A DNA stretch of 64,000 nt from Sedimentisphaerales bacterium (lineage in GTDB: Bacteria > Planctomycetota > Phycisphaerae > Sedimentisphaerales > UBA12454), in NCBI GenBank assembly GCA_016930635.1, contig JAFGGI010000042.1:2901-66900 (forward strand). Direction: 5' to 3'. Positions 1 through 64,000 of the stretch are shown in pieces. The notes under the pieces were generated by a model, which saw only the letters and a program-made list of their open reading frames with translations, did no database searches and was not told where the DNA came from. Position 1 is the first letter of the stretch; each line of letters begins with the position of its first letter. The position numbers and the translations under genes are program-made.

Positions 1-2
1 TT

Positions 3-152
3 ACTCCGTCTTTGACAACTGCCGGAAAAATCATTATCATTATTACTATGCTTATTGGAAGACTCGGGCCGCTGACGTTGCTGGCTGTTTTGACTTTTAA
101 TATAAAGCCGGCCCGTTATAATTATCCGACAGAATCCATAGTGGTGGGATAA
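3..152 (+). CDS. 3' end of a TrkH/KtrB-family K+ transporter membrane subunit (5' end cut by window edge)
   Basis: Frame 3 is open from the window edge to TAA at 150-152. The translation ...AGKIIIIITMLIGRLGPLTLLAVL... resembles the conserved C-terminal IGRLGPLT segment of TrkH/KtrB. A KtrA-like gene lies 1 kb downstream. Confidence 0.6.
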   Translation, partial: TPSLTTAGKIIIIITMLIGRLGPLTLLAVLTFNIKPARYNYPTESIVVG

Positions 153-155
153 AAT

Positions 156-1208
156 ATGGACGAACTGCAGAATAATATACAACCCGTCATCTGGTTATCT
201 GCAATCGCAGTATTTGCAGGACTGTTCGGACACTTTGTGATACTCAGGCTCTTTACAAAAATCGCAGGCCGTACAGAAAACAAATTCGACGAATCCTTTT
301 TAAAACACTGCTCGCGCCCCCTGCTATGGCTGGCCGTATTATTGATATACCGATGGCTGCTGCCGATAATACCGTCCAGGTCTTATATCGAAAAGATAAC
401 TCAACTCCTGAGTATTCTCTTCATTATTGTTACCTCCTGGCTGCTCATCAAAGTCATATATGTCCTGGAAGACTATGTCTTCAGCAAATTCGATGTAGAC
501 GTCAAAGACAACCTTAAAGCACGTAAAGTCCGTACACAACTTGGCGTACTAAAACGCATTGCTGTTGTTATTGTCATAATCCTGGCCGTCGGAACAATGC
601 TGATGAACTTCGAAAAGGTCCGTCAACTCGGAAGCACAATCCTGGCCTCAGCCGGTATAATCGGTATAATTGTCGGTATAGCTGCCCAGCGAACTATCGG
701 TACACTCATCGCAGGCATACAGATAGCCATGACCCAGCCGATAAGGATAGATGATGTCGTAATAGTTGAAAGCGAATGGGGCCGAATAGAAGAAATAACA
801 CTGACTTATGTCGTTGTCAAAATATGGGATATGCGACGATTGATCGTCCCTATAACTTACTTCATCGAAAAGCCCTTCCAGAACTGGACCCGTACATCAG
901 CCGACATCCTGGGCACCGTCTTTGTTTATGTCGACCATACTGTACCGGTAGAAGAAATAAGGAAACAGCTTCAGGAAATTCTGCAAAAATCCGAACTCTG
1001 GGACGGCAAAGTCTGCATCCTTCAGGTAACAAATACAACAGAAAAAACCGTAGAACTAAGGGCTTTAACCAGCGCACCCGATGCGTCAACAGCATGGAAT
1101 CTCAGATGTCATATCAGAGAAAAACTTGTGGAATTCATACGCACAAATTATCCTGATACCTTACCTAAAACTCGAGTCCTTTTTGAAAAACCTCTGGAAA
1201 CTAAATAA
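156..1208 (+). CDS. small-conductance mechanosensitive channel (MscS family)
   Basis: 350-aa ORF with N-terminal TM helices. It carries the MscS core ...GTLIAGIQIAMTQPIRIDDVVIVESEWGRIEEITLTYVVVKIWDMRRLIVPITYFIEKPFQNWT. Confidence 0.85.
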   Translation: MDELQNNIQPVIWLSAIAVFAGLFGHFVILRLFTKIAGRTENKFDESFLKHCSRPLLWLAVLLIYRWLLPIIPSRSYIEKITQLLSILFIIVTSWLLIKVIYVLEDYVFSKFDVDVKDNLKARKVRTQLGVLKRIAVVIVIILAVGTMLMNFEKVRQLGSTILASAGIIGIIVGIAAQRTIGTLIAGIQIAMTQPIRIDDVVIVESEWGRIEEITLTYVVVKIWDMRRLIVPITYFIEKPFQNWTRTSADILGTVFVYVDHTVPVEEIRKQLQEILQKSELWDGKVCILQVTNTTEKTVELRALTSAPDASTAWNLRCHIREKLVEFIRTNYPDTLPKTRVLFEKPLETK

Positions 1209-1230
1209 ATAATTTTAAAGAAAGAAAAAA

Positions 1231-1914
1231 ATGAGAAAGTTTGCTGTAATAGGTCTTGGCCGTTTCGGTCAAAAGCTCTCCACCACTCTTACTATGAGTG
1301 AGGCCGAGGTGATTGCTATTGACCAGAATCGTGAAATAGTCGAACAAATACGTGACCAGGTAACACACGCCGTCAGACTCGACAGTACCGATGAAGATGC
1401 CCTGCGCGCCCAGGGAATCGACAAAGTAGATGTCGCCATCGTCGGCATAGGCCAGAGAGGCCGCGGCTTTGAATCAGCTATCCTGACAGTTGTAAATCTA
1501 AAGGCAATGGGCCTGAAACTCGTCTATGCCCGCGCCGAAAGCCTTATTCAGGGCCAGGTCCTCGCAAAAGTCGGCGCCACAGAAGTCATTTATCCCGAAA
1601 TCGAATCCGCTCAGCGATGGGCCTATAAACTTATCACACCGCATATAACTGACAAGATCGATTTCGCCCCGGGTTATTCGATCGCAAGTCTTATCGCACC
1701 TGCAAGCTTCCATGAAAAAACCGTCCTCGACCTCCAGCTCAGGCAGAAATACCGCGTTAACCTCGTCTCGATAAAAAGAGGTGAAAAAGTAGAAGATGCA
1801 AAACAAAAAGGTGAAATAATAAACGTCCCCCTACCCGATACTATTATTTATGAAAGTGATATCCTGATGGTCGCAGGTTCCGACACCGACCTCGCAAAAC
1901 TGCCGCAGGAATAA
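1231..1914 (+). CDS. ktrA: K+ uptake regulatory subunit, TrkA-N plus TrkA-C (RCK) domains
   Basis: 227 aa. It has an N-terminal Rossmann motif VIGLGRFGQ and a C-terminal RCK_C-like segment (KTVLDLQLRQKYRVNLVSIKRG). The context includes the ktrB-like fragment at the window start. Confidence 0.8.
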   Translation: MRKFAVIGLGRFGQKLSTTLTMSEAEVIAIDQNREIVEQIRDQVTHAVRLDSTDEDALRAQGIDKVDVAIVGIGQRGRGFESAILTVVNLKAMGLKLVYARAESLIQGQVLAKVGATEVIYPEIESAQRWAYKLITPHITDKIDFAPGYSIASLIAPASFHEKTVLDLQLRQKYRVNLVSIKRGEKVEDAKQKGEIINVPLPDTIIYESDILMVAGSDTDLAKLPQE

Positions 1915-1917
1915 CTG

Positions 1918-2925
1918 TTACAAACGTCTGAATTTTCTCAGCGCCTCGAGCATATTTTCAAAATCGCTCGGCACAGGCGCTTCAAATTTCATCCTTTCTT
2001 CCGTAACAGGATGTGTTATCTCAAGATGCCACGCATGAAGCGCAGGCCTTGCAATTAACGGCTCCTGCGGTACTGCCTCTTTGTCCTCGATCTGCCAGCG
2101 GTAAACAATTTTGCCCCCGTACATATCATCGCCCACTATAGAATGCTTTATAAAAGACATATGAACGCGTATCTGATGTGTCCTGCCCGTTCTGATATCC
2201 AGCTTGACCAGTGAATAACCCCTGAACTTTTCAAGAACCTCATAATATGTAATAGCCTCTTTACCGTTTTCATAACGTACCGCAAATTTTTCCCGTATCG
2301 TCGGATGAACCGCCAAAGGCTTATTGATACAATCAGCATCAAGCTCAGGTGTCCCATGTACGATGGCAAGATAATATTTTTTAACCTGCCTTCTTTCAAA
2401 CTGTCTCGCTAATCGCCAGTGCGCGGTATCATTCTTGGCAACAACTAAAGCTCCTGTAGTATTGCGGTCCAGCCGGTGAACTATCCCGGGACGAAACTCC
2501 TCGCTGCCCTTCGAAAGCTGCTTGGCATGATACACAAGACCGTTAACAAGAGTACCTTTCTTATAACCCCGGGCAGGATGAACTATCATATCCGCCTGCT
2601 TATTAATAACAAGTATATCATCATCCTCATAAAGAATATCCAGCGGAATATTTTCCGGAAGAATCTCCTTTGTCTCCGGCGGCGGCAATATCAAATCGAC
2701 AATATCGCCCGGCGAAAGCTGAGTGCTCGGCTTAACGATTTTCTGATTAACCGTTACAACCTGTTCGTTTATAAGTTTCTGAAGCATCGTCCTGCTGAAT
2801 TGACTCAATCTGCCCTGCAGATACCTGTCAAGCCTGCGATGTTTCAGATTATCCCCGACACGTAAGGAAAGATGCTCCCCTCCTTCAGATTCCGATAGTA
2901 ATTCTTGGTCTTTTTCTTCGCCCAC
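1918..2925 (-). CDS. rluD: 23S rRNA pseudouridine synthase, RluA/RluD family with N-terminal S4 domain
   Basis: 335 aa with the catalytic motif HRLDRNTTGALVVAKN, the conserved GRTHQIRVH and an S4-like N terminus. Confidence 0.85.
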   Translation of the reverse strand: MGEEKDQELLSESEGGEHLSLRVGDNLKHRRLDRYLQGRLSQFSRTMLQKLINEQVVTVNQKIVKPSTQLSPGDIVDLILPPPETKEILPENIPLDILYEDDDILVINKQADMIVHPARGYKKGTLVNGLVYHAKQLSKGSEEFRPGIVHRLDRNTTGALVVAKNDTAHWRLARQFERRQVKKYYLAIVHGTPELDADCINKPLAVHPTIREKFAVRYENGKEAITYYEVLEKFRGYSLVKLDIRTGRTHQIRVHMSFIKHSIVGDDMYGGKIVYRWQIEDKEAVPQEPLIARPALHAWHLEITHPVTEERMKFEAPVPSDFENMLEALRKFRRL

Positions 2926-2928
2926 AGG

Positions 2929-3717
2929 TTATTGAGTTGAATTAAAATCTAAATCTTTTTGGCCTGCCATATCATCTATCGTCACCGGCGCTTCCAGCGA
3001 AAGTGACCTGGGAGGTGTTATATTCACTTGCGGCTCAGACGCTGCCTGGACGAAAAGCACTTTTCCCTTATTGTCCTCTATAGTCTTAAGGCGAAGCTTT
3101 GCCCGCTTAATAAATGAACTGCCCTCATATTCAGTCGTGGAAATAATCTTATTATAAAGAGCCTCAGCGCCCGCAAAATTGCCCATATCTTCAAGACATA
3201 ACGCCATACCATATTCAGCCATGGCTGCTATTACAGGCTGGCCCTGGGCTTTTCCAAGGGCCGCAGCATACATCTGCCTGGTATTATCCAGAAGCTGCTT
3301 TTGTACATCCGGATTTGCAACTTCGGTCTGATAGTGAAGTTTGCTGCGCAAAGCCTCTGCCCTCTTGATCATTGCAAGAGCAGAAAGAGATGGATTTTCA
3401 GCATCAATGGCAACCTGACCCAACCTGTCCGCTATATCAACAAGACTCTCGGAAACATCCGTACCCTGCATATCTCTGCGCAGAATAGATTCACGATGAA
3501 CATCAAGCAATTCAATTGTCTCTGTAGCTATAGCATCCTTTTGTGATTCAAACCTGTTTTGTCTGCTGTAGAAGAATATCGTATAAGCAATAAGGCCGAC
3601 AACTATGATCGCCGCTGCTATCACAGTCGTCATATTTTCCTTGAACCACTCCGGAAAATTCACCACCCAGTCTGCCAATTCATTCGTTGCCAATTCATGA
3701 CGACGCTCTGATTTCAT
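2929..3717 (-). CDS. membrane-anchored TPR-like protein (YfgM-like architecture)
   Basis: 262 aa with an N-terminal HELATNELADW segment, one TM helix, then an Ala/Leu-rich helical-repeat region. There is no catalytic motif. Confidence 0.45.
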   Translation of the reverse strand: MKSERRHELATNELADWVVNFPEWFKENMTTVIAAAIIVVGLIAYTIFFYSRQNRFESQKDAIATETIELLDVHRESILRRDMQGTDVSESLVDIADRLGQVAIDAENPSLSALAMIKRAEALRSKLHYQTEVANPDVQKQLLDNTRQMYAAALGKAQGQPVIAAMAEYGMALCLEDMGNFAGAEALYNKIISTTEYEGSSFIKRAKLRLKTIEDNKGKVLFVQAASEPQVNITPPRSLSLEAPVTIDDMAGQKDLDFNSTQ

Positions 3718-3878
3718 CGTTTACCTCTCTTTTTTCATTACTTCTTGAATTATAATCTCTTAACGAACAGGGCCGATTATAGTCTTTTGCCTTTTAGCTT
3801 GCAATATCTCTTTTACATCACTAAAATTCTTGCATCGCCGGTTAAAAAAATAAAACACGCTTACAGGGAAGATTTTTA

Positions 3879-5702
3879 ATGTGTACTAAACGCATAAGTC
3901 CTTTAAAGACAACATGTTATCTGCCAGCTTCAATCCTCGCTATTCTTTGTATCTCATTCCTGGCCCAACCGTGTTCGGCTAAAATCGACAAAACCAGGTA
4001 TATAACTATTGATGAGATTTCCCCCCAAATGGACGCCGTATGCCTGACTATATATAAAGGTGTAGAGATTGAAAAATTCAATATGAAAGTCGTCGATGTC
4101 GTCAGGGACATTTCACCAGGCAGGGATGCCATCCTTGTTATGGGCACCGATGAACGCTTTATCCACACCGGACCGGTCGCAGGATGCAGCGGCTCTCCGG
4201 TATATATAGACAACAGGCTCGCAGGAGCGCTGGCCTTCGGATGGCCTTACAGCAAAGACCCCCTTTACGGCATTACACCAATAGCTGAAATGCTCCAGGC
4301 AGGCCAATATGACCCTGAACAAAAAACATCCATTTCACCAAAACTGGATTTCTCCAGTCCGATCGACCTGGCAAAAGCTTACCAACAAACAATAAACCAC
4401 GTAAAGCTTGCCGCTCCTGAAAACGGACCAATGACTATGCTCCCATGTCCATTGGCTACCTCTCTGCCGCAAAACTCATTCAAGGAGTTTGAAGATATAT
4501 TTGAATCACTCGGTTTTTTACCTGTATCTGTCCCGGCCGGTACCTCTGACAGACTCTCCGAATATGCCGATACCCCGATCGAGCCGGGCAGTTTGATCAC
4601 TCTGCCGCTCGTTTATGGGGACATAGATTTATCTGCTGCCGGTACAATCACCGAAGTTATAGGAGATAAAGTTTACGGCTTTGGTCACAGCTTCGTCGGT
4701 TACGGACCCGTTGAATTTCCGATGGGAAAAGGATATGTACACACGATTGTAGCAAGAATTACCAGGTCGTTCAAATTCAGCCAGACAATTGATATTGTAG
4801 GAACCGTATATGCCGACCAGTCAACTGCCATCGTCGGCCAGATCGGCAAAAAAGCCAAAATGATTCCCATGCGATTGAAAACAGAAAGATTCAATGATGT
4901 AAAAGAACGCCTTTACGATTGTCAGATCGTATCGGATCGATATTTCACCCCTCTGCTGGCCGGAATGTGCCTCGAAGCAGTCTCAACAATGCTCGGCAAC
5001 CTTCCAATGGACCACTCTATACAATATAAAATACATCTCGGTATAAAGGGATATGATGACATAACTTTTGAAAATTTCTCGAGCGCCATATATCTTAAAG
5101 AATGTCTGATGGACGCCACAGGAGCTTTAGCGCTCATTATGAATAATCCATATGACAAATGCGAAATAACCTCGCTTGATTTCGAAGTAAAGATAATGCC
5201 GAAAACAGAAGTCTCACACATATGGAGCTTCGATCTTTCGGATACCACTGTAAAACCAGGCCAGACAATAAATGCTATCGTAACACTCGAGTCTTACCTT
5301 ACAGGTCACAAAGACTATAAAACACAGCTGACTATCCCGGATAATACACCGCCGGGGACATACAAACTCCTGCTTACGGGCATAAGAAACTATAGAAACT
5401 TCATAATGAAAACCGCACCATATAAATATACACCTGAAAATCTGCCCAGCCTGATAAATATTATAAATGATATCGCAAACACAAAAAGAAATCAGATGTA
5501 CATGATTCTCGAGCTGCCGGACGAAGGTATTACTATCGAAACTGCGCAGCTGCCGGACCTGCCGCTCAGCAAAGCAATGCTGCTCAAAGACAAAAAACGC
5601 TCGATAACCACAAAACCTGCTGCTCAATGGCTTGAAAAAACCATACCAACCGATTCCATCATAATTGACAGCAGATATATAAATATAACGGTAGAAGAAT
5701 AA
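3879..5702 (+). CDS. secreted peptidase S55 (SpoIVB-like) domain protein
   Basis: 607 aa with a signal-like N terminus. It has a chymotrypsin-style GCSGSPVY motif and a SpoIVB-like AAGTITEVIGDKVYGFGHSF segment. Confidence 0.6.
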   Translation: MCTKRISPLKTTCYLPASILAILCISFLAQPCSAKIDKTRYITIDEISPQMDAVCLTIYKGVEIEKFNMKVVDVVRDISPGRDAILVMGTDERFIHTGPVAGCSGSPVYIDNRLAGALAFGWPYSKDPLYGITPIAEMLQAGQYDPEQKTSISPKLDFSSPIDLAKAYQQTINHVKLAAPENGPMTMLPCPLATSLPQNSFKEFEDIFESLGFLPVSVPAGTSDRLSEYADTPIEPGSLITLPLVYGDIDLSAAGTITEVIGDKVYGFGHSFVGYGPVEFPMGKGYVHTIVARITRSFKFSQTIDIVGTVYADQSTAIVGQIGKKAKMIPMRLKTERFNDVKERLYDCQIVSDRYFTPLLAGMCLEAVSTMLGNLPMDHSIQYKIHLGIKGYDDITFENFSSAIYLKECLMDATGALALIMNNPYDKCEITSLDFEVKIMPKTEVSHIWSFDLSDTTVKPGQTINAIVTLESYLTGHKDYKTQLTIPDNTPPGTYKLLLTGIRNYRNFIMKTAPYKYTPENLPSLINIINDIANTKRNQMYMILELPDEGITIETAQLPDLPLSKAMLLKDKKRSITTKPAAQWLEKTIPTDSIIIDSRYINITVEE

Positions 5703-5726
5703 CAAATTTGAAAAATGAGGCTGATT

Positions 5727-7952
5727 ATGAAAAAGCTGTTTTTTACTCTTATAATTCTAACTGTCGCCGTTAATTGTCTCGCCGTTACAAGCAGGATCAT
5801 CAGGCATAAATCCGCAAATGATTTTTCTGATGGCAAAACGAAAGATACCGTCGTAAATTCCCGAGGTAATATCACCCTCGCCTGGGCAACTCAGGTATTA
5901 GCCCAGGATTTCAATAATGTCTGGATAATAAATTCAATCATAAAAGGCGATGACGGTACTGTATATCTCGGCACAAGTCCCAACGGAAAAATATATACCT
6001 ATAAAGATGAAAAAACCAACTGCATCTATCCCGTTCAAAACCAGAAGATAGAAACAGAAGAACCTGACGACCCAAATGATCCCAACGCACCAAAACCCGG
6101 CCCCGCTCAAAAGCACCTTCAAAATCTCCACGTCTTCAAACTCGCCTTCGACTCCTACGGCAGACCCATGGCAGGCATAAGCGGAGACAAAGCCGGCCTT
6201 GTACGATTTAATGGAAGAGAATTTGAAACACTCTTCGAGCCTGAACCGAATGATGCTTCATACATTTTTGCTGTCGAACTCGACAACGCCGGCAACATCT
6301 TTCTGGGTACTGGTCCAAAAGGCAATATCTGGCAGCTCGACAAAAAAGGAACCAACCCGACACTCATTTATACATGTAAGGACAAAAACGTCCTCTGCCT
6401 TGCTATGGGCAATGACGGTTTCTTATATGCAGGCACGGACACCAGAGGCCTCGTCTATAAGGTCGACCCTAAGAAAAAAACCGCTTCTATACTTTATGAC
6501 AGCGATGAAGACGAAATAACCGATCTTGTCTTCGACGATAAAGGCCAACTCTACGCCGCCGCCACTTCATATAAATCGATTAAAGCTCAGTTGAAAAAAA
6601 CCGATTTTACTCCAGCAGTATTTTCTGCCGGCAGACCCGAAAGTGAAGATGACACCGAAGAATCCGAAAGCAAAACAACCTCAGTTACAATTCCTAACAG
6701 CGGCTCAGAAGACCAGCCCAAAGAGACTCCCAAACCGCCGGACAGTCTTAAAAGAGGCCGACAGTCTTCTGCCAGTCAAATATACAAAATAGACCCAAAC
6801 GGTTTCGTAACAAAAGTCTTTAGCCAAAGCGCTGTCTTTTTCGCCCTGTATATACATAAGGATGATATCCTTCTCGGAACAGGGAACGAAGCACAAATGT
6901 TCAGCATTAATCCTCAAACCGAAATAGAAACTCTTATTTATGAAGACGAATCCGCCTCACAGATAACCGACATAATATCAGCAGATAAAGATGTATACTT
7001 CTGTACCGCAAACCCGGCTAAACTCATACTGCTCAAATCAAATTACGCCGACAGCGGCACATTCGAATCGACACTTATCGACGCAGGCCAGCCCGCACAA
7101 TGGGGTAAACTCCAGCTTGATGCTGATATACCTGATAAAACCAAAATAATGCTATCCGCAAGAAGCGGAAATGTTGACGACGTCAACGACCAGACATTTT
7201 CCAACTGGACCGAACCTGTAAAAATAACAACCCCCATCGACCTGACCGTACCGCTTGGAAGATTCTGCCAGTACAAACTCACCCTCGAAGGCAGCCAGGA
7301 CAAAACACCTTTCATACGCGAAGTCGCTGCAGCTTTTGCAATACCAAATCTCGCTCCAAAAGTAATTACGGTAACTGTAGAGAGAAAAAACAAAAAAGCA
7401 GACCCCGGCATCTTCAAGATCGACTTCTATGCCGAGGATAAAAATGCCGATAAACTCACATATAAAATAGAATTCAGAAAAACCGGACGCACAGGCTGGA
7501 TTGAACTGGAAGACGAACTTGACAAGGAAAACTTCGAATGGGACAGCAAGACCGTTGAGGATGGCAGCTATGAAATAAAAGTTACCGCCTCGGATGAACT
7601 TGGCAACTCGCAAGACACAAAACTGACAGGTTCAAGAATAAGCGACCCCGTAATAGTCGACAATACCCCGCCTGTCGTTGACAAACATAAACTGCAAACC
7701 TCCGATGACAAAGCCGTATTGGAACTGAAAGTAAAAGACATCTACAGCGTTGTTGACAGCTTAAGCTATTCGGTTGACAGTAATGAAAAATGGGTCTCCG
7801 CCCTGCCGCAGGATAATATCTTCGATACCCTCGAGGAAGACTTTACTATAACAGTAACAGATTTAAAGCCGGGCCCTCACGTCCTGGCCGTGAAAATAGC
7901 CGATGCTGAAAATAACACAATGTACAAAACTTTTGATATCGATATAAAATGA
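5727..7952 (+). CDS. secreted beta-propeller repeat protein with C-terminal Ig-like domains
   Basis: Signal peptide MKKLFFTLIILTVAVNCLA. Blade-like motifs recur (DGTVYLGTSPNGKIYTY, GNIFLGTGPKGNIWQLD, DGFLYAGTDTRGLVYKVD, DDILLGTGNEAQMFSIN). The C-terminal segments are Ig-like. GAGG lies 6 nt upstream of the ATG at 5727; an alternative ATG is at 5715. Confidence 0.6.
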   Translation: MKKLFFTLIILTVAVNCLAVTSRIIRHKSANDFSDGKTKDTVVNSRGNITLAWATQVLAQDFNNVWIINSIIKGDDGTVYLGTSPNGKIYTYKDEKTNCIYPVQNQKIETEEPDDPNDPNAPKPGPAQKHLQNLHVFKLAFDSYGRPMAGISGDKAGLVRFNGREFETLFEPEPNDASYIFAVELDNAGNIFLGTGPKGNIWQLDKKGTNPTLIYTCKDKNVLCLAMGNDGFLYAGTDTRGLVYKVDPKKKTASILYDSDEDEITDLVFDDKGQLYAAATSYKSIKAQLKKTDFTPAVFSAGRPESEDDTEESESKTTSVTIPNSGSEDQPKETPKPPDSLKRGRQSSASQIYKIDPNGFVTKVFSQSAVFFALYIHKDDILLGTGNEAQMFSINPQTEIETLIYEDESASQITDIISADKDVYFCTANPAKLILLKSNYADSGTFESTLIDAGQPAQWGKLQLDADIPDKTKIMLSARSGNVDDVNDQTFSNWTEPVKITTPIDLTVPLGRFCQYKLTLEGSQDKTPFIREVAAAFAIPNLAPKVITVTVERKNKKADPGIFKIDFYAEDKNADKLTYKIEFRKTGRTGWIELEDELDKENFEWDSKTVEDGSYEIKVTASDELGNSQDTKLTGSRISDPVIVDNTPPVVDKHKLQTSDDKAVLELKVKDIYSVVDSLSYSVDSNEKWVSALPQDNIFDTLEEDFTITVTDLKPGPHVLAVKIADAENNTMYKTFDIDIK

Positions 7953-8806
7953 ATATGAGGACTGTAAAATCGGAACAAATTGCCTCAGCCGTTGAAAAAC
8001 TTTGCATCCAAAGCTGTCTCGACCTGCCGAAGGATGTCCTTGATGCCCTTCAAAAAGCAGAAAAAAAAGAGTCGCTTGATTCTGCAAAAAAAATATTAAA
8101 TCAGCTCATCGAAAACGCAAAAATAGCAAAAGAACAAAAACTGCCCATCTGCCAGGACACCGGCCTTGCTGTCGTTTTTCTCCGGATAGGAAGCCAGGTA
8201 AAAATTGAACCGCAAGACCAGACTATTTCTGACGCTATCAACAAGGGCGTGGAAAATGGCTACGAAAAGGGTAACTTGAGAAAAAGCGTCGTCGCAGAAC
8301 CTTTAAACGCAAGAAAAAATACCCAAACAAACACCCCTGCTGTGATTCACACTGAAATTATCCCGGGTGACAAGATACACATAACCGTAATGGCCAAGGG
8401 CGGCGGCTGTGAGAACAAAAGCCGGTTCAAAATGTTCCTGCCTACTGATGACAGGGAAAAGATTATTGATTGGGTCACACAAACAGCCGCACAGGCCGGG
8501 GCAAATGCCTGTCCGCCTTTTGTTATCGGCGTCGGCATAGGCGGCGACTTCGAACAGTGCTGCCTGCTGAGCAAAAAAGCCCTCCTGCGAAATCTGAACT
8601 CACAAAACACCGACCCCTTCTACGGGCAAATGGAAAAAGATATCCTGCAGAAGATAAACTCGCTCGGCATAGGCCCGTCAGGTCTGGGCGGAGACACAAC
8701 TGCTCTTGCAGTTTCAATAGAAACCGCTCCCTGTCATATCGCCTCGCTTCCCGTCGCAGTTAATATCGAATGTCACGCTCATCGTCATAGTTCCATTGAA
8801 ATATGA
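7949..8806 (+). CDS. Fe-S type (class I) fumarate/tartrate hydro-lyase, alpha subunit only
   Basis: 285 aa with the LPICQDTGLAVVF motif typical of FumA/TtdA N-terminal domains. Its ATG overlaps the upstream stop (ATGA). Confidence 0.75.
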   Translation: MNMRTVKSEQIASAVEKLCIQSCLDLPKDVLDALQKAEKKESLDSAKKILNQLIENAKIAKEQKLPICQDTGLAVVFLRIGSQVKIEPQDQTISDAINKGVENGYEKGNLRKSVVAEPLNARKNTQTNTPAVIHTEIIPGDKIHITVMAKGGGCENKSRFKMFLPTDDREKIIDWVTQTAAQAGANACPPFVIGVGIGGDFEQCCLLSKKALLRNLNSQNTDPFYGQMEKDILQKINSLGIGPSGLGGDTTALAVSIETAPCHIASLPVAVNIECHAHRHSSIEI

Positions 8807-9930
8807 CAGGCAAAGAACGCATCCTGACTCTATTAAAAGGCCAAAAGCCCGACAGGATCCCCCTCGGTTTTTACGTGGTCGATTGTGACATCGTTTCAAA
8901 AGTAATCGGCAGAGAAACCTTTGTCCGCAATAAAGTCGCCCAGCAAATCGCCCTCTGGCAGAACCGCCGGGACGAAATAGTCGAAAGCCTTAAAAAAGAT
9001 GTTGTCGATTTCTATCGCAAAATAGAACTGTGCGACATAATAACCCATAAAGAATCCATCCTGCCGTCAAAAAATAAAAAATGGCCCGGCGCCGAACAAA
9101 TAGACAATTCCACATGGAAAGACCGGCAAGGCAGAATATACAAATTATCCCACACAGGCGATGAACTCATCTGCACCGATGAGACAACACCTCAAAAACC
9201 ATATCGCCCGGAAAATTTCCCTGAAGAGATAGACCCGGCATATTTCGACCAAACCTGCTACGATGCGTTTAATACTGTAATAGATGAATTCTGCGACAGC
9301 CGATTTGTCCTTGCACCGGGCTATCTATACGCAATGCCGCTGCCCGGAGGAATGGAAAAAGGACTCGCCGAATACATCGCAAATCCACAACTCGTGAAAA
9401 CCACCGGCAAAAAATATTTAGCACAGGACAATGCCCTGTCTGAAAAAATTTTCCGCCCAGGCCTTTTGGGCGCTATGCTCGGCGAAGATTACGGCACAAC
9501 CCGTGCGCCTTTAATTTCACCGCAAATGTTTGCTGAATTCTGCCTGCCGCTCTTAAAAGAACGCTGCCGAAACATCAGAAAATACACAGATTTCATATTC
9601 CTTCACAGCTGCGGCAATACCGAACCGTTAATCAATATGTTCATCGAAGCAGGAATCAACTGCCTGCAATCATTACAGGCAAAAGCAGGCATGGACATCG
9701 CCAAATTGCACGAAAAATACAATAACAAAATGATCTTCTGGGGCGGGATATCTGCCGAAATCCTCCTGCACAGCTCGCCCGGCGATGTTCGAAAAAACGT
9801 CAGAGACGCCTGTCAAAAAGCAAAAAAAGGAGGCATAATCTTAGGCCCAAGCCATTCAATAACCTACGGCATACCATACGACAACTTTATGACGATGCTC
9901 GATGAGTTTGAAAAAAATTGTCAATACTAA
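8803..9930 (+). CDS. uroporphyrinogen decarboxylase (URO-D)/MtaA-like family protein
   Basis: 375 aa with a URO-D-like N terminus (ERILTLLKGQKPDRIPLG) and a C-terminal LHSCGNTEPLINMFIEAGINCLQ segment. Its start overlaps the fumarase-alpha stop. Confidence 0.6.
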   Translation: MTGKERILTLLKGQKPDRIPLGFYVVDCDIVSKVIGRETFVRNKVAQQIALWQNRRDEIVESLKKDVVDFYRKIELCDIITHKESILPSKNKKWPGAEQIDNSTWKDRQGRIYKLSHTGDELICTDETTPQKPYRPENFPEEIDPAYFDQTCYDAFNTVIDEFCDSRFVLAPGYLYAMPLPGGMEKGLAEYIANPQLVKTTGKKYLAQDNALSEKIFRPGLLGAMLGEDYGTTRAPLISPQMFAEFCLPLLKERCRNIRKYTDFIFLHSCGNTEPLINMFIEAGINCLQSLQAKAGMDIAKLHEKYNNKMIFWGGISAEILLHSSPGDVRKNVRDACQKAKKGGIILGPSHSITYGIPYDNFMTMLDEFEKNCQY

Positions 9931-9972
9931 GTGTTTAGCCGTCGCCGGCACGGCGATGCCTTTAGATGTTTT

Positions 9973-10857
9973 TCAGCCTAAAACCTCGTTGCACAGATTT
10001 GCGATTGAAACATAATCTGCCGAACTCAATTCTTCAGGCCTGTGATGAGGCTCGACAAATGCCCTCGAAAAAATATCCTCCCAGTTATGAACATTTGCCA
10101 GGCTGTCCTCTGTATATTTCACACAAGCCTTCATCATCTTTCTGCGATGCCCCATAAACAAATGCACCACCTCCCGAAACAGATTGATATTATGGATCTG
10201 TGATATTTTCTTTGAATCCCTGTCGAAGCGAACCATCGCCGAATCCACCTGGGGCTGAGGCCAGAACACCTTCGGCGAAAGTTTCCGCAGCACCCTGCTG
10301 TGGCCCGTCGCCGCCAGAAAAATGCTCAGCACCCCGTAATCCTCACTGCCCGCCTCGGCAACCATCCGCATCGCAACTTCCTTCTGCACCGTAACAATCA
10401 TCTCATCTGCAACAACATCCCCGGTCAAAAGATTAAGCATCACGCTTGATGCCGTACCGTAAGGAAGATTCGCCACCAGCAAAACGCGACCGAAAACCTC
10501 CTGCTGTGCCTCTTTTAGTTTCGCGATCACATCGGGATTTATCGAATTTTTATTTGCAAGAATATCTGCGTTTATTATCTCAAAATTACCCGCATTGCGG
10601 ATATGCTGTTCGGTTAGCTCAGCAAGAACACTGTCATATTCAACCGCTATCACCTTTCCCGCCCTTTTGACAAGCTCGCCGGTCAGTGAACCTGTACCCG
10701 AACCAACCTCAAGGACTATATCACTGTCGGTAACATTCGCATTCGAAAGCAGAAGCTCCATAAGGTTCAGATCGATAAGAAAATGCTGCCCGAGCCGCTT
10801 GTTAGGCTCAACCCCTGCACTCGACAACAATCGCTGTATCTCCGTTTTCGTCTGCAT
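9973..10857 (-). CDS. rsmA: 16S rRNA (adenine1518/1519-N6)-dimethyltransferase
   Basis: 294 aa with LGQHFLID and the SAM-binding VLEVGSGTGSLT motif. It lies downstream of pdxA, the classical pdxA-ksgA arrangement. Confidence 0.9.
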   Translation of the reverse strand: MQTKTEIQRLLSSAGVEPNKRLGQHFLIDLNLMELLLSNANVTDSDIVLEVGSGTGSLTGELVKRAGKVIAVEYDSVLAELTEQHIRNAGNFEIINADILANKNSINPDVIAKLKEAQQEVFGRVLLVANLPYGTASSVMLNLLTGDVVADEMIVTVQKEVAMRMVAEAGSEDYGVLSIFLAATGHSRVLRKLSPKVFWPQPQVDSAMVRFDRDSKKISQIHNINLFREVVHLFMGHRRKMMKACVKYTEDSLANVHNWEDIFSRAFVEPHHRPEELSSADYVSIANLCNEVLG

Positions 10858-10870
10858 ATTATCCTAACAT

Positions 10871-11965
10871 TTATTTTCTCACTTCCGTCTTCCCTGTCCG
10901 CCATAGTTTCGACGACGGCGGATGTGTCCTGTGTTCGGCATTCTGTCTTCTGGTTCTTGCCATTTCTATCGCAAGCCTTATCGCCGCCTTCATACTTGAC
11001 TCATCTGCAACACCTTTACCCGCAATTTCAAATGCCGTCCCATGTGCCGGCGAAGTACGGATTATCGGCAAACCTATCGTAATATTCACCGCATCTTTAA
11101 ACGCCAATAGCTTCACAGGTATCATCCCCTGGTCGTGATACATCGCAACAACGCCATCGAACTCGCCCCGGCTGGCACGCAGAAAAAGTGTATCCGCAGG
11201 ATAAGGCCCCGAACAGTTAATACCCATCTCCTGCGCAATCAATATCGCAGGTGATATTATCCGAGGTTCTTCATCGCCGAACTGCCCATCCTCTCCCGCA
11301 TGCGGATTCAGCGCCGCCACCGCTATATGAGGATTCTTTATACCAAAAAACTCCTGCAGAGCATCATTAAGCAGATCTATCGGCTCATAAACACAGCCGA
11401 TTGTAAATTTATTCCGAAGCTCAAACAGCGCTTCATGGATCGTCGCAAGCGCAATCTTCAAAGGCCCTGCCGCAAACATCATCACCTTTCGAGGCGATTT
11501 GCACATCTCAGCTAAAAGCTCCGTATGCCCGGGCCACTGGGCACCTGCCTGATTCCAGCTCACTTTGCTTATCGGCGCAGTAACTACCGCATCAAGTATA
11601 CCTGCCTTGGCCGCTTCTATCGCATCAACACAAAATCTCAAAGATGACTCCCCGCCTGACTTGCTCGGCCCGTGCTTCCATATCGGAACCGAATAATCAT
11701 CATAGTCAGCAACAACAACATTGCGAGGATAGTCCCTGCTCAACTTTTCATGCTGGCACCGCCCCCAATACGGATCTATCTCCGTCCAGTCAGAGGCATA
11801 TTCAAGAAACTCGTCCATCCCGAAGATAATAAACTTTGCACCACGCCTGAGCATAGGGTCACTAAGAGCCTTGATAATTATCTCAGGCCCGATTCCTAAA
11901 GGATCGCCCATCGTTATGCCTATAACTATCGGTGATTCAAAATTATTTTTGTTATTGTTAATCAT
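10871..11965 (-). CDS. pdxA: 4-hydroxythreonine-4-phosphate dehydrogenase
   Basis: 364 aa with ITMGDPLGIGPEI, GHTELLA and LNPHAGE motifs. It carries a ~30-aa basic C-terminal tail not typical of PdxA. Confidence 0.85.
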   Translation of the reverse strand: MINNNKNNFESPIVIGITMGDPLGIGPEIIIKALSDPMLRRGAKFIIFGMDEFLEYASDWTEIDPYWGRCQHEKLSRDYPRNVVVADYDDYSVPIWKHGPSKSGGESSLRFCVDAIEAAKAGILDAVVTAPISKVSWNQAGAQWPGHTELLAEMCKSPRKVMMFAAGPLKIALATIHEALFELRNKFTIGCVYEPIDLLNDALQEFFGIKNPHIAVAALNPHAGEDGQFGDEEPRIISPAILIAQEMGINCSGPYPADTLFLRASRGEFDGVVAMYHDQGMIPVKLLAFKDAVNITIGLPIIRTSPAHGTAFEIAGKGVADESSMKAAIRLAIEMARTRRQNAEHRTHPPSSKLWRTGKTEVRK

Positions 11966-12001
11966 ATATCGGTTAGCCCTGCCATCACTATGGCAGGGTT
12001 C

Positions 12002-12637
12002 TTAAAATCCAATCTCTTTCAACTTCTCAACTGTTAGCCCCTGTTCAGAACCAGCCATCCTTTCAAGCTGCCTCTTTACTATTCGGCAGATCATGTCCGT
12101 CTCTATATTAACCGTGTCACCAACCTTATAATTTTTGAAAATAGTATTCTCAAACGTTGCCGGAATGATCGCTACTCCAAAATCACCTTTTCCAATATCT
12201 GTAATAGTCAGGCTGACACCATCTATTGCGATAGAACCTTTTGGTATCAAAAGTCCCTGGATATCCTGTGGTGCCGTAAAAACAAACCGCCAAAAATCAC
12301 CTTGTTTTTCGATCTTTTTCACCTTGCCCGCCGCATCAATATGCCCCTGGACAAAATGCCCGCCGAATCGGCTATCCGCCTGCATCGCCCTTTCAATGTT
12401 CACCTGATCACCAGACCTTAACGTCCCCAAAGTCGTTACAGACAGACTCTCACCACTGACTTCAAATTCCGCCAACTTACCCTTACTGCCCCCGGTAACT
12501 GTCAAACAAACGCCATTAACCGAGATACTTTCGCCATATTTCACATCTGTACCGACAGTTACAACAAGCTTAAGCCCGCCTGACCGCCTGACTGAAGAAC
12601 TTACTGTACAAACAGATTCAATTAGCCCCGTAAACAT
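12002..12637 (-). CDS. ribE: riboflavin synthase alpha chain
   Basis: 211 aa with an MFTGLIE start and duplicated lumazine-binding repeats (SISVNGVCLTV / SIAIDGVSLTI). Confidence 0.9.
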   Translation of the reverse strand: MFTGLIESVCTVSSSVRRSGGLKLVVTVGTDVKYGESISVNGVCLTVTGGSKGKLAEFEVSGESLSVTTLGTLRSGDQVNIERAMQADSRFGGHFVQGHIDAAGKVKKIEKQGDFWRFVFTAPQDIQGLLIPKGSIAIDGVSLTITDIGKGDFGVAIIPATFENTIFKNYKVGDTVNIETDMICRIVKRQLERMAGSEQGLTVEKLKEIGF

Positions 12638-12788
12638 AACTACCTCAATAGATTACAGACATTATGGGTTGCCAAAGCACATTGTCAAATACCCTGCAGA
12701 TGTAAACTTTTTTGACTTTTCAGCAACAAAATTAATGGTATTATAGTATTATATTATAATGTAAATTTTTAAAAAAACCGGATAAATT

Positions 12789-14369
12789 ATGAGAGAATAT
12801 AGAAATATGTCAAGAATCGTTCTTTTAACCGCTTTAACTGTCATTTTCGCAGCTCAGCTCTCAGCGCAGCCGCCATACGGAAACAGCTCAAAAAAGAGGC
12901 TCTCCAGAGAAGAAAGAAGGCAGGCACTTGAGCAGGAGTCGCATAATGCAATAGAAGAAATTACTGATGGATACAGAGAATTAGTTGATCTCATCAACTC
13001 CGGCCAAATACCCTCCGAGCAGGAACTTAAACAGGCTTACAGAACTACTGTCAAAAACAAAAAATATCTGCCCGTACTTGACGACCCGGAGAAAATTATG
13101 TATCACACCCTCGCTGCATGGGTATATCATTTTGACCAAAAGTACGATAAGGCTTTAAAGCAAATCGATGCCGCCTCTAATATAGCCGCACAGGATCCGG
13201 ATGTCTTAAAAACATATTTTGCCCTCTCTGTCATTTATGCCGATTACGAATCCGCGATCGGAGCATTAATAAAAAATGATACCAGCAACCCTGAACAGGA
13301 AGAGTCAGAAGAATCAGAAGAATCGCAGGAACCTGATAAAACTATGGAAACAGAATATATTGAGCTCGATGTAAATTCCGTCCAGATTAAATTGCTCGGA
13401 AAAACATTCGATTTCAAACCTGACCCCGCCGACTCCTGGCAGCACCAGCGGGAAAATAAATCAGCTTGTATTCTTTTGTGGAGTTTCGACCCCGATGAAC
13501 TCGATAAATTTGAAATAATAGAACCTAATGAGCCTAACAAGCCTGATGACCCCAATGACCCTAATATGCCGAAAACTCCTAAGCCTGAACCTGCGTCAAA
13601 TAGCAAAAAATGGAAAATAAAAGGCGCACCGGAAATCGAAGATTTTTCAAATTTGCAAAATCAGTTCGAAAAAGACCAGGAAATCTGCTTTGCAGGCTTT
13701 AATTTAAATAGCCCCGATAAGAAAAAAAATATCAAAAACTGGCTGCGTAAAAATCCCCAAAGCTGGCAGCTATATTCTTTTTCTGATGAACAAAAGCAGA
13801 AAATGTTCTCATACTATGAAACTGATTTCAATAAACCAACATTACTGATTCTGACACCGGACAATACTATCAGATACGCCGGCCGGTTCGAAGGATTTCT
13901 GCCCGGAATGATTCTGAACAATATCCTCAAAAATTCATCTGAAACAGGATTTGCAGATACTGATACTTCACCTGCTGAACCAAAAGATACTGATATTCAT
14001 GAATCTGCCGAATCCGCTGCCGCGAAGACAGAAGAACAGCCGCAAATAGAAATTGTAAAAGAACAACCCCCAAAACCGGCTGAAACAGAAAAAAAACAAC
14101 CCAAAAAACCTGTTGAAGCAAGTAATCAGATGGACGAAGATTTCTTCGAACCACAGGCCGAAACACTGCTTGAAAGCGCCAGAACTTTCTTCAAAATCAG
14201 CAAAAAACTTCCGCATACTTCATATCAAAAACCTGTCGATATGTGCAGACGTGTAATAAAAGATTATCCAAATACAAAATACGTACAGCAGGCACAGATA
14301 CTCATGCGACAGGTCCCGCCGCAATATCGAAAAATGTATAATATCACTGATGAAGAATTAGGATTATAA
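12789..14369 (+). CDS. secreted hypothetical protein with acidic/Pro-rich low-complexity linkers
   Basis: 526 aa with a signal-like N terminus (alternative ATG at 12804). It contains EESEESEESQEPD and PNEPNKPDDPNDPNMPKTPKP linkers. The central part may be a thioredoxin-fold segment, but no CxxC is seen. Confidence 0.5.
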   Translation: MREYRNMSRIVLLTALTVIFAAQLSAQPPYGNSSKKRLSREERRQALEQESHNAIEEITDGYRELVDLINSGQIPSEQELKQAYRTTVKNKKYLPVLDDPEKIMYHTLAAWVYHFDQKYDKALKQIDAASNIAAQDPDVLKTYFALSVIYADYESAIGALIKNDTSNPEQEESEESEESQEPDKTMETEYIELDVNSVQIKLLGKTFDFKPDPADSWQHQRENKSACILLWSFDPDELDKFEIIEPNEPNKPDDPNDPNMPKTPKPEPASNSKKWKIKGAPEIEDFSNLQNQFEKDQEICFAGFNLNSPDKKKNIKNWLRKNPQSWQLYSFSDEQKQKMFSYYETDFNKPTLLILTPDNTIRYAGRFEGFLPGMILNNILKNSSETGFADTDTSPAEPKDTDIHESAESAAAKTEEQPQIEIVKEQPPKPAETEKKQPKKPVEASNQMDEDFFEPQAETLLESARTFFKISKKLPHTSYQKPVDMCRRVIKDYPNTKYVQQAQILMRQVPPQYRKMYNITDEELGL

Positions 14370-14395
14370 ACCAACTTTTACATGGAGGTAGGCAA

Positions 14396-15268
14396 ATGAG
14401 CAACATACCTGTAATTCATATAGAAGCAGACTGTTTGCCCCAGGCTTGGGAAGCCGCCGTCCTGGCAGTCTGGGACAATGGAACCAAAATAAAAACCCAG
14501 TATGACAAACCAGGCGACCCGCCCAGCAGGGACGCTACCACTATAATTACTGTAAACAACCCCTTTGCCGAGCCCAGAATACACAAAAATTTCCCCGGAG
14601 GCCCCGAAGAACTCGAGGCATATCGTCAGGAAGTCGTGGACGGAATACACGACCACTGGATAGACCCTGCCGCCGGAAAGTGGACTTATACATATCATGA
14701 AAGATTGTTTGCGTATTGCCCCGTTGAAAATATCAGAAACCCTCAATCACCAAAACCTTTCGCCGCTGTCGACCAAATACAATATATTATCGACTCTCTG
14801 GCACAAACCGCATACACAAGACGAGCACAGGCTATCACATGGATGCCGACCGCTGATATTACAACCGAAGACCCTCCCTGCCTGCAGCGGATATGGTGCA
14901 GACTCACCCAAAATCCTGACAACAGCTTCACTCTGAATATGAACACACACTGGCGAAGCAGAGACCTCTACAAAGCCTGGTTTATGAACGTTTACGCCTT
15001 AACGGATCTCCAGAAAACTATCGCCGAAAAAATCTCTATAAAAATCGGCAAAATCGTCAAGGTCGGCAGATATGTTGACATAACAGATGCTATGCACATC
15101 TATGGCAGTTATTTCAGGGATGCCCAGCCGGAAATCGAAAAAATGAGGGACAAAAATTACAAAAAACGTTCCTGGCAGTCCTCCCATCCCGCTTTTGATA
15201 TGATGACCATAGAGGCAAGAAAAAAACTCGCCGAAGATGTTGACTGGTACGCAAACGCAAGAGGCTGA
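14396..15268 (+). CDS. thymidylate synthase (ThyA) family protein, divergent/archaeal-like
   Basis: 290 aa. RRAQAITWMP, DPPCLQ (catalytic Cys context), HWRSRDLYKAWFMNVYAL and DAMHIYGSY align by eye with E. coli ThyA [36 protein letters not shown] and GDTHLYSNH. Confidence 0.65.
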   Translation: MSNIPVIHIEADCLPQAWEAAVLAVWDNGTKIKTQYDKPGDPPSRDATTIITVNNPFAEPRIHKNFPGGPEELEAYRQEVVDGIHDHWIDPAAGKWTYTYHERLFAYCPVENIRNPQSPKPFAAVDQIQYIIDSLAQTAYTRRAQAITWMPTADITTEDPPCLQRIWCRLTQNPDNSFTLNMNTHWRSRDLYKAWFMNVYALTDLQKTIAEKISIKIGKIVKVGRYVDITDAMHIYGSYFRDAQPEIEKMRDKNYKKRSWQSSHPAFDMMTIEARKKLAEDVDWYANARG

Positions 15269-15433
15269 AATACCCCCTGTTAAAAAACCTGCATAGTTCC
15301 TATTATAGGTCTTTACTCAGTTTCCGTCCTATAACAGCACGGATTTTGTCTAATTTTCGCCTGATTTGCAATTTATAAATCCATTTCTTATATTTTCAAT
15401 ACCACACGACATAATTTGTATTAGGGATTAATC

Positions 15434-16546
15434 ATGAAAGAGAGAAGATTTGGAAAAATAAAATTTATGAAATCCAACATGCTCATTGTCTCGCTATCCC
15501 TGGTTATACTGACAAACAGCACCTCTGCAATAACATTTTACTGGGACGCAAACGCTGTAGGCGATTGGGATGATGAAGATGGTATGCATTGGGTGGATGA
15601 GTTAGGCCAATCCGTTACAAAACCAGACGGTATGTATGAAGTTAAGATAAAGCACGCCGGCTCAATTGTCACATTAGATACCGCAGAGGGCAACTGGAAT
15701 TACACCGGCAACGGCACAAGATTGAGAGTTTATCAGGGTGCAACAATGAACATCGTTGACGGTGCAGATCTCAAAGGCTTCGGCTGGATACGAATCGGCG
15801 AACAGACCGGTACCCCCGGCCAGGTCGGTTTCCTAAACCAGTCCGGAGGAAGAGTCCTCCTTAGAAATATGAAAGAAGGAGGCAAACTCGGTATCGGGGA
15901 CGGATACGGCATAGCTCCAGGCTCTACATACACAATGACCGGAGGAATTCTCACATATGACGTTAACGACCACGCATGTGATGGCCAACTGATCTTGGGC
16001 TCACGTGACGGAAACGGAAAATTCGTCGTCGTAGGCGATGACCCCGTAATTCATATGAAAAATTTATACATAGCAGGAGATAACTCAGGCGGTACACCAT
16101 ACAACTACGGCACCGGAACCCTCGAATTTATCATCGGCGAAACCGGCGTAAGCCATATCGAACTCAATGGAACTGCCTACATCGACCAGGGAACAGACAC
16201 AATCGCAAACCTCATTGTTACTTTAATGGCAACTCCCCAAATAGGAGAGGATATCCTGCTAATTGACGCCGCTAACACCATCGTTGGAACTTTTGACTCG
16301 ATTAATGACAGCTCCGCCGAAGAAGGTGCCTCTGTAGTCCTCAATTACGGCGACGCTCAGTATCTCTACGCTATGACTTATACCGGAGGAGATGATAATA
16401 AAGACGTTGTACTCCGATGGATACCCGAACCCGCCGCTTTCATCTTATTTGCCCTCGGAGGCCTTCTATCTATCAAAAAAGGCAAAAAGCCTGAATATAT
16501 AGCAAAAGTGTGCGAAAATAATAGTATCCGTAATACAGAAAGGTAG
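15434..16546 (+). CDS. PEP-CTERM sorting-domain secreted protein
   Basis: 370 aa with a signal peptide and a C-terminal IPEPAAFILFALGGLLSIKKGKK (PEP motif, TM helix, basic tail). It is a paralogue of the next gene. Confidence 0.75.
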   Translation: MKERRFGKIKFMKSNMLIVSLSLVILTNSTSAITFYWDANAVGDWDDEDGMHWVDELGQSVTKPDGMYEVKIKHAGSIVTLDTAEGNWNYTGNGTRLRVYQGATMNIVDGADLKGFGWIRIGEQTGTPGQVGFLNQSGGRVLLRNMKEGGKLGIGDGYGIAPGSTYTMTGGILTYDVNDHACDGQLILGSRDGNGKFVVVGDDPVIHMKNLYIAGDNSGGTPYNYGTGTLEFIIGETGVSHIELNGTAYIDQGTDTIANLIVTLMATPQIGEDILLIDAANTIVGTFDSINDSSAEEGASVVLNYGDAQYLYAMTYTGGDDNKDVVLRWIPEPAAFILFALGGLLSIKKGKKPEYIAKVCENNSIRNTER

Positions 16547-16547
16547 A

Positions 16548-17576
16548 GTGGGAATGAAATTAAACGTATCTGTTGTGTTATTCGTAATCACTTCCATAAC
16601 TTTAAACGCCTCAGCATCGATTTTCTTCACCGGCCAAACCGGCTCATGGTCCGACCCGAATATGTGGGACAAAGGCTTTCTTCCAGATGATACTGAAGCT
16701 GTAAAGATCGTCGCTCCCGCCTCACTATGTACAATAGACAGTGACATAGGCATTTACTCCATTGCAAAAATATCCGTAGCCAGCGGCCCGGATAGTACAG
16801 CCGCCGCTGTTCTTAATCTCGCCGAAGGAGGACGCATCGGTATAGCAAGCGAACTCAGGATCGGCGACGCCTCCGCCACCGCTAACGGTGATATCGGATA
16901 TTTCCTCCAGACAGGAGGCCGGCTCTATACTACAATAAACGGAAAGATCATCGTAGGATATAAAGAAAACGGCATAGGAAACTATACCATTAGCTCAGGT
17001 TCACTCACCGGCCAGGGAACCCTCTTCGTTGGAGGCTCAGGCGAAGACGGCGCCGAAGGAACCCTGACCGTCACAGGCAGAGACCCTCTTATTGCTATGA
17101 GAAAAATGTACGTCGGTGCCAAAAATTCACAAGGCCAGTATCCGGGAATCGGAACCCTTGCTTTTGAAGTAGGCTCCCAGGGCGTAAGCCCTATAAAAAT
17201 AGCAGAAAGCATCTATCTCGACCCCGACGGCAGCCAAAACGACGCCTCAGTGGCAAACCTTGTCGTAACACTGACCGAAAAACCAATAATGCAGGACATC
17301 GTACTCCTCGAAGATACCAGCGGCGGAAATATCTACGGCCGGTTCAGCTTCGTCAATGGCGAACAAGCTGCAGAAGGAGCCTCGGTCGTCCTGAACTATG
17401 AAAACGCCAACTACCATTATACCCTGACTTATGCATACGATGCCGAAGAAGACGGCAATGCCAATGATATCGCTCTTATCACAAAGGGGGTCACACTGAT
17501 ACCGGAACCAGCTACAATGATACTAATGGCAATTAGTAGCCTGTTAATCACCAGGAAAAAGCCTGCAAAAACATAA
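16548..17576 (+). CDS. PEP-CTERM sorting-domain secreted protein (tandem paralogue)
   Basis: 342 aa with a C-terminal IPEPATMILMAISSLLITRKK. It shares AEGASVVLNY and GTL.F..G..GVS.I blocks with the upstream gene. The start is GTG 16548 or ATG 16554. Confidence 0.75.
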   Translation: MGMKLNVSVVLFVITSITLNASASIFFTGQTGSWSDPNMWDKGFLPDDTEAVKIVAPASLCTIDSDIGIYSIAKISVASGPDSTAAAVLNLAEGGRIGIASELRIGDASATANGDIGYFLQTGGRLYTTINGKIIVGYKENGIGNYTISSGSLTGQGTLFVGGSGEDGAEGTLTVTGRDPLIAMRKMYVGAKNSQGQYPGIGTLAFEVGSQGVSPIKIAESIYLDPDGSQNDASVANLVVTLTEKPIMQDIVLLEDTSGGNIYGRFSFVNGEQAAEGASVVLNYENANYHYTLTYAYDAEEDGNANDIALITKGVTLIPEPATMILMAISSLLITRKKPAKT

Positions 17577-17689
17577 AAAATAAAAAAATACCCCCCCGAT
17601 TTGCCTCCGCACTGTTTATTTATTATATTTTAGTTATTAATGTCGAAAATCGCCAAAAACAAAAAATTGACTTCTTCTCTCCTTCTTTA

Positions 17690-17957
17690 ACTTGTGCTAC
17701 CTGCCTTGGGGGGACTAAACCAGGGCAGGCAAAAAAAACAGCTCGAAAGAGCTTTAGAGTATAGAAAAAAACGCTCCGCCAAAAGTAGCAACAGCTTGAC
17801 AAAAAAGTAAATAAAATGGAACGCATTAAAAACCGGCTCGTACCGGTCGTAACTGTAAAAGGGCGTTCCTCTTGATTGTCCTGTTTGGGGGGATATGTAT
17901 AGTAAGAGTAGGTCGGGTCTCTGTTCTATTAGGGGACACAGAGACCCTCTTTTTTTG
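17690..17957 (+). ncRNA. candidate structured small RNA of unknown family (5' end uncertain)
   Basis: Non-coding gap containing nested hairpins: CCTGCCTTGG...CCAGGGCAGG near 17700-17730, AGCTC-GAAA-GAGCT, and GGAACGC...GCGTTCC enclosing ACCGG..CCGGT at ~17817-17870. It ends in a strong intrinsic terminator. No ORF of 60 aa or more lies on this strand. Confidence 0.3.
17915..17957 (+). terminator. rho-independent terminator
   Basis: Perfect 10-bp stem GGGTCTCTGT (17915-17924) / ACAGAGACCC (17938-17947) with a 13-nt loop, followed by TCTTTTTTT. Confidence 0.8.
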
Positions 17958-18166
17958 CGCTCACTGCCTGACGTATCACCAAAACAACCTGCAAAAATAT
18001 CATACTGTGAGTTTATAATCACATCCGCCGTTAACTTCTTAAACAAAACCGTTTACAACAAATAAAAAAAATACCTAACAACTCCTCTATCTCCTCATAA
18101 AAGCTGGTTAAACTAACCAGACTATAACTTGTACGAAAGGACAATAAGATTTTTATATCTTTTTGG

Positions 18167-18194
18167 TTGACATACAATATATGACGCTTAGAAT
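18167..18194 (+). promoter_or_regulatory. sigma70-type promoter upstream of nrdR
   Basis: -35 TTGACA (18167-18172), 16-nt spacer, -10 TAGAAT (18189-18194). This is about 45 nt upstream of the GTG start of nrdR. Confidence 0.5.
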
Positions 18195-18238
18195 AACCTT
18201 AGTTCAAAATATTGTGCTGTTACTGGCAGAAAAGTACC

Positions 18239-18730
18239 GTGAAATGTCCATACTGCAAGGAAAACCGTGACAAGGTAATTGACTCACGCTCAAGCGAGGC
18301 CGGAAGAGTTATCCGAAGAAGACGTCAGTGCCTGGCTTGCAACAGAAGGTTCACTACTTATGAAAAAGCAGGAGAAAGTTTCAAGCTGAGCGTAATCAAA
18401 AAGGATAATTCACGTCTCCCCTATGACAGGGACAGGGTTATTGCCGGCCTGCAGAAAGCATGCTACAAAAGATCCGTTTCTGCCGAACAAATACAGCAAA
18501 TTGCGGACAAAGTTGAAGAAGACATCTTTAGACACTCGGATAAAGAAGTAACTTCAAAATTTATCGGCGAAAGCGCTATGAAGCAGCTCAGAGCAGTAGA
18601 CAAAGTCGCCTATATCCGCTTCGCCAGCGTATACCGGCAATTTACAGATGCCGGCGAGCTTATAAGTGAAGTAACTCAGGCTATTTTAGAGCCTGATGAT
18701 GTAGATCAGCCGAAGCTGTTTACAGACTAG
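18239..18730 (+). CDS. nrdR: transcriptional repressor NrdR (zinc ribbon plus ATP-cone)
   Basis: The sequence from the GTG at 18239 reads (M)KCPYCKENRDKVIDSRS...CLACNRRFTTYE, the canonical NrdR N terminus. The track ORF begins 27 nt earlier at a TTG (18212) that adds a non-conserved extension. Confidence 0.9.
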   Translation: MKCPYCKENRDKVIDSRSSEAGRVIRRRRQCLACNRRFTTYEKAGESFKLSVIKKDNSRLPYDRDRVIAGLQKACYKRSVSAEQIQQIADKVEEDIFRHSDKEVTSKFIGESAMKQLRAVDKVAYIRFASVYRQFTDAGELISEVTQAILEPDDVDQPKLFTD

Positions 18731-18758
18731 GGGATTCCGTTGTAAAAGGAGCTCAAGG

Positions 18759-19424
18759 ATGCAGCTGAAGGTTATAAAAGCTGATGGCAGCCAGGAACAA
18801 TACCTGCACACAAAGGTCATTGCCGCCTTTGTTAACGCCTTCGACGCCCCGGAAGAACAGGATACCTCTACCGCCAGACAACTCGCCGAAACCGTCACCT
18901 TTTACTTATACAACAACCATCCCACAAATAAAATCACAAGTAATGAGATCCTCTCAATAATCCAGGCCGTACTTTCCTCCACTGGATACGATGACGCAGC
19001 GGCAAATCTCGCCGAACATCACAACAAAAGAAATCTCTTAAGATCAAGAATTGAAATTAAAAAATATGATGTCCACAAAATCTGTGATTCCCTAAAGCTC
19101 CGCCAGGCCATCACCGAATCGGAGCCGATAAAATGGAATAAATCAAGGATTGTAAACGATATTATCGACGAGTACGACCTCGACAATACCACCGCAAGAG
19201 TAATCGCCTCAATGGTCGAAGAAAAAATACTCAACTCAGGCCTCCGTTGTGTCTCAACCTCATTTATCAGATTCCTCGTTGTTCTCCAGACACAGGCTAT
19301 ACTCTCCGCTCAGCAGCAAATGAAACCGGACGATAAAAAAACTGCTTTTGCAGTCAAAAACCATGCGCTAACGGAAGAGCGCCTCAGGCAGCCGCAAAAT
19401 GGACTTTGCCCCGTCGAAGTTTAA
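18759..19424 (+). CDS. stand-alone protein with two ATP-cone-like domains
   Basis: 221 aa. The N terminus LKVIKADGSQEQYLHTKVIAAFVNAF and a second segment IKWNKSRIVNDIIDEYDLDNTTARVIASMVEEKILNSG both fit the ATP-cone pattern. There is no zinc ribbon and no RNR catalytic domain. Confidence 0.5.
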   Translation: MQLKVIKADGSQEQYLHTKVIAAFVNAFDAPEEQDTSTARQLAETVTFYLYNNHPTNKITSNEILSIIQAVLSSTGYDDAAANLAEHHNKRNLLRSRIEIKKYDVHKICDSLKLRQAITESEPIKWNKSRIVNDIIDEYDLDNTTARVIASMVEEKILNSGLRCVSTSFIRFLVVLQTQAILSAQQQMKPDDKKTAFAVKNHALTEERLRQPQNGLCPVEV

Positions 19425-19533
19425 TTAGGCAGGATGGAAGAAATTAAGGATCCATTGCCGACTCGACCCGGCTGCCTGGGATTTTTTTAGCACACTTGAC
19501 AACTGCCCCCCATTGGCATAACCTTAATAAAGA

Positions 19534-20604
19534 ATGAAAAAGCTGCTGAAAAAACATTCCGCAAGGTCAGGCCTGCCACCAGGCACTCTCCTACACACAG
19601 GACAGCAGAAAGTCGCCCAGCCGATAATCACCGCCATTGACTATAACAGCGACCACCTGGAAGAAAAGCAAATCCTCGATATCGCCCAGTGCGCCGACCT
19701 GAAGAAAAAAAATACCATAACATGGATAAATATCGACGGCCTGCACGATACAAAACTCATCGAGCAAATCGGACAAATCTTCAATATACACCCCCTGACC
19801 CTCGAAGACATTGTCTCGGTTGACCAGAGACCGAAATTCGAAGCCTTTGATGAAAATTATATCTTTGTTGCACTTAATATGCTTACCTTCAACAACACTG
19901 ATAAAACCATCGACTGCGAACAGGTCAGCCTGATTTTAGGGGAAAATTTCGTCCTGTCATTCCAGGAAAAACCGGGAGATGTATTCGAAAATATCCGCCA
20001 GAGAATCCGCCAGACAAAAGGACGTATCAGAAAAATGAACGCAGATTATCTCGCATATACCCTCATAGATGCCATAGTCGACAATTACTTCCTGATACTC
20101 GAAAACTTCGGCGAAATAATCGAATCCCTCGAAGATGAGCTCATCACAGACCCCACAGAAAAAACCTTCCGGAAAATCCACTCGATAAAACGTGAAATGA
20201 TTCTCATTAGAAAATCCATTTGGCCGCTCCGCGAGGTCATAAACGGCTTTAAAAAAAGCGAATCAAAAAATATATCACAGGCAACCGAAGCATACTTCAG
20301 CGACGTTTACGACCATACCATCCAGATTATCGACACAATAGAAAGCTTCCGTGATATGGTCTCCGGCATGATCGACCTCTACCTGTCCAGCCTCAGCAAC
20401 AAAATGAACGCCGTAATGAAGGTCCTGACAATAATCGCAACCATATTCATACCACTCGGATTTTTCGCAGGCGTCTATGGAATGAACTTCGACCATATGC
20501 CCGAACTCCACTGTAAATGGGCATACCCATTCGGATTCTGGATTGCTATAATTATTATAGTAGCCGCGATGCTCTACTTCTTTAAAAGAAAAAAATGGCT
20601 TTAA
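19534..20604 (+). CDS. corA: magnesium/cobalt transporter CorA
   Basis: 356 aa with two C-terminal TM helices and the signature GVYGMNF motif. Confidence 0.9.
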   Translation: MKKLLKKHSARSGLPPGTLLHTGQQKVAQPIITAIDYNSDHLEEKQILDIAQCADLKKKNTITWINIDGLHDTKLIEQIGQIFNIHPLTLEDIVSVDQRPKFEAFDENYIFVALNMLTFNNTDKTIDCEQVSLILGENFVLSFQEKPGDVFENIRQRIRQTKGRIRKMNADYLAYTLIDAIVDNYFLILENFGEIIESLEDELITDPTEKTFRKIHSIKREMILIRKSIWPLREVINGFKKSESKNISQATEAYFSDVYDHTIQIIDTIESFRDMVSGMIDLYLSSLSNKMNAVMKVLTIIATIFIPLGFFAGVYGMNFDHMPELHCKWAYPFGFWIAIIIIVAAMLYFFKRKKWL

Positions 20605-20637
20605 TTTCCAGTTCACTTTCGTCGTAAGGAAAAAAAT

Positions 20638-21360
20638 ATGAATCTCATCATCTTCACAATAGTCCTTGTCATATCATTCATCGTCGTCCGCATAGGCGCC
20701 ATCGCATTTCAGCTCACAGGCCTTGAATGGTCGCTCGCAAAATTCCAGGCACTAAGCTGCTTTTCAGGCACAGGCTTTACAACAAAAGAATCCGAGCTCA
20801 TCGTCTCGAACCCTCAAAGACGAAAGATCGCCTCCGTGCTCATCGTCCTCGGAAACGCAGGCCTCGTCACACTCATCGCCACCTTCGCAAATTCTATCAG
20901 ACCACGAGCCACAGGCCAAAAAATCTCCCTGCCTTTCCTAAAGGATTTCCTCCCCGAAGCTGTCCTGCCATGGATGAGTCTCGTTATAATCATGGCTATT
21001 ATATTTGTTATGTATAAACTCTTTACAAATATCGGCTTCACCGGAAAAGTTACAAATCTACTCCGTAATTTCGTTATGAAAAAAGATATCATCAAAACCG
21101 TAACAGCGGAAGAACTCCTCATCGCCACCGGAGGCTATGGCGTATCAAGAATAAAGATCACTCCTAACAGCTCTATAATTGACAAAAGCCTTGCTGATTC
21201 GCATCTCAGAAGTCACGATATAACTGTTCTTGCGATTACAAGAAGCAATGAAACAATACCGAATCCGTCCCCTGGTACTGTTTTCAATGTGGATGACGAA
21301 CTGATTTGCTTCGGAAAACTCGAGAACATCCAGAACATCATCACCCTCTCCGCAAACTAA
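20638..21360 (+). CDS. membrane protein with C-terminal TrkA-C (RCK_C) domain, possible ion channel
   Basis: 240 aa with TM helices, an FSGTGFTT pore-loop-like motif and a C-terminal RCK_C-like segment (VSRIKITPNSSIIDKSLADSHLRSHDITVLAITR...DDELICFG). Confidence 0.6.
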   Translation: MNLIIFTIVLVISFIVVRIGAIAFQLTGLEWSLAKFQALSCFSGTGFTTKESELIVSNPQRRKIASVLIVLGNAGLVTLIATFANSIRPRATGQKISLPFLKDFLPEAVLPWMSLVIIMAIIFVMYKLFTNIGFTGKVTNLLRNFVMKKDIIKTVTAEELLIATGGYGVSRIKITPNSSIIDKSLADSHLRSHDITVLAITRSNETIPNPSPGTVFNVDDELICFGKLENIQNIITLSAN

Positions 21361-21366
21361 TCCAAT

Positions 21367-21765
21367 GTCATTGCGAGGCGGTTGAAAACCGCCGCGGCAA
21401 TCTAAAAAAATATTTAGCCCCCGGTTTTACCGGGGGTTGATTAGCCCCGACCCCTGCGGTCGGGGTTTTATATTTAGCCCCACGACGTGTCGTGGGGTTG
21501 CTTTTCGTTTAACCCCCAGGCCTGCGTGCCCGTCCGAAGATTTATCGAAGGCGGGTGCCGGGGGGTAGTCATTCCCGAATTTATCCTGGGGGTCTCCTCC
21601 AAATAATCTGTGTCCACACAACGCGCGCTTAGCCCCCACCCCTGCGGTCGGGGTTTTATATTTAGCCCCACGACGTGTCGTGGGGTTGCTTTTTGTTTAG
21701 CCCCCGGACCTGCCCTGGGGGTTGTTCGTGTCATTGCGAGGAGTGTAACGACGTGGCAATCTCGG
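21367..21765 (+). repeat. tandem run of TTAGCCCC-stem-loop-GGGGTT hairpin repeats bracketed by two CATTGCGAG...GCAATCT elements
   Basis: Hairpins lie at about 21414, 21441, 21473, 21629, 21661 and 21697. A ~70-bp two-hairpin unit is duplicated (21441-21513 vs 21629-21700). Bracketing copies of GTCATTGCGAGG...GGCAATCT lie at 21367-21403 and 21729-21765. Confidence 0.85.
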
Positions 21766-21982
21766 CCTGTCTCGCACCAAATACCATATACTAAATACCA
21801 AATACTTATGTATTTTCACCTCTCCACGCTAAACGATGTACACTCTACGCTAATAATCACCGCCGCAATCTCCATCACTACAACAGTATAAATATTTATA
21901 TAATTCATTTGACTAATGCCCATTAAATAATTAAGATCCCGTTATCGTGTGAAAGCAAAAAATTATCGTGTAGGTACAAAGA

Positions 21983-23824
21983 ATGGGCAAAAAACCTATT
22001 GCAGCAAAGCATATCATCTCCTCTTTCTTGTCCTTATTTTGGCTGTTAAGCTGCGGATACGCTGCTGAACAATCAAATAAATCTCAAACTTACGGCGATA
22101 TAACTGTCTCGATCATATCTTCCTTCCAAAAAAATAGAGTGCATGGCTATGCGGAGTACAAAATCAGCGTTCAGAATACTTCTATCGATCAGACTCATAT
22201 AGTTACATTATCAGCTCCCAAATTCAACTATGGCTGGGGTGGAATCCAAAAAATAACAAAAACTATTGTTATGCCACCTGTTTTTCAGACAACCGTATCA
22301 ATCTTCCAGCCCCCTTTAATCGTGTCCGGCCGTAATCTTGAAGTAATAATCGACAATAAAAAACAACGACAGCCAGTCGAAATGACATTCGCAGACATCC
22401 AGACTTTTTACAGAAGATGTTCTATGTTTGCCTGCGAACAAAAGGATTTTCCTCCGCATGTACTCTTAAGCCAAAATGTCAGCTATGATGACTTTAAAAA
22501 CTATTTATTAAATCCAAATCTTAATGAAACTTCCAGTACCTTCCCGACTGATGATGAAAATTGGCTGCATTATTTCGTGATCTCCGATTCCAAAATCGAA
22601 GCATGGTCCGAGCAATGGTTTACCTATACACCATATGACGGAATTATTCTAACTGCAGATGAAATGTATGCCGCACCAGAGAATATAAAATCTGCATTAC
22701 TTAAATATCTCCGTTGTGGCGGCTCATTACTGATACTCGGTAAATGGAATGGTATAAAAAAATGGCAAAATGAAGCACAAAAGGCGGATTCATTAGAGTT
22801 ATACTACATTGATTTCGGAATATGCATCATCAATGAAGCAAATGATGTCCCAAAATGGAGTGAACAGACCTGGAAGAAGCTAAATAAAATAGCCTGGCAG
22901 CCAACTGGAGAAGAATTGACAAGATGCCAGGATATAGCTGCCGCAAATGACGAATTTCAAATAGTTCCTACACTGGCGATACCGGTCAGAGGATTATTTA
23001 TTTTGGTTCTTGTCTTTGCGATAATAATTGGACCGGTAAATCTGATAATACTTCGTAAAATCAAAAAAAGGGTCTGGATGCTCTGGACTGTACCTGCCGT
23101 TTCAATTCTAACCAGTGCGGCAGTTTTCGCATACGCCATTTGTACTGAAGGACTCGATTCAAATTACAGAAACCGGACGATAACTATTCTCAACCAGGTC
23201 TTCAATAATGCAACAACTATTGGAATAAATGCATTTTATTGCCCACTGACACCACGACAGGGACTGCACTATGATTATGAAACTGAACTAACACCTATAG
23301 GAATTGATACTTGGCGGCGAGGAAGCTCAAGGGTCCTTGACTGGACTAATGATCAGCATCTTGAAACAGGTTGGATTATGGGGAGGGTACCTGCATATTT
23401 CCTGTTGAGAAAAGGCCGGGTAACTGCCGAAAACATAAATATTATACCAAACAGCACAAACGAACTGCTGGCTGAGAATCACTTTGATGACGATATCAGT
23501 AAATTATGGTACGCCGATAAGAACGGTAAAATATATTCTGCCCAGAATATCTCTGCCGGAACAAAAATAAAATTAACGTTAACAGAAAAACTCTTGTCTG
23601 AGTCATATCAAAATGATACCTGGCGAAATATCTATAGCCGAAACTGGGCAAATTCTTATGACAGAATTATCGCAAAACCAGAAAAATATTTAAGACCGGG
23701 TACGTATATAGCCGTATTAGAAGCTTCACCTTTTATTGAACAGCCGCTGAAAAAAGCAAAGATACAAAAAAAATCTGAATCACTGATTATTGGAATTGTG
23801 GAAAGCCCTTTAGATGGAAGTTAA
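21983..23824 (+). CDS. lipoprotein/membrane protein, possible auxiliary component of the adjacent ABC system
   Basis: 613 aa with a lipobox-like LLSCG near the N terminus and two central TM helices. The GGSLLILGKW segment resembles GldG-type auxiliary proteins. The last codons overlap the ABC ATPase start. Confidence 0.5.
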   Translation: MGKKPIAAKHIISSFLSLFWLLSCGYAAEQSNKSQTYGDITVSIISSFQKNRVHGYAEYKISVQNTSIDQTHIVTLSAPKFNYGWGGIQKITKTIVMPPVFQTTVSIFQPPLIVSGRNLEVIIDNKKQRQPVEMTFADIQTFYRRCSMFACEQKDFPPHVLLSQNVSYDDFKNYLLNPNLNETSSTFPTDDENWLHYFVISDSKIEAWSEQWFTYTPYDGIILTADEMYAAPENIKSALLKYLRCGGSLLILGKWNGIKKWQNEAQKADSLELYYIDFGICIINEANDVPKWSEQTWKKLNKIAWQPTGEELTRCQDIAAANDEFQIVPTLAIPVRGLFILVLVFAIIIGPVNLIILRKIKKRVWMLWTVPAVSILTSAAVFAYAICTEGLDSNYRNRTITILNQVFNNATTIGINAFYCPLTPRQGLHYDYETELTPIGIDTWRRGSSRVLDWTNDQHLETGWIMGRVPAYFLLRKGRVTAENINIIPNSTNELLAENHFDDDISKLWYADKNGKIYSAQNISAGTKIKLTLTEKLLSESYQNDTWRNIYSRNWANSYDRIIAKPEKYLRPGTYIAVLEASPFIEQPLKKAKIQKKSESLIIGIVESPLDGS

Positions 23825-24743
23825 AGTCGTCAATCTGAAAAAATACTTCAAAAAAACCAAAGCCGTTGATGATATCAGCTTTGACCTCCTCTCCGGACAG
23901 ATCACTGCTTTTGTAGGCCCAAACGGAGCAGGAAAAACCACCGCTATGAGAATCATGGCAACTATTGACGAACCTGACCAGGGTGACGTACTTATTGACG
24001 GCATATCTGCAATACAATACCCCGAAAAAGTTCGCAAACTTGTCGGATTTATGCCCGACTTCCTGCCGACACATCCTGATATGACAGTCGATGACTATCT
24101 CGATTTCTTCGCACGTGCTTTTGGAATAAGAGACTACGAAAAAAGAAAAAAAATTGTCCGGCAAACTGAAGAATTCACAAATCTTATTACTATCAAGGAT
24201 AAATTTCTTAAAGCACTATCAAAGGGAATGAAGCAAAGAGTCAGTCTCGCAAGAGCTATTATACACGACCCGCCCGTATTGATTCTTGACGAACCGGCCG
24301 CAGGCCTCGACCCGAGAGCACGCGTTGAACTGCGGGAATCTCTAAAAGCACTTGCTAAAAAAGGTAAAATAATATTTGTAAGCTCACATATTCTTTCTGA
24401 ACTCGCCGAAATATGTGACACCGTCGTTATTATTGAAAAAGGTAAATTACTCAAAGCCGGCGGCATCCAGCAAATCTCCCGGGAAAATATGCATCTGTCC
24501 GTTATGATACGTTCTACTTCAGATCTTCAAAAACTCGCCCAGGCTCTGCAGAAAATGCCGCAGATAAAAGATGCAAAAGTTATGCCGAATTGTGTTGCCG
24601 CAGAGATCAAAGGAAGTGAAGCAGAATCAGGAAAAATACTTGCTGCATTAGTGAAAGACGGCTTTGAAATCATAGAAATCAAACATGTAAAAACCAGTCT
24701 TGAAGATATCTTTATGAATATAACTAAAGGAGAACTGGCTTAA
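23814..24743 (+). CDS. ABC transporter ATP-binding protein
   Basis: 309 aa with Walker A GPNGAGKTT, signature LSKGMKQRVSLARA and Walker B LILDEPAAGLD. Confidence 0.9.
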   Translation: MEVKVVNLKKYFKKTKAVDDISFDLLSGQITAFVGPNGAGKTTAMRIMATIDEPDQGDVLIDGISAIQYPEKVRKLVGFMPDFLPTHPDMTVDDYLDFFARAFGIRDYEKRKKIVRQTEEFTNLITIKDKFLKALSKGMKQRVSLARAIIHDPPVLILDEPAAGLDPRARVELRESLKALAKKGKIIFVSSHILSELAEICDTVVIIEKGKLLKAGGIQQISRENMHLSVMIRSTSDLQKLAQALQKMPQIKDAKVMPNCVAAEIKGSEAESGKILAALVKDGFEIIEIKHVKTSLEDIFMNITKGELA

Positions 24744-26203
24744 TGAATTCTCCATCTGTAAAATTCGCCGACCGTATCAACCCGATCGTAGTCAAGGAAA
24801 TACGCCAGGCAGTAAAAGGCAGGTTTACAAGCTGGACTTTAATATTAACTCTTGCAATTGAATTGATAATTATCGGTTTCGTATTGGTATTCAGTAAGGA
24901 TATCGGAAAAAATTTCAGCATCGGCCAGAGCCTTTTTGTAGGCTTGTTAATGTTTTTGCTTTTTGTTTGCGTATTCCTCGTACCCGTTTCCACAGGCACC
25001 AGAATTTCATCTGAAAAAACCTCCAGCAACGTGGACCTGTTCTTTATAACTACACTTAAACCAGTTCAGATTATATCAGGCAAGCTGCTCACCGCAATAA
25101 TTGTGATCTTACTCTTCTTCACTGCCAGTTTACCTTTCATGACACTTACATATTTACTCAGGGGACTTGACCTGCCGACTATCTTTGTAATATTAGTTTT
25201 TAATTTTCTTGTTACGGCAGGTTGCGTCCAGTTTTGTATATTCCAGGCTTGCCTGCCGGGCGGTATCGTCAGCAGGATTATGCGCCTACTTATCACATTA
25301 TTCATCCTTCTGGTTGTATATCAAATTGCTGGGGCCGCTTCATCCGAGATGTTACATAAGGGCATCGGCAGTACTATTACTACCTGGGATTTCTGGAGCC
25401 ATGCCCTTACATCAGTCTCATATATTCTCATTGGCCTCGGCTTTCTTTTTGTCATTTCCGTCGCCCTTATCTCGCCAACATCTGCTAACAGAGTTTTTAG
25501 TGTGCGTCTTTATCTGCTCTTCTCTTGGCTGGCTACCGGCATTATCTCTGTAATATGGTTCTTCGCCGCTCAAAATAGATCGTTTCTCCAGGCTTGGCTC
25601 ATGCTAATGACGATAACATTCGCTATAAATATGCTGGCAAGTGTCTGTGAACGCCAAATACCATCACAAAGAATACTCAAAGATATACCTAAAAAGCCAA
25701 TATTAAGACTCCCTGCCTTCTTCCTGTTCAGCGGACCTGCCGGCGGTGTCTCTTTTTCCATAATTATGCTCACAATGACCTTTCTTATCTATTCTTTAAT
25801 ATCAGAAATTATCGCCCCGCCGCTCAAAGCATTTTCAGATAGTAACCAGGAACTGCTTTTAACTGCTATCGGACTTGCTTTATATGCCTGCTGCTATTCA
25901 CTAACCAGCTTGAACATTAAAGCTGCTTTTTTCAAAAAATCTTCGACATATTCAACAATGACTGGCATTATATCATTCCTTTTAGTCGGCAGCATCCTGC
26001 CCGTTATAATCGGGTTTTTGCTCCGGCAGAATATTTGGGAAGAGTTATCACCTCTATGGTACATAGGCAATCCTATGGTCCTGTTACTGGAAGAAAAAAT
26101 ATGGGTTGAATGCTTTACTTTCACAGGTATTTGGGCCAGCGTAGCCTTCTCTATAAGCCTGCCATGGTTCTTCAGACAGCTAAAAAGTTTTAAACCAATC
26201 TAA
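24743..26203 (+). CDS. polytopic ABC-2-type permease-like membrane protein
   Basis: 486 aa, hydrophobic throughout with many predicted TM helices. Its start is coupled to the ATPase stop (TAATG). Confidence 0.6.
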   Translation: MNSPSVKFADRINPIVVKEIRQAVKGRFTSWTLILTLAIELIIIGFVLVFSKDIGKNFSIGQSLFVGLLMFLLFVCVFLVPVSTGTRISSEKTSSNVDLFFITTLKPVQIISGKLLTAIIVILLFFTASLPFMTLTYLLRGLDLPTIFVILVFNFLVTAGCVQFCIFQACLPGGIVSRIMRLLITLFILLVVYQIAGAASSEMLHKGIGSTITTWDFWSHALTSVSYILIGLGFLFVISVALISPTSANRVFSVRLYLLFSWLATGIISVIWFFAAQNRSFLQAWLMLMTITFAINMLASVCERQIPSQRILKDIPKKPILRLPAFFLFSGPAGGVSFSIIMLTMTFLIYSLISEIIAPPLKAFSDSNQELLLTAIGLALYACCYSLTSLNIKAAFFKKSSTYSTMTGIISFLLVGSILPVIIGFLLRQNIWEELSPLWYIGNPMVLLLEEKIWVECFTFTGIWASVAFSISLPWFFRQLKSFKPI

Positions 26204-26330
26204 AAACCGCTAATTTCCTCATCCTATCCCCTGTAAACTGTACATTGCAAATACCTCTCCACGCTAAACGCTGTACACTCCACGCTATTTTATTGACAAC
26301 TGATAACCGATAACTGAATACCGACCTGTT

Positions 26331-27104
26331 TTACTTCCCCTTCCATATCATCCACATCGGCTTCAACGGTGCAAACTCCATAGCAACTCTTATTTTGAAC
26401 GTAACGATATTATCATTAAGTATCATCTGCACTCGTCCATCGCCAAGACTGGGGTGGTCAAAGTCAAGTCCATTTTTCTCACTAAGCTTCGCCGCCAGCG
26501 CAGGCGATTGATCCAGTTTAACAAGTATTGTTTCAAAGGTCTGATTAGTCATCATCGCACCGACATCCAGAACCTTACTGTCCTGACGTACCTGCATAGC
26601 ATCATCCCGGAAGTCCTCCAAAGATTTCCTCATTATCGCAATACGTTTTTGGTTCTGGCTCGTATAAGGCTCTGACAAAGTCTCTTCATCCACGGTTATT
26701 TCCGCATCAAACCGCATCTGCTGCCCGTATGTCTTGATATTAAGGTTAACATACCAGGGCTTTTCATCAACGGTCAGAAAGTATTTCCGGGTTACGGTAA
26801 ATTCTTCTTCATCGAATCCGACCATAGTCATCCAGAGCTGGCTCCCCTTTTTCTTCTCACCCCAGCTTGCAATTACGCTTTCGCTTTCACTGATCATCTC
26901 TTTTTTATGTCGTTTTATACCATCCAGTATCTCGACGCTGGTGCTCTTGCCGACTTCAATATCCCTGTAAGCTTCGGGCATCTTCCAGGTCAAAGGCCAC
27001 GGCTCCGGCGTCAGCCTCTCAGCGGGCTCTTCGATCCCGCAGCCCGCCAAAAATACCATTACCAGGCTTACTGCCGCCAACAGCAAAAAATTTACAATTT
27101 TCAA
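26331..27104 (-). CDS. hypothetical lipoprotein
   Basis: 257 aa with a signal peptide and lipobox (VMVFLAGCG). No family was recognised. Confidence 0.5.
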   Translation of the reverse strand: MKIVNFLLLAAVSLVMVFLAGCGIEEPAERLTPEPWPLTWKMPEAYRDIEVGKSTSVEILDGIKRHKKEMISESESVIASWGEKKKGSQLWMTMVGFDEEEFTVTRKYFLTVDEKPWYVNLNIKTYGQQMRFDAEITVDEETLSEPYTSQNQKRIAIMRKSLEDFRDDAMQVRQDSKVLDVGAMMTNQTFETILVKLDQSPALAAKLSEKNGLDFDHPSLGDGRVQMILNDNIVTFKIRVAMEFAPLKPMWMIWKGK

Positions 27105-27211
27105 GGACGCCCTTTCAATAAATCAGCTATTCGCCTCTGGCGAATTCCACGACTCGACTGAGCTCGTCGAAGTCAACTTTTAGCTTTTAATTTTAAGTTT
27201 TTAGCTTGTTA

Positions 27212-28219
27212 TTATACTTCTTTCGCGTCTATCCACTTCATCATCTTGCGAAGTTTCCTGCCGACCTTTTCGAGTTTGCAGTTATAGTCTTTTTTGTAGA
27301 GCGAATTAAACTTTTTCATCCCGCGTTTATATTCACCGACCCATTCTTTCGCGAACTTCCCGCTTTTGATCTCGGCCAGTATTTTCTTCATTTCAGCCTT
27401 TGTCTTACCGGTTACTATTCTCGACCCCCTCGTCAGATCACCATACTCCGCCGTATTCGAAATACTATACCGCATATAGCTCATCCCGCCCTGGTACATC
27501 AAGTCAACAATAAGCTTCACTTCATGCATGCACTCGAAATAGGCTATCTCGGGTTGGTAGCCGGCGTTGACAAGTGTCTCGAACCCGGCCTTGATGAGGC
27601 TGGTCAGGCCGCCGCAAAGGACTACCTGCTCGCCAAATAAATCAGTCTCAGTCTCTTCCTTATATGTCGTCTGAATAATACCAGCCCGTGCCCCGCCAAT
27701 ACCATTGCCCCAGGCAAGAGCGATCTTCCTGGCAGTCTTGGTCGGGTCCTGCTGAACAGCTACCAGGCAAGGTACGCCGCCGCCCTTTTCATACTCACTC
27801 CTGACCAAATGGCCAGGCCCCTTCGGAGCAATCATAACAACATTAACGTTCTTGGGCGGAACAATATACTTGAAATGAATATTAAAACCATGACAAAAAC
27901 CAAGCGTCTGGCCGGCCTTCAAATTAGGCGCGATCTGCGTCTTATATATCCTGGCCTGAATCTCGTCCGGCAGTGTAACAATTATCAGCGTAGCACCCTT
28001 CATAGCTGTCTTGATATCTGTCGGTTTGAACTTGTACTTGACGGCCAACTTATAATTGGCTGTGCCCTTCAGCTCAGCTACAGATACCTTTACTCCACTA
28101 TCCCGCAGATTCAAACTGTGGGCATGACCCTGACTGCCAAAGCCGATTACAGCTACCTTTTTGCCCTTGCCCTTCAAAGGCCCGATCGGCGCATCTTTTA
28201 CATAATAAACCTTTGCCAT
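27212..28219 (-). CDS. ilvC: ketol-acid reductoisomerase
   Basis: 335 aa with the class I KARI motifs [21 protein letters not shown] and GPGHLVR. Confidence 0.92.
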
Positions 28220-28452
28220 TGTCCAAAACTCCTAAATTAAATTTATATACGTCTTTCGTCTATCGGTTGTGCTGCTCGTTTCGTTCACCGTTTTACGTAA
28301 AACGCAACCGATACGAGCTTCGCAGTCCCGTAAGGCATCCCTAACGGGACCGCAACCGTTTAACGCAGCCTTTAGGCCCTATTTTGTACACGCAAAAGGC
28401 CTCATTTGCAAGCTAATTTATTAGACTATTTGCCTCGACAATCCGGCGGTGA

Positions 28453-30828
28453 TTAATTGTAAATCCCCCTCTCCAGCCAGTAGTCCATCAATATCGCAAG
28501 GTCGTCTATATCAACATCTCCATCAAAATCCAGGTCTGCCCAGTCACAGTAATAATTATATACCCCGCAATCATCCCGCAGCCAAAATTGCGCAAATACT
28601 GAAAAGTCTCTGAAGTTATTCCTCCCGTCCGTATAAATGTCCGCAGGCGATATCTGCCAGACCAAAATCGGATATTCATCGATTTGTATAAACCAGTCTG
28701 CCTCATTGCCGTCCGTATACGAAAAATCCCATCCTGCATCTATATACGTATTTATATCCTGCATTTGAGCTGTAGGCAATCCCGTTGCTCCGTTCGGATC
28801 AGGATCGCAATCGCCCACTCCATCGGTTGTTCCAGAAGTTTCTATGTCCCAGAAAGAATTGTCAAAATCATTGTTGCCGAAAACACTGCCCACCAGACCA
28901 TATCCTTCGGTAACTGCTGAGGTGCTGTAACAATTCTTTATATTGATATTGTAATTGTTTCCCATAAAAGCACCCCAATTCATTCCCAAAATACCGCCTA
29001 CACAGGAGCCGCTGACCGAACCTGTACTATAGCAGTTTACTATAAGACTGAAATCAGATTGCGTCGTTCCGACCAGTCCGCCGACTTCTTCGTTTCCGCT
29101 AACTGCACCCGTACTGTAAGAGCTGCTGATAAGGCCATCACTCATTCCAGCCAGCCCGCCGACATAATTTTCTCCACTGACCTGACCTGTATTGAAACAC
29201 TCTTTTATATAACCAAACGGATTTATATCACTATCCGCATTAATCCCTACCAGTCCGCCAAGATATCTGCCTCCTGAAACTATTCCGCTGTTGTGGCAAC
29301 CAGTTATAATGCCGTTGTTGTATCCTGCCAATCCGCCAACATAGTAGTTGCCATCAACTATCCCCTTGTTGTAACAGTTAATGATAACCCCGCCGTCATT
29401 ATCTCCCGCCAGAGAGCCGACATAGCTGTATCCAGCTACTTTGCTATCTTCCAGACCCAAATTACGGATCTGTCCTCTGGTGCGGCTAAACAAACCTACA
29501 TAATTTCTGTCAGGCATATTTATATCTGCGTTGCGGATAGTATTCCCATTACCTTCGAAGACACCCGTAAAATATCCAAAATCACCGATAGGATTAACTT
29601 GGGTACCTGCCAAATTTACATCAGCCATTAGAGCAATGTGTTTATTCAGAATATTGGTATATTGACTTAACAAAGCAAAATCTCCCGCCGTCCAGATTTG
29701 GTAAGGGTCTTGTTCGGTGCCGCTGCCTGAAAGAGGCACCGCCGGCGGCTCTGGAATAGGCAAACCACCGCTATTTTCCCAGGCTAATCGAGGATAATCC
29801 AATCCGTCGTCGATAACCCAGTTGTGATAGGCCCAGCCGGAATCTATATATGTATTGGCATCCTGCATCTGTACTGTGGTTTTGCCTGTCCCGCCGGAAC
29901 TTGTCATCTGACCGGATGTTTCGATGTCCCAAAAACACCCCGCGACAATAGTAGATGTACTATTTCCTATCAAGCCGCCAACTTCTTGATCTCCCAAAAC
30001 CAAACCTGCAGAATAACAGTTAATAATGAAACTTCCCCAATCATACCCTATTAAACCGCCAGTACAAAGTTTTCCTGTAACTGCTCCTGTAGCATAACAG
30101 CCGACAATGTTGCCTCCATTGCCTCCCACCAGACCACCGGCCATACCAAGAGAAGCACTACTGCTGTTCACTTCTCCGGCACTGTAACAATTTGTTACAC
30201 TTCCATAACCCTGGCCCACCAGTCCGCCGACATAAGAGCCGCCGTCGACCTGGATATCAGTATAACAGTTAGTGATACTACTGCCGATCCAACCTGTCCC
30301 TACCAAACCGCCAATATATAGACTTCCACTAACAGTACCTGTGGCATAACAATTTGTGATGGTACCATAGGAAGATCCCGCCAATGAGCCGATATCAGAA
30401 TCCCACGGATACTCTATACGGCCAATAATGTTAATATTTTCAAGGCCAAGATTTTTTATAATACCGCTTGAACCCATTGTTCGAAAAAACCCTATAAAAA
30501 GATCACTGCCATCAGAGGTATCGCCGGTGATAGTCACATTTGAAATTACATGATCATTTCCATCAAAGACACCGTTAAAATTCTTTGGAAGGACAGCTCC
30601 AGTAAAGCTATAACCGGCCAGGTCAATATCGTTTATAAGTTTAAGGCAATAGTAGAAATAGCCCCCATCTGCTCTCAGTTGCAAGAGGTCACTTGCACTT
30701 CCTATTCGATATGGATCATTCGGCTCACCGGTGCCGCCTGAATACTTGCCAAAACAACAGGACGCCAATAGAAATATTGATAGACTTACGATACTGATAA
30801 CTTGCAAAAAGCCTCTTTTCTTCTTCAT
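28453..30828 (-). CDS. GLUG-motif repeat surface protein with C-terminal dockerin-like domain
   Basis: GGAGGG lies upstream of the ATG at 30828 (MKKKRGFLQVISIVSLSIFLLASC signal peptide); the track ORF extends to 30888. There are two modules, each opening with G-x-G-x-x-DPY-x-I. Repeats of the form YVGGLVG/GGLIG are numerous. The C terminus is DLDFDGDVDIDDLAILMDYW. Confidence 0.75.
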   Translation of the reverse strand: MKKKRGFLQVISIVSLSIFLLASCCFGKYSGGTGEPNDPYRIGSASDLLQLRADGGYFYYCLKLINDIDLAGYSFTGAVLPKNFNGVFDGNDHVISNVTITGDTSDGSDLFIGFFRTMGSSGIIKNLGLENINIIGRIEYPWDSDIGSLAGSSYGTITNCYATGTVSGSLYIGGLVGTGWIGSSITNCYTDIQVDGGSYVGGLVGQGYGSVTNCYSAGEVNSSSASLGMAGGLVGGNGGNIVGCYATGAVTGKLCTGGLIGYDWGSFIINCYSAGLVLGDQEVGGLIGNSTSTIVAGCFWDIETSGQMTSSGGTGKTTVQMQDANTYIDSGWAYHNWVIDDGLDYPRLAWENSGGLPIPEPPAVPLSGSGTEQDPYQIWTAGDFALLSQYTNILNKHIALMADVNLAGTQVNPIGDFGYFTGVFEGNGNTIRNADINMPDRNYVGLFSRTRGQIRNLGLEDSKVAGYSYVGSLAGDNDGGVIINCYNKGIVDGNYYVGGLAGYNNGIITGCHNSGIVSGGRYLGGLVGINADSDINPFGYIKECFNTGQVSGENYVGGLAGMSDGLISSSYSTGAVSGNEEVGGLVGTTQSDFSLIVNCYSTGSVSGSCVGGILGMNWGAFMGNNYNINIKNCYSTSAVTEGYGLVGSVFGNNDFDNSFWDIETSGTTDGVGDCDPDPNGATGLPTAQMQDINTYIDAGWDFSYTDGNEADWFIQIDEYPILVWQISPADIYTDGRNNFRDFSVFAQFWLRDDCGVYNYYCDWADLDFDGDVDIDDLAILMDYWLERGIYN

Positions 30829-30936
30829 ATACCCTCCTGCAATCTGTGTTAGATACACCAAATATTGATTATACCACAAATTGCCCAAAAATCCAGAAAA
30901 ATTACTCCTCTAAGTTTTGCTTGTCCCGCACCATTT

Positions 30937-31554
30937 TTATATTCCGCTTTTAACCGGTGCGGGGAAATTGAGGACCGCAAATTCGCCATGTAATTCTTTC
31001 GCAGCGGCGTCATATGCCCTGGCAGCATCTATTTCGTTATCAAAATATCCGAGATGTTTCCTTTTACTGTTAAAACATATAGCTGCGTGCCATTTTTGTT
31101 CCCTTTTAGCATAGTGGACTCCTCTGTATTTTGAGGTGCCTGTTTGCGGACGTATTCGGTTGCAGGAGTTCTGGGAGCGTGTTGCGAAGCGAAGATTTTT
31201 TCTGGTGTTATCGAGGCCTTGTCGGTTTTTATGGTCAACTATTTTTCCTTTTGGAGCGTTCATAATAGTTCTGTGCATATGAATTACTCTGCCGTTATCG
31301 AGGCAGGCGGCGTAATGGGTTTTGCATACGGTCTCGAAGAGCTGCCAGGGATATTTTGATATTTTTTTGTAATCTTCAGGGTCGATGATGGCATATTGAT
31401 ATTTTTTATCGACTGGTTTGTTTGTGAGCAGTTTTATCCGCCTGAAGGCAAAGCCGTAGCGCTTTTGTCGATAACACAATAAAAACCAGAGACAGATACT
31501 TTCGATAATAACCGGTATTTTAATTCGAAAATTCAGATACAATGTTATCTCCAA
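30937..31554 (-). CDS. HNH endonuclease fused to an AP2 DNA-binding domain (homing-endonuclease-like)
   Basis: 205 aa with the HNH_3-type IVDHKNRQGLDNTRKNLRFATRSQN, followed by the AP2 signature SKYRGVHYAKREQKWHAAICFNSKRKHLGYFDNEIDAARAYDAAAKELHGEFAVLNF. The start codon is uncertain. Confidence 0.75.
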   Translation of the reverse strand: MEITLYLNFRIKIPVIIESICLWFLLCYRQKRYGFAFRRIKLLTNKPVDKKYQYAIIDPEDYKKISKYPWQLFETVCKTHYAACLDNGRVIHMHRTIMNAPKGKIVDHKNRQGLDNTRKNLRFATRSQNSCNRIRPQTGTSKYRGVHYAKREQKWHAAICFNSKRKHLGYFDNEIDAARAYDAAAKELHGEFAVLNFPAPVKSGI

Positions 31555-31912
31555 AAGAAACTCTAAATTCTAATTTCTAAATCCTCCCTATGGGACACCT
31601 TACGGCGGAAACAATATCAAATTACCAAAATTCCAATGATCAAAACGGTTTTGAGCATTTGAAAATTCATATTTTGAATTTGTTTAGTGCTTCGATATTC
31701 GGATTTAGGATTTCCATTGTTTTTTGCCTTTGGCAAAAAACAATGGCCCTCTATATATAGGGAAAAACTTGCGCGGTTTTTTAAAAAAAGTGCAAAAGAA
31801 AATTTTGTCCGGAATTCTAAGTCCTTGTGTAAAAGGGAGAAAAATTTTTTCATTTTTTCAAAGCGCGCAGGTTTTTTCTTGCGCGTTTTCGACCCAAAAA
31901 GGACAAAACTTA

Positions 31913-31981
31913 GCCACAAAGACACTAAGACTCTAAGAAAAAATAATATAATAATACTTTGTGTCTTCGTGCCTTGGTGGC
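31913..31981. repeat. imperfect inverted repeat built from AAAGACAC/CAAGGCAC/TAAGAC words
   Basis: The sequence is GCCACAAAGACACTAAGACTCTAAG-AT-rich loop-CTTTGTGTCTTCGTGCCTTGGTGGC. A second copy of the same design lies at 35771-35843. Confidence 0.7.
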
Positions 31982-32266
31982 TATTTTTCTATCCACAGAT
32001 TACACGGATTACGCTGATTTGTAATTAACCACGAATGAACACGAATTAACATAAATATGTCATTGCGAGCGTAGCGAAGCAATCTGAGCCCCGACCGTAA
32101 GGGAGGGGTATCCTGCAAATATACCTGTGCAAACACAACGCAACAGAGCCCAAGCGGCAGCGCAGGGAGGTATTATGATATCAAGGCCGCGGCAATCTCG
32201 GTTTTTCCAATTGAATTCTGTAAAAAATAAGGGTAGAATCGGGGAAACAAATAAGGAGAAAATCAA

Positions 32267-32875
32267 ATGAAAGTTGACTTCAGAAATTTGCCTAAGATAA
32301 AAATCATTAAAATTTCAAATGCCAAAGACGGCATTTGCATAGTACAGTTCAGTTCAAAGGATTGTATGTATAATGGGTGGGCAGATATTTTCGCAACTCC
32401 TGTCAAACTGATTAGTGGAAAGTTCAAGTTGCTATCTGACAATACAGGTGAATTGTCGCTGGAGACCCCAAGTGATATCTCCAGACTTAAAAGTGGTGAA
32501 GAGTATGAATTTATGGATGGTTACTGGGGAGAAAGAGCTCAATTTGTTCTTGAGGAAACGGTTTGGACCAAAATAGATTTTAAAACACAGGATTGTTATG
32601 GACAGCGTGATGAAAAAACCGGAAAAATTACAGTGATGAGTGCTCCAGGTTTTGTTCCGCCAAAAGATGATAAGTCATGGGTATTAGTAGAAAACGGATG
32701 GGATCACGAACATTGCGGTATATGCTGGGAGACAATATGTGACAAGGGATGTCATGATCAAGTATGTTACATAAACTCTAATAATGTATACATATGCGAA
32801 AGCTGTTATGAAAAGTATATTTCAAAGAAAAATTGGGATTTCACTGAATTAAACAAAGAAAGTGATGATGAATAA
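32267..32875 (+). CDS. hypothetical protein with C-terminal Cys/His-rich zinc-ribbon-like segment (cassette ORF 1)
   Basis: 202 aa with AAGGAGA 7 nt upstream of the ATG. The C terminus reads HEHCGICWETICDKGCHDQVCYINSNNVYICESCYEKY. No family was recognised. Confidence 0.55.
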   Translation: MKVDFRNLPKIKIIKISNAKDGICIVQFSSKDCMYNGWADIFATPVKLISGKFKLLSDNTGELSLETPSDISRLKSGEEYEFMDGYWGERAQFVLEETVWTKIDFKTQDCYGQRDEKTGKITVMSAPGFVPPKDDKSWVLVENGWDHEHCGICWETICDKGCHDQVCYINSNNVYICESCYEKYISKKNWDFTELNKESDDE

Positions 32876-32994
32876 CCCGGAGAGAACCCCGCCATTGAGA
32901 ATAGCAGGGCTAAACAAAAGGATTGAAATCACAAAAAATCAGGGTAGAATCAGGGGAAATAACATAAGGAGAGAACTGAATATCAACAATTAAA

Positions 32995-33249
32995 ATGAAA
33001 AATGGATATAAATTAATTTATGTTAGTAATGTATTTTGGATTGCGGCAATAATTGTCGCTATTCCTTTTGTTCGACGTTTTGTGGAGATAAGTGATGGTG
33101 ACTGCGTTACCATAGATGCTGTTATCGCTGGTTATGAAGTCTTGCCTTGGACTATTGGTAGTTTTCTTTTGTTATGTATATCATGGATATTCTTCTTCAC
33201 AGGTGTAATCCAATTGATCAGGAGTGAACAAAAAAAAGAAATTAGATAA
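32995..33249 (+). CDS. small hypothetical membrane protein (cassette ORF 2)
   Basis: 84 aa with two hydrophobic helices. It is preceded by the conserved leader with AAGGAGA and followed 3 nt later by the hairpin repeat. Confidence 0.45.
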   Translation: MKNGYKLIYVSNVFWIAAIIVAIPFVRRFVEISDGDCVTIDAVIAGYEVLPWTIGSFLLLCISWIFFFTGVIQLIRSEQKKEIR

Positions 33250-33400
33250 TAAACCCTGTCATTGCCGATGGCGGGGCTAAACAAAAGGATTGAAATCACA
33301 AAAAAATCAGGGTAGAATTACAAAGAATTAAGCAAGGAGATATAAAATCGACGAATTCAAAGAGACACTGTCAATCCTTAAGGCACGCTGGGGCGAAGTT

Positions 33401-34261
33401 GTGTTTATAGTCGGTCTTTCTTTGTTGGCAATGCTGTCGAGGCGATTAGCTCCATCCTTTTCCGGACATATATTTGTGCTGTTCTTCACTGGTATTATTA
33501 TATTTGTATTAATCACCTTGGCCACACTGGGCTTTCTAAGAACTATTTATCTTGACGCAAAAAAGCCCTGTTCGCCTTTCAGTCTCATCTTGATAGGCAC
33601 ACATTTTTTTTGGAGACAGGTCGGTTTTAGTCTGCTAATGGGACTCATGATGGCACCTCTGTTAATGGCTCTTATGTTAGTTAACAGAATAGATTTTTCT
33701 CCATCTGGATGCAAAACAGGCTCCTGCAGTACCGAACCAAACATAGTTTCCTGCACTGTCGATCCGAACACAGCTTCGGACAATACTGAATCCAAGCCGA
33801 ACCCCTACGGTTTAGATGTCAAGGGAAATGTAACCCTTAAGCATCAAATAGGTGTAACTATCATAATGTTAATATTTGCCAAGCTGAATTTATTAGTTCT
33901 TCCAATAATAATCGTCACTGACAACAGTATATCCAAAAGTTTCGACTGTATGTGGAAGATCAAACTGCGCAAGGCGAAAACATTATTAACGGTTTTTCTC
34001 GTCAATACTGTTGTCTTGCCATATTTGCTAAGGCCTCTGCCAAACCTTTATACATCCCCGCCGCAAATATCCTGGCTGTATATATTCGGTATATTATTTT
34101 TTGTCATATCAACAACTTTAGGGTTTGTTGTCCAAGTATTAGCGTTAAGATTTGTCAGCTCTGAGCCGATCATTGAAAATTATATGCGTCCACCTGATCC
34201 TGCACCGGTTGCCTATGATCCCGACTATGTCCCCGGCAATGAGGATTATATAGATTACTAA
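33401..34261 (+). CDS. hypothetical polytopic membrane protein (cassette ORF 3)
   Basis: 286 aa from GTG 33401. The frame is open back to 33332 and AAGGAGA sits at 33335-33341, but no ATG/GTG/TTG follows it, so the true start is uncertain. Confidence 0.45.
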   Translation: MFIVGLSLLAMLSRRLAPSFSGHIFVLFFTGIIIFVLITLATLGFLRTIYLDAKKPCSPFSLILIGTHFFWRQVGFSLLMGLMMAPLLMALMLVNRIDFSPSGCKTGSCSTEPNIVSCTVDPNTASDNTESKPNPYGLDVKGNVTLKHQIGVTIIMLIFAKLNLLVLPIIIVTDNSISKSFDCMWKIKLRKAKTLLTVFLVNTVVLPYLLRPLPNLYTSPPQISWLYIFGILFFVISTTLGFVVQVLALRFVSSEPIIENYMRPPDPAPVAYDPDYVPGNEDYIDY

Positions 34262-34531
34262 TTTGTATGTGAACGATAAAAACCCCGCCATTGCCAATGG
34301 CGGGGCTAACCGAATTTAAAAAATCGCACCAAGTACTATATACTAAATACCAAATACGTTATTAATCTGCGTAATCAGTGATTAAAAAATTTCGCCCCCA
34401 ACCATCTCACTTTTTCGCACTTTACCGACACCGCAACGTTACCGATACCGATACCAATATCTTTAATACTTTGTGCCTTTGTGTCTTGGTGGCTATTTAT
34501 TGACTCTCGCTTCCATTTGACTGGTTAGGCT

Positions 34532-35104
34532 TTACTTCCAAAATCGATACCATGGCTGTTTGGGTTTCAGATTTTGAGAAATGGGTACTGTCTTCAATCC
34601 CTCAATGAAACCGCAGGTTGCGATATTGAACCCAACTTCCAAGCCGATGCCAGGAGCACACTCACGAATGAGGAAAGCTACCGCTAAAGCGCATGATCGT
34701 GCCCCCTCCACAAGATCTAGCCCATGCTTTTCACGAATTCTGGTCAGGTCCTCTTCCAAAAGCTTCTGCATCTCATTCACGCTTAGCTTAGGAGCCTCTC
34801 CTTGGCTACTGTTCTTCTCCAACTTCTTTTTATCGATGGGCAGGTCAAACTGATATAGCATTGAAGCTACGATATCCACTAACTCTGGCCACTTCTCGTT
34901 CGCCTCGTTGGAAAGTACCGCTGATCCCGGCAACATGGTCGTAGTATCGAATCCAAACGAACGAAAGAGCATCGTGCCAGCCATTCGGGCACCCGCTGCA
35001 ATCGCTGTTTCCGGATGAACCGCACGGTTTTCCCCGAGTTTCCCAGCAAATATGTCGACCATTTCTCCTGCCGCATCAAAATGACGTTTCTCAATATTGT
35101 TCAT
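34532..35104 (-). CDS. hypothetical protein (single-gene insertion bracketed by direct repeats)
   Basis: 190-aa ORF with no recognisable motifs. It is flanked by 28-bp and 39-bp direct repeats. Confidence 0.5.
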   Translation of the reverse strand: MNNIEKRHFDAAGEMVDIFAGKLGENRAVHPETAIAAGARMAGTMLFRSFGFDTTTMLPGSAVLSNEANEKWPELVDIVASMLYQFDLPIDKKKLEKNSSQGEAPKLSVNEMQKLLEEDLTRIREKHGLDLVEGARSCALAVAFLIRECAPGIGLEVGFNIATCGFIEGLKTVPISQNLKPKQPWYRFWK

Positions 35105-35247
35105 TACATTCGTCCAACAATAATTTAGCTTGATCCGTGGCTAAAAAATCTCTGTGACCTCTGTGCTCTCTGTGGCAAAAACAAAATCCGTTTAATCTGC
35201 GTAATCAGTGATTAAAAAACTTCGTGTCTTAGTGTCTTGGTGGCTAT

Positions 35248-35748
35248 TTATTGACTCTCGCTTCCATTTGCCTGGTTGAATTTTGCCATTGCGATGGTAC
35301 CTGTACGCACCATATTTTTTATGCCGTAAGGTCGGCAGGCCTCTATAAAGGCTTCGATTTTTTCTTCAGGCCCGGCAAATTCGATCATAACAACCTTTTG
35401 GCCGATATCGACCACCTCGGCCTTGAACAGCTCGGCTAAGGCCAGTATTTCAGAGCGTTTTTCAGGCGGCAAATGAACACATATAAGCATCAGGTCGCGG
35501 GCGATCACCTCTTTGCCGGAGAAGTCCTGAATTTTTACGACATCGACAATCTTCGCGAGCTGTTTGCGCACCTGCTCTACGACTTTGTCGTCGCCTATAA
35601 CGACGATAGTCATTCTACTCATCTGTGGGTCATCGGTCCTGCCGACCGCCAGTGAGTCGATATTAAAAGCCCTTGCCGCGAACATTCCAGCCACGTGAGC
35701 CAGAACGCCGGGCTTGTTCTGCACTAATGCACTTATTATATGTTTCAT
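35248..35748 (-). CDS. ilvN: acetolactate synthase small (regulatory) subunit
   Basis: MKHIISALVQNKPGVLAHVAGMFAARAFNIDSLAV (ACT domain) starts at the ATG at 35748. The track ORF extends to 35775, into the intercistronic inverted repeat. Confidence 0.88.
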   Translation of the reverse strand: MKHIISALVQNKPGVLAHVAGMFAARAFNIDSLAVGRTDDPQMSRMTIVVIGDDKVVEQVRKQLAKIVDVVKIQDFSGKEVIARDLMLICVHLPPEKRSEILALAELFKAEVVDIGQKVVMIEFAGPEEKIEAFIEACRPYGIKNMVRTGTIAMAKFNQANGSESQ

Positions 35749-35770
35749 CTTTCTGCCCTTTCTTGTATCA

Positions 35771-35843
35771 GCCACAAAGACACCAAGGCACTAAGAAAAA
35801 AAATATTTATATTATAAACTTTGAGTCTTTGTGCCTTAGTGGC
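35771..35843. repeat. imperfect inverted repeat filling the ilvB-ilvN intercistronic spacer
   Basis: The sequence is GCCACAAAGACACCAAGGCACTAAG-AT-rich loop-CTTTGAGTCTTTGTGCCTTAGTGGC. It is the same word-built design as 31913-31981. Confidence 0.7.
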
Positions 35844-35846
35844 TAT

Positions 35847-37583
35847 CTATGCCATACTTTCAAATATATCCAGGCCGTCCATTTCTTCCAGGCTTTTGCC
35901 TGCAGGAACCATCGGCCAGACATTTTCTTCACGTTCGACTTTAAAGTCAACAACGCAGGGTCGTTTTTCTTTGAGCATTTTATCGATAGCGCTTTTGACT
36001 TCGCTTTTCTTATCGACTGTGATGCCGACCGCTCCGAAGGCCTCGGCTACAGCGGCAAATTCAGGATTCTGCAGTGAACTTTTTGAATATCTTTTGCCGT
36101 AGAAAAGCTGCTGCCACTGTCGAACCATACCCATACAGCCGTTATTGATAATGCATACTTTTACAGGCAGTTCGTACTGGACAGCGGTACAAATCTCGCC
36201 CATTGTCATATTGAAGCTGCTGTCGCCGTCGATATCGATAACGAGTGCATCTGGTTTTGCGACCTGTGCGCCGATAGCGGCAGGCAGGCCGAAGCCCATT
36301 GTGCCAAGACCGCCTGACGTTATAAAATGTCTGGGTCTGGTGTGTTTGTAAAACTGTCCTGCCCACATCTGATGCTGGCCTACACCTGTAACGATTATCG
36401 CGCGGTCCTTTGTCGCTTCCCATATCTGTTCGATAACGTATTGGGGTTTTATATTCGGACTTTTGGTATCGTAGCGCAGAGGAAACCGCTTTTTCCAGTC
36501 TGCGATTTTTGAGAACCATTCTTTGCGTGCTCTTGACTGAACTTCTTTAGTCAGTTCGGTCAGGATATATTTTGCATCACCTACGACGGGAATATCAGCA
36601 GAAATGTTCTTACTGATACTGCTCGGGTCAACATCTATATGAATAATCTTTGCATGGGGAGCAAAAGTTTTAACCTTGCCGGTAACTCTGTCATCGAAGC
36701 GCGCGCCGACAGCTATCATCAAATCGCATTCCTGAACAGCGTAATTAGCGTAGGCTGTGCCGTGCATTCCGAGCATATCGAGTGATTCTGGCCTGGTCTG
36801 GTCGTAGGCTCCTAATCCGAGCAGAGTCATTGTTACCGGCAGATTTGCTTTCAGGGCAAATGCGCGTAGTTCGTCTGAGGCGTTTGCACTGATAACGCCG
36901 CCGCCGACGTAGAGGACGGGTTTTTCGGATTTATTTATTGCCTCGGCAGCCATTGATATCTGTCGGTGATGGCCCTTGGCTTTTGGCTTATAGCCCGGAA
37001 GATCGACTCCATTGAAGGGTGTCATCTGGCACTGTGTAACTTCGATATCTACGGGTATATCTACAAGAACCGGGCCTGGCCGGCCGGTTTTAGCTATAAA
37101 GAATGCTTCGCGGATGGCAGGCTGGAGGTCTTTAACATCTTTTACTATCATATTATGTTTTGTTATTGGTCTGGTTATACCGGTGGTATCTGCTTCCTGG
37201 AAGGCGTCATTACCGATAAGGCTTGTCCGTACCTGGCCTGTTATTGCAACCATTGGAACCGAGTCCATCATCGCGTTAGCGATCCCCGTCGTCAGATTAC
37301 ACGCTCCGGGCCCACTCGTCGCGACGACGCAGCCGACTTTGCCGCTGGCCCTTGCATAGCCGTCGGCCATGTGCGCGCCGCCCTGTTCGTGGCGAGGGAT
37401 GATGAAATTAATGGGGGCATCGTAGAGTTTGTCAAACAGTGGTAAGACTACACCGCCCAAATAGCCAAACATAGTGTCAACGCCCTGCTCGATTAGAGTA
37501 TCGACGATAATCTCAGAGCCGAGCTTGATAGGGAGATTAGAGGAACTTCGGGCAGATGCGCCCTTTGAGGGTTTTTCTTTCAT
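35847..37583 (-). CDS. ilvB: acetolactate synthase large (catalytic) subunit
   Basis: 578 aa. It is a ThDP enzyme with GYARASGKVGCVVATSGPGACN and the ThDP-binding motif IDGDSSFNMTMGEI...INNG. Confidence 0.92.
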   Translation of the reverse strand: MKEKPSKGASARSSSNLPIKLGSEIIVDTLIEQGVDTMFGYLGGVVLPLFDKLYDAPINFIIPRHEQGGAHMADGYARASGKVGCVVATSGPGACNLTTGIANAMMDSVPMVAITGQVRTSLIGNDAFQEADTTGITRPITKHNMIVKDVKDLQPAIREAFFIAKTGRPGPVLVDIPVDIEVTQCQMTPFNGVDLPGYKPKAKGHHRQISMAAEAINKSEKPVLYVGGGVISANASDELRAFALKANLPVTMTLLGLGAYDQTRPESLDMLGMHGTAYANYAVQECDLMIAVGARFDDRVTGKVKTFAPHAKIIHIDVDPSSISKNISADIPVVGDAKYILTELTKEVQSRARKEWFSKIADWKKRFPLRYDTKSPNIKPQYVIEQIWEATKDRAIIVTGVGQHQMWAGQFYKHTRPRHFITSGGLGTMGFGLPAAIGAQVAKPDALVIDIDGDSSFNMTMGEICTAVQYELPVKVCIINNGCMGMVRQWQQLFYGKRYSKSSLQNPEFAAVAEAFGAVGITVDKKSEVKSAIDKMLKEKRPCVVDFKVEREENVWPMVPAGKSLEEMDGLDIFESMA

Positions 37584-37779
37584 TTTTTCACTCCTGATAA
37601 ACTATCCAGTTATTCCAGCACTCTGCGGCTTTTCGGGGCTTTTCTGAAGGGCCGACTGTAAAGCAACGAGCTTTACGGCCTGCCGGATCAGGATTTGCAT
37701 CCCGCCGCAGCGCCATAATCGCCCAAAACGGGCGTTTCAGGTTCCGCTGGGCCTTTTTAAGACCCAACGTCACAAACCT

Positions 37780-37808
37780 ATATTAACAGGTATATCGGCC
37801 TTTGTCAA
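37780..37808 (-). promoter_or_regulatory. sigma70-type promoter for ilvBN
   Basis: On the minus strand: -35 TTGACA (37803-37808), exact 17-nt spacer, -10 TAATAT (37780-37785). This predicts a ~190-nt leader before the ilvB ATG at 37583. Confidence 0.6.
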
Positions 37809-37906
37809 CATGAGCGATTATATAAAATCACGATTTTATTGAAAAAAATGGTATTTTTTAGTCCAAATTATAACTGGTTTAATGTCTGGAATTAAAGCAT
37901 CAGGGT

Positions 37907-37915
37907 TGTTATAAT
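37907..37915 (+). promoter_or_regulatory. extended -10 promoter element upstream of the nifU-like gene
   Basis: TGTTATAAT (TGn plus a perfect TATAAT) lies about 40 nt upstream of the ATG at 37957. No good -35 is present. Confidence 0.4.
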
Positions 37916-37956
37916 AGGCTGCGTAAATTTTATTACTTTTTCAGGAGAATCCGAGC

Positions 37957-38217
37957 ATGTGTGATCATTGCGGGTGTAATCAGGAAAAGGGTTTAAAAGA
38001 TAAGGTCATCGAGGTAATTGACAGCATTCGTCCTATGCTGCAAAACGACGGCGGCGATATAGAATTTGTCGAACTGTCAGAGGATAATACTGTCAAGGTT
38101 CGTCTTCAGGGAGCCTGCCGGGGTTGTCCTGGTGCACAGATGACTCTTAAGATGGGGGTTGAAAGACTGCTTAAAGAACGGGTGCCTGAAGTCAAAGAGG
38201 TTGTTGCAGCAAATTAA
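37957..38217 (+). CDS. NifU/Nfu-type Fe-S cluster scaffold domain protein
   Basis: 86 aa with DGGDIEFVEL...VKVRLQGACRGCPGAQMTLK, the CxxC Nfu C-terminal domain signature. Confidence 0.85.
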   Translation: MCDHCGCNQEKGLKDKVIEVIDSIRPMLQNDGGDIEFVELSEDNTVKVRLQGACRGCPGAQMTLKMGVERLLKERVPEVKEVVAAN

Positions 38218-38232
38218 CGGGGGCGATTTTCT

Positions 38233-39003
38233 TTGTCTGATACGGGAAACAATCCTAAAGTTGTTATAGTGATGCCGGCGTATAATGCCGCATCGACCGT
38301 GGAGAATACCGTTAACGATATTCCGGAAGAGTTTCGCAGCGATATTATCCTGGTTGATGACTGCAGTAAAGATAACACGGTTGAAATCGCTGAGCGGCTC
38401 GGACTGACGGTTATTCGGCATGAAAAGAATACGGGTTACGGCGGGAACCAGAAGACCTGTTATGATGCTGCGCTGGAGCGCGGCGCTGATATTGTTGTGA
38501 TGCTGCATCCTGATTATCAGTATGACAGCAGGCTGATACCTTTTTTTATAGGTTTTATTCAGAAAGGTATTTGCGATATGATGCTGGGCAGCAGGATACG
38601 TACAAGAGCTGAAACTATCCAGTCCGGCATGCCTATCTATAAATATATAAGCAACAGGCTTTTGACCATTACGGAAAATTTTGTATTGGGTCAGAATCTC
38701 GGTGATTTTCACAGCGGGTTCAGGGTTTATTCAAGGGCGGTTCTGGAAAAGATACCTTATCATGAGAATTCGGATGATTTTGTTTTCGATTCACAGTTTC
38801 TGGTACAGGCGACCTATTTCGGTTTTAAGATGTCGGATGCACCGGTGCCCTGCCGATATTTTGCCGAGGCTTCAAGCATCAATTTCGTTCGCAGTTCAAG
38901 ATACGGGCTGCTGACATTATATTCACTGGTACAATTCGTACTTCAAAAGTGCGGGCTGGCAAAATTCAAGATATTCGAGCCGAGCGACCGTGCCGGGGCA
39001 TAA
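38233..39003 (+). CDS. family 2 glycosyltransferase
   Basis: 256 aa with [18 protein letters not shown] and [11 protein letters not shown] (DxD context). The start is a TTG at 38233. Confidence 0.8.
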
Positions 39004-39007
39004 CAAA

Positions 39008-40810
39008 TTATTCTGTTACTTTTTCCGGCCGGGGTCTTAAGCGGTACAGATTTATATAACGTCTCTGATTGATTCTAATCTGTTTTATGAACTGATAAGG
39101 TCCGATGTCCTTTGCAGCCTGGAGAGGTGCGATGTTTGACATTTTCCAGAATTTGTAATAGTGATTTTGCGGGGTAAGTCCCATTCGCGAATCCCAGGCT
39201 ATGTAAGTGATATTTCTTTGGTAGCATTCTTCGGCAAATGCGGCCGGGTCGTTAGCGTCAAACGTATCTGTGTGTATGAAGTTGTCGGCGTAATCTGGCG
39301 CCATTGTCTGGAGGATAATGGGGACAGTGAGGACCATTTTTTCTGTCGGCTGGGCATTTTCGATGTACCAGTCCAGAAGATATTTGAATTCTACATCCCT
39401 TTCGCCGTTGCCGACGACGCCTGCTACGGCAAATTGATTAGATACAATCATAAGAATCATTAACGACAGTATCACAAAATATTTAAATAAATTATCTCTA
39501 TAAGCATAATATATTGCGGCGAGAGCTATACAGACAACAAGTATTGAAACATAAGGCAACGAGATACTGTCTTTACTCATAGGCGCTATTTTCGGCAGAT
39601 AGCTGAAGAGAGTAAGAGTCCAGATAAGAGTTGTTATCAAAACTACTGCTTGAGCGATGATGACAGCCGGTCGAGGTATTTTTCCAGTGGATATGATAAG
39701 TTTCCATAAGTTGTATACTCCGTATAGGCATATCAGGACAAATATAGCAAAGACAGTTGCGTGATATCTATGCAGCGGATACGGGTATTTTGCATGAGCA
39801 TAGAAGTACGGCAGGAGGAATATTAACAAGACGAGAATTTTCCACTGTTTTTTCCACAGGCCGTAGATAGAACCAAAGAGGAAAGATGCAACGGCAAAGA
39901 TCTTTGTTGAGGCAGCAACTACTGCAGCAAAAGTTTTGGCATCTTTAGAGGGCACCATAAACAGCGTGGAGAATGCGACCTGCCATAACATTTTTGCATG
40001 CATTGCAATTCCTACCCTGCTTTCCACGCCGCCGGCGAACTGGTCTCTAAAAGCTTTTGAGAATAAAGAGTTCAGATAATGTGTTCCTCCGCTTTCAACT
40101 TCCCATGCTGCAATAGTTCCCAATATCCAGAGTGCCAGTGGTACGGCAGCAATTGATGCATATACGAAAGCCATGATGCGTTCTTTTTTGTCTTTGGCAT
40201 ATATCATATCCATAAGGAAGGCGGCGAAGATAAGAGTTGCGCCTTCATAACGCGTCATTGTTGTCAGCGAGGCGAAAAGGTATGCCCATTTCGACCTTAT
40301 GAATATGAAGTATAGAGTTATCCAGATGAAAAACAGCAGCGTGGTTTCGGCGATAGCTTCTGTCAGGAGCTGCAGAGACCAGGGATTGATTATAGCAATA
40401 ATTGCAAAGAAGGCAGCGGTTTTGCCTATGAGTTTTTTTGCGGTGAGCCACAAGAATACTATGGTAAGGGAGTGTGCTATTGAATTGAGGAGCCAGCCGC
40501 CGGGCAGTTCGGGGCATTGGCCGCCGGTGATCTTTCCGAGCAGTACCTGCATTATTCCGACGAGAGGGACACGTTTAAAAGTACAGGGCATTTGAAAAGA
40601 CAGGAGTTCTCGACCAATGACGGCAAAACAATTGAAATCAAAATGGGGAACAATCTGATGTCCCCAGTATATTACAGCCTGGTAGATACCGAATGCGAGG
40701 AGGAGAAAGAACAAGAAGGTGTTAACATTTTTTTCTCTTTTTTCGAACTGCAGTTTGACGGAAGCAGGATCCTGTGAAGGTTTAATCTGTTTTGGTCTTC
40801 TGCGTTTCAT
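39008..40810 (-). CDS. polytopic membrane protein, GT-C/ArnT-PMT-like putative glycosyltransferase
   Basis: 600 aa with more than 10 hydrophobic helices followed by a soluble C-terminal domain. It converges on the GT2 gene. The family assignment rests on architecture only. Confidence 0.45.
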   Translation of the reverse strand: MKRRRPKQIKPSQDPASVKLQFEKREKNVNTFLFFLLLAFGIYQAVIYWGHQIVPHFDFNCFAVIGRELLSFQMPCTFKRVPLVGIMQVLLGKITGGQCPELPGGWLLNSIAHSLTIVFLWLTAKKLIGKTAAFFAIIAIINPWSLQLLTEAIAETTLLFFIWITLYFIFIRSKWAYLFASLTTMTRYEGATLIFAAFLMDMIYAKDKKERIMAFVYASIAAVPLALWILGTIAAWEVESGGTHYLNSLFSKAFRDQFAGGVESRVGIAMHAKMLWQVAFSTLFMVPSKDAKTFAAVVAASTKIFAVASFLFGSIYGLWKKQWKILVLLIFLLPYFYAHAKYPYPLHRYHATVFAIFVLICLYGVYNLWKLIISTGKIPRPAVIIAQAVVLITTLIWTLTLFSYLPKIAPMSKDSISLPYVSILVVCIALAAIYYAYRDNLFKYFVILSLMILMIVSNQFAVAGVVGNGERDVEFKYLLDWYIENAQPTEKMVLTVPIILQTMAPDYADNFIHTDTFDANDPAAFAEECYQRNITYIAWDSRMGLTPQNHYYKFWKMSNIAPLQAAKDIGPYQFIKQIRINQRRYINLYRLRPRPEKVTE

Positions 40811-40813
40811 TGT

Positions 40814-41881
40814 TTAAGCCTGGGTAAAAATTTTTTTGATTTTTTCGGCATTCGGCTGAGTAATAACACCTTTTTCCGTAATTATCGCGGTGATATTTTC
40901 GGCAGGTGTTACATCAAAAGCAGGATTATATACTTTTATTCTGTCCGGAGCAATCGGAATATTTTTAATCATAGTCACTTCCTGCGGCGGGCGTTGTTCG
41001 ATGGGGATACTGTCGCCGTTTTTCAGTTTCAAATCAAAAGTACTGGAAGGTGCGGCGATATAGAACGGTATATTATGTGCTTTTGCGAGAATACTTAATG
41101 GGTATGTTCCGATTTTGTTAGCGGCGTCACCGTTAGCGGCAATTCTGTCGGCACCGGTGAAAATAGCGTTTATTTTTCCCTGTTTCATAAGAGTGCCGGC
41201 CATATTGTCACAGATAAGGGTAACATCGATTCCGGCCTGAGCAAGTTCCCAGGCGGTAAGTCTTGCGCCCTGTAGGAGGGGTCTTGTTTCATCGGCATAT
41301 ACTTTGAATTTTTTACTGTTTTTCTGTGCTTCGAATATCGGTGCCAGTGCTGTGCCGTCGCCGGCGGTTGCGAGAGCTCCTGCGTTGCAGTGTGTCAGGA
41401 CTGCGCCGCCGGCAGGGACGAATTTTTCGCCGTTGATACCAATATTGTGACACATTTCGACGTCTTCGTCATAAATTTTCTGTGCTTCTGCCAGCAGGGA
41501 CTTTCTTAAATCATTTGTTTCGGCATTCGGGTTTTCGGTAATAAATTTATCGGCAGTTTTTTTCATTCTTTCCAGTGCCCAGAAGAGATTTACTGCGGTC
41601 GGTCTTGATTGGGCGAGATAATCTGCTTTTTTCCGGATATTCTTTACAGAGTCGGCGGCTGTTGAGTTTTTCGATTCCTGAGCGGCAAGGCATATGCCGA
41701 AGCCGGCGGCAACTCCTATTGCGGGAGCTCCTCTTACGGCGAGGGTTTTTATGGCGTCATATAACTGTTGTACCGTTTTACATTCTATTTCAGTAAATTC
41801 TTCAGGAAGTTTTCGCTGGTCGGTCAGTTTCAAAAAGCCGTTGATATCACCAATCCATTGCAGAGTTTTAAAGTTTTTCAC
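40814..41881 (-). CDS. mtnA: S-methyl-5-thioribose-1-phosphate isomerase (eIF-2B family)
   Basis: 355 aa with VRGAPAIGVAAGFG, the HCNAGALAT context, ETRPLLQGARLTAWEL and GADRIAANGD. Confidence 0.88.
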   Translation of the reverse strand: MKNFKTLQWIGDINGFLKLTDQRKLPEEFTEIECKTVQQLYDAIKTLAVRGAPAIGVAAGFGICLAAQESKNSTAADSVKNIRKKADYLAQSRPTAVNLFWALERMKKTADKFITENPNAETNDLRKSLLAEAQKIYDEDVEMCHNIGINGEKFVPAGGAVLTHCNAGALATAGDGTALAPIFEAQKNSKKFKVYADETRPLLQGARLTAWELAQAGIDVTLICDNMAGTLMKQGKINAIFTGADRIAANGDAANKIGTYPLSILAKAHNIPFYIAAPSSTFDLKLKNGDSIPIEQRPPQEVTMIKNIPIAPDRIKVYNPAFDVTPAENITAIITEKGVITQPNAEKIKKIFTQA

Positions 41882-41883
41882 AA

Positions 41884-44736
41884 TTAACCCTTAGTTTTTT
41901 CGCCATTCAAGTGTTCAGCGAGATATTTTGCTGTATAGCTTTTTTTAACTTCTATGACTTCTTCCGGTGTTCCGGCGGCAATTACTTTTCCACCTGCCTG
42001 TCCGCCTTCGGGGCCGAGGTCTATAATATAATCTGCAATTTTGATAACATCAAGGTTATGTTCGATAACAATAACCGTGTTTCCGAGGTCACAGAGTCTC
42101 TGGAGGACATTGAGGAGGTTATGGATATCGGCGAAGTGCAGACCTGTAGTAGGTTCGTCAAGCAGATATAGTGTGTGCCCTGTCGGGGCTTTCCCGAGTT
42201 CTGCGGCGAGTTTGACCCTTTGAGCTTCACCGCCTGAGAGCGTGGTTGAGGATTGGCCGAGCTGCATATATCCGAGGCCGACATCGTTCAGCGTTCTAAG
42301 CAGCCGTACAATTTTTGGGAAGTTTGTAAAGAACTTCATTGCCTGGACGACCTGCATATCAAGGACGTCGGCGATATTTTTTCCTTTATATGTAATCTGC
42401 AGTGTTTCGGGGTTGTATCTTTTTCCCTTGCACTGCTGACAGACGACATAAACGTCGGGGAGGAAGTGCATTTCAATTTTTTTCGTGCCCTGTCCCTGGC
42501 AATGTTCACATCTGCCTCCTTTTATATTGAAGCTGAACCTGCCGGGGGTATAGCCTCTGATGCGAGCTTCTCTTGTTTTTGCGAATAATTGTCTTATCAG
42601 GTCAAAGACTCCTGTGTATGTAACGGGATTGCTGCGAGGAGTTTTGCCTATTGGCGACTGGTCTATTTCTATGACTTTGTCGACGTGGCTGGTGCCGAGG
42701 ATGTTTTTGTGTTTGCCGGGTTTTGGGCCTGTGTAATATAATTTTCTTTTCAGGCCTTTGAGGAGGACTTCGGTAACGAGTGTGCTTTTTCCTGAGCCTG
42801 AGACGCCGGTGACGCAAATAAAGGCGCCGAGCGGAAATTTGACATCGATATCCTTGAGGTTATTTTCGGCAGCAGCTTTTACCTCGATGGCGTAACTTTT
42901 TTTGATTTTCCGTCTTTTGACGGGAAGTGCTATTTTTTTTCTCTTCGAAAGATAATCGCCTGTCAGTGAGTCGGCAGATTTGCATATATCCTGAACAGTT
43001 CCCTGTGCAACGATGCGACCGCCCTGGTCGCCTGCAGCAGGACCTATATCGATTACATAATCTGCATTTCGAATGACGTCTTCATCGTGTTCAACGACGA
43101 GAACTGTATTGCCTATATCAGTCAGTCTTCTTAATATTCCCAGGAGTCTGTCATTGTCACGTCTGTGCAGACCTATTGTAGGTTCATCGAGCACGTAACA
43201 GCAGCCGACGAGTCCGCTTCCGACCTGTGTGGCGAGCCTGATGCGCTGGGCTTCACCTCCGCTTAATGTGCCGCTTCTTCTGTCGAGGGTCAAATATCCC
43301 AGTCCGACATCTGTAAGGAATTTCAATCTTGCTTTTATCTCTTTCAAAGGCTGGACAGCAATCAGAGCTTTTTCACCATCAAACTGCAATTCATCAAAAA
43401 ATTTCTGTGCTTTTTCGACGCTCATCCTGGCTATGTCATTGATATTTTTTCCGTTTATAGTAACCGCGATGGCTTCTTTTCGCAGGCGAGCGCCTTTGCA
43501 GCTTCTGCAGGGCTGTTCGGAAAGATAACCGTGGAGTCTTGCTTTTACAAACTGGCTTGCGGTTTTTTCCCATCTTTTGTTAAGGTTCGGGATGACACCT
43601 TCGAAATGGATATCATATTTTTTCTCGTCTTTTTCTGTGGTGCCATATATCAATATTTTCCTTATGTCCGCGGGTATTTTTGCAAAAGGCATGGATTTGG
43701 AAATCCGGAAATTTCTGCAGAATCTATTAATAAGTCTGCTGTAGAATATATTCATTCTTTTGCCGCCCTTTCGCCAGGCATCGATGGCACCATTTTCCAA
43801 GGGCAGATTTTTGTCTGGTACGATGAGCTCTTCATCAAATTCGAGAATTGTACCCAGGCCGTCGCAACTGCTGCAGGCTCCATAAGGGCTGTTAAAGCTG
43901 AAAAGTCTGGGTGAAAGCTCTTCGAGTGATGCTGCGGGATGTTTGTCGCAGGCGAATTTTTCACTATAGACGACGTCTTTCCATTCGCCATTGCCGCCGT
44001 TCTTTTTGTCTTCATCCGGTTTTTGAACCATAACAAAGATAGAACCGTCGCCGAGTTTAAGGGCGGTTTCGACAGAGTCGGCGAGACGAATACGAATGGA
44101 ATCTTTTATAATGAGCCTGTCAACTACGGCGGCGATATCATGTTTTTTATTTTTGTCGAGCCTGGGCAGGTTTTTGATGTCGTAAATAACATCATCAACA
44201 CGGACACGTACAAAGCCCTGGGTCTGTACCATTATAAAAATATCCTTGTGCTCACCTTTTTGGCCTCTTACGAGGGGCGCACAGACCTGAATTTTTGTAC
44301 CCTCGGGCAGAGTCAATATGTCATCAACTATCTGCGTAGCGTGGCGAGAGGATATCTCTTTTCCGCAAATCCAGCAATGCGGTGTACCTGCCCTTGCGAA
44401 AAGGAGCCGGCAGTAGTCGTAAATTTCAGTTGTTGTGGCGACGGTCGAACGGGGATTGCTGGCAGCGCTTCTCTGCTCTATGGCGATGGTCGGGGGGAGA
44501 CCTTCGATGTACTCGACTTCAGGCTTTTGCATCTGCTCGAGGAACTGCCTGGCATAGGCACTTAAGGATTCGACATATTTACGCTGACCCTCGGCGTATA
44601 TGGTGTCAAAGGCAAGCGAGCTTTTACCTGAGCCGCTGATGCCTGTAACTACGACGAATTTGTCACGAGGGATATCGACATCTATATTTTTCAGATTGTG
44701 CTGAGAAGCACCAACTATTTTTATGGATTTTTGCAT
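41884..44736 (-). CDS. uvrA: excinuclease ABC subunit A
   Basis: 950 aa with tandem ABC modules ([23 protein letters not shown]), zinc-finger Cys clusters and LSGGEAQR signatures. Confidence 0.95.
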
Positions 44737-45018
44737 TATTTTTCTCGCAGGCTAAAGCCTGCTCCATATTTCCTGCGGAAACAACCGCTCCCTCACCCAT
44801 CCTTCGCTGAAGCTACGGAGGGCAGGCTGTCGCGGCTCTGTTAAGTTTTTTACTATTTGTTTCCCTGCCTGCTTTTCGGCATTTACTTAGCGTTAGCATC
44901 TGTCTGCAGAAAATAGACAGTAGGCCAATTTGGCTATTGTAACAAAATAATTCAAGAAGTAAACTATTATTTTAGACACGGATTAACACAGATTTACACT
45001 GTTAAAGATACTATTTCT

Positions 45019-45699
45019 ATGCAAATAAAGAAGTTACATAGCTGGGATATCAGTGTAAAAGAGGCTGTCAAGCTGCAAAGGGGCCTTTCGCCAAAGGTTA
45101 AGATGCAGGGGTTCAATAAGAAGATTAAGACTATTGCAGGTATTGATTGTGCGTTTAGGGCGGATGGAGAAAAAATTATCGCCTGTGTAGTTGTTTTAGC
45201 TGCTGAAAATTTCGACGTAATTGAGACTGTATATGCTGTAAGGGGTGTGAAATTTCCATATATATCGGGATTTTTGTCGTTTCGTGAGGCACCGGCGTGC
45301 CTTGCGGCGTGGGAGAAATTGAAAACAAGACCTGATTGTGTGATCGTTGACGGCCAGGGTATTGCGCATCCGCGAAGGCTGGGACTGGCGTGTCACCTGG
45401 GACTTTTTATCGATATTCCAACTATAGGATGCGCCAAAAGCAGGCTAATCGGGGATTTTACAGAACCCGGATTAGCTAAAGGTTCAACAAGTGCGCTGAT
45501 AAATAAAGGAAAAACTATCGGTTCAGTTGTTAGAAGTCGGGACAATGTAAAACCGCTTTTTGTTTCGGTCGGTCACAAATGCAGATTGTCTGATGCGGTG
45601 AGAATTGTGCTTGACTGCTGTGTGAAATATAGATTGCCTGAGCCGAGCAGAATTGCACATCAGACGGTGACAAAACTGAAATTGAAGATTGAATATTGA
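45019..45699 (+). CDS. nfi: endonuclease V (deoxyinosine 3' endonuclease)
   Basis: 226 aa with GIDCAF, SGFLSFREAP, VDGQGIAHPRRLGLACHLGL and PTIGCAKS motifs. Confidence 0.9.
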   Translation: MQIKKLHSWDISVKEAVKLQRGLSPKVKMQGFNKKIKTIAGIDCAFRADGEKIIACVVVLAAENFDVIETVYAVRGVKFPYISGFLSFREAPACLAAWEKLKTRPDCVIVDGQGIAHPRRLGLACHLGLFIDIPTIGCAKSRLIGDFTEPGLAKGSTSALINKGKTIGSVVRSRDNVKPLFVSVGHKCRLSDAVRIVLDCCVKYRLPEPSRIAHQTVTKLKLKIEY

Positions 45700-45820
45700 A
45701 TATTTAAGATTGATGAATTGCCTGTCGGCAATGTGGTTTTAAAAGACTTAAATATCGTCGCTGCGGGCGACGGCTAACTGAGATTCTTCACTTCCGCCGA
45801 TGTTAGAACTGTGGCGAGAG

Positions 45821-45864
45821 AAATAGGTGACTGTCCCTATTTAACTCCGTCCCTATTTAACTCC
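45821..45864 (+). repeat. AAATAGG-N8-CCTATTT palindrome repeat (left copy plus partial tandem)
   Basis: AAATAGGTGACTGTCCCTATTTAACTCC is followed by GTCCCTATTTAACTCC. Related copies lie at 46671-46738. Confidence 0.8.
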
Positions 45865-45868
45865 GCTT

Positions 45869-46609
45869 TCAGCGTCTAAATATTTTTCCTAAAATCCATA
45901 AAACAGTTGATCCTATCAATAACCATGTAAGGACTTTAGAAATCAGACCGATACTTTTTTCGCTCATTTTACGACTAAGTTCCCGGGATGTAAGCTTAGA
46001 CTTCTTAAACTTATGTCCCTCGGAATACCCAAACGAAGCTATAACATCATCAATCATCTTTAAAAAATTAGTCGAGTCCTTATCACGTGAATAGCAATTA
46101 AGTTCTGTTATTCCATTACTGCCTAATAATTTGACAACTACCACACATAATTTCCTGCCGTCATTATGCACATACTCCTTCATCGCGTAAGCAAAATGTT
46201 TGTCCAAATCATAATAGTCTTTAGAGGCTGTTTCTGTAAATTCCTTACTCGTCGTCCTCATCTGCCACATCCTCCAGTCTGCAAGATATCCGGTGTCTAT
46301 ATGTGGTTTATATGCAAAAGAAGATGCAAAGCTTTCAGCTTCATCACAGGTAGCCTCCTCGAACTTTCTATACTCAACTAAGATGCCCGGACTCCAATAA
46401 GGCTTATTTTCTGCTTCATGGCAAATAGTAACAACATTATTAAATGCTTTAACTAATTTTGCAGATATGTCTTTCGGCAAATCTGAAATAGCTGTACATT
46501 CCCATGAATCAGGTAATGTAAAAGAAATCCCGAGGCAAGGGTCACTGTATTGAGTTGCATAAACTATACTATGCAACATCAAAAAACAAACAAACGCTAT
46601 TCTTCTCAC
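45869..46609 (-). CDS. hypothetical secreted protein with C-terminal membrane anchor
   Basis: 246 aa with an N-terminal signal-like MRRIAFVCFLMLHSIVYA and a C-terminal hydrophobic helix LISKVLTWLLIGSTVLWILG. No family was recognised. Confidence 0.5.
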   Translation of the reverse strand: MRRIAFVCFLMLHSIVYATQYSDPCLGISFTLPDSWECTAISDLPKDISAKLVKAFNNVVTICHEAENKPYWSPGILVEYRKFEEATCDEAESFASSFAYKPHIDTGYLADWRMWQMRTTSKEFTETASKDYYDLDKHFAYAMKEYVHNDGRKLCVVVVKLLGSNGITELNCYSRDKDSTNFLKMIDDVIASFGYSEGHKFKKSKLTSRELSRKMSEKSIGLISKVLTWLLIGSTVLWILGKIFRR

Positions 46610-46670
46610 ATTAACTTCCTTTGGCTCTCTGAAACGTTAAGCATAAATCATAAATACATGGTATAAATAG

Positions 46671-46738
46671 TGGTATAAATAGGTGACTGTCCCTATTTAA
46701 TCCTGTGGTATAAATAGGTGACTGTCCCTATTTAATCC
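46671..46738 (+). repeat. two tandem copies of GGTATAAATAGGTGACTGTCCCTATTTAATCC
   Basis: The unit was read directly twice, at 46671-46705 and 46706-46738. It has the same core as 45821-45848. Confidence 0.8.
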
Positions 46739-46965
46739 TAACGTTTTGAAGAAATCATGTATAAATGTTTTAGTTTTTTTATCTCCCTGTTCTTCCATTT
46801 TTTTTAATTTTACCACCGGGGTGGGGAAAAGCGGAATAAAAAATTGGTGCGGGGCGGAAATTTTTTGTGGGATTTCAACCCCCGGTGAAATAAACCCTGC
46901 CATAGTGATGGCGGGGCTAACCTAAACAATAATACCCCCCGGCACAGGTCCGGGGGCTAAACTAA

Positions 46966-47970
46966 TTAGTCCCATTTGTGTTGTTTGATGGACTTTAATA
47001 TTTCCTCGGCACATTGCAGAGCGGCCAGGCCTTCTTCGGCGGTAACTTCAGGTCTTTGGGTGGCATCAGCTACGGCATTTAAAAACGCTTCCTGCTCAAC
47101 TCGAAGAGGTTCTTTGTCGTTGATATCGAGCTGTTCGATGTGAAGCAGGTCGGGCCAGTTTACTCCGCTGAAATCAAAATTACCTTCGGCCTGTTTTTCT
47201 TTTATCCATTTGACGGCATCACTGTTCGGGTCTGCTTTAATTGCAATGCCTTCTTTCTTTAGAAAGTCGAGGCTCAAATACGCCTGTTTACTGAAGAGGC
47301 GAATTTTTCTTACCGTCTTAAGTGCAAGTCTTGATGCGGTTACGTTTGCCATGCTGCCATTTTCAAATGTGATCCTTGCATTACATATATCTTCATAGTC
47401 GCCGACGACATTTACGCCTATGGCATCGACTTTTTTGACTTTGCTTTGGGCGAGGGCAAGAATGATATCAATATCGTGAATCATTACATCGAGTACAACA
47501 CCGATATCGGTCGAACGGAATGAATAAGGACTGATACGGGTTGCTTCGATGAATTTTGGTTCGATTTCGAGACGTTTCATAGCCTGGACGACGGGATTGC
47601 ATCTTTCAGAATGGCCCACGGCAACGATAGTGTTATTTTCCTTCGCGAGTGAGACTATTTTTTCGCCCTGGGCGGTACTGGCGGCGAGAGGTTTTTCAAT
47701 CAGTACTGGAATTTTATTAGCGATAAACATTTCTGCGAGGGTGAGATGGCTTTGAGTGGGAGCGGAGATGGTTACGGCATCTACTTTCCCTATAAGTTCT
47801 TTGCAGTCTGTAAAGAAGTTACACTTGCTCGCCTTTGCGAGTTTTTTTGCTTTGTCCTTTTGAATATCAACTATCGCGACAAGGTCTGATTGGGGAAGTT
47901 TTTTGAGGACTTTGGCGTGGATCTGTCCCATTTTGCCTGCCCCTACCACTGCTGTTCTTATCTTATCCAT
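46966..47970 (-). CDS. Gfo/Idh/MocA-family NAD(P)-dependent oxidoreductase
   Basis: 334 aa with an N-terminal Rossmann motif IRTAVVGAGKMGQIHA and an EKP motif (LIEKPLA). It lies immediately downstream of lpxA. Confidence 0.8.
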   Translation of the reverse strand: MDKIRTAVVGAGKMGQIHAKVLKKLPQSDLVAIVDIQKDKAKKLAKASKCNFFTDCKELIGKVDAVTISAPTQSHLTLAEMFIANKIPVLIEKPLAASTAQGEKIVSLAKENNTIVAVGHSERCNPVVQAMKRLEIEPKFIEATRISPYSFRSTDIGVVLDVMIHDIDIILALAQSKVKKVDAIGVNVVGDYEDICNARITFENGSMANVTASRLALKTVRKIRLFSKQAYLSLDFLKKEGIAIKADPNSDAVKWIKEKQAEGNFDFSGVNWPDLLHIEQLDINDKEPLRVEQEAFLNAVADATQRPEVTAEEGLAALQCAEEILKSIKQHKWD

Positions 47971-48054
47971 TTACAACCTAAAAATAACCACGAATTAACA
48001 CAAATAAACACTTGTTTTACCGCTCACTTACGTTCGCGGCTCTGATACAAATTT

Positions 48055-48870
48055 TTAATGTTCTGTTCTTCTGAGTGATTCAAGGTATCTGCCGAAGCGA
48101 TGCTGGCTGCTTTTGATAACCGAATCGGTCATAGCTTTTACATTTTCATCGAGGCCGGATTGGGCGGCAAGAGTTTTGGCGTTTTCGACGAGAGAGGTTT
48201 TCTTTTTATAAAGAACCTTAAAGGCATCGTTAATCGCCTTTTGCTGTTTTTCATCAAGACCTGCGCGAGTCAGTCCTCTTTTGTTTACGGTTCTGACTTC
48301 GGGCGGATAGTGGCCGCTGACAACGACGAAAGGTGTTACATCCCGATTGAGACCTGCAAAGCCTGCGGCATAGCTCCACTGGCCGATAGTAACGAACTGA
48401 TGTATCTGGACGGTGCCGCTTAGCCAGACGCCAGTTTCTATCTTGCAGTGGCCGCTGACCTGTGTGCTGTTGCTGATAACTGTTTTGTCTTCAATTACAC
48501 AATCATGACCGACGTGGACGCCTATCATAATCATATTCTCATTGCCTATTTTTGTTATCCCGTCCGGGTATATGCTTGGATGTATGGTTACAAATTCACG
48601 AATGATGTTGCTGTCGCCGATCTGGAGGGCGCCGAATTTGCTATCAGGTGTTGCGCCGAGCATTTGAGGATTTTTTCCAATGACACAGCCCGGATAAAAG
48701 AGGTTATTTTTCCCGATCTTTACATTTTTTGCGATCACAACATTGGCATCCAGTACACAGCCCGAACCAATACTGGTTTCTGCTTCTACGACACAGCCCG
48801 GGCCTATTGTAACATCTTTGCCGATCTCTGCACTTGTGTCTATCACTGCTGCTGGGTGTATTTTACTCAT
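48055..48870 (-). CDS. lpxA: acyl-ACP--UDP-N-acetylglucosamine O-acyltransferase
   Basis: 271 aa with an MSKIHPAAVID start, left-handed beta-helix hexapeptide repeats and an LpxA-type helical C-terminal domain. Confidence 0.9.
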   Translation of the reverse strand: MSKIHPAAVIDTSAEIGKDVTIGPGCVVEAETSIGSGCVLDANVVIAKNVKIGKNNLFYPGCVIGKNPQMLGATPDSKFGALQIGDSNIIREFVTIHPSIYPDGITKIGNENMIMIGVHVGHDCVIEDKTVISNSTQVSGHCKIETGVWLSGTVQIHQFVTIGQWSYAAGFAGLNRDVTPFVVVSGHYPPEVRTVNKRGLTRAGLDEKQQKAINDAFKVLYKKKTSLVENAKTLAAQSGLDENVKAMTDSVIKSSQHRFGRYLESLRRTEH

Positions 48871-48900
48871 TATTTATTTTCCTGAAAATTTTATAATAAC

Positions 48901-50214
48901 TTATCTGACCGCATCATCGTCAACCAGCATAAACTTGATCTCGGCTTCTGCGGCTTTTGCTCCGGAAACGGTCGCTTCACACTTACATACAGCGATTTTG
49001 CTTCGGACCTTTACGGTTTGAGCGGTGAGTATGAGCTGGTCGCCGGGTACAACACTTTTTCTTAATTTTACAGCGTCCATTCCCAACAGGACGGCAAGTT
49101 TACCGGTATGCTCGAGTTTCTGGGCAAAGAGCAGACCTGAGACCTGTGCCATAGCTTCGAGGACAAGGACTCCCGGCATTATAGGTGTAGACGGGAAATG
49201 TCCCTGGAAGAACATTTCATTAAAGGTAACATTTTTTACGCCTTTGATGAACCTGTCGCCGTCAATTTCAATGACCTTATCTACGAGGAGGAACGGATAA
49301 CGGTGCGGCAGAATTTTTTGTATTCTTCGGATATCGAGCAGTGCATTTGTTCCTGCTTCGCTTATCCTGTCGTAGTTTTCGGCCTGAGCGAGGATTTGTT
49401 TTGCGAGTTTCTGGTTCAGATTGTGGCCGCTTTTGTAAGCGACTATTCGGCCGGTGATCTTTCTGCCGATCAAAGACAGGTCGCCAATAAGATCAACGAC
49501 TTTGTGCCTGACACATTCGTCACTGAATCGGTAGCTATTTTTAATAGGGCCATCGGAACCGATAACCAGTATATCGCGAGGTCCCAAATGCGTACCGATA
49601 CCGTGGGCCTGGAACTGTTTTGCCTCGGCTTCGAGCAGAAATGTTCTGGCAGGTGCGAGATTTTTTTCAAAATATTCTGTGGTCATTGTACAACTGAGCA
49701 GCTGTCTGCCGATACCTGTATGTTTCGTGTAATCCATATCATAGGTAATCTCAAGGCCATCGCTGCTGCTTGGCAGAGCATAAATGGAGGCTCCTGCTTC
49801 GTTGAAGCTGATGGCTTCTTTTACGGCAAATTCTTTTCTCGGCAGCTTCTGCTCGACAAAGCCGCATTTTTTGAGAGTTTTGAAATACTCATTGCTTCCG
49901 CCGTCAAGTCCCGGCATTTCTGAGGCGGCCACTTCGACAATGATATTGTCAATTTCCAGGGCGCTTAGAGCGGCCATACAATGTTCAATCGTTTCGACAG
50001 AAGCGTTCGATTTGGCGATAGCGGTTCTGCGGCCTCGCTCGGCAATGTTTTTTACATTTGCCTCTATGCGTACGGGCATATCGAGGTCTGTTCTGACAAA
50101 AACAATACCGGTATCGGCATCAGCGGGAAGGAATTTTACGGTTGACTCTACTCCGCTGAACATGCCCTTACCGGCAAGTTTAGCCTCCTGGGCTATTGTT
50201 CTTTGAGGCTTCAA
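48901..50214 (-). CDS. lpxC/fabZ: bifunctional UDP-3-O-acyl-GlcNAc deacetylase / 3-hydroxyacyl-ACP dehydratase (LpxC-FabZ fusion)
   Basis: 437 aa with an LpxC N-terminal half ([24 protein letters not shown]) and a FabZ C-terminal half ([29 protein letters not shown]). Confidence 0.92.
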
Positions 50215-51241
50215 GTTCTTCGACTCGCTTTATAAGTTGTTTTAATTGTTTGCTCATTTCGGGCAATTTCTGCTGAATGAGTACCTGCTTTATTTTTTCT
50301 TTTGCATCTATAGCAGGCGAACCAACAACCTTCTGATTCGGTTCGATATTTTTTACGATGCCTGCCTGTGCACCTACCTGTGTCATATCACCGATTGTTA
50401 CGTGGTCTTTTACACCGACCTGGCCGGCGAGTACGACGCCGTTGCCGAGCTTTGCACTTCCGGCAAGGCCGACCTGTCCTGCAATCAAGCAGCATTTACC
50501 TATTATTACATTATGTGCAATCTGCACAAGATTATCCACTTTAGTCCCGGCACCAATGAGAGTGTGTCCGAATTTTGCTCTGTCAACACAGCAGTTCGCT
50601 CCTATTTCTACACAGTCTTCAATAACAACTGTGCCTGTATGAGGAATCAGTTTGTGCCGGCCATCAATAAAATAATAACCAAATCCGGTTGCGCCTATTG
50701 TGGAGTTGGCGGCAATAACGCAATTATTTCCAATGGTACAATTATGATAAATTACTACATTATCTTCTATTCTGCAGTCGGCACCTATTACAGAATTTTC
50801 GCCGATCTTGCATCCTGCACCTATAACGGTTTGCAGGCCTATTTTAGCGCCTTTTTTTATACAGGCAAGAGGACCTATGGATGCGGTTTTGTCTATTGAG
50901 GTGCCTTCTTCGGCGACAGCGGTTTTATGAATACCCGGGACAGGCGGAGTGAGTTCAGGCATAAATTGTTTCAGCACCGTAATCAGGGCTTTTTCGACAT
51001 TATCGACGACAAGAAGCGGAATTGATGTTTTAACTTCTTTTGAGACAATCGCCGCAGCGGCATTACAGTCTGCTATATTTTCGAGTAGTTTTTCGTTTAC
51101 AGCAAAGGTAATGCAGTCTTTTTGAGCGGAGTCAATCGGCGCTGCTCGAGAGATTTGCGCGCTGCCGGAACCTACGAGCCGGGCACCGGTTATCTCGGCA
51201 AGCTGAGTAACCGTGTATTTCTTCTGCGTATCTTTAGTCAT
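50180..51241 (-). CDS. lpxD: UDP-3-O-acylglucosamine N-acyltransferase
   Basis: 353 aa with an [14 protein letters not shown]-terminal domain and hexapeptide repeats. Its 3' end overlaps the lpxC/fabZ start by 35 nt. Confidence 0.9.
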
Positions 51242-51266
51242 ATTTTATGATAAAAACCGCTTTTAT

Positions 51267-51878
51267 TTACTTTTTATTCATAAGTTCAAGGACTTCTTCT
51301 GTAATATCGAGGTCCGGATTATGATAAAACAGTTTATGTGTTTTTGTGGTCATAACCAGATCGGCAGGTGTTTGTGCGGGAGGAGAAGTATCCGGCTGGT
51401 TGAGATAATTATCATCTCTGCTGATGACTATATCAAGTCCTTTGTCCTTAGCGACAGTTGCAATGACTTCGAGTATTTTTCGGTATATCTTTTCCTTGCC
51501 CTGCATTTCCTTTACGATAAGCTCCTGCTGATAGAATCCCTGTTTAGCATCAAGCTGTGATTGTTTCATCATCATTTCCTGGAGCATTTTAAGATAGTCG
51601 TCGCTGGTTTGTTTTCTTTTTTCCAGTGCGGCTTTATCTATTTCGATGCTTTCGTTGAGCTGTTTTAACTCTTCGAATTTTGCATCGCCCTGTGCGCTGA
51701 GGTCCTTTTCGACCTCTTCTTTCATATCACATTTATCGAAAACTTCCTTGAGACTGACGATGCCTATTCTCGGCGGGGCTATATCTTTTTTCTTTGCAGC
51801 CTGTGAATATTCCATTCCTATTACCAACAGGGTCAAGCTGGCCATAAAAACCATCATAACAAAATCTCTTCTTTTCAT
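51267..51878 (-). CDS. skp: periplasmic chaperone Skp/OmpH
   Basis: 203 aa with a signal peptide and long coiled-coil Lys/Glu/Gln-rich arms. It occupies the canonical position between bamA and lpxD. Confidence 0.8.
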   Translation of the reverse strand: MKRRDFVMMVFMASLTLLVIGMEYSQAAKKKDIAPPRIGIVSLKEVFDKCDMKEEVEKDLSAQGDAKFEELKQLNESIEIDKAALEKRKQTSDDYLKMLQEMMMKQSQLDAKQGFYQQELIVKEMQGKEKIYRKILEVIATVAKDKGLDIVISRDDNYLNQPDTSPPAQTPADLVMTTKTHKLFYHNPDLDITEEVLELMNKK

Positions 51879-51915
51879 AATCTGCCTTTCCTAATTTCAA
51901 ATAAAATTATCTTTT

Positions 51916-54306
51916 CTAAAACATACCGCCCACAGAGAAGCTGAACATTTCTGTATCATCATCGCCATGCTTCATCCACGGATATGCGAGTTCAAATCTC
52001 ATGGGCACCTCTCCGAATAACTGCGGTATCATAATTTGAATACCTACACCTATAGATGACCGGAGGCCCCCCGTGTCAATTATACAGCCGTCGACGAACA
52101 AGAGTCCTGCGAGTGATTTTTCCGTTAGCGGTATATTAAGTTCTGCGCTGGCATCGGCTATCCAGTCGCTGCCGACGGGGTCATCATCCGGTCCGGAACG
52201 CGGGCTGATACCATAGTACGAAAAACCTCTTATGCTTCCCAGGCCTCCTGCATAGTATTTTTCAAATAACGGTGCATCACCTATGATAGCACCGGCATGC
52301 ACTCTTGTTTCGAGAACGGTTTTTTTTCTGGCCAGGTCCTCTTTGACTACTTTGTACCATTTGCATGAGCCGTCAATGACGCCAAACGTATGGTCTCCGG
52401 CGACCTGTTCATAACTTAGTCCATATCTTTTACCCTTTGTAGGATTGATCAGCTTATCTGTTGTATTTCTCCCGAACCCAATGCTGACACCAGCGAGGAG
52501 GTTATCTCCCTTTACATCAACTACTTCTTTTGGTGCGTCGGAGGCGAGATTTTCTACGCCGACATTCTGAAGCCGAAATGATATGGACCTGTACTTTCCT
52601 TCTTTCAGTCTTTTTGTAAATCCAAGATGTCCGCTTAATCTTTCCTCATCAAAACTTGTTCTATAACGCTGCCAACTCGAAGCGGAAGTGGTCATACTTA
52701 CAGGTTTATCCCTGAAATACGGTTCGGTAAAGCTTATCGAATATGAGCTTACTTCTGTACCCGGCTCCGCAGCAACTCTGAAAGTCTGTCCGGCGCCTTT
52801 GAATGCATCTTCTGAAAAGATTTTGCGCCAGCTTTTAGGCCATTTTTTGAAATCGAAATTTCTTTGTTCATATACGGCCTGTCCTATCAGTCCGTCGGCA
52901 CTGCTTATGCCGGCACCGAACATTATCATACCAGTTTTGCCTTCTGTGATTCTTACCTCAGCATCTTTCTGGGTATCCTGTTTTTCTTCTTCTATAGGCA
53001 TAATAGGCGTAATGGTAACTGTTTCGGCATAGATGGTGGCTTTGAGGCCTTTTTCGAGGTCTCCTTCGCCGTCGCCTTTGGCATTATGCGCATTGTACCA
53101 CTGGCCGGGAGTGAAGCCTGTTTCGTCGAGGACGCGTCTTATAACTTTGTCCTGTGTGGCAGAATTACCGGAAATATTTACCTGGCCTATCTGGTAACGC
53201 AGACCTTCGTTTATATCAAATCGTGCAATTACCTGGTCATCCGCAGTGAACTGTCTGTGTGTTTTAACTTCAACATCAACAAAACCTGCTCTTCGATATC
53301 GCTCAAGTATTTCGTCTTTGCATTCATCGGCTTCTTCGTTACTGTAGAAATCGCCCTCTTTGAGCCTGAACGTATCGGCCAGGTTTGCGTCACTGTAAAA
53401 TTCGTTTCCGACGAAATCTATTTTTTTAATGGCGTATCTTTTACCCTCTTCTATCACATAAACAAGATTTGCTTTTTTTCTGTTTTTGGAAAAATCCACT
53501 CTGTGAGAGACCTTTGTATCAAGATAGCCTCTTTTGTCATAGGCTTTCTGCAGCTGGACGAGGTCATCCTGAATTACCTTTTCCTGATAATAGTTTTGCA
53601 TGAAGAAGTATTGTCTGGGTTTACTTTTGATAACCTTTTTTAGTTCCTTATCTTTTATCGAATCATTTTCCTCAAAGACTACCTTGCTGATCTTTACCCT
53701 TGGTCCTTCGTCGATTGTGTAATGCAGTATTCCTTTTTCGATGCCGGAGATGTCATAATCGATCTTAACGTAAGGGTAACCGGTGGTATGATAGAACTTG
53801 AGCAGTCTTTCGGCGCCATTTTGTGCGGTGAGTTTATCGAGGTAATCGCCCTTTTTGAATTCGAGTTTTTCCAGCAGTTTATCTTTCCCGTATTTTCTCT
53901 TTGCGCTGAAGGTTACGTCGCGGATGAGAGTTTTTTCCTTTATTACAAAGATAAGTTTTATTTTATCGCCAACCGGTTCGATACTGTAATAGGCTAATTC
54001 GACACCATTAATGGTGGCAATTCTTTTGACATCCTCCTGGGCCTGGGCATCACTGAAGAGTCGTCCGACTTTGCTTCTTATCGTCGAGTATATTTCATGA
54101 TTTTTGATATTAATATTGCCCACCGTTTCAATGGTATCTATGACTTTTCCTTCATAAGCTGCGGAGCCCGGGTCGGCCGCCTGTGCAGAGACATAAAATA
54201 TAAAAGATAATATAAGTGCAATAAATAAGGTCTGCAGCAGTTTACGATTTTTAGAGCAGCTACTCAAATTCAGCATAAAATCCCTTTCGTGCAAATTTTT
54301 TAACAT
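51916..54306 (-). CDS. bamA: outer membrane protein assembly factor BamA
   Basis: 796 aa with POTRA repeats (I..I.F.GN pattern repeated) and a C-terminal beta-barrel ending ...FSFSVGGMF. The start may be an internal Met (MLNLSS...). Confidence 0.9.
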   Translation of the reverse strand: MLKNLHERDFMLNLSSCSKNRKLLQTLFIALILSFIFYVSAQAADPGSAAYEGKVIDTIETVGNINIKNHEIYSTIRSKVGRLFSDAQAQEDVKRIATINGVELAYYSIEPVGDKIKLIFVIKEKTLIRDVTFSAKRKYGKDKLLEKLEFKKGDYLDKLTAQNGAERLLKFYHTTGYPYVKIDYDISGIEKGILHYTIDEGPRVKISKVVFEENDSIKDKELKKVIKSKPRQYFFMQNYYQEKVIQDDLVQLQKAYDKRGYLDTKVSHRVDFSKNRKKANLVYVIEEGKRYAIKKIDFVGNEFYSDANLADTFRLKEGDFYSNEEADECKDEILERYRRAGFVDVEVKTHRQFTADDQVIARFDINEGLRYQIGQVNISGNSATQDKVIRRVLDETGFTPGQWYNAHNAKGDGEGDLEKGLKATIYAETVTITPIMPIEEEKQDTQKDAEVRITEGKTGMIMFGAGISSADGLIGQAVYEQRNFDFKKWPKSWRKIFSEDAFKGAGQTFRVAAEPGTEVSSYSISFTEPYFRDKPVSMTTSASSWQRYRTSFDEERLSGHLGFTKRLKEGKYRSISFRLQNVGVENLASDAPKEVVDVKGDNLLAGVSIGFGRNTTDKLINPTKGKRYGLSYEQVAGDHTFGVIDGSCKWYKVVKEDLARKKTVLETRVHAGAIIGDAPLFEKYYAGGLGSIRGFSYYGISPRSGPDDDPVGSDWIADASAELNIPLTEKSLAGLLFVDGCIIDTGGLRSSIGVGIQIMIPQLFGEVPMRFELAYPWMKHGDDDTEMFSFSVGGMF

Positions 54307-54321
54307 ATACAGTCCGCCATT

Positions 54322-55758
54322 TTAAAACGGTTCGGTCACCCTGGCCCTGGGTGTAAATCGAGTATTTGTGCCGTTGAAGTTAAGTTCAATCGTATCAGTC
54401 GGGCCGTTACGCTGTTTTGCAATTATGACCTCGGCACTGTTGGTTTCTTCGTAATCAGTTTCTCCGCGATGATAATAATCCTCTCTATGCAGCAGCATAA
54501 CAACATCAGCATCCTGTTCGATACTTCCACTTTCCCGCAAGTCGCTCATTCTTGGTCTGTGGCCTTCTCTGCCTTCAGGTGAACGATTAAGCTGACTCAA
54601 AACCATCACAGGGACTTCAAGTTCTCTGGCAAGAGCTTTAAGATATCGGCTCATCTGGCTGACTTCCTGCTGTCTTGACTCTATTTTTCCGCCAAGACTC
54701 ATAAGCTGGAGATAGTCTATGATGATACATCCTATTCCGTGCTGAGCCCTGAGCCTTCTTGCTTTTCCGCGCAGTTCGAGCGGAGTTATTCCCGGGGTAT
54801 CGTCGACAAAGATAGGTTTTTCACTCAGTTCACTTGCGGTGTGAACAAGTTCCTGATACTGGTTATCATTTAACAGGCCTTTTCTTACGAGCTGTGAATC
54901 GATCAGTCCCCTGCTGCACAGCATTCTTTCGGCAAGCTGCTGTTTGCTCATTTCAAGTGAAAATATAGCGACAGGTATATTATTGTCTGCGCCGATGTGT
55001 TCAGCGATATTCATCGCAAAGCTTGTCTTTCCCATACTCGGCCTGCCTGCAATGACAATCATTTCACCATTCTGCAGGCCGCAGGTCAAATCATCGAGTT
55101 CGGCAAATCCTGTAGCAAGTCCTGTTACGTGATGTCCTTCCCGCTTATCGATCGCTTCAAATGCCTGAGTGAGCAGGTCTTTTATGGCTACGGCTGAGCC
55201 GGTAATTTTTTTCTGTGTTACGTTGAATATTCTCTGTTCAGCCTTGTCGAGTTTGTCACCTACGTCGCCGGCAGTTTCGAATGCTTCGGTCACAACTTCG
55301 CCGGCAGCTACGATAAGTTCTCTGAGCATTTGCTTTTCTTTTACGATCTGCAGGTAATGTTCGACATTAGCGCTGGACGGTACGGATTCGGCAACTTTGG
55401 CAAGATATTGTGCGCCGCCGACTTCATCAAGCTGATTACGTTTTTTCAGTTCGTCTCTGAGCAATACAAGGTCGAATTGGCTGCCCTTTTTCTCCCATAA
55501 ACCAACAACAGCATCAAACATCATCTGATGCTCAAGACGATAGAATGCCTCGGTTTTTACTCTCTGGACAACGAGCCCGATACATTCCGGGTCGAGCAGC
55601 ATCGAACCAAGTAGTGCCGCTTCAGCTTCAAGCGACTGCGGCATTGTTCTGCCGGCAACAAGATTTGGACTTATCGAAGAATCCATTCGATTATCAGTCT
55701 GAACTTTTTTATTCTGCGTTCTCTGCGTTTTGGTCCTGGTTCTGATTTTTCTGGTCAT
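54322..55758 (-). CDS. dnaB: replicative DNA helicase DnaB
   Basis: PQSLEAEAALLGSML N-terminal motif, Walker A GRPSMGKTSFAMNIA, and an IIIDYLQLM block. An alternative ATG at 55686 (MDSSISPNL...) would remove the 50-nt overlap with rplI. Confidence 0.92.
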   Translation of the reverse strand: MTRKIRTRTKTQRTQNKKVQTDNRMDSSISPNLVAGRTMPQSLEAEAALLGSMLLDPECIGLVVQRVKTEAFYRLEHQMMFDAVVGLWEKKGSQFDLVLLRDELKKRNQLDEVGGAQYLAKVAESVPSSANVEHYLQIVKEKQMLRELIVAAGEVVTEAFETAGDVGDKLDKAEQRIFNVTQKKITGSAVAIKDLLTQAFEAIDKREGHHVTGLATGFAELDDLTCGLQNGEMIVIAGRPSMGKTSFAMNIAEHIGADNNIPVAIFSLEMSKQQLAERMLCSRGLIDSQLVRKGLLNDNQYQELVHTASELSEKPIFVDDTPGITPLELRGKARRLRAQHGIGCIIIDYLQLMSLGGKIESRQQEVSQMSRYLKALARELEVPVMVLSQLNRSPEGREGHRPRMSDLRESGSIEQDADVVMLLHREDYYHRGETDYEETNSAEVIIAKQRNGPTDTIELNFNGTNTRFTPRARVTEPF

Positions 55759-56224
55759 GGTCAGAGGTTTCTAATTCCTGACCTTCAGGTACAATAGTAA
55801 CTTTAACCTGAGCTTCTACATCTTCTGCAAAGACAAGTTTGACAGTATATTGGCCGACTTCCTTGATATGCTCGCCGAGCTTTACATGCTTATCGGCGAC
55901 TTCGAATCCCTGGAGACGAAGATTTGCAGCGATCTGATTTTCATGAATTGAACCAAACAGATGACCCTGCTCATTCGCCTTTGCGGCAATGACAGCTTCT
56001 GCGCCATCGACAGCATTAGCGGCCTTTTTGAGATTATCAATAACGACCTGTCTCTGTTCGGCTCTTTTTGCTTTTTCATCGGCCATTGCCTTTATCTTTG
56101 CCTCGCTTGGAATGGTAGCAATTCTCTGAGGGATAAGATAATTCCTTGCATAGCTCTGGTTGACCTCTACAATGTCTCCATACCAGCCAAGTTTTTCAAC
56201 ATCTTCACACAGTAAAACTTTCAT
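55709..56224 (-). CDS. rplI: 50S ribosomal protein L9 with acidic Q/N/D-rich C-terminal tail
   Basis: MKVLLCEDVEKLGWYGDIVEVNQSYARNYLIPQRIA starts at the ATG at 56224, with GGAGA upstream. The track's TTG start at 56239 overlaps that Shine-Dalgarno sequence. Confidence 0.92.
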   Translation of the reverse strand: MKVLLCEDVEKLGWYGDIVEVNQSYARNYLIPQRIATIPSEAKIKAMADEKAKRAEQRQVVIDNLKKAANAVDGAEAVIAAKANEQGHLFGSIHENQIAANLRLQGFEVADKHVKLGEHIKEVGQYTVKLVFAEDVEAQVKVTIVPEGQELETSDHDQKNQNQDQNAENAE

Positions 56225-56282
56225 ACTAACTATCTCCAAAAAACAATCTGTCGGGTCAAGAGCCCGGTTATTTCACAAACAA

Positions 56283-56561
56283 TTAACTGGTAAACGGCAG
56301 TAAGCCCATAAAACGCGCACGTTTTATGGCCAGTCTGACTTTTCTCTGGCAACTCGCACAGTTTCCGCTGCGTTTTCGTGAGAATATCTTGCCTCGATGT
56401 GTCAGCAGTTTGCCCAGGACATCAAGGTCTTTGTAATCGACATATTTCGTTTTGGAGCGGCAGAACCGGCATTGACTCTGCTCTCTGGTATTTTCCTTGC
56501 GTTTTCTCCTTCTGCTATTATTTGTTTTTGACTTATTTCTGTTAAAACCTTGCGATCTCAC
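56283..56561 (-). CDS. rpsR: 30S ribosomal protein S18
   Basis: 92 aa with CRFC...YVDYKDLDVLGKLLTHRGKIFSRKRSGNCASCQRKVRLAIKRARFMGLLPF. Confidence 0.92.
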   Translation of the reverse strand: MRSQGFNRNKSKTNNSRRRKRKENTREQSQCRFCRSKTKYVDYKDLDVLGKLLTHRGKIFSRKRSGNCASCQRKVRLAIKRARFMGLLPFTS

Positions 56562-56608
56562 TTAAAGGCACTCCTAAATCTATCTTTAAATTATATTTTT
56601 TATTCACT

Positions 56609-57043
56609 TTAAAACGGGATATCATCACTGCCGGGGTGGGCATTATTTTGTGAACCGTAATCTGTGGGTGATTCCTGGGCAAAATCATCTGCGATGCTTT
56701 GCTCATCTCTCTGGCCTGCCGAGAGGAACTGGAAATTCTCCGTTGTCACCCTTAATTTACTTCTTTTAGTACCATCCTGAGCAGTCCAGCTGTCAAAAGT
56801 AAGTCTGCCTTCGAGCATGAGCGGTCTTCCTTTTTTGCAGTATTTGTTAATAGTCTCAGCGGTTTTCCCAAACGCTCTGCAATCTACAAAACAGGTTTCC
56901 TCACGCTTTTGGCCGTCCTGAGCGGTCCATCGGCGGTTAGTAGCGATGCCGAAATCCACTACGGCCGTCTGGCTGGGCGTATAAGACAATTGCGGGTCCC
57001 TGGTAAGGTTTCCGACCAAAATAACTTTATTAAAATTTGCCAT
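56609..57043 (-). CDS. ssb: single-stranded DNA-binding protein
   Basis: 144 aa with MANFNKVILVGNLTRDPQL, an OB fold and the acidic C-terminal tip DDIPF. Confidence 0.92.
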   Translation of the reverse strand: MANFNKVILVGNLTRDPQLSYTPSQTAVVDFGIATNRRWTAQDGQKREETCFVDCRAFGKTAETINKYCKKGRPLMLEGRLTFDSWTAQDGTKRSKLRVTTENFQFLSAGQRDEQSIADDFAQESPTDYGSQNNAHPGSDDIPF

Positions 57044-57084
57044 ATCTATTCCTTCTCACTGTGCCCTGTACGCAGATCAGCCTG

Positions 57085-57522
57085 CTAATCAACATCAAGG
57101 TCTTCGTTTTCCGCTTCAGCAGTATAGTCGATATCAGGGGCTTTTTTTGAATCCTGTAGTTCCTGTGCTTTTTTATCGAGCATCGTAGCGGGGGTATCCT
57201 TCTTCATATCTTCTTCGGTTACATGGTCTGCTCTAAGTATAAGCACTCTCATTATCCTTTCTGACAGCTGTATATCTCTTTCAATAGAAGTTATCCTGCC
57301 TGAAGGGCTGTTGAAATAAACGAGAAAATATGTGCCTCTGCTTTTTCCCATAATTTCATAAGCCAAAGGTCTTTCATCCCATTTACGGATACTGACCACT
57401 TCAGCGCTGTTACGTTCAAATATTTTCTCTATATGTGCACTAACACCTTCGGCATCAGTGGCAGCTTCTGCCGAATCAACGAGGAACAAAGCCTCATACA
57501 ACCTTTTTGCTACGGTTTCCAA
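57085..57522 (-). CDS. rpsF: 30S ribosomal protein S6
   Basis: 145 aa with YEALFLV...WDERPLAYEI...G.YFLVYF and an acidic tail. It heads the conserved rpsF-ssb-rpsR-rplI order. Confidence 0.9.
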   Translation of the reverse strand: METVAKRLYEALFLVDSAEAATDAEGVSAHIEKIFERNSAEVVSIRKWDERPLAYEIMGKSRGTYFLVYFNSPSGRITSIERDIQLSERIMRVLILRADHVTEEDMKKDTPATMLDKKAQELQDSKKAPDIDYTAEAENEDLDVD

Positions 57523-57574
57523 ATCAATTTCTCCTTAACAAAATTTTTAAAACAATCTATTTTTTTAATTTTTA

Positions 57575-58180
57575 TTATTTGTCATCACTGTCATTATCAT
57601 TCGCTTTTATTCTGCGATTGACTTTATTCATCACAGTCTCAATACTTTCGGTTATCCACATCATCGCTGCTTCAGCTGCCTGAGCTATTGCATCGTCTAT
57701 CAGCAGTCGTTCGCTGTCCAGCGGCTTTGAAAGCACATAATCAACACCGGCTGTTTGGCCTCTGGGGCCTATGCCTATTCTCAACCGATTGAATTTGTCT
57801 GTGCCGAGCTTTTCGACGATATCCAACAGGCCGTTGTGTCCACCGGCCGAGCCGGCAGCTCTTAATCGAATCATTCCCGGCTCAAGAGCCAAATCATCGG
57901 TTATTACAAGCAGATCACTGACAGGCAGCTTATAAAAATTTACGACAGCCGTGATAACCTGTCCGCTGTTATTCATAAACATCAGCGGTTTAATCAATAT
58001 TAACTTTTTATTTTCAAATTCTGTCTGACCAAAAGCTGCTGAGAACTTTTCTCTGTTCATATCAACATTCAGCTTTTGCGCCAGCAGGTCAACAGCATCA
58101 AATCCAACGTTGTGCCGAGTTCCTTTATACTCGGTGCCCGGATTACCCAGACCTGCTATTAATTTTATTTCATCCATCAA
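57575..58180 (-). CDS. pth: peptidyl-tRNA hydrolase
   Basis: 201 aa with LIAGLGNPGTEYKGTRHNVGF and GGHNGL motifs. Confidence 0.92.
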   Translation of the reverse strand: MMDEIKLIAGLGNPGTEYKGTRHNVGFDAVDLLAQKLNVDMNREKFSAAFGQTEFENKKLILIKPLMFMNNSGQVITAVVNFYKLPVSDLLVITDDLALEPGMIRLRAAGSAGGHNGLLDIVEKLGTDKFNRLRIGIGPRGQTAGVDYVLSKPLDSERLLIDDAIAQAAEAAMMWITESIETVMNKVNRRIKANDNDSDDK

Positions 58181-58222
58181 TTATATTCCGGCCGAAATAT
58201 ATATGCCGGTCGTTTAATTGTA

Positions 58223-58885
58223 TTATTTTTCCGATTCTTCTTCGCCCTCTTTCGGCTTACGCTCAGTAATAACCTCAGGAGAAGTTGGTTCTTCACCTTC
58301 TTCGGCTGCTTCCTCGGCAGGTGCCGCGGCAGTAACTGCAGGCAGACGACAACTGATCAAGAGAGCGTCCGGGTCAGTTATCAGCTTTATACCGTCCGGC
58401 AGTTTAATATCACGGGCGTGAATCGAATCGCCGATGCCGAGATGCTTAACCGAGACATCGATAGCCTCAGGTATCTCTGTAACTGTACATTCGATCTCCA
58501 GATGGTCGAGGTGTTCTTCCAAAAGGCCGCCTTCATGTGAACCTGCCGGTGTACCTTTGAAGATAAGGGGCGCTTCAACTTCGACCCGTTCGGTAAGATC
58601 GACTCTGATAAGATCGGTGTGAATTATCTTTTTTCCGAGATGGTCATACTGAATATCCTTGACCAGCAATTTTTCTGTTTTTCCTTCAAACTGAACATCG
58701 AAAAGCCTGTGTCCATGATGGAGCCCTTCGACAAAATCATGCTCATCAAGAGAGAGCATTTCAGGTTCCTGTCCGTGTCCGTAAACAACTGCAGGTATCT
58801 TTCCTGACTGTCTTACTTTTGCTGAATGTTTTGAGCCAAGCTTTTTTCTTAATTCTGCCTTTAATACTAACTCTTTTGCTACCAT
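58223..58885 (-). CDS. rplY: 50S ribosomal protein L25 / general stress protein Ctc
   Basis: 220 aa with an LRKKLGSKHSAKVRQSGKIPAVVYGHG N terminus, a Ctc-type second domain and an acidic tail. Confidence 0.88.
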   Translation of the reverse strand: MVAKELVLKAELRKKLGSKHSAKVRQSGKIPAVVYGHGQEPEMLSLDEHDFVEGLHHGHRLFDVQFEGKTEKLLVKDIQYDHLGKKIIHTDLIRVDLTERVEVEAPLIFKGTPAGSHEGGLLEEHLDHLEIECTVTEIPEAIDVSVKHLGIGDSIHARDIKLPDGIKLITDPDALLISCRLPAVTAAAPAEEAAEEGEEPTSPEVITERKPKEGEEESEK

Positions 58886-58930
58886 TTTTACCTCACCTAA
58901 AGTCTAAACTTTTATTTTTCAAAAAAGAAA

Positions 58931-59878
58931 TCAATGAAACATCGCGCTTATTGATTCATTTCTGTGAATACGCTTTACGGCCTCACCAAGAATATCCGAA
59001 ACCGTCAATATATTGAGATTCGAGAGTTTTTTCATGCCATCGTGCACCGGAATAGTATCTGTGACGACTATTTCATCAATCGGAGAGGCTGCAATATTAT
59101 CAACAGCATTGTCGGAAAATATCGCATGTGTTGCTCCGATGAAGATATTTTCTGCACCTTTTTCTTTAAGCATCTTAGCGGCAGTGCACATTGTTCCTGC
59201 CGTAGAAATTATATCATCACACATCAGTACATTTCTTCCTTTAACTTCGCCGATTATTTCTCCGCATTCAACTTCCCTGCCGTTGATCCTTCTTTTGTGG
59301 ATTATTGCCAGTTCGGCGCCGAGGTGCTGGACATATCTGGCGGCTCTTTTTATATTGCCGACATCAGGAGATACGATGGTTAATTTTTCGATCTTTTTGC
59401 TCTGAAAATATCTGCTGAGCACCGGCTCAGCAAATAGATGGTCGACAGGTATATCAAAAAATCCCTGCAGCTGAGCTGCGTGGAGGTCCATAGCAAGAAC
59501 TCTTTCAGCACCTGCGACGGTAATAAGATTTGCTACCAGTTTTGCTGTTATGGGCACCCTGCCCTCATCTTTCCTGTCCTGGCGGGCATATCCGAAGTAA
59601 GGTATCACCGCTGTTATCCTGCTGGCACTTGCGCGTTTTAGACAATCGAGAAATATCAGAAGCTCAACAAGATTAGTATCAACAGGACTGCAGCATGACT
59701 GCACAACGAAACAGTCTTTGCCGCGTACGTCATCTTCGCATTTTATTATTTTTTCACCGTCGGGAAAACGTTCTATCTTTGCCCCACCTACCGGGACACC
59801 GAGATATTTACATATTTTGGTTGTAAGTTCAGGATTACCTGAGCCGCTGAAAACCTTAATGTTCTCTTTTAAAAACAT
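58931..59878 (-). CDS. prs: ribose-phosphate pyrophosphokinase
   Basis: IKVFSGSGNPELT, RQDRK and the PRPP loop DDIISTAGT. The ATG at 59878 has AAGGGA upstream and lies 10 nt after the glmU stop. The track ORF extends to 59920. Confidence 0.92.
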   Translation of the reverse strand: MFLKENIKVFSGSGNPELTTKICKYLGVPVGGAKIERFPDGEKIIKCEDDVRGKDCFVVQSCCSPVDTNLVELLIFLDCLKRASASRITAVIPYFGYARQDRKDEGRVPITAKLVANLITVAGAERVLAMDLHAAQLQGFFDIPVDHLFAEPVLSRYFQSKKIEKLTIVSPDVGNIKRAARYVQHLGAELAIIHKRRINGREVECGEIIGEVKGRNVLMCDDIISTAGTMCTAAKMLKEKGAENIFIGATHAIFSDNAVDNIAASPIDEIVVTDTIPVHDGMKKLSNLNILTVSDILGEAVKRIHRNESISAMFH

Positions 59879-59888
59879 TTCATTCCCT

Positions 59889-61109
59889 TTATTTTTTACA
59901 TTCCTCAATATTTTCAGCATTTACAACTGAGCCGGGTTTTATATGGCTGCCCGCCGGGATTTGTATAGGGGCAACGAGTATTGAGCCCGGTTCGATATAG
60001 CTGTCATCACCTATCTGTGTAGTGTTTATCTGTTTGCCGTCATAATTAGCTGTTATGGCACCTGCACCTACATCTACACCTTTGCCGATTTTGGCATCTC
60101 CGATATAGCTGTGATGACGAGCTCTTACACTATCACAAAGTGTTGAGTTCTTTACTTCGGTAAAGACACCAAGAACTACATCATTTTCAATAACCGTGCC
60201 CTCCCTAAGATAAGCAAATGGGCCGATTCTGCAGTTATTTCCTATAGTTACTACTCCGTGGATATATGTAAAAGGCTCAATAATCGTATCCTGGCCGATT
60301 TTTGCACGTGCATCTATCCAGGTATTAGGCGGATCAACAATAGTAACGCCGGTTTTCATAAGTTTGTCCTGTATTCTGCCCTGCATAATCTTGCCTGCTT
60401 CGCTGAGCTGTTCTCTGCTGTTAACACCCATCGCATCGGCAGCGGCGACGGCGGTTACGGCAACAACCTTATGCCCTGCTTCAATGATCAGATGGAGGGC
60501 ATCAGTCAGGTAATATTCGTTTTTGACATTATCCGGCGTAATTTTGTCAAGCGTCTCGAACAATACCTTATTTTTAAAGCAATAATAGCTCGGATTAACT
60601 TCCTTGATTGCCTTTTGCTGCGGGTTACAGTCGCCATCCTCGATGATACCCTGGATATTTCCGTAGCTGTCTCTTAGAATCCTGCCATAACCTTTTGGGT
60701 CATCGAGTATCGCGGTAGCCAGAGTCGCAGCGGGCATTTCACTTTGATGCTTTTCTATCAGGGTTTTCAAAGTTTGAGGTCTTATCAAAGGTCCATCGCC
60801 GCAGAGGATGAGAGTATCACCATCAAAATCTGCAAGCTGGTCTTTGCAGCACATAACTGCGTGGCCTGTACCTTTTTGCTCTGTCTGTTCTATCCATACG
60901 ATATTTTCATCGCCGTTGAATTTCTCAATTACCTGTTCTTTTCCGAATCCAACGATTATATAAAGCTTTTCTATACCGGCACTTCTGCAAGCATCGACTA
61001 CGTATGCCAGCATCGGACGGCCACAGACTTCGTGCAGGACCTTCGCTATCTTGGTATTCATCCTGCTGCTGACGCCGGCGGCCAGTATTATTGCAACTTT
61101 ATCAGCCAT
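59889..61109 (-). CDS. glmU: bifunctional GlcNAc-1-P uridyltransferase / GlcN-1-P acetyltransferase
   Basis: 406 aa with an AIILAAGVSSRM nucleotidyltransferase N terminus and a C-terminal left-handed beta-helix. It is somewhat shorter than E. coli GlmU. Confidence 0.85.
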   Translation of the reverse strand: MADKVAIILAAGVSSRMNTKIAKVLHEVCGRPMLAYVVDACRSAGIEKLYIIVGFGKEQVIEKFNGDENIVWIEQTEQKGTGHAVMCCKDQLADFDGDTLILCGDGPLIRPQTLKTLIEKHQSEMPAATLATAILDDPKGYGRILRDSYGNIQGIIEDGDCNPQQKAIKEVNPSYYCFKNKVLFETLDKITPDNVKNEYYLTDALHLIIEAGHKVVAVTAVAAADAMGVNSREQLSEAGKIMQGRIQDKLMKTGVTIVDPPNTWIDARAKIGQDTIIEPFTYIHGVVTIGNNCRIGPFAYLREGTVIENDVVLGVFTEVKNSTLCDSVRARHHSYIGDAKIGKGVDVGAGAITANYDGKQINTTQIGDDSYIEPGSILVAPIQIPAGSHIKPGSVVNAENIEECKK

Positions 61110-61141
61110 ATATAATCTTTCTTTTAACCATCTTTCCTAAA

Positions 61142-61213
61142 CTACCCGGCCAGGACTCGAACCTGGAATAGAGGCACCAAAAGCCCCTGTGTTACCAATT
61201 ACACCACCGGGTA
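61142..61213 (-). tRNA. tRNA-Gln (anticodon UUG)
   Basis: The minus strand folds by hand into a cloverleaf. The acceptor stem is UACCCGG/CCGGGUA. The D arm is GUGU-AAUUGGUA-ACAC. The anticodon stem is GGGGC/GCCUC with loop UUUUGGU (UUG at positions 34-36). The T arm is CCAGG-UUCGAGU-CCUGG and the discriminator is G. No CCA is encoded. Confidence 0.9.
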
Positions 61214-61884
61214 TAAGTCCTTTAAAATCAAAGAATTAGCCATAAAATAGACACAAGTAGTCCATGGATAATTTAAATATCACAGCTAACATATTAAGTC
61301 TTCAATTCTTCTGTTTTCACGGTGTCCGACTGAGTCCGGACTGATTTGGTCCTGTCGGAGGTTAGAGCCGGATATGCCGTGATACTGCCGACCCTAGATT
61401 CCATCGTCACCCCTTGCGACAAGGACGCGAGCGATACTATACCGGAGCGTTATCGGCAAAGCAAGTATTTTTCTTCAGTAAATTAGCTGTTTTTGATACT
61501 GATATGGGCTATTTTGGCTAAAAAACGGCTTGAGGAAATAAATTTTTTCAGCAGGCGACAAATTGCCTTTGCAGAGATATAAAACAGGAAAAAGCGGTTT
61601 TAAAGTTGAATATTGACAGTTGCGGTATTGGCGGATATATATGTAGCAGGCGGTACGTTTATCGTTAATTCAGGAGTGGGTCATCTTTATTCCGCTGTTT
61701 ACCGCCTTGGGAATAATCAGTATAATCAGCGGTGTATTGTAACCCAGAAGGACGGAGTCTATAATTATTACGGAAATTATATAAGGACAAACCAGTTTTT
61801 TTACCCAAAAAAACATCTGACGAGGAAATTTTTATCCGGATTAACAGAGAAATGGATTTTGATACCTAATCTAAGAGAACAGTA

Positions 61885-63417
61885 ATGAATTCTGAAACCA
61901 ACAAAAAAGTAAAATCTATAGATGAGCTGGCTGGGATAGTGGATTCTCTTAAGAAAAAAGGGAAAAAAGTAGTTCAATGTCACGGTGTTTTCGATCTTGT
62001 GCATATCGGGCATATCAGACATTTCAACCTGGCTAAAAAAGAAGGTCAGGTTCTGGTTGTTACCAGCACAAAAGATAAGCACGTTAACAGAGGTCCCGGC
62101 AGACCTGTCTTTAATGAACACCTCCGAACAGAAGTACTGGCATCTTTGTCCGTAGTCGATTACGTGGGCCTGGTCGATTCGCCCAATGCGATAGACTGCA
62201 TTAAACAATTAAAACCCGATGTTTATGCAAAGGGGCCCGACTATAAAGATAAGGATAAGGATGTAACGGGGAAGATCTACGACGAAGAGGAAGCGGTAAA
62301 ATCAGTCGGCGGCAGGATGGTATTTACCGATGATATTACGTCCAGTTCCTCAGGTTTGATCAATACTTATCTGGATGTGTATCCTCCAAGGACAGTCAAA
62401 TATCTCGACGCTATTTCTAAGAGATATCCGATAGATTTTATAATACGCAAGCTGGAGGCACTGAATGACCTGAAGGTACTGGTAATAGGCGATACTATTA
62501 TCGATCAGTATCATTACTGCACACCTATGGGGAAATCTTCGAAAGAGCACCTGGTCGCCAATCGATATGTATCAGAGGAATCTTTTGCAGGCGGTGTGCT
62601 GGCAACAGCCAATAATGTAGCGAGCGTCTGTAACAGTGTCGATATGCTGACAGTTCTGGGGGAGAAAGATAGTTTCAAGGATTTTATCCAGAGTCATTTA
62701 AATCCGAGGATAACTCCATTTTTCTTTTATAGGCCAGGCTGCGGAACTATCGTCAAGAAAAGATTCGTAAGCAGAGGTCTTAACAGAAAACTATTCGAGA
62801 TATGTCATATCGAAGACGATGATATCGATGTCAGCGAAGAGATGAAAATAATAGAGCATCTGGATAAGATAATCGGCAATTATGACCTGGTTGTTATTTC
62901 TGATTTCGGGCACGGGCTGCTGACAAGTAAGCTAATAGATTTTATATGTGCAAGGGCCCGGTATATCGCATTAAATGTTCAGACAAACAGTGCGAATATC
63001 GGGTTCAATCTTGTTACCAAGTATCCGAGAGCCAATTCTGTCTGTACCGATGAAATGGAGCTTAGATTCGCAACCCACAATAAAACAGGCGACCTGCGGG
63101 ATGATACCAAAGCTGTTTACAAGAAACTCGGGTGTGAAAATATTATCGTAACACGCGGGGCGAACGGGTCTCTGGGTTATTCGAAACAAAAAGGATTTCA
63201 CGAAACGCCGGCATTTTCGTATAGTGTTGTCGATGCTATAGGGGCAGGTGACGCTTTCTTTGCATTTGCGGCTCCGTGTTTTGCGTCCGGTATGTCCCTT
63301 GATTTGGTCTCTTTCATCGGTAACGCAGTAGGTTCACTGGCTGTGCAGGTAATATGCAACAGGGAACCAATAAGCAAAGTAAATTTAATTAAATTCATTA
63401 CACGACTATTAAAGTAA
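61885..63417 (+). CDS. bifunctional sugar-phosphate nucleotidyltransferase (N-terminal) / PfkB-family sugar kinase (C-terminal), HldE-like with swapped domain order
   Basis: 510 aa. The N terminus carries the cytidylyltransferase-superfamily HxGH motif (GVFDLVHIGHIRHF). The C-terminal half has PfkB motifs, including DAIGAGDAFFA. Confidence 0.75.
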   Translation: MNSETNKKVKSIDELAGIVDSLKKKGKKVVQCHGVFDLVHIGHIRHFNLAKKEGQVLVVTSTKDKHVNRGPGRPVFNEHLRTEVLASLSVVDYVGLVDSPNAIDCIKQLKPDVYAKGPDYKDKDKDVTGKIYDEEEAVKSVGGRMVFTDDITSSSSGLINTYLDVYPPRTVKYLDAISKRYPIDFIIRKLEALNDLKVLVIGDTIIDQYHYCTPMGKSSKEHLVANRYVSEESFAGGVLATANNVASVCNSVDMLTVLGEKDSFKDFIQSHLNPRITPFFFYRPGCGTIVKKRFVSRGLNRKLFEICHIEDDDIDVSEEMKIIEHLDKIIGNYDLVVISDFGHGLLTSKLIDFICARARYIALNVQTNSANIGFNLVTKYPRANSVCTDEMELRFATHNKTGDLRDDTKAVYKKLGCENIIVTRGANGSLGYSKQKGFHETPAFSYSVVDAIGAGDAFFAFAAPCFASGMSLDLVSFIGNAVGSLAVQVICNREPISKVNLIKFITRLLK

Positions 63418-63425
63418 AACGAAAC

Positions 63426-63998
63426 ATTACGGAATATTTAGAGAATTTAAAGACCGCTCTTGACAATATTGCAGCGACGGACAGAGACGGCAGGAGCCAT
63501 TCGCTGAACGACGCGGTCGAATACACCGTCAAGCTGATACTTAAACAGGCACAGGCAGGAGCCAAGCTTTTATTCATCGGTAACGGGGCCAGCGCTTCCA
63601 TCGCGAGTCATATGTCGTGTGATTTCAGTAAGAATGCACGGGTCAGGGCGATCGCTTTTAACGATACGGCTCTGCTGACAAGTATCAGTAATGATATCGG
63701 TTACGAGGCTGTGTTTGAAAAACCTATCGAGAGGTTTGCGGATGCCGGGGACATTTTATTTGCCATAAGCAGCTCGGGAGCATCTGCAAATATTATAAAC
63801 GGGGTAAGGGCTGCGTATCAGAAGGACTGTTTCGTTATTACGCTTTCCGGTTTTCAGGAGAACAATCCCCTGCGTTCTCTGGGACATATGAACTATTACG
63901 TACAACAGATTTCATATGGTCCTGTCGAGATCCTGCATCATTCCATATGCCACTGTATCCTTGACAGTATTATTCATGAAAAAGCCGGGGATAAATAA
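63426..63998 (+). CDS. gmhA: SIS-domain phosphoheptose isomerase-like protein
   Basis: The frame is open from 63393. ITEYLENLKTALDNI...LLFIGNGASASIASHMSCDF...ILFAISSSGASANII aligns by eye with GmhA from its N terminus. No ATG/GTG/TTG occurs before the ATG at 63612 (track start), which would delete the conserved N-terminal third. The start given here is a candidate ATT. Confidence 0.65.
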   Translation: MTEYLENLKTALDNIAATDRDGRSHSLNDAVEYTVKLILKQAQAGAKLLFIGNGASASIASHMSCDFSKNARVRAIAFNDTALLTSISNDIGYEAVFEKPIERFADAGDILFAISSSGASANIINGVRAAYQKDCFVITLSGFQENNPLRSLGHMNYYVQQISYGPVEILHHSICHCILDSIIHEKAGDK

Positions 63999-64000
63999 CA

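Follow-up and report, generated by a model that had tools for sequence, protein, structure and literature searches.

Comparison with described systems

Homing-endonuclease-type genes are common in the genomes of T4-like phages. These phages also carry the promoter-early stem-loop (PeSL), a composite terminator/promoter cassette (Arbiol et al., 2010, PMC2839356; Comeau et al., 2014, PMC4122927). The PeSL motif consists of a stop codon, an A/T-rich stretch, a stem-loop plus the -35 and -10 hexamers of a sigma-70 promoter, a Shine-Dalgarno (SD) sequence, and the start of the next open reading frame (ORF) (PMC2839356). Judged by its layout, PeSL is the closest analogue of an array of three genes that was found in the window, that is, the whole 64-kb stretch of DNA analyzed here. 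Two of the three junctions of the array (J1 and J2) have the same order of parts as PeSL, and the gene that follows a PeSL is likewise usually of unknown function; the remaining junction (J0) lacks the hairpin. As with PeSL, the repeated copies provide genes that are not otherwise related with short stretches of homology, lie in a hypervariable region bounded by conserved genes, and have homing-endonuclease-type genes nearby. In contrast to PeSL, the array is located on a bacterial chromosome (a planctomycete MAG), it has 2.5 copies against about 50, with no further copies in the window, and its stem-loop belongs to a chromosome-wide class of tagged palindromes. In addition, a stem-loop upstream of the -35 hexamer, as found here, represents only one of five PeSL subclasses, and the + strand hairpins of the array look like weak terminators. 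Promoter and terminator activity have been demonstrated for PeSL, as have mini-circles, which arise together with indels by recombination between copies. Residence in a T4-like phage was not indicated: the array is flanked by housekeeping genes, ORF1 to ORF3 matched no PHROG, and no relative of ORF1 was found in IMG/VR or among GenBank phages, leaving a phage origin of this gene unsupported.

The stem-loop of the array resembles REP/REPIN/BIME sequences. Genomes with REP/REPIN contain a cognate RAYT (IS200/IS605-type Y1 transposase) gene, which is often flanked by the repeats. The REP tag is a GTAG or CGTC tetranucleotide at one end of the palindrome (Di Nocera et al., 2013, PMC3733652). Like these sequences, the hairpins belong to a class of imperfect palindromes of 20-40 nt that are intergenic, often placed right after stop codons, and numerous, occurring in both orientations and at times in tandem clusters, with a conserved tetranucleotide at one stem foot and several subfamilies per genome. 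The class differs in its tag, which is TTAG (CTAA on the other strand) and one-sided, instead of GTAG/CGTC, and in having near-identical subfamilies that are common to genomes of species-level and genus-level divergence. The TTAG-tagged palindromes of Sedimentisphaerales/Phycisphaerae appear to be an uncharacterized REP-like family.

Integron cassettes are mostly promoterless and are expressed from Pc. Their attC sites are about 55-140 nt long and contain two nested inverted-repeat pairs (R''/L'' and L'/R'), extrahelical bases, and a 3' GTTRRRY core. Like an integron array, the locus consists of small unrelated genes on the same strand, each followed by an imperfect palindrome that has conserved flanks and a variable interior. 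Unlike in integrons, no IntI or attI was found in the scanned region, the hairpins of 23-29 nt lack the R''-L''/L'-R' organization and carry an unpaired tag on one side only, every gene is preceded by a promoter-like site of its own, and the hairpins are not confined to the array. Minimal mobile elements of Neisseria are chromosomal hotspots between conserved genes, whose cargo is presumably exchanged through homologous recombination. The gap between ilvN and ilvC, which contains the array, similarly holds unrelated cargo between the same conserved gene pair in related genomes. It differs from the Neisseria elements in that insertions duplicate the target (the ilvN end and the ilvC start), that duplicated regulatory junctions lie between the internal genes, and that a conserved HNH-AP2 gene is present at the site in the closest relatives. 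On balance, the array is probably a small islet in a recombination hotspot specific to the lineage, composed of three accessory genes that are unrelated to each other, were acquired horizontally, and have a promoter each; its junctions would have been produced by homologous recombination and may also serve as substrates for it.

Organization of the array and its genes

The array consists of three unrelated same-strand genes framed by three hairpins, two full spacers, and one partial leader. Its GC content is 33-41%, compared with 44-50% in the flanks. ORF1 (JW806_06485; 32267-32875, + strand) encodes a soluble protein of 202 amino acids that has a beta-barrel at the N terminus and, at the C terminus, a Cys/His motif (GWDHEHCxxC...CxxCY). 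According to hydropathy, ORF2 (JW806_06490; 32995-33249, + strand) encodes a small membrane protein of 84 amino acids with two hydrophobic segments, and ORF3 (33347-34261, + strand, overlapping JW806_06495) encodes a multi-pass helical membrane protein of 304 amino acids. The hairpins start 9, 2, and 19 nt past the stop codons of ORF1, ORF2, and ORF3, respectively, and no mutual similarity of the three products was found by BLASTP (all E > 0.4). An earlier note on this DNA had described hairpins, spacers, and mutually dissimilar ORFs in a repeated frame; all of these were recovered, with the third hairpin ending at 34309, and the layout was supported.

The flanks of the array are composed of housekeeping genes (ilvBNC and genes for UvrA, MtnA-like, CorA, and LpxA-like proteins). 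Its neighbors on the opposite strand are an HNH_3 + AP2 endonuclease gene of the homing-endonuclease type (30937-31554, - strand; Pfam HNH_3 and AP2) and a gene for a GLUG-repeat protein. The whole array is bracketed by a 35-nt direct repeat (31952-31986 and 34464-34498, 91% identical), the left copy of which belongs to a palindromic intergenic element of the GCCACCAAGGCAC type. Another gene, ORF190 (34532-35104, - strand), is located between ilvN and the array. The sole tRNA of the window is at 61142, and an Rfam scan of 30800-35400 at the E-value threshold gave only spurious miRNA-type matches to a long palindrome (31900-31995).

No family in Pfam, NCBIfam, PADLOC, or PHROGs matched ORF1 to ORF3 or ORF190, and a sequence search of the ORFs against PDB gave nothing usable. 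ORF1 has eight homologues without conserved synteny; their neighborhoods differ in every genome examined, and one of them lies inside a mobile element with integrase, ArdC, and HsdM. In a related locus (L001), the ORF1 homologue is bracketed by local direct repeats of 170 nt, inside which no convincing promoter was found. The AlphaFold2 model of ORF1 (pLDDT 89.5) had no match among PDB folds with E <= 1e-3 in Foldseek; a likeness of its N-terminal barrel to the N-terminal barrel of F1-ATPase was weak (E about 1e-3, TM 0.3) and was regarded as generic.

ORF2 has one homologue (52% identity), which is encoded among closely packed small genes on the same strand, and the ATG of ORF2 is confirmed by the alignment of M1 of this homologue to its own M1. 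For ORF3, 116 homologous cluster representatives of about 250 amino acids were found. More than 100 of them begin with M(D/N/T)E(F/I)K..; in the alignment, their Met1 falls on the ATC codon at 33347, which stands where a start ATG is expected, rather than on the GTG at 33401 previously taken as the start. The AlphaFold2 model of ORF3 (pLDDT 86.2) had no match among PDB folds in Foldseek. In a further related locus (L094), the ORF3 homologue is also bracketed by local direct repeats.

The ilvN-ilvC hotspot

The gap between ilvN and ilvC that contains the array measures 7,028 nt. Among 49 relatives, it is shorter than 500 nt in 36 and measures 1.8-8.9 kb, with unrelated cargo, in 12; neither ORF1, ORF2, and ORF3 nor ORF190 was found in the gap of these relatives, and no homologue of ORF190 was found in related ilv loci. 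The variable gene content surmised in the earlier note is supported for the gap, which differs in both size and cargo. The 3.4-kb islet contains four direct-repeat pairs, compared with 0.56 per 10 kb in related loci. In addition, the last 30 nt of ilvN together with downstream sequence are present in duplicate (34362-34526 and 35192-35277); the copies bracket ORF190, and the duplicate translates as NQSNGSESQ*, compared with NQANGSESQ* in IlvN. L010 has a 7.4-kb insert with a copy of the ilvN-end/ilvC-start junction on either side. Three segments of about 1.2 kb that are bracketed by direct repeats in L010, L019, and L023 turned out to be mutually unrelated.

The HNH-AP2 gene matched PHROG 99 (E = 1.8e-40) and is the only mobile-type gene near the array. 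Homologues with 52-64% identity adjoin ilvC in L010, L013, L019, and L020, and in L022 and L023 a homologue is located in the same region, not beside ilvC. The gene is phage-like, and it may conceivably act at the array. The hotspot, where a conserved HNH-AP2 gene and duplicated target sequences are found, represents a testable case of endonuclease-associated genome plasticity.

Junctions between the genes

J0 (32211-32259, + strand) comprises the putative -35 hexamer TTGAAT (32211-32216), 17 nt, the putative -10 hexamer TAGAAT (32234-32239), a leader, and AAGGAGA (32253-32259), which is 7 nt before the ATG of ORF1; no tagged hairpin is found upstream of it. J1 (32912-32972, + strand) comprises TTGAAA (32923-32928), 16 nt, TAGAAT (32945-32950), a J0-like leader, and AAGGAGA (32966-32972). 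The latter is 22 nt before the ATG of ORF2, a poor spacing for the ribosome-binding site that it had been taken for. J2 (33279-33340, + strand) comprises TTGAAA (33290-33295), 17 nt, TAGAAT (33313-33318), a divergent leader, and AAGGAGA (33334-33340), which is 6 nt before the ATC of ORF3.

The spacers at 32912-32950 (39 nt) and 33279-33318 (40 nt) are identical save for one extra A in one of them, whereas the adjoining hairpin and leader have diverged between J1 and J2. A further, incomplete copy of the spacer is formed by the leader preceding ORF1 (32222-32261), with 73% identity ungapped and about 88% identity with two 1-nt indels, as counted by eye on the alignment. The J0 leader is homologous to the J1 leader, and the -35 region of J0 is not alignable with those of J1 and J2. 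J1 is a mosaic, the left part of which (hairpin, -35, and -10) equals J2, while the right part (-10, leader, and SD) resembles J0. From this mosaicism of two full copies and one partial copy, we infer that the junctions arose by duplication or recombination.

Matches to a sigma-70-type promoter were 10/12 at 32923-32950 and 33290-33318 and 9/12 at 32211-32239. These sites are located 27-45 nt upstream of the ORF starts, and each is followed by AAGGAGA. Promoter-like sites in the region are no more numerous than in shuffles (15 versus 12 +/- 4), so that the promoter call is based on position and conservation. On these grounds, the spacer is predicted to act as a sigma-70-type promoter with a Shine-Dalgarno leader. 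The TTGAAT of J0, which occurs at the correct spacing without -35 homology to J1 and J2, points to selection for promoter function. Considering the poor SD spacing of ORF2 and the ATC start of ORF3, two of the three genes may be weakly expressed or decaying.

No further copy of the spacer was found in the 64-kb window, and the strict junction pattern had no match in species-representative genomes. A looser pattern (-10 plus SD) gave no match in viral contigs and three chance-level matches in metagenome contigs, two within coding sequence and one at an unrelated promoter-like site. A spreading junction is not supported: across the window and the genome, metagenome, and viral collections, the promoter-like spacer was found only at this locus. 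The earlier note had held that a junction confined to this locus, with syntenic and invariant ORFs in all relatives, would speak against its reading; the junction is indeed confined to this locus, but gene content varies. The same applies to the other outcome named there, ordinary copies of a genome-wide repeat without variable genes: the hairpin is an ordinary genome-wide repeat, but the gene content of the locus is variable.

Junction similarity might also be incidental, resulting from segmental duplication in decaying repeat-rich DNA without a regulatory or recombinational role, with some of the ORFs being pseudogenes. The ATC in place of ATG in ORF3, the 22-nt SD spacing of ORF2, the degenerate first hairpin, the shuffle-level number of promoter-like sites, and the duplication of composite intergenic repeat blocks without genes in relatives are all in accordance with such an origin. 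We consider it rather unlikely, since ORF1 to ORF3 are all intact, full-length, and members of families with homologues, and since the 39-nt spacer is perfectly conserved between diverged neighbors. Further, J0 keeps a -35-like hexamer that is correctly spaced although its sequence context is not homologous, and the SD spacing of ORF1 and ORF3 is canonical.

The identity of the 39 nt in two copies with diverged hairpins and leaders would also be expected if the 67-nt hairpin-plus-promoter unit were a small mobile promoter-bearing element of the Correia/MITE type, inserted upstream of resident ORF2 and ORF3. Such an element would bring a promoter to the downstream gene, and the SD of J1 is misplaced for ORF2, as if unit and gene did not co-evolve. 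This origin is decidedly improbable: neither the 64 kb nor the searched collections contained another, dispersed copy, no terminal inverted repeats or target-site duplications were found at the limits of similarity, and the hairpin part is everywhere else independent of the spacer.

Tagged hairpins

The pattern AACCCYGYCATTG..GGCRGGGCTAA had three matches, against 0.00 expected, at the hairpins H1 (AACCCCGCCATTGAGAATAGCAGGGCTAA; 32885-32913), H2 (AACCCTGTCATTGCCGATGGCGGGGCTAA; 33252-33280), and H3 (AACCCCGCCATTGCCAATGGCGGGGCTAA; 34281-34309), all on the + strand. The hairpins have a single stem of 9-12 bp and a 3-nt loop, with a total length of 23-29 nt. H1 is degenerate on the + strand, with a predicted RNA fold of -5.9 kcal/mol (z = 0.5, no better than shuffles), and stable on the - strand (-16.5 kcal/mol). 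H2 folds on the + strand (-13.8 kcal/mol, z = -2.3) and only weakly on the - strand, and H3 folds on both (-18.3 kcal/mol on + and -22.6 kcal/mol on -). No U tract follows H1, H2, or H3 on the + strand, and this strand lacks the features of intrinsic (Rho-independent) terminators for ORF1 to ORF3; only H3 read on the - strand has them. There, the stem-loop is followed by UUUUUAUCGUU and is thus terminator-like for transcription from ilvBN/ORF190. On the strand of the array genes, H1 to H3 are poor intrinsic terminators and more plausibly have a REP-type role. Antisense transcription that enters from ilvBN could be stopped at H3, and perhaps at H1 as well.

The hairpin, previously regarded as a mark of this array, proved not to be specific to it. 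The pattern of the hairpin class had 15 matches in the 64-kb window, corresponding to about 12 distinct copies, against 0.17 expected (11 copies under a stricter stem filter). With respect to the upstream gene, both orientations are represented among the copies, which include a gene-free tandem cluster at 21414-21723. The class was carried by 17 of 89 related loci, and it spans Sedimentisphaerales/Phycisphaerae, including neighborhoods of housekeeping genes; in one locus (L026), it flanks a gene that we take, from its sequence, to encode a pseudouridine synthase. In 1.22 Mb of sequence, the TTAG/CTAA tag was present on 47 of the 90 CCC..GGG GC-clamped hairpins. Near-identical subfamilies recur across genomes with 75-80% IlvN identity, and the one-sided tag and the structure are conserved while the stems are variable. 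The class is relevant to the annotation of MAGs from Sedimentisphaerales/Phycisphaerae, in which it produces many false "conserved motif" signals.

Such a conserved one-sided tag and structure on variable stems, together with the ORF-hairpin-ORF-hairpin order, would suit a dedicated, integron-like cassette capture, in which the tagged hairpin is the recombination site and an enzyme encoded elsewhere, or HNH-AP2, inserts hairpin-bearing cassettes serially. The varying cargo of relatives, the conservation of the HNH-AP2 gene at the hotspot, and the target duplications at hotspot insertions also agree with this mechanism. However, no tyrosine or serine recombinase, neither Phage_integrase nor another recombinase family, was detected when the array ORFs and 25 neighboring ORFs (from about 10.9 to 48.9 kb in the window) were scanned with Pfam for IntI and linked recombinases. 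The hairpins lack the size, nested repeats, and core that define attC; the sequence nearest to the core, GTTAGCC at the 5' end of the - strand form, fails at one position. Moreover, hairpins are found in both orientations, in the gene-free cluster, and beside the putative pseudouridine synthase gene, the genes have promoter-like sites of their own, unlike promoterless integron cassettes, and HNH endonucleases cut DNA and do not integrate cassettes. Cassette capture is therefore very unlikely, and the likeness to integrons drawn in the earlier note gives way to a simple stem-loop of lineage-wide distribution. The array could also be compared with orphan immunity genes of a polymorphic-toxin locus, being composed of small unrelated same-strand genes, two of them for membrane proteins, in a variable region, but this reading is largely refuted and hardly credible, as no toxin gene or toxin C-terminal fragment occurs upstream (the neighbors being HNH-AP2 and the opposite-strand GLUG-repeat protein) or among the Pfam-scanned ORFs, no immunity or defense family in Pfam, NCBIfam, or PADLOC was matched, and homologues of ORF1 to ORF3 never co-occur and have no toxin neighbors in the genomes examined.

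Possible recombination at the junctions

In the probable reading as an islet of separately promoted accessory genes, each junction is a composite of a TTAG/CTAA-tagged, REP-like, GC-clamped hairpin and a predicted sigma-70-type promoter, which has an A-rich stretch upstream and is joined to an SD leader. The junction copies, local and mosaic, would have arisen by duplication or recombination at the time of gene insertion. They would then offer 40-67 nt of homology for the insertion, deletion, or swap of genes by ordinary homologous recombination, in the manner of PeSL terminator/promoter cassettes in the hyperplastic regions of T4-like phages, and the array would be mobile in this sense.

A broader proposal, which we regard as quite improbable, is that planctomycete chromosomes use TTAG-hairpin terminator/promoter junctions as recombination handles to shuffle single-gene modules at ilvN-ilvC, as a cellular counterpart of PeSL shuffling. 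HNH-AP2 might drive this process through breaks at empty or heterologous sites, and circular one-gene intermediates might re-enter the chromosome through a single crossover; the duplicated targets here and in L010 would be accounted for in this way. The array itself, as it stands, is a small local phenomenon. If its junctions were recombination handles, a mechanism known only from T4-like phages, in which regulatory cassettes serve the expression as well as the shuffling of genes of unknown function, would extend to a bacterial chromosome, and a concrete model would be available for small orphan genes entering and leaving a hotspot without an integrase.

Composite intergenic repeat blocks were also found duplicated without genes in a related locus (L039), and a block of this kind could have carried the promoter-like spacer along as a passenger.

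Array anatomy and start codons

In this MAG, annotated as Sedimentisphaerales bacterium, the ilvN-ilvC gap contained three ORFs on the + strand, namely ORF1 (JW806_06485; 32267-32875), ORF2 (JW806_06490; 32995-33249), and ORF3 (JW806_06495; ending at 34261), and their proteins showed no kinship among them, as the earlier note had stated. Three hairpins fitting AACCCYGYCATTGNNRATRGCRGGGCTAA were confirmed, one behind each ORF (H1, 32885-32913; H2, 33252-33280; H3, 34281-34309), where none is expected by chance; the distances from stop codon to hairpin were 9, 2, and 19 nt, respectively. The 39/40-nt spacer reported behind H1 and H2 (32912-32950 and 33279-33318) was also recovered, with copies differing by one extra A only, together with a third, partial copy before ORF1 (32222-32261) comprising the -10 region, the leader, and AAGGAGA. 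The array pattern is real and non-random, and it is located in variable DNA.

The start previously assigned to ORF3 (GTG, 33401) was wrong. More than 100 homologues, opening with M-D/N/T-E-F/I-K-E-T-L-S-I-L-K-A-R-W, align their residue 1 on position 33347. At this codon (33347-33349), 6 nt behind a strong AAGGAGA, ORF3 has ATC where all homologues have initiator Met; the ATC may reflect initiation at a non-canonical codon, a recent mutation that inactivated the gene, or an error in the assembly. The AAGGAGA proposed as ribosome-binding site (Shine-Dalgarno, SD) of the following ORF lies 6 nt from 33347 in the case of ORF3, and at a poor spacing of 22 nt in the case of ORF2, the ATG of which is backed by its single homologue.

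Promoter-like junctions

By its sequence, the spacer reads as a sigma-70-type promoter (TTGAAA, 16 or 17 nt, TAGAAT), with 10/12 consensus positions matched; the promoter-like site is preceded by A-rich sequence and followed, after 15 nt, by the SD. Upstream of ORF1, TTGAAT, 17 nt, and TAGAAT matched 9/12 positions. The -35 region of this junction (J0) was unalignable with those of the junctions before ORF2 (J1) and ORF3 (J2), but contained a good hexamer at the right spacing, which hints at selection for promoter function. Since the total of promoter-like sites in the region was not above that in shuffled sequences, the argument for a promoter comes from where the sites lie and how well they are conserved, not from their number.

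The junctions were mosaic: J1 and J2 had the hairpin, -35, and -10 in common (67 nt), and J1 and J0 had the -10, leader, and SD in common (40 nt, ~88% identical with two indels). The only stretch found in all three was AAAAAAT(C/A)AGGGTAGAAT. The misplaced SD of J1 suggests that its putative promoter-leader module did not evolve with ORF2. Outside the array, the spacer was absent from the window, 185,579 species-representative genomes, JGI metagenome contigs, and IMG/VR, and is therefore attributed to local duplication and not to a dispersed element. The array is built from a hairpin that is common throughout the lineage and from a candidate promoter that was duplicated locally.

Tagged hairpin class

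The hairpin was not peculiar to the array and belonged to a class present across the window and in relatives. In opposite-strand form (TTAG-CCC(C)-stem-loop-stem-GGG(G)-TT), ~12 copies were found in the window versus 0.17 expected, the sites outside the array being 11973-12000, 21414-21723, and 46893-46960; copies were also found in related loci (L001, L005, L010, L015-L017, L019, L023, L025, L026, L028, L039, L045, L052, L064, and L094). The one-sided TTAG/CTAA tag was present on 47 of the 90 GC-clamped hairpins counted in 1.22 Mb of DNA from related Sedimentisphaerales/Phycisphaerae. Subfamilies such as CCCTGCCATAGTGATGGCAGGG were nearly unchanged between genomes with IlvN only 75-80% identical. 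One copy lay between two genes of the same orientation, with products matching PdxA and a lumazine-binding domain, two lay behind an oxidoreductase gene, and both orientations relative to the upstream gene were seen. In L026, copies were located on either side of a gene that, judged from its sequence, would encode a pseudouridine synthase.

REP-type elements are short stem-loops with a tetranucleotide tag at one end (PMC3733652). The hairpin class shares this profile, but its tag is TTAG, whereas the described tags are GTAG or CGTC. Six copies formed a tandem cluster without genes at 21414-21723. Within it, an 85-nt block with three tagged hairpins was doubled (21441-21525 and 21629-21713; 188 nt apart, 94% identical) in gene-free intergenic DNA downstream of a TrkA-C-domain gene, in a BIME-like clustering.

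A role of the hairpins as terminators of ORF1-3 was unconvincing: no U tract was present on the + strand at any of H1-H3, and H1 on this strand folded no better than shuffled sequence. Read on the - strand, H3 was predicted to be a textbook terminator toward ilvBN and ORF190, a - strand gene between ilvN and the array.

Cargo genes

ORF1 had eight homologues with the conserved motif GWDHEHCxxC...CxxCY, and its structure was predicted with confidence as a beta-barrel with a small Cys/His domain, matching no known fold or family. The neighbour genes of these homologues differed in every genome, and one relative (32%) sits inside an integrase/ArdC/HsdM element. ORF2 is a membrane protein with two segments and a single homologue. 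The ORF3 family contained helical membrane proteins of ~250 aa (116 cluster representatives) and likewise matched no known fold. Homologues of ORF1, ORF2, and ORF3 were never found together, and evidence of an immunity, defence, or toxin function was found for none of the cargo.

The ilvN-ilvC insertion hotspot

The gene order on the - strand was ilvB, ilvN, ORF190, the array (+ strand), an HNH_3+AP2 endonuclease gene, a gene for a GLUG-repeat protein, and ilvC, with an ilvN-ilvC gap of 7,028 nt. In the 49 relatives that keep ilvN and ilvC colinear, the gap was <500 nt in 36 and 597 nt in one, and the other 12 carried 1.8-8.9 kb of cargo, read from sequence as probable Feo iron transport, ABC transporters, methylase/restriction-like genes, large secreted proteins, and others. 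Relatives with an insert-free ilvN-ilvC junction included L012 and L014. No homologue of ORF1, ORF2, ORF3, or ORF190 was found at this locus in any of the 49. GC content was 33-41% in the array and 44-50% in the flanks. Together with the variable gap and cargo in relatives, this drop identifies the array as accessory DNA within a hotspot of recurrent insertion.

The HNH_3+AP2 gene (30937-31554, - strand) was phage-type (PHROG 99, E = 1.8e-40). In the closest relatives of the genome, homologues with 52-64% identity were located directly beside ilvC in L010 (17188-17850), L013 (13565-14227), L019 (~13107-13694), and L020 (3254-2655); in L022 (6691-7293) and L023 (14011-14643), the gene was in the ilvN-ilvC region but not beside ilvC. 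All four colinear loci with this gene had an ilvN-ilvC gap of >3 kb, and the endonuclease may be what drives the hotspot. The ORFs scanned (~10.9-48.9 kb) included neither a recombinase nor a transposase.

Direct repeats and target duplications

Gene-bracketing direct repeats amounted to four pairs in the 3.4-kb islet, versus 0.56 per 10 kb in related loci. Two duplications in the hotspot, around ORF190 and in the closest relative (L010), consisted of unique target sequence and not of dispersed repeats. ORF190 (35104-34532, - strand) was bracketed by a duplicate of the ilvN 3' end (30 nt) together with the sequence that follows it (34362-34526 and 35192-35277), encoding NQ[A/S]NGSESQ*. This duplication is of attL/attR type, and the insert is a single gene of ~750 bp without a recombinase. 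In L010, a 7.4-kb ilvN-ilvC insert was bracketed by a ~110-nt duplication (10490-10600 and 17860-17980; 80% identical) that covers the end of ilvN, the SD between the genes, and at least the first 15 ilvC codons, so that a 15-codon ilvC stub was left directly after ilvN. Single-crossover (Campbell-type) integration of circular DNA with a homologous segment produces such target duplications, and we infer this origin for both.

Local direct repeats also bracketed an ORF1 homologue (47%) in L001, Planctomycetes bacterium GWF2_42_9 (151 nt, 89%; 5814-5962, 6679-6826, and 7013-7127), and an ORF3 homologue (35%) in L094 (43-52 nt, 95-98%; 4611-4653 and 5740-5782). These brackets were built from intergenic repeat elements, with sequences different from those of the window.

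Proposed origin and comparison with known systems

The mosaic junctions, the local spacer, the repeat density, and the target duplications fit a model that gives the repeated intergenic modules two roles: they would express single accessory genes and would supply short homologies for their insertion, loss, or swap. We infer the recombination role of the junctions from their mosaic make-up and their setting.

The nearest described system is the PeSL of T4-like phages, a composite sigma-70 promoter and stem-loop between a stop codon and the next SD/start; PeSLs cluster in hyperplastic regions beside genes without an assigned function, and both the modular shuffling that they drive and the resulting mini-circles have been demonstrated (PMC2839356, PMC4122927). 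The array junctions have the same anatomy, but differ in host replicon and copy number and in using a chromosome-wide palindrome. We would rate the array as a case of PeSL-like junctions on a bacterial chromosome. Of the arrangements raised in the earlier note, dedicated cassette-capture machinery was not evident, and the array is not an integron: no IntI was found among the ORFs scanned, the hairpins lack attC architecture, and the genes have promoter-like sites of their own. Readings as an orphan-immunity array or a MITE were rejected.

Other intergenic repeats

A 246-aa ORF without an assigned family (45869-46609, - strand) lay between 35-nt direct repeats GTGGTATAAATAGGTGACTGTCCCTATTTAA (45814-45848, 46670-46704, and 46705-46739), the latter two being exact tandem copies on one side. 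Two more intergenic repeat families were present in the window (31912-31986, 34465-34498, 35216-35250, and 35770-35814; also 21366-21400, 21729-21765, and 32059-32195). The first consists of long palindromes of the GCCACCAAGGCAC/GTGCCTTGGTGGC type, in one of which Rfam miRNA matches were spurious, and the second of GTCATTGCGAG...GCAATC elements. A TTTACCGACACCGCGACGTTACCG(T/A)TACC(A/G)ATACCGATACCG family was shared between the ilvN-ilvC hotspots of the window (34400-34450) and L010 (15520-15570 and 16760-16810); in L010, its copies were within 174-nt repeats that enclose a segment of 1.2 kb carrying two small ORFs.
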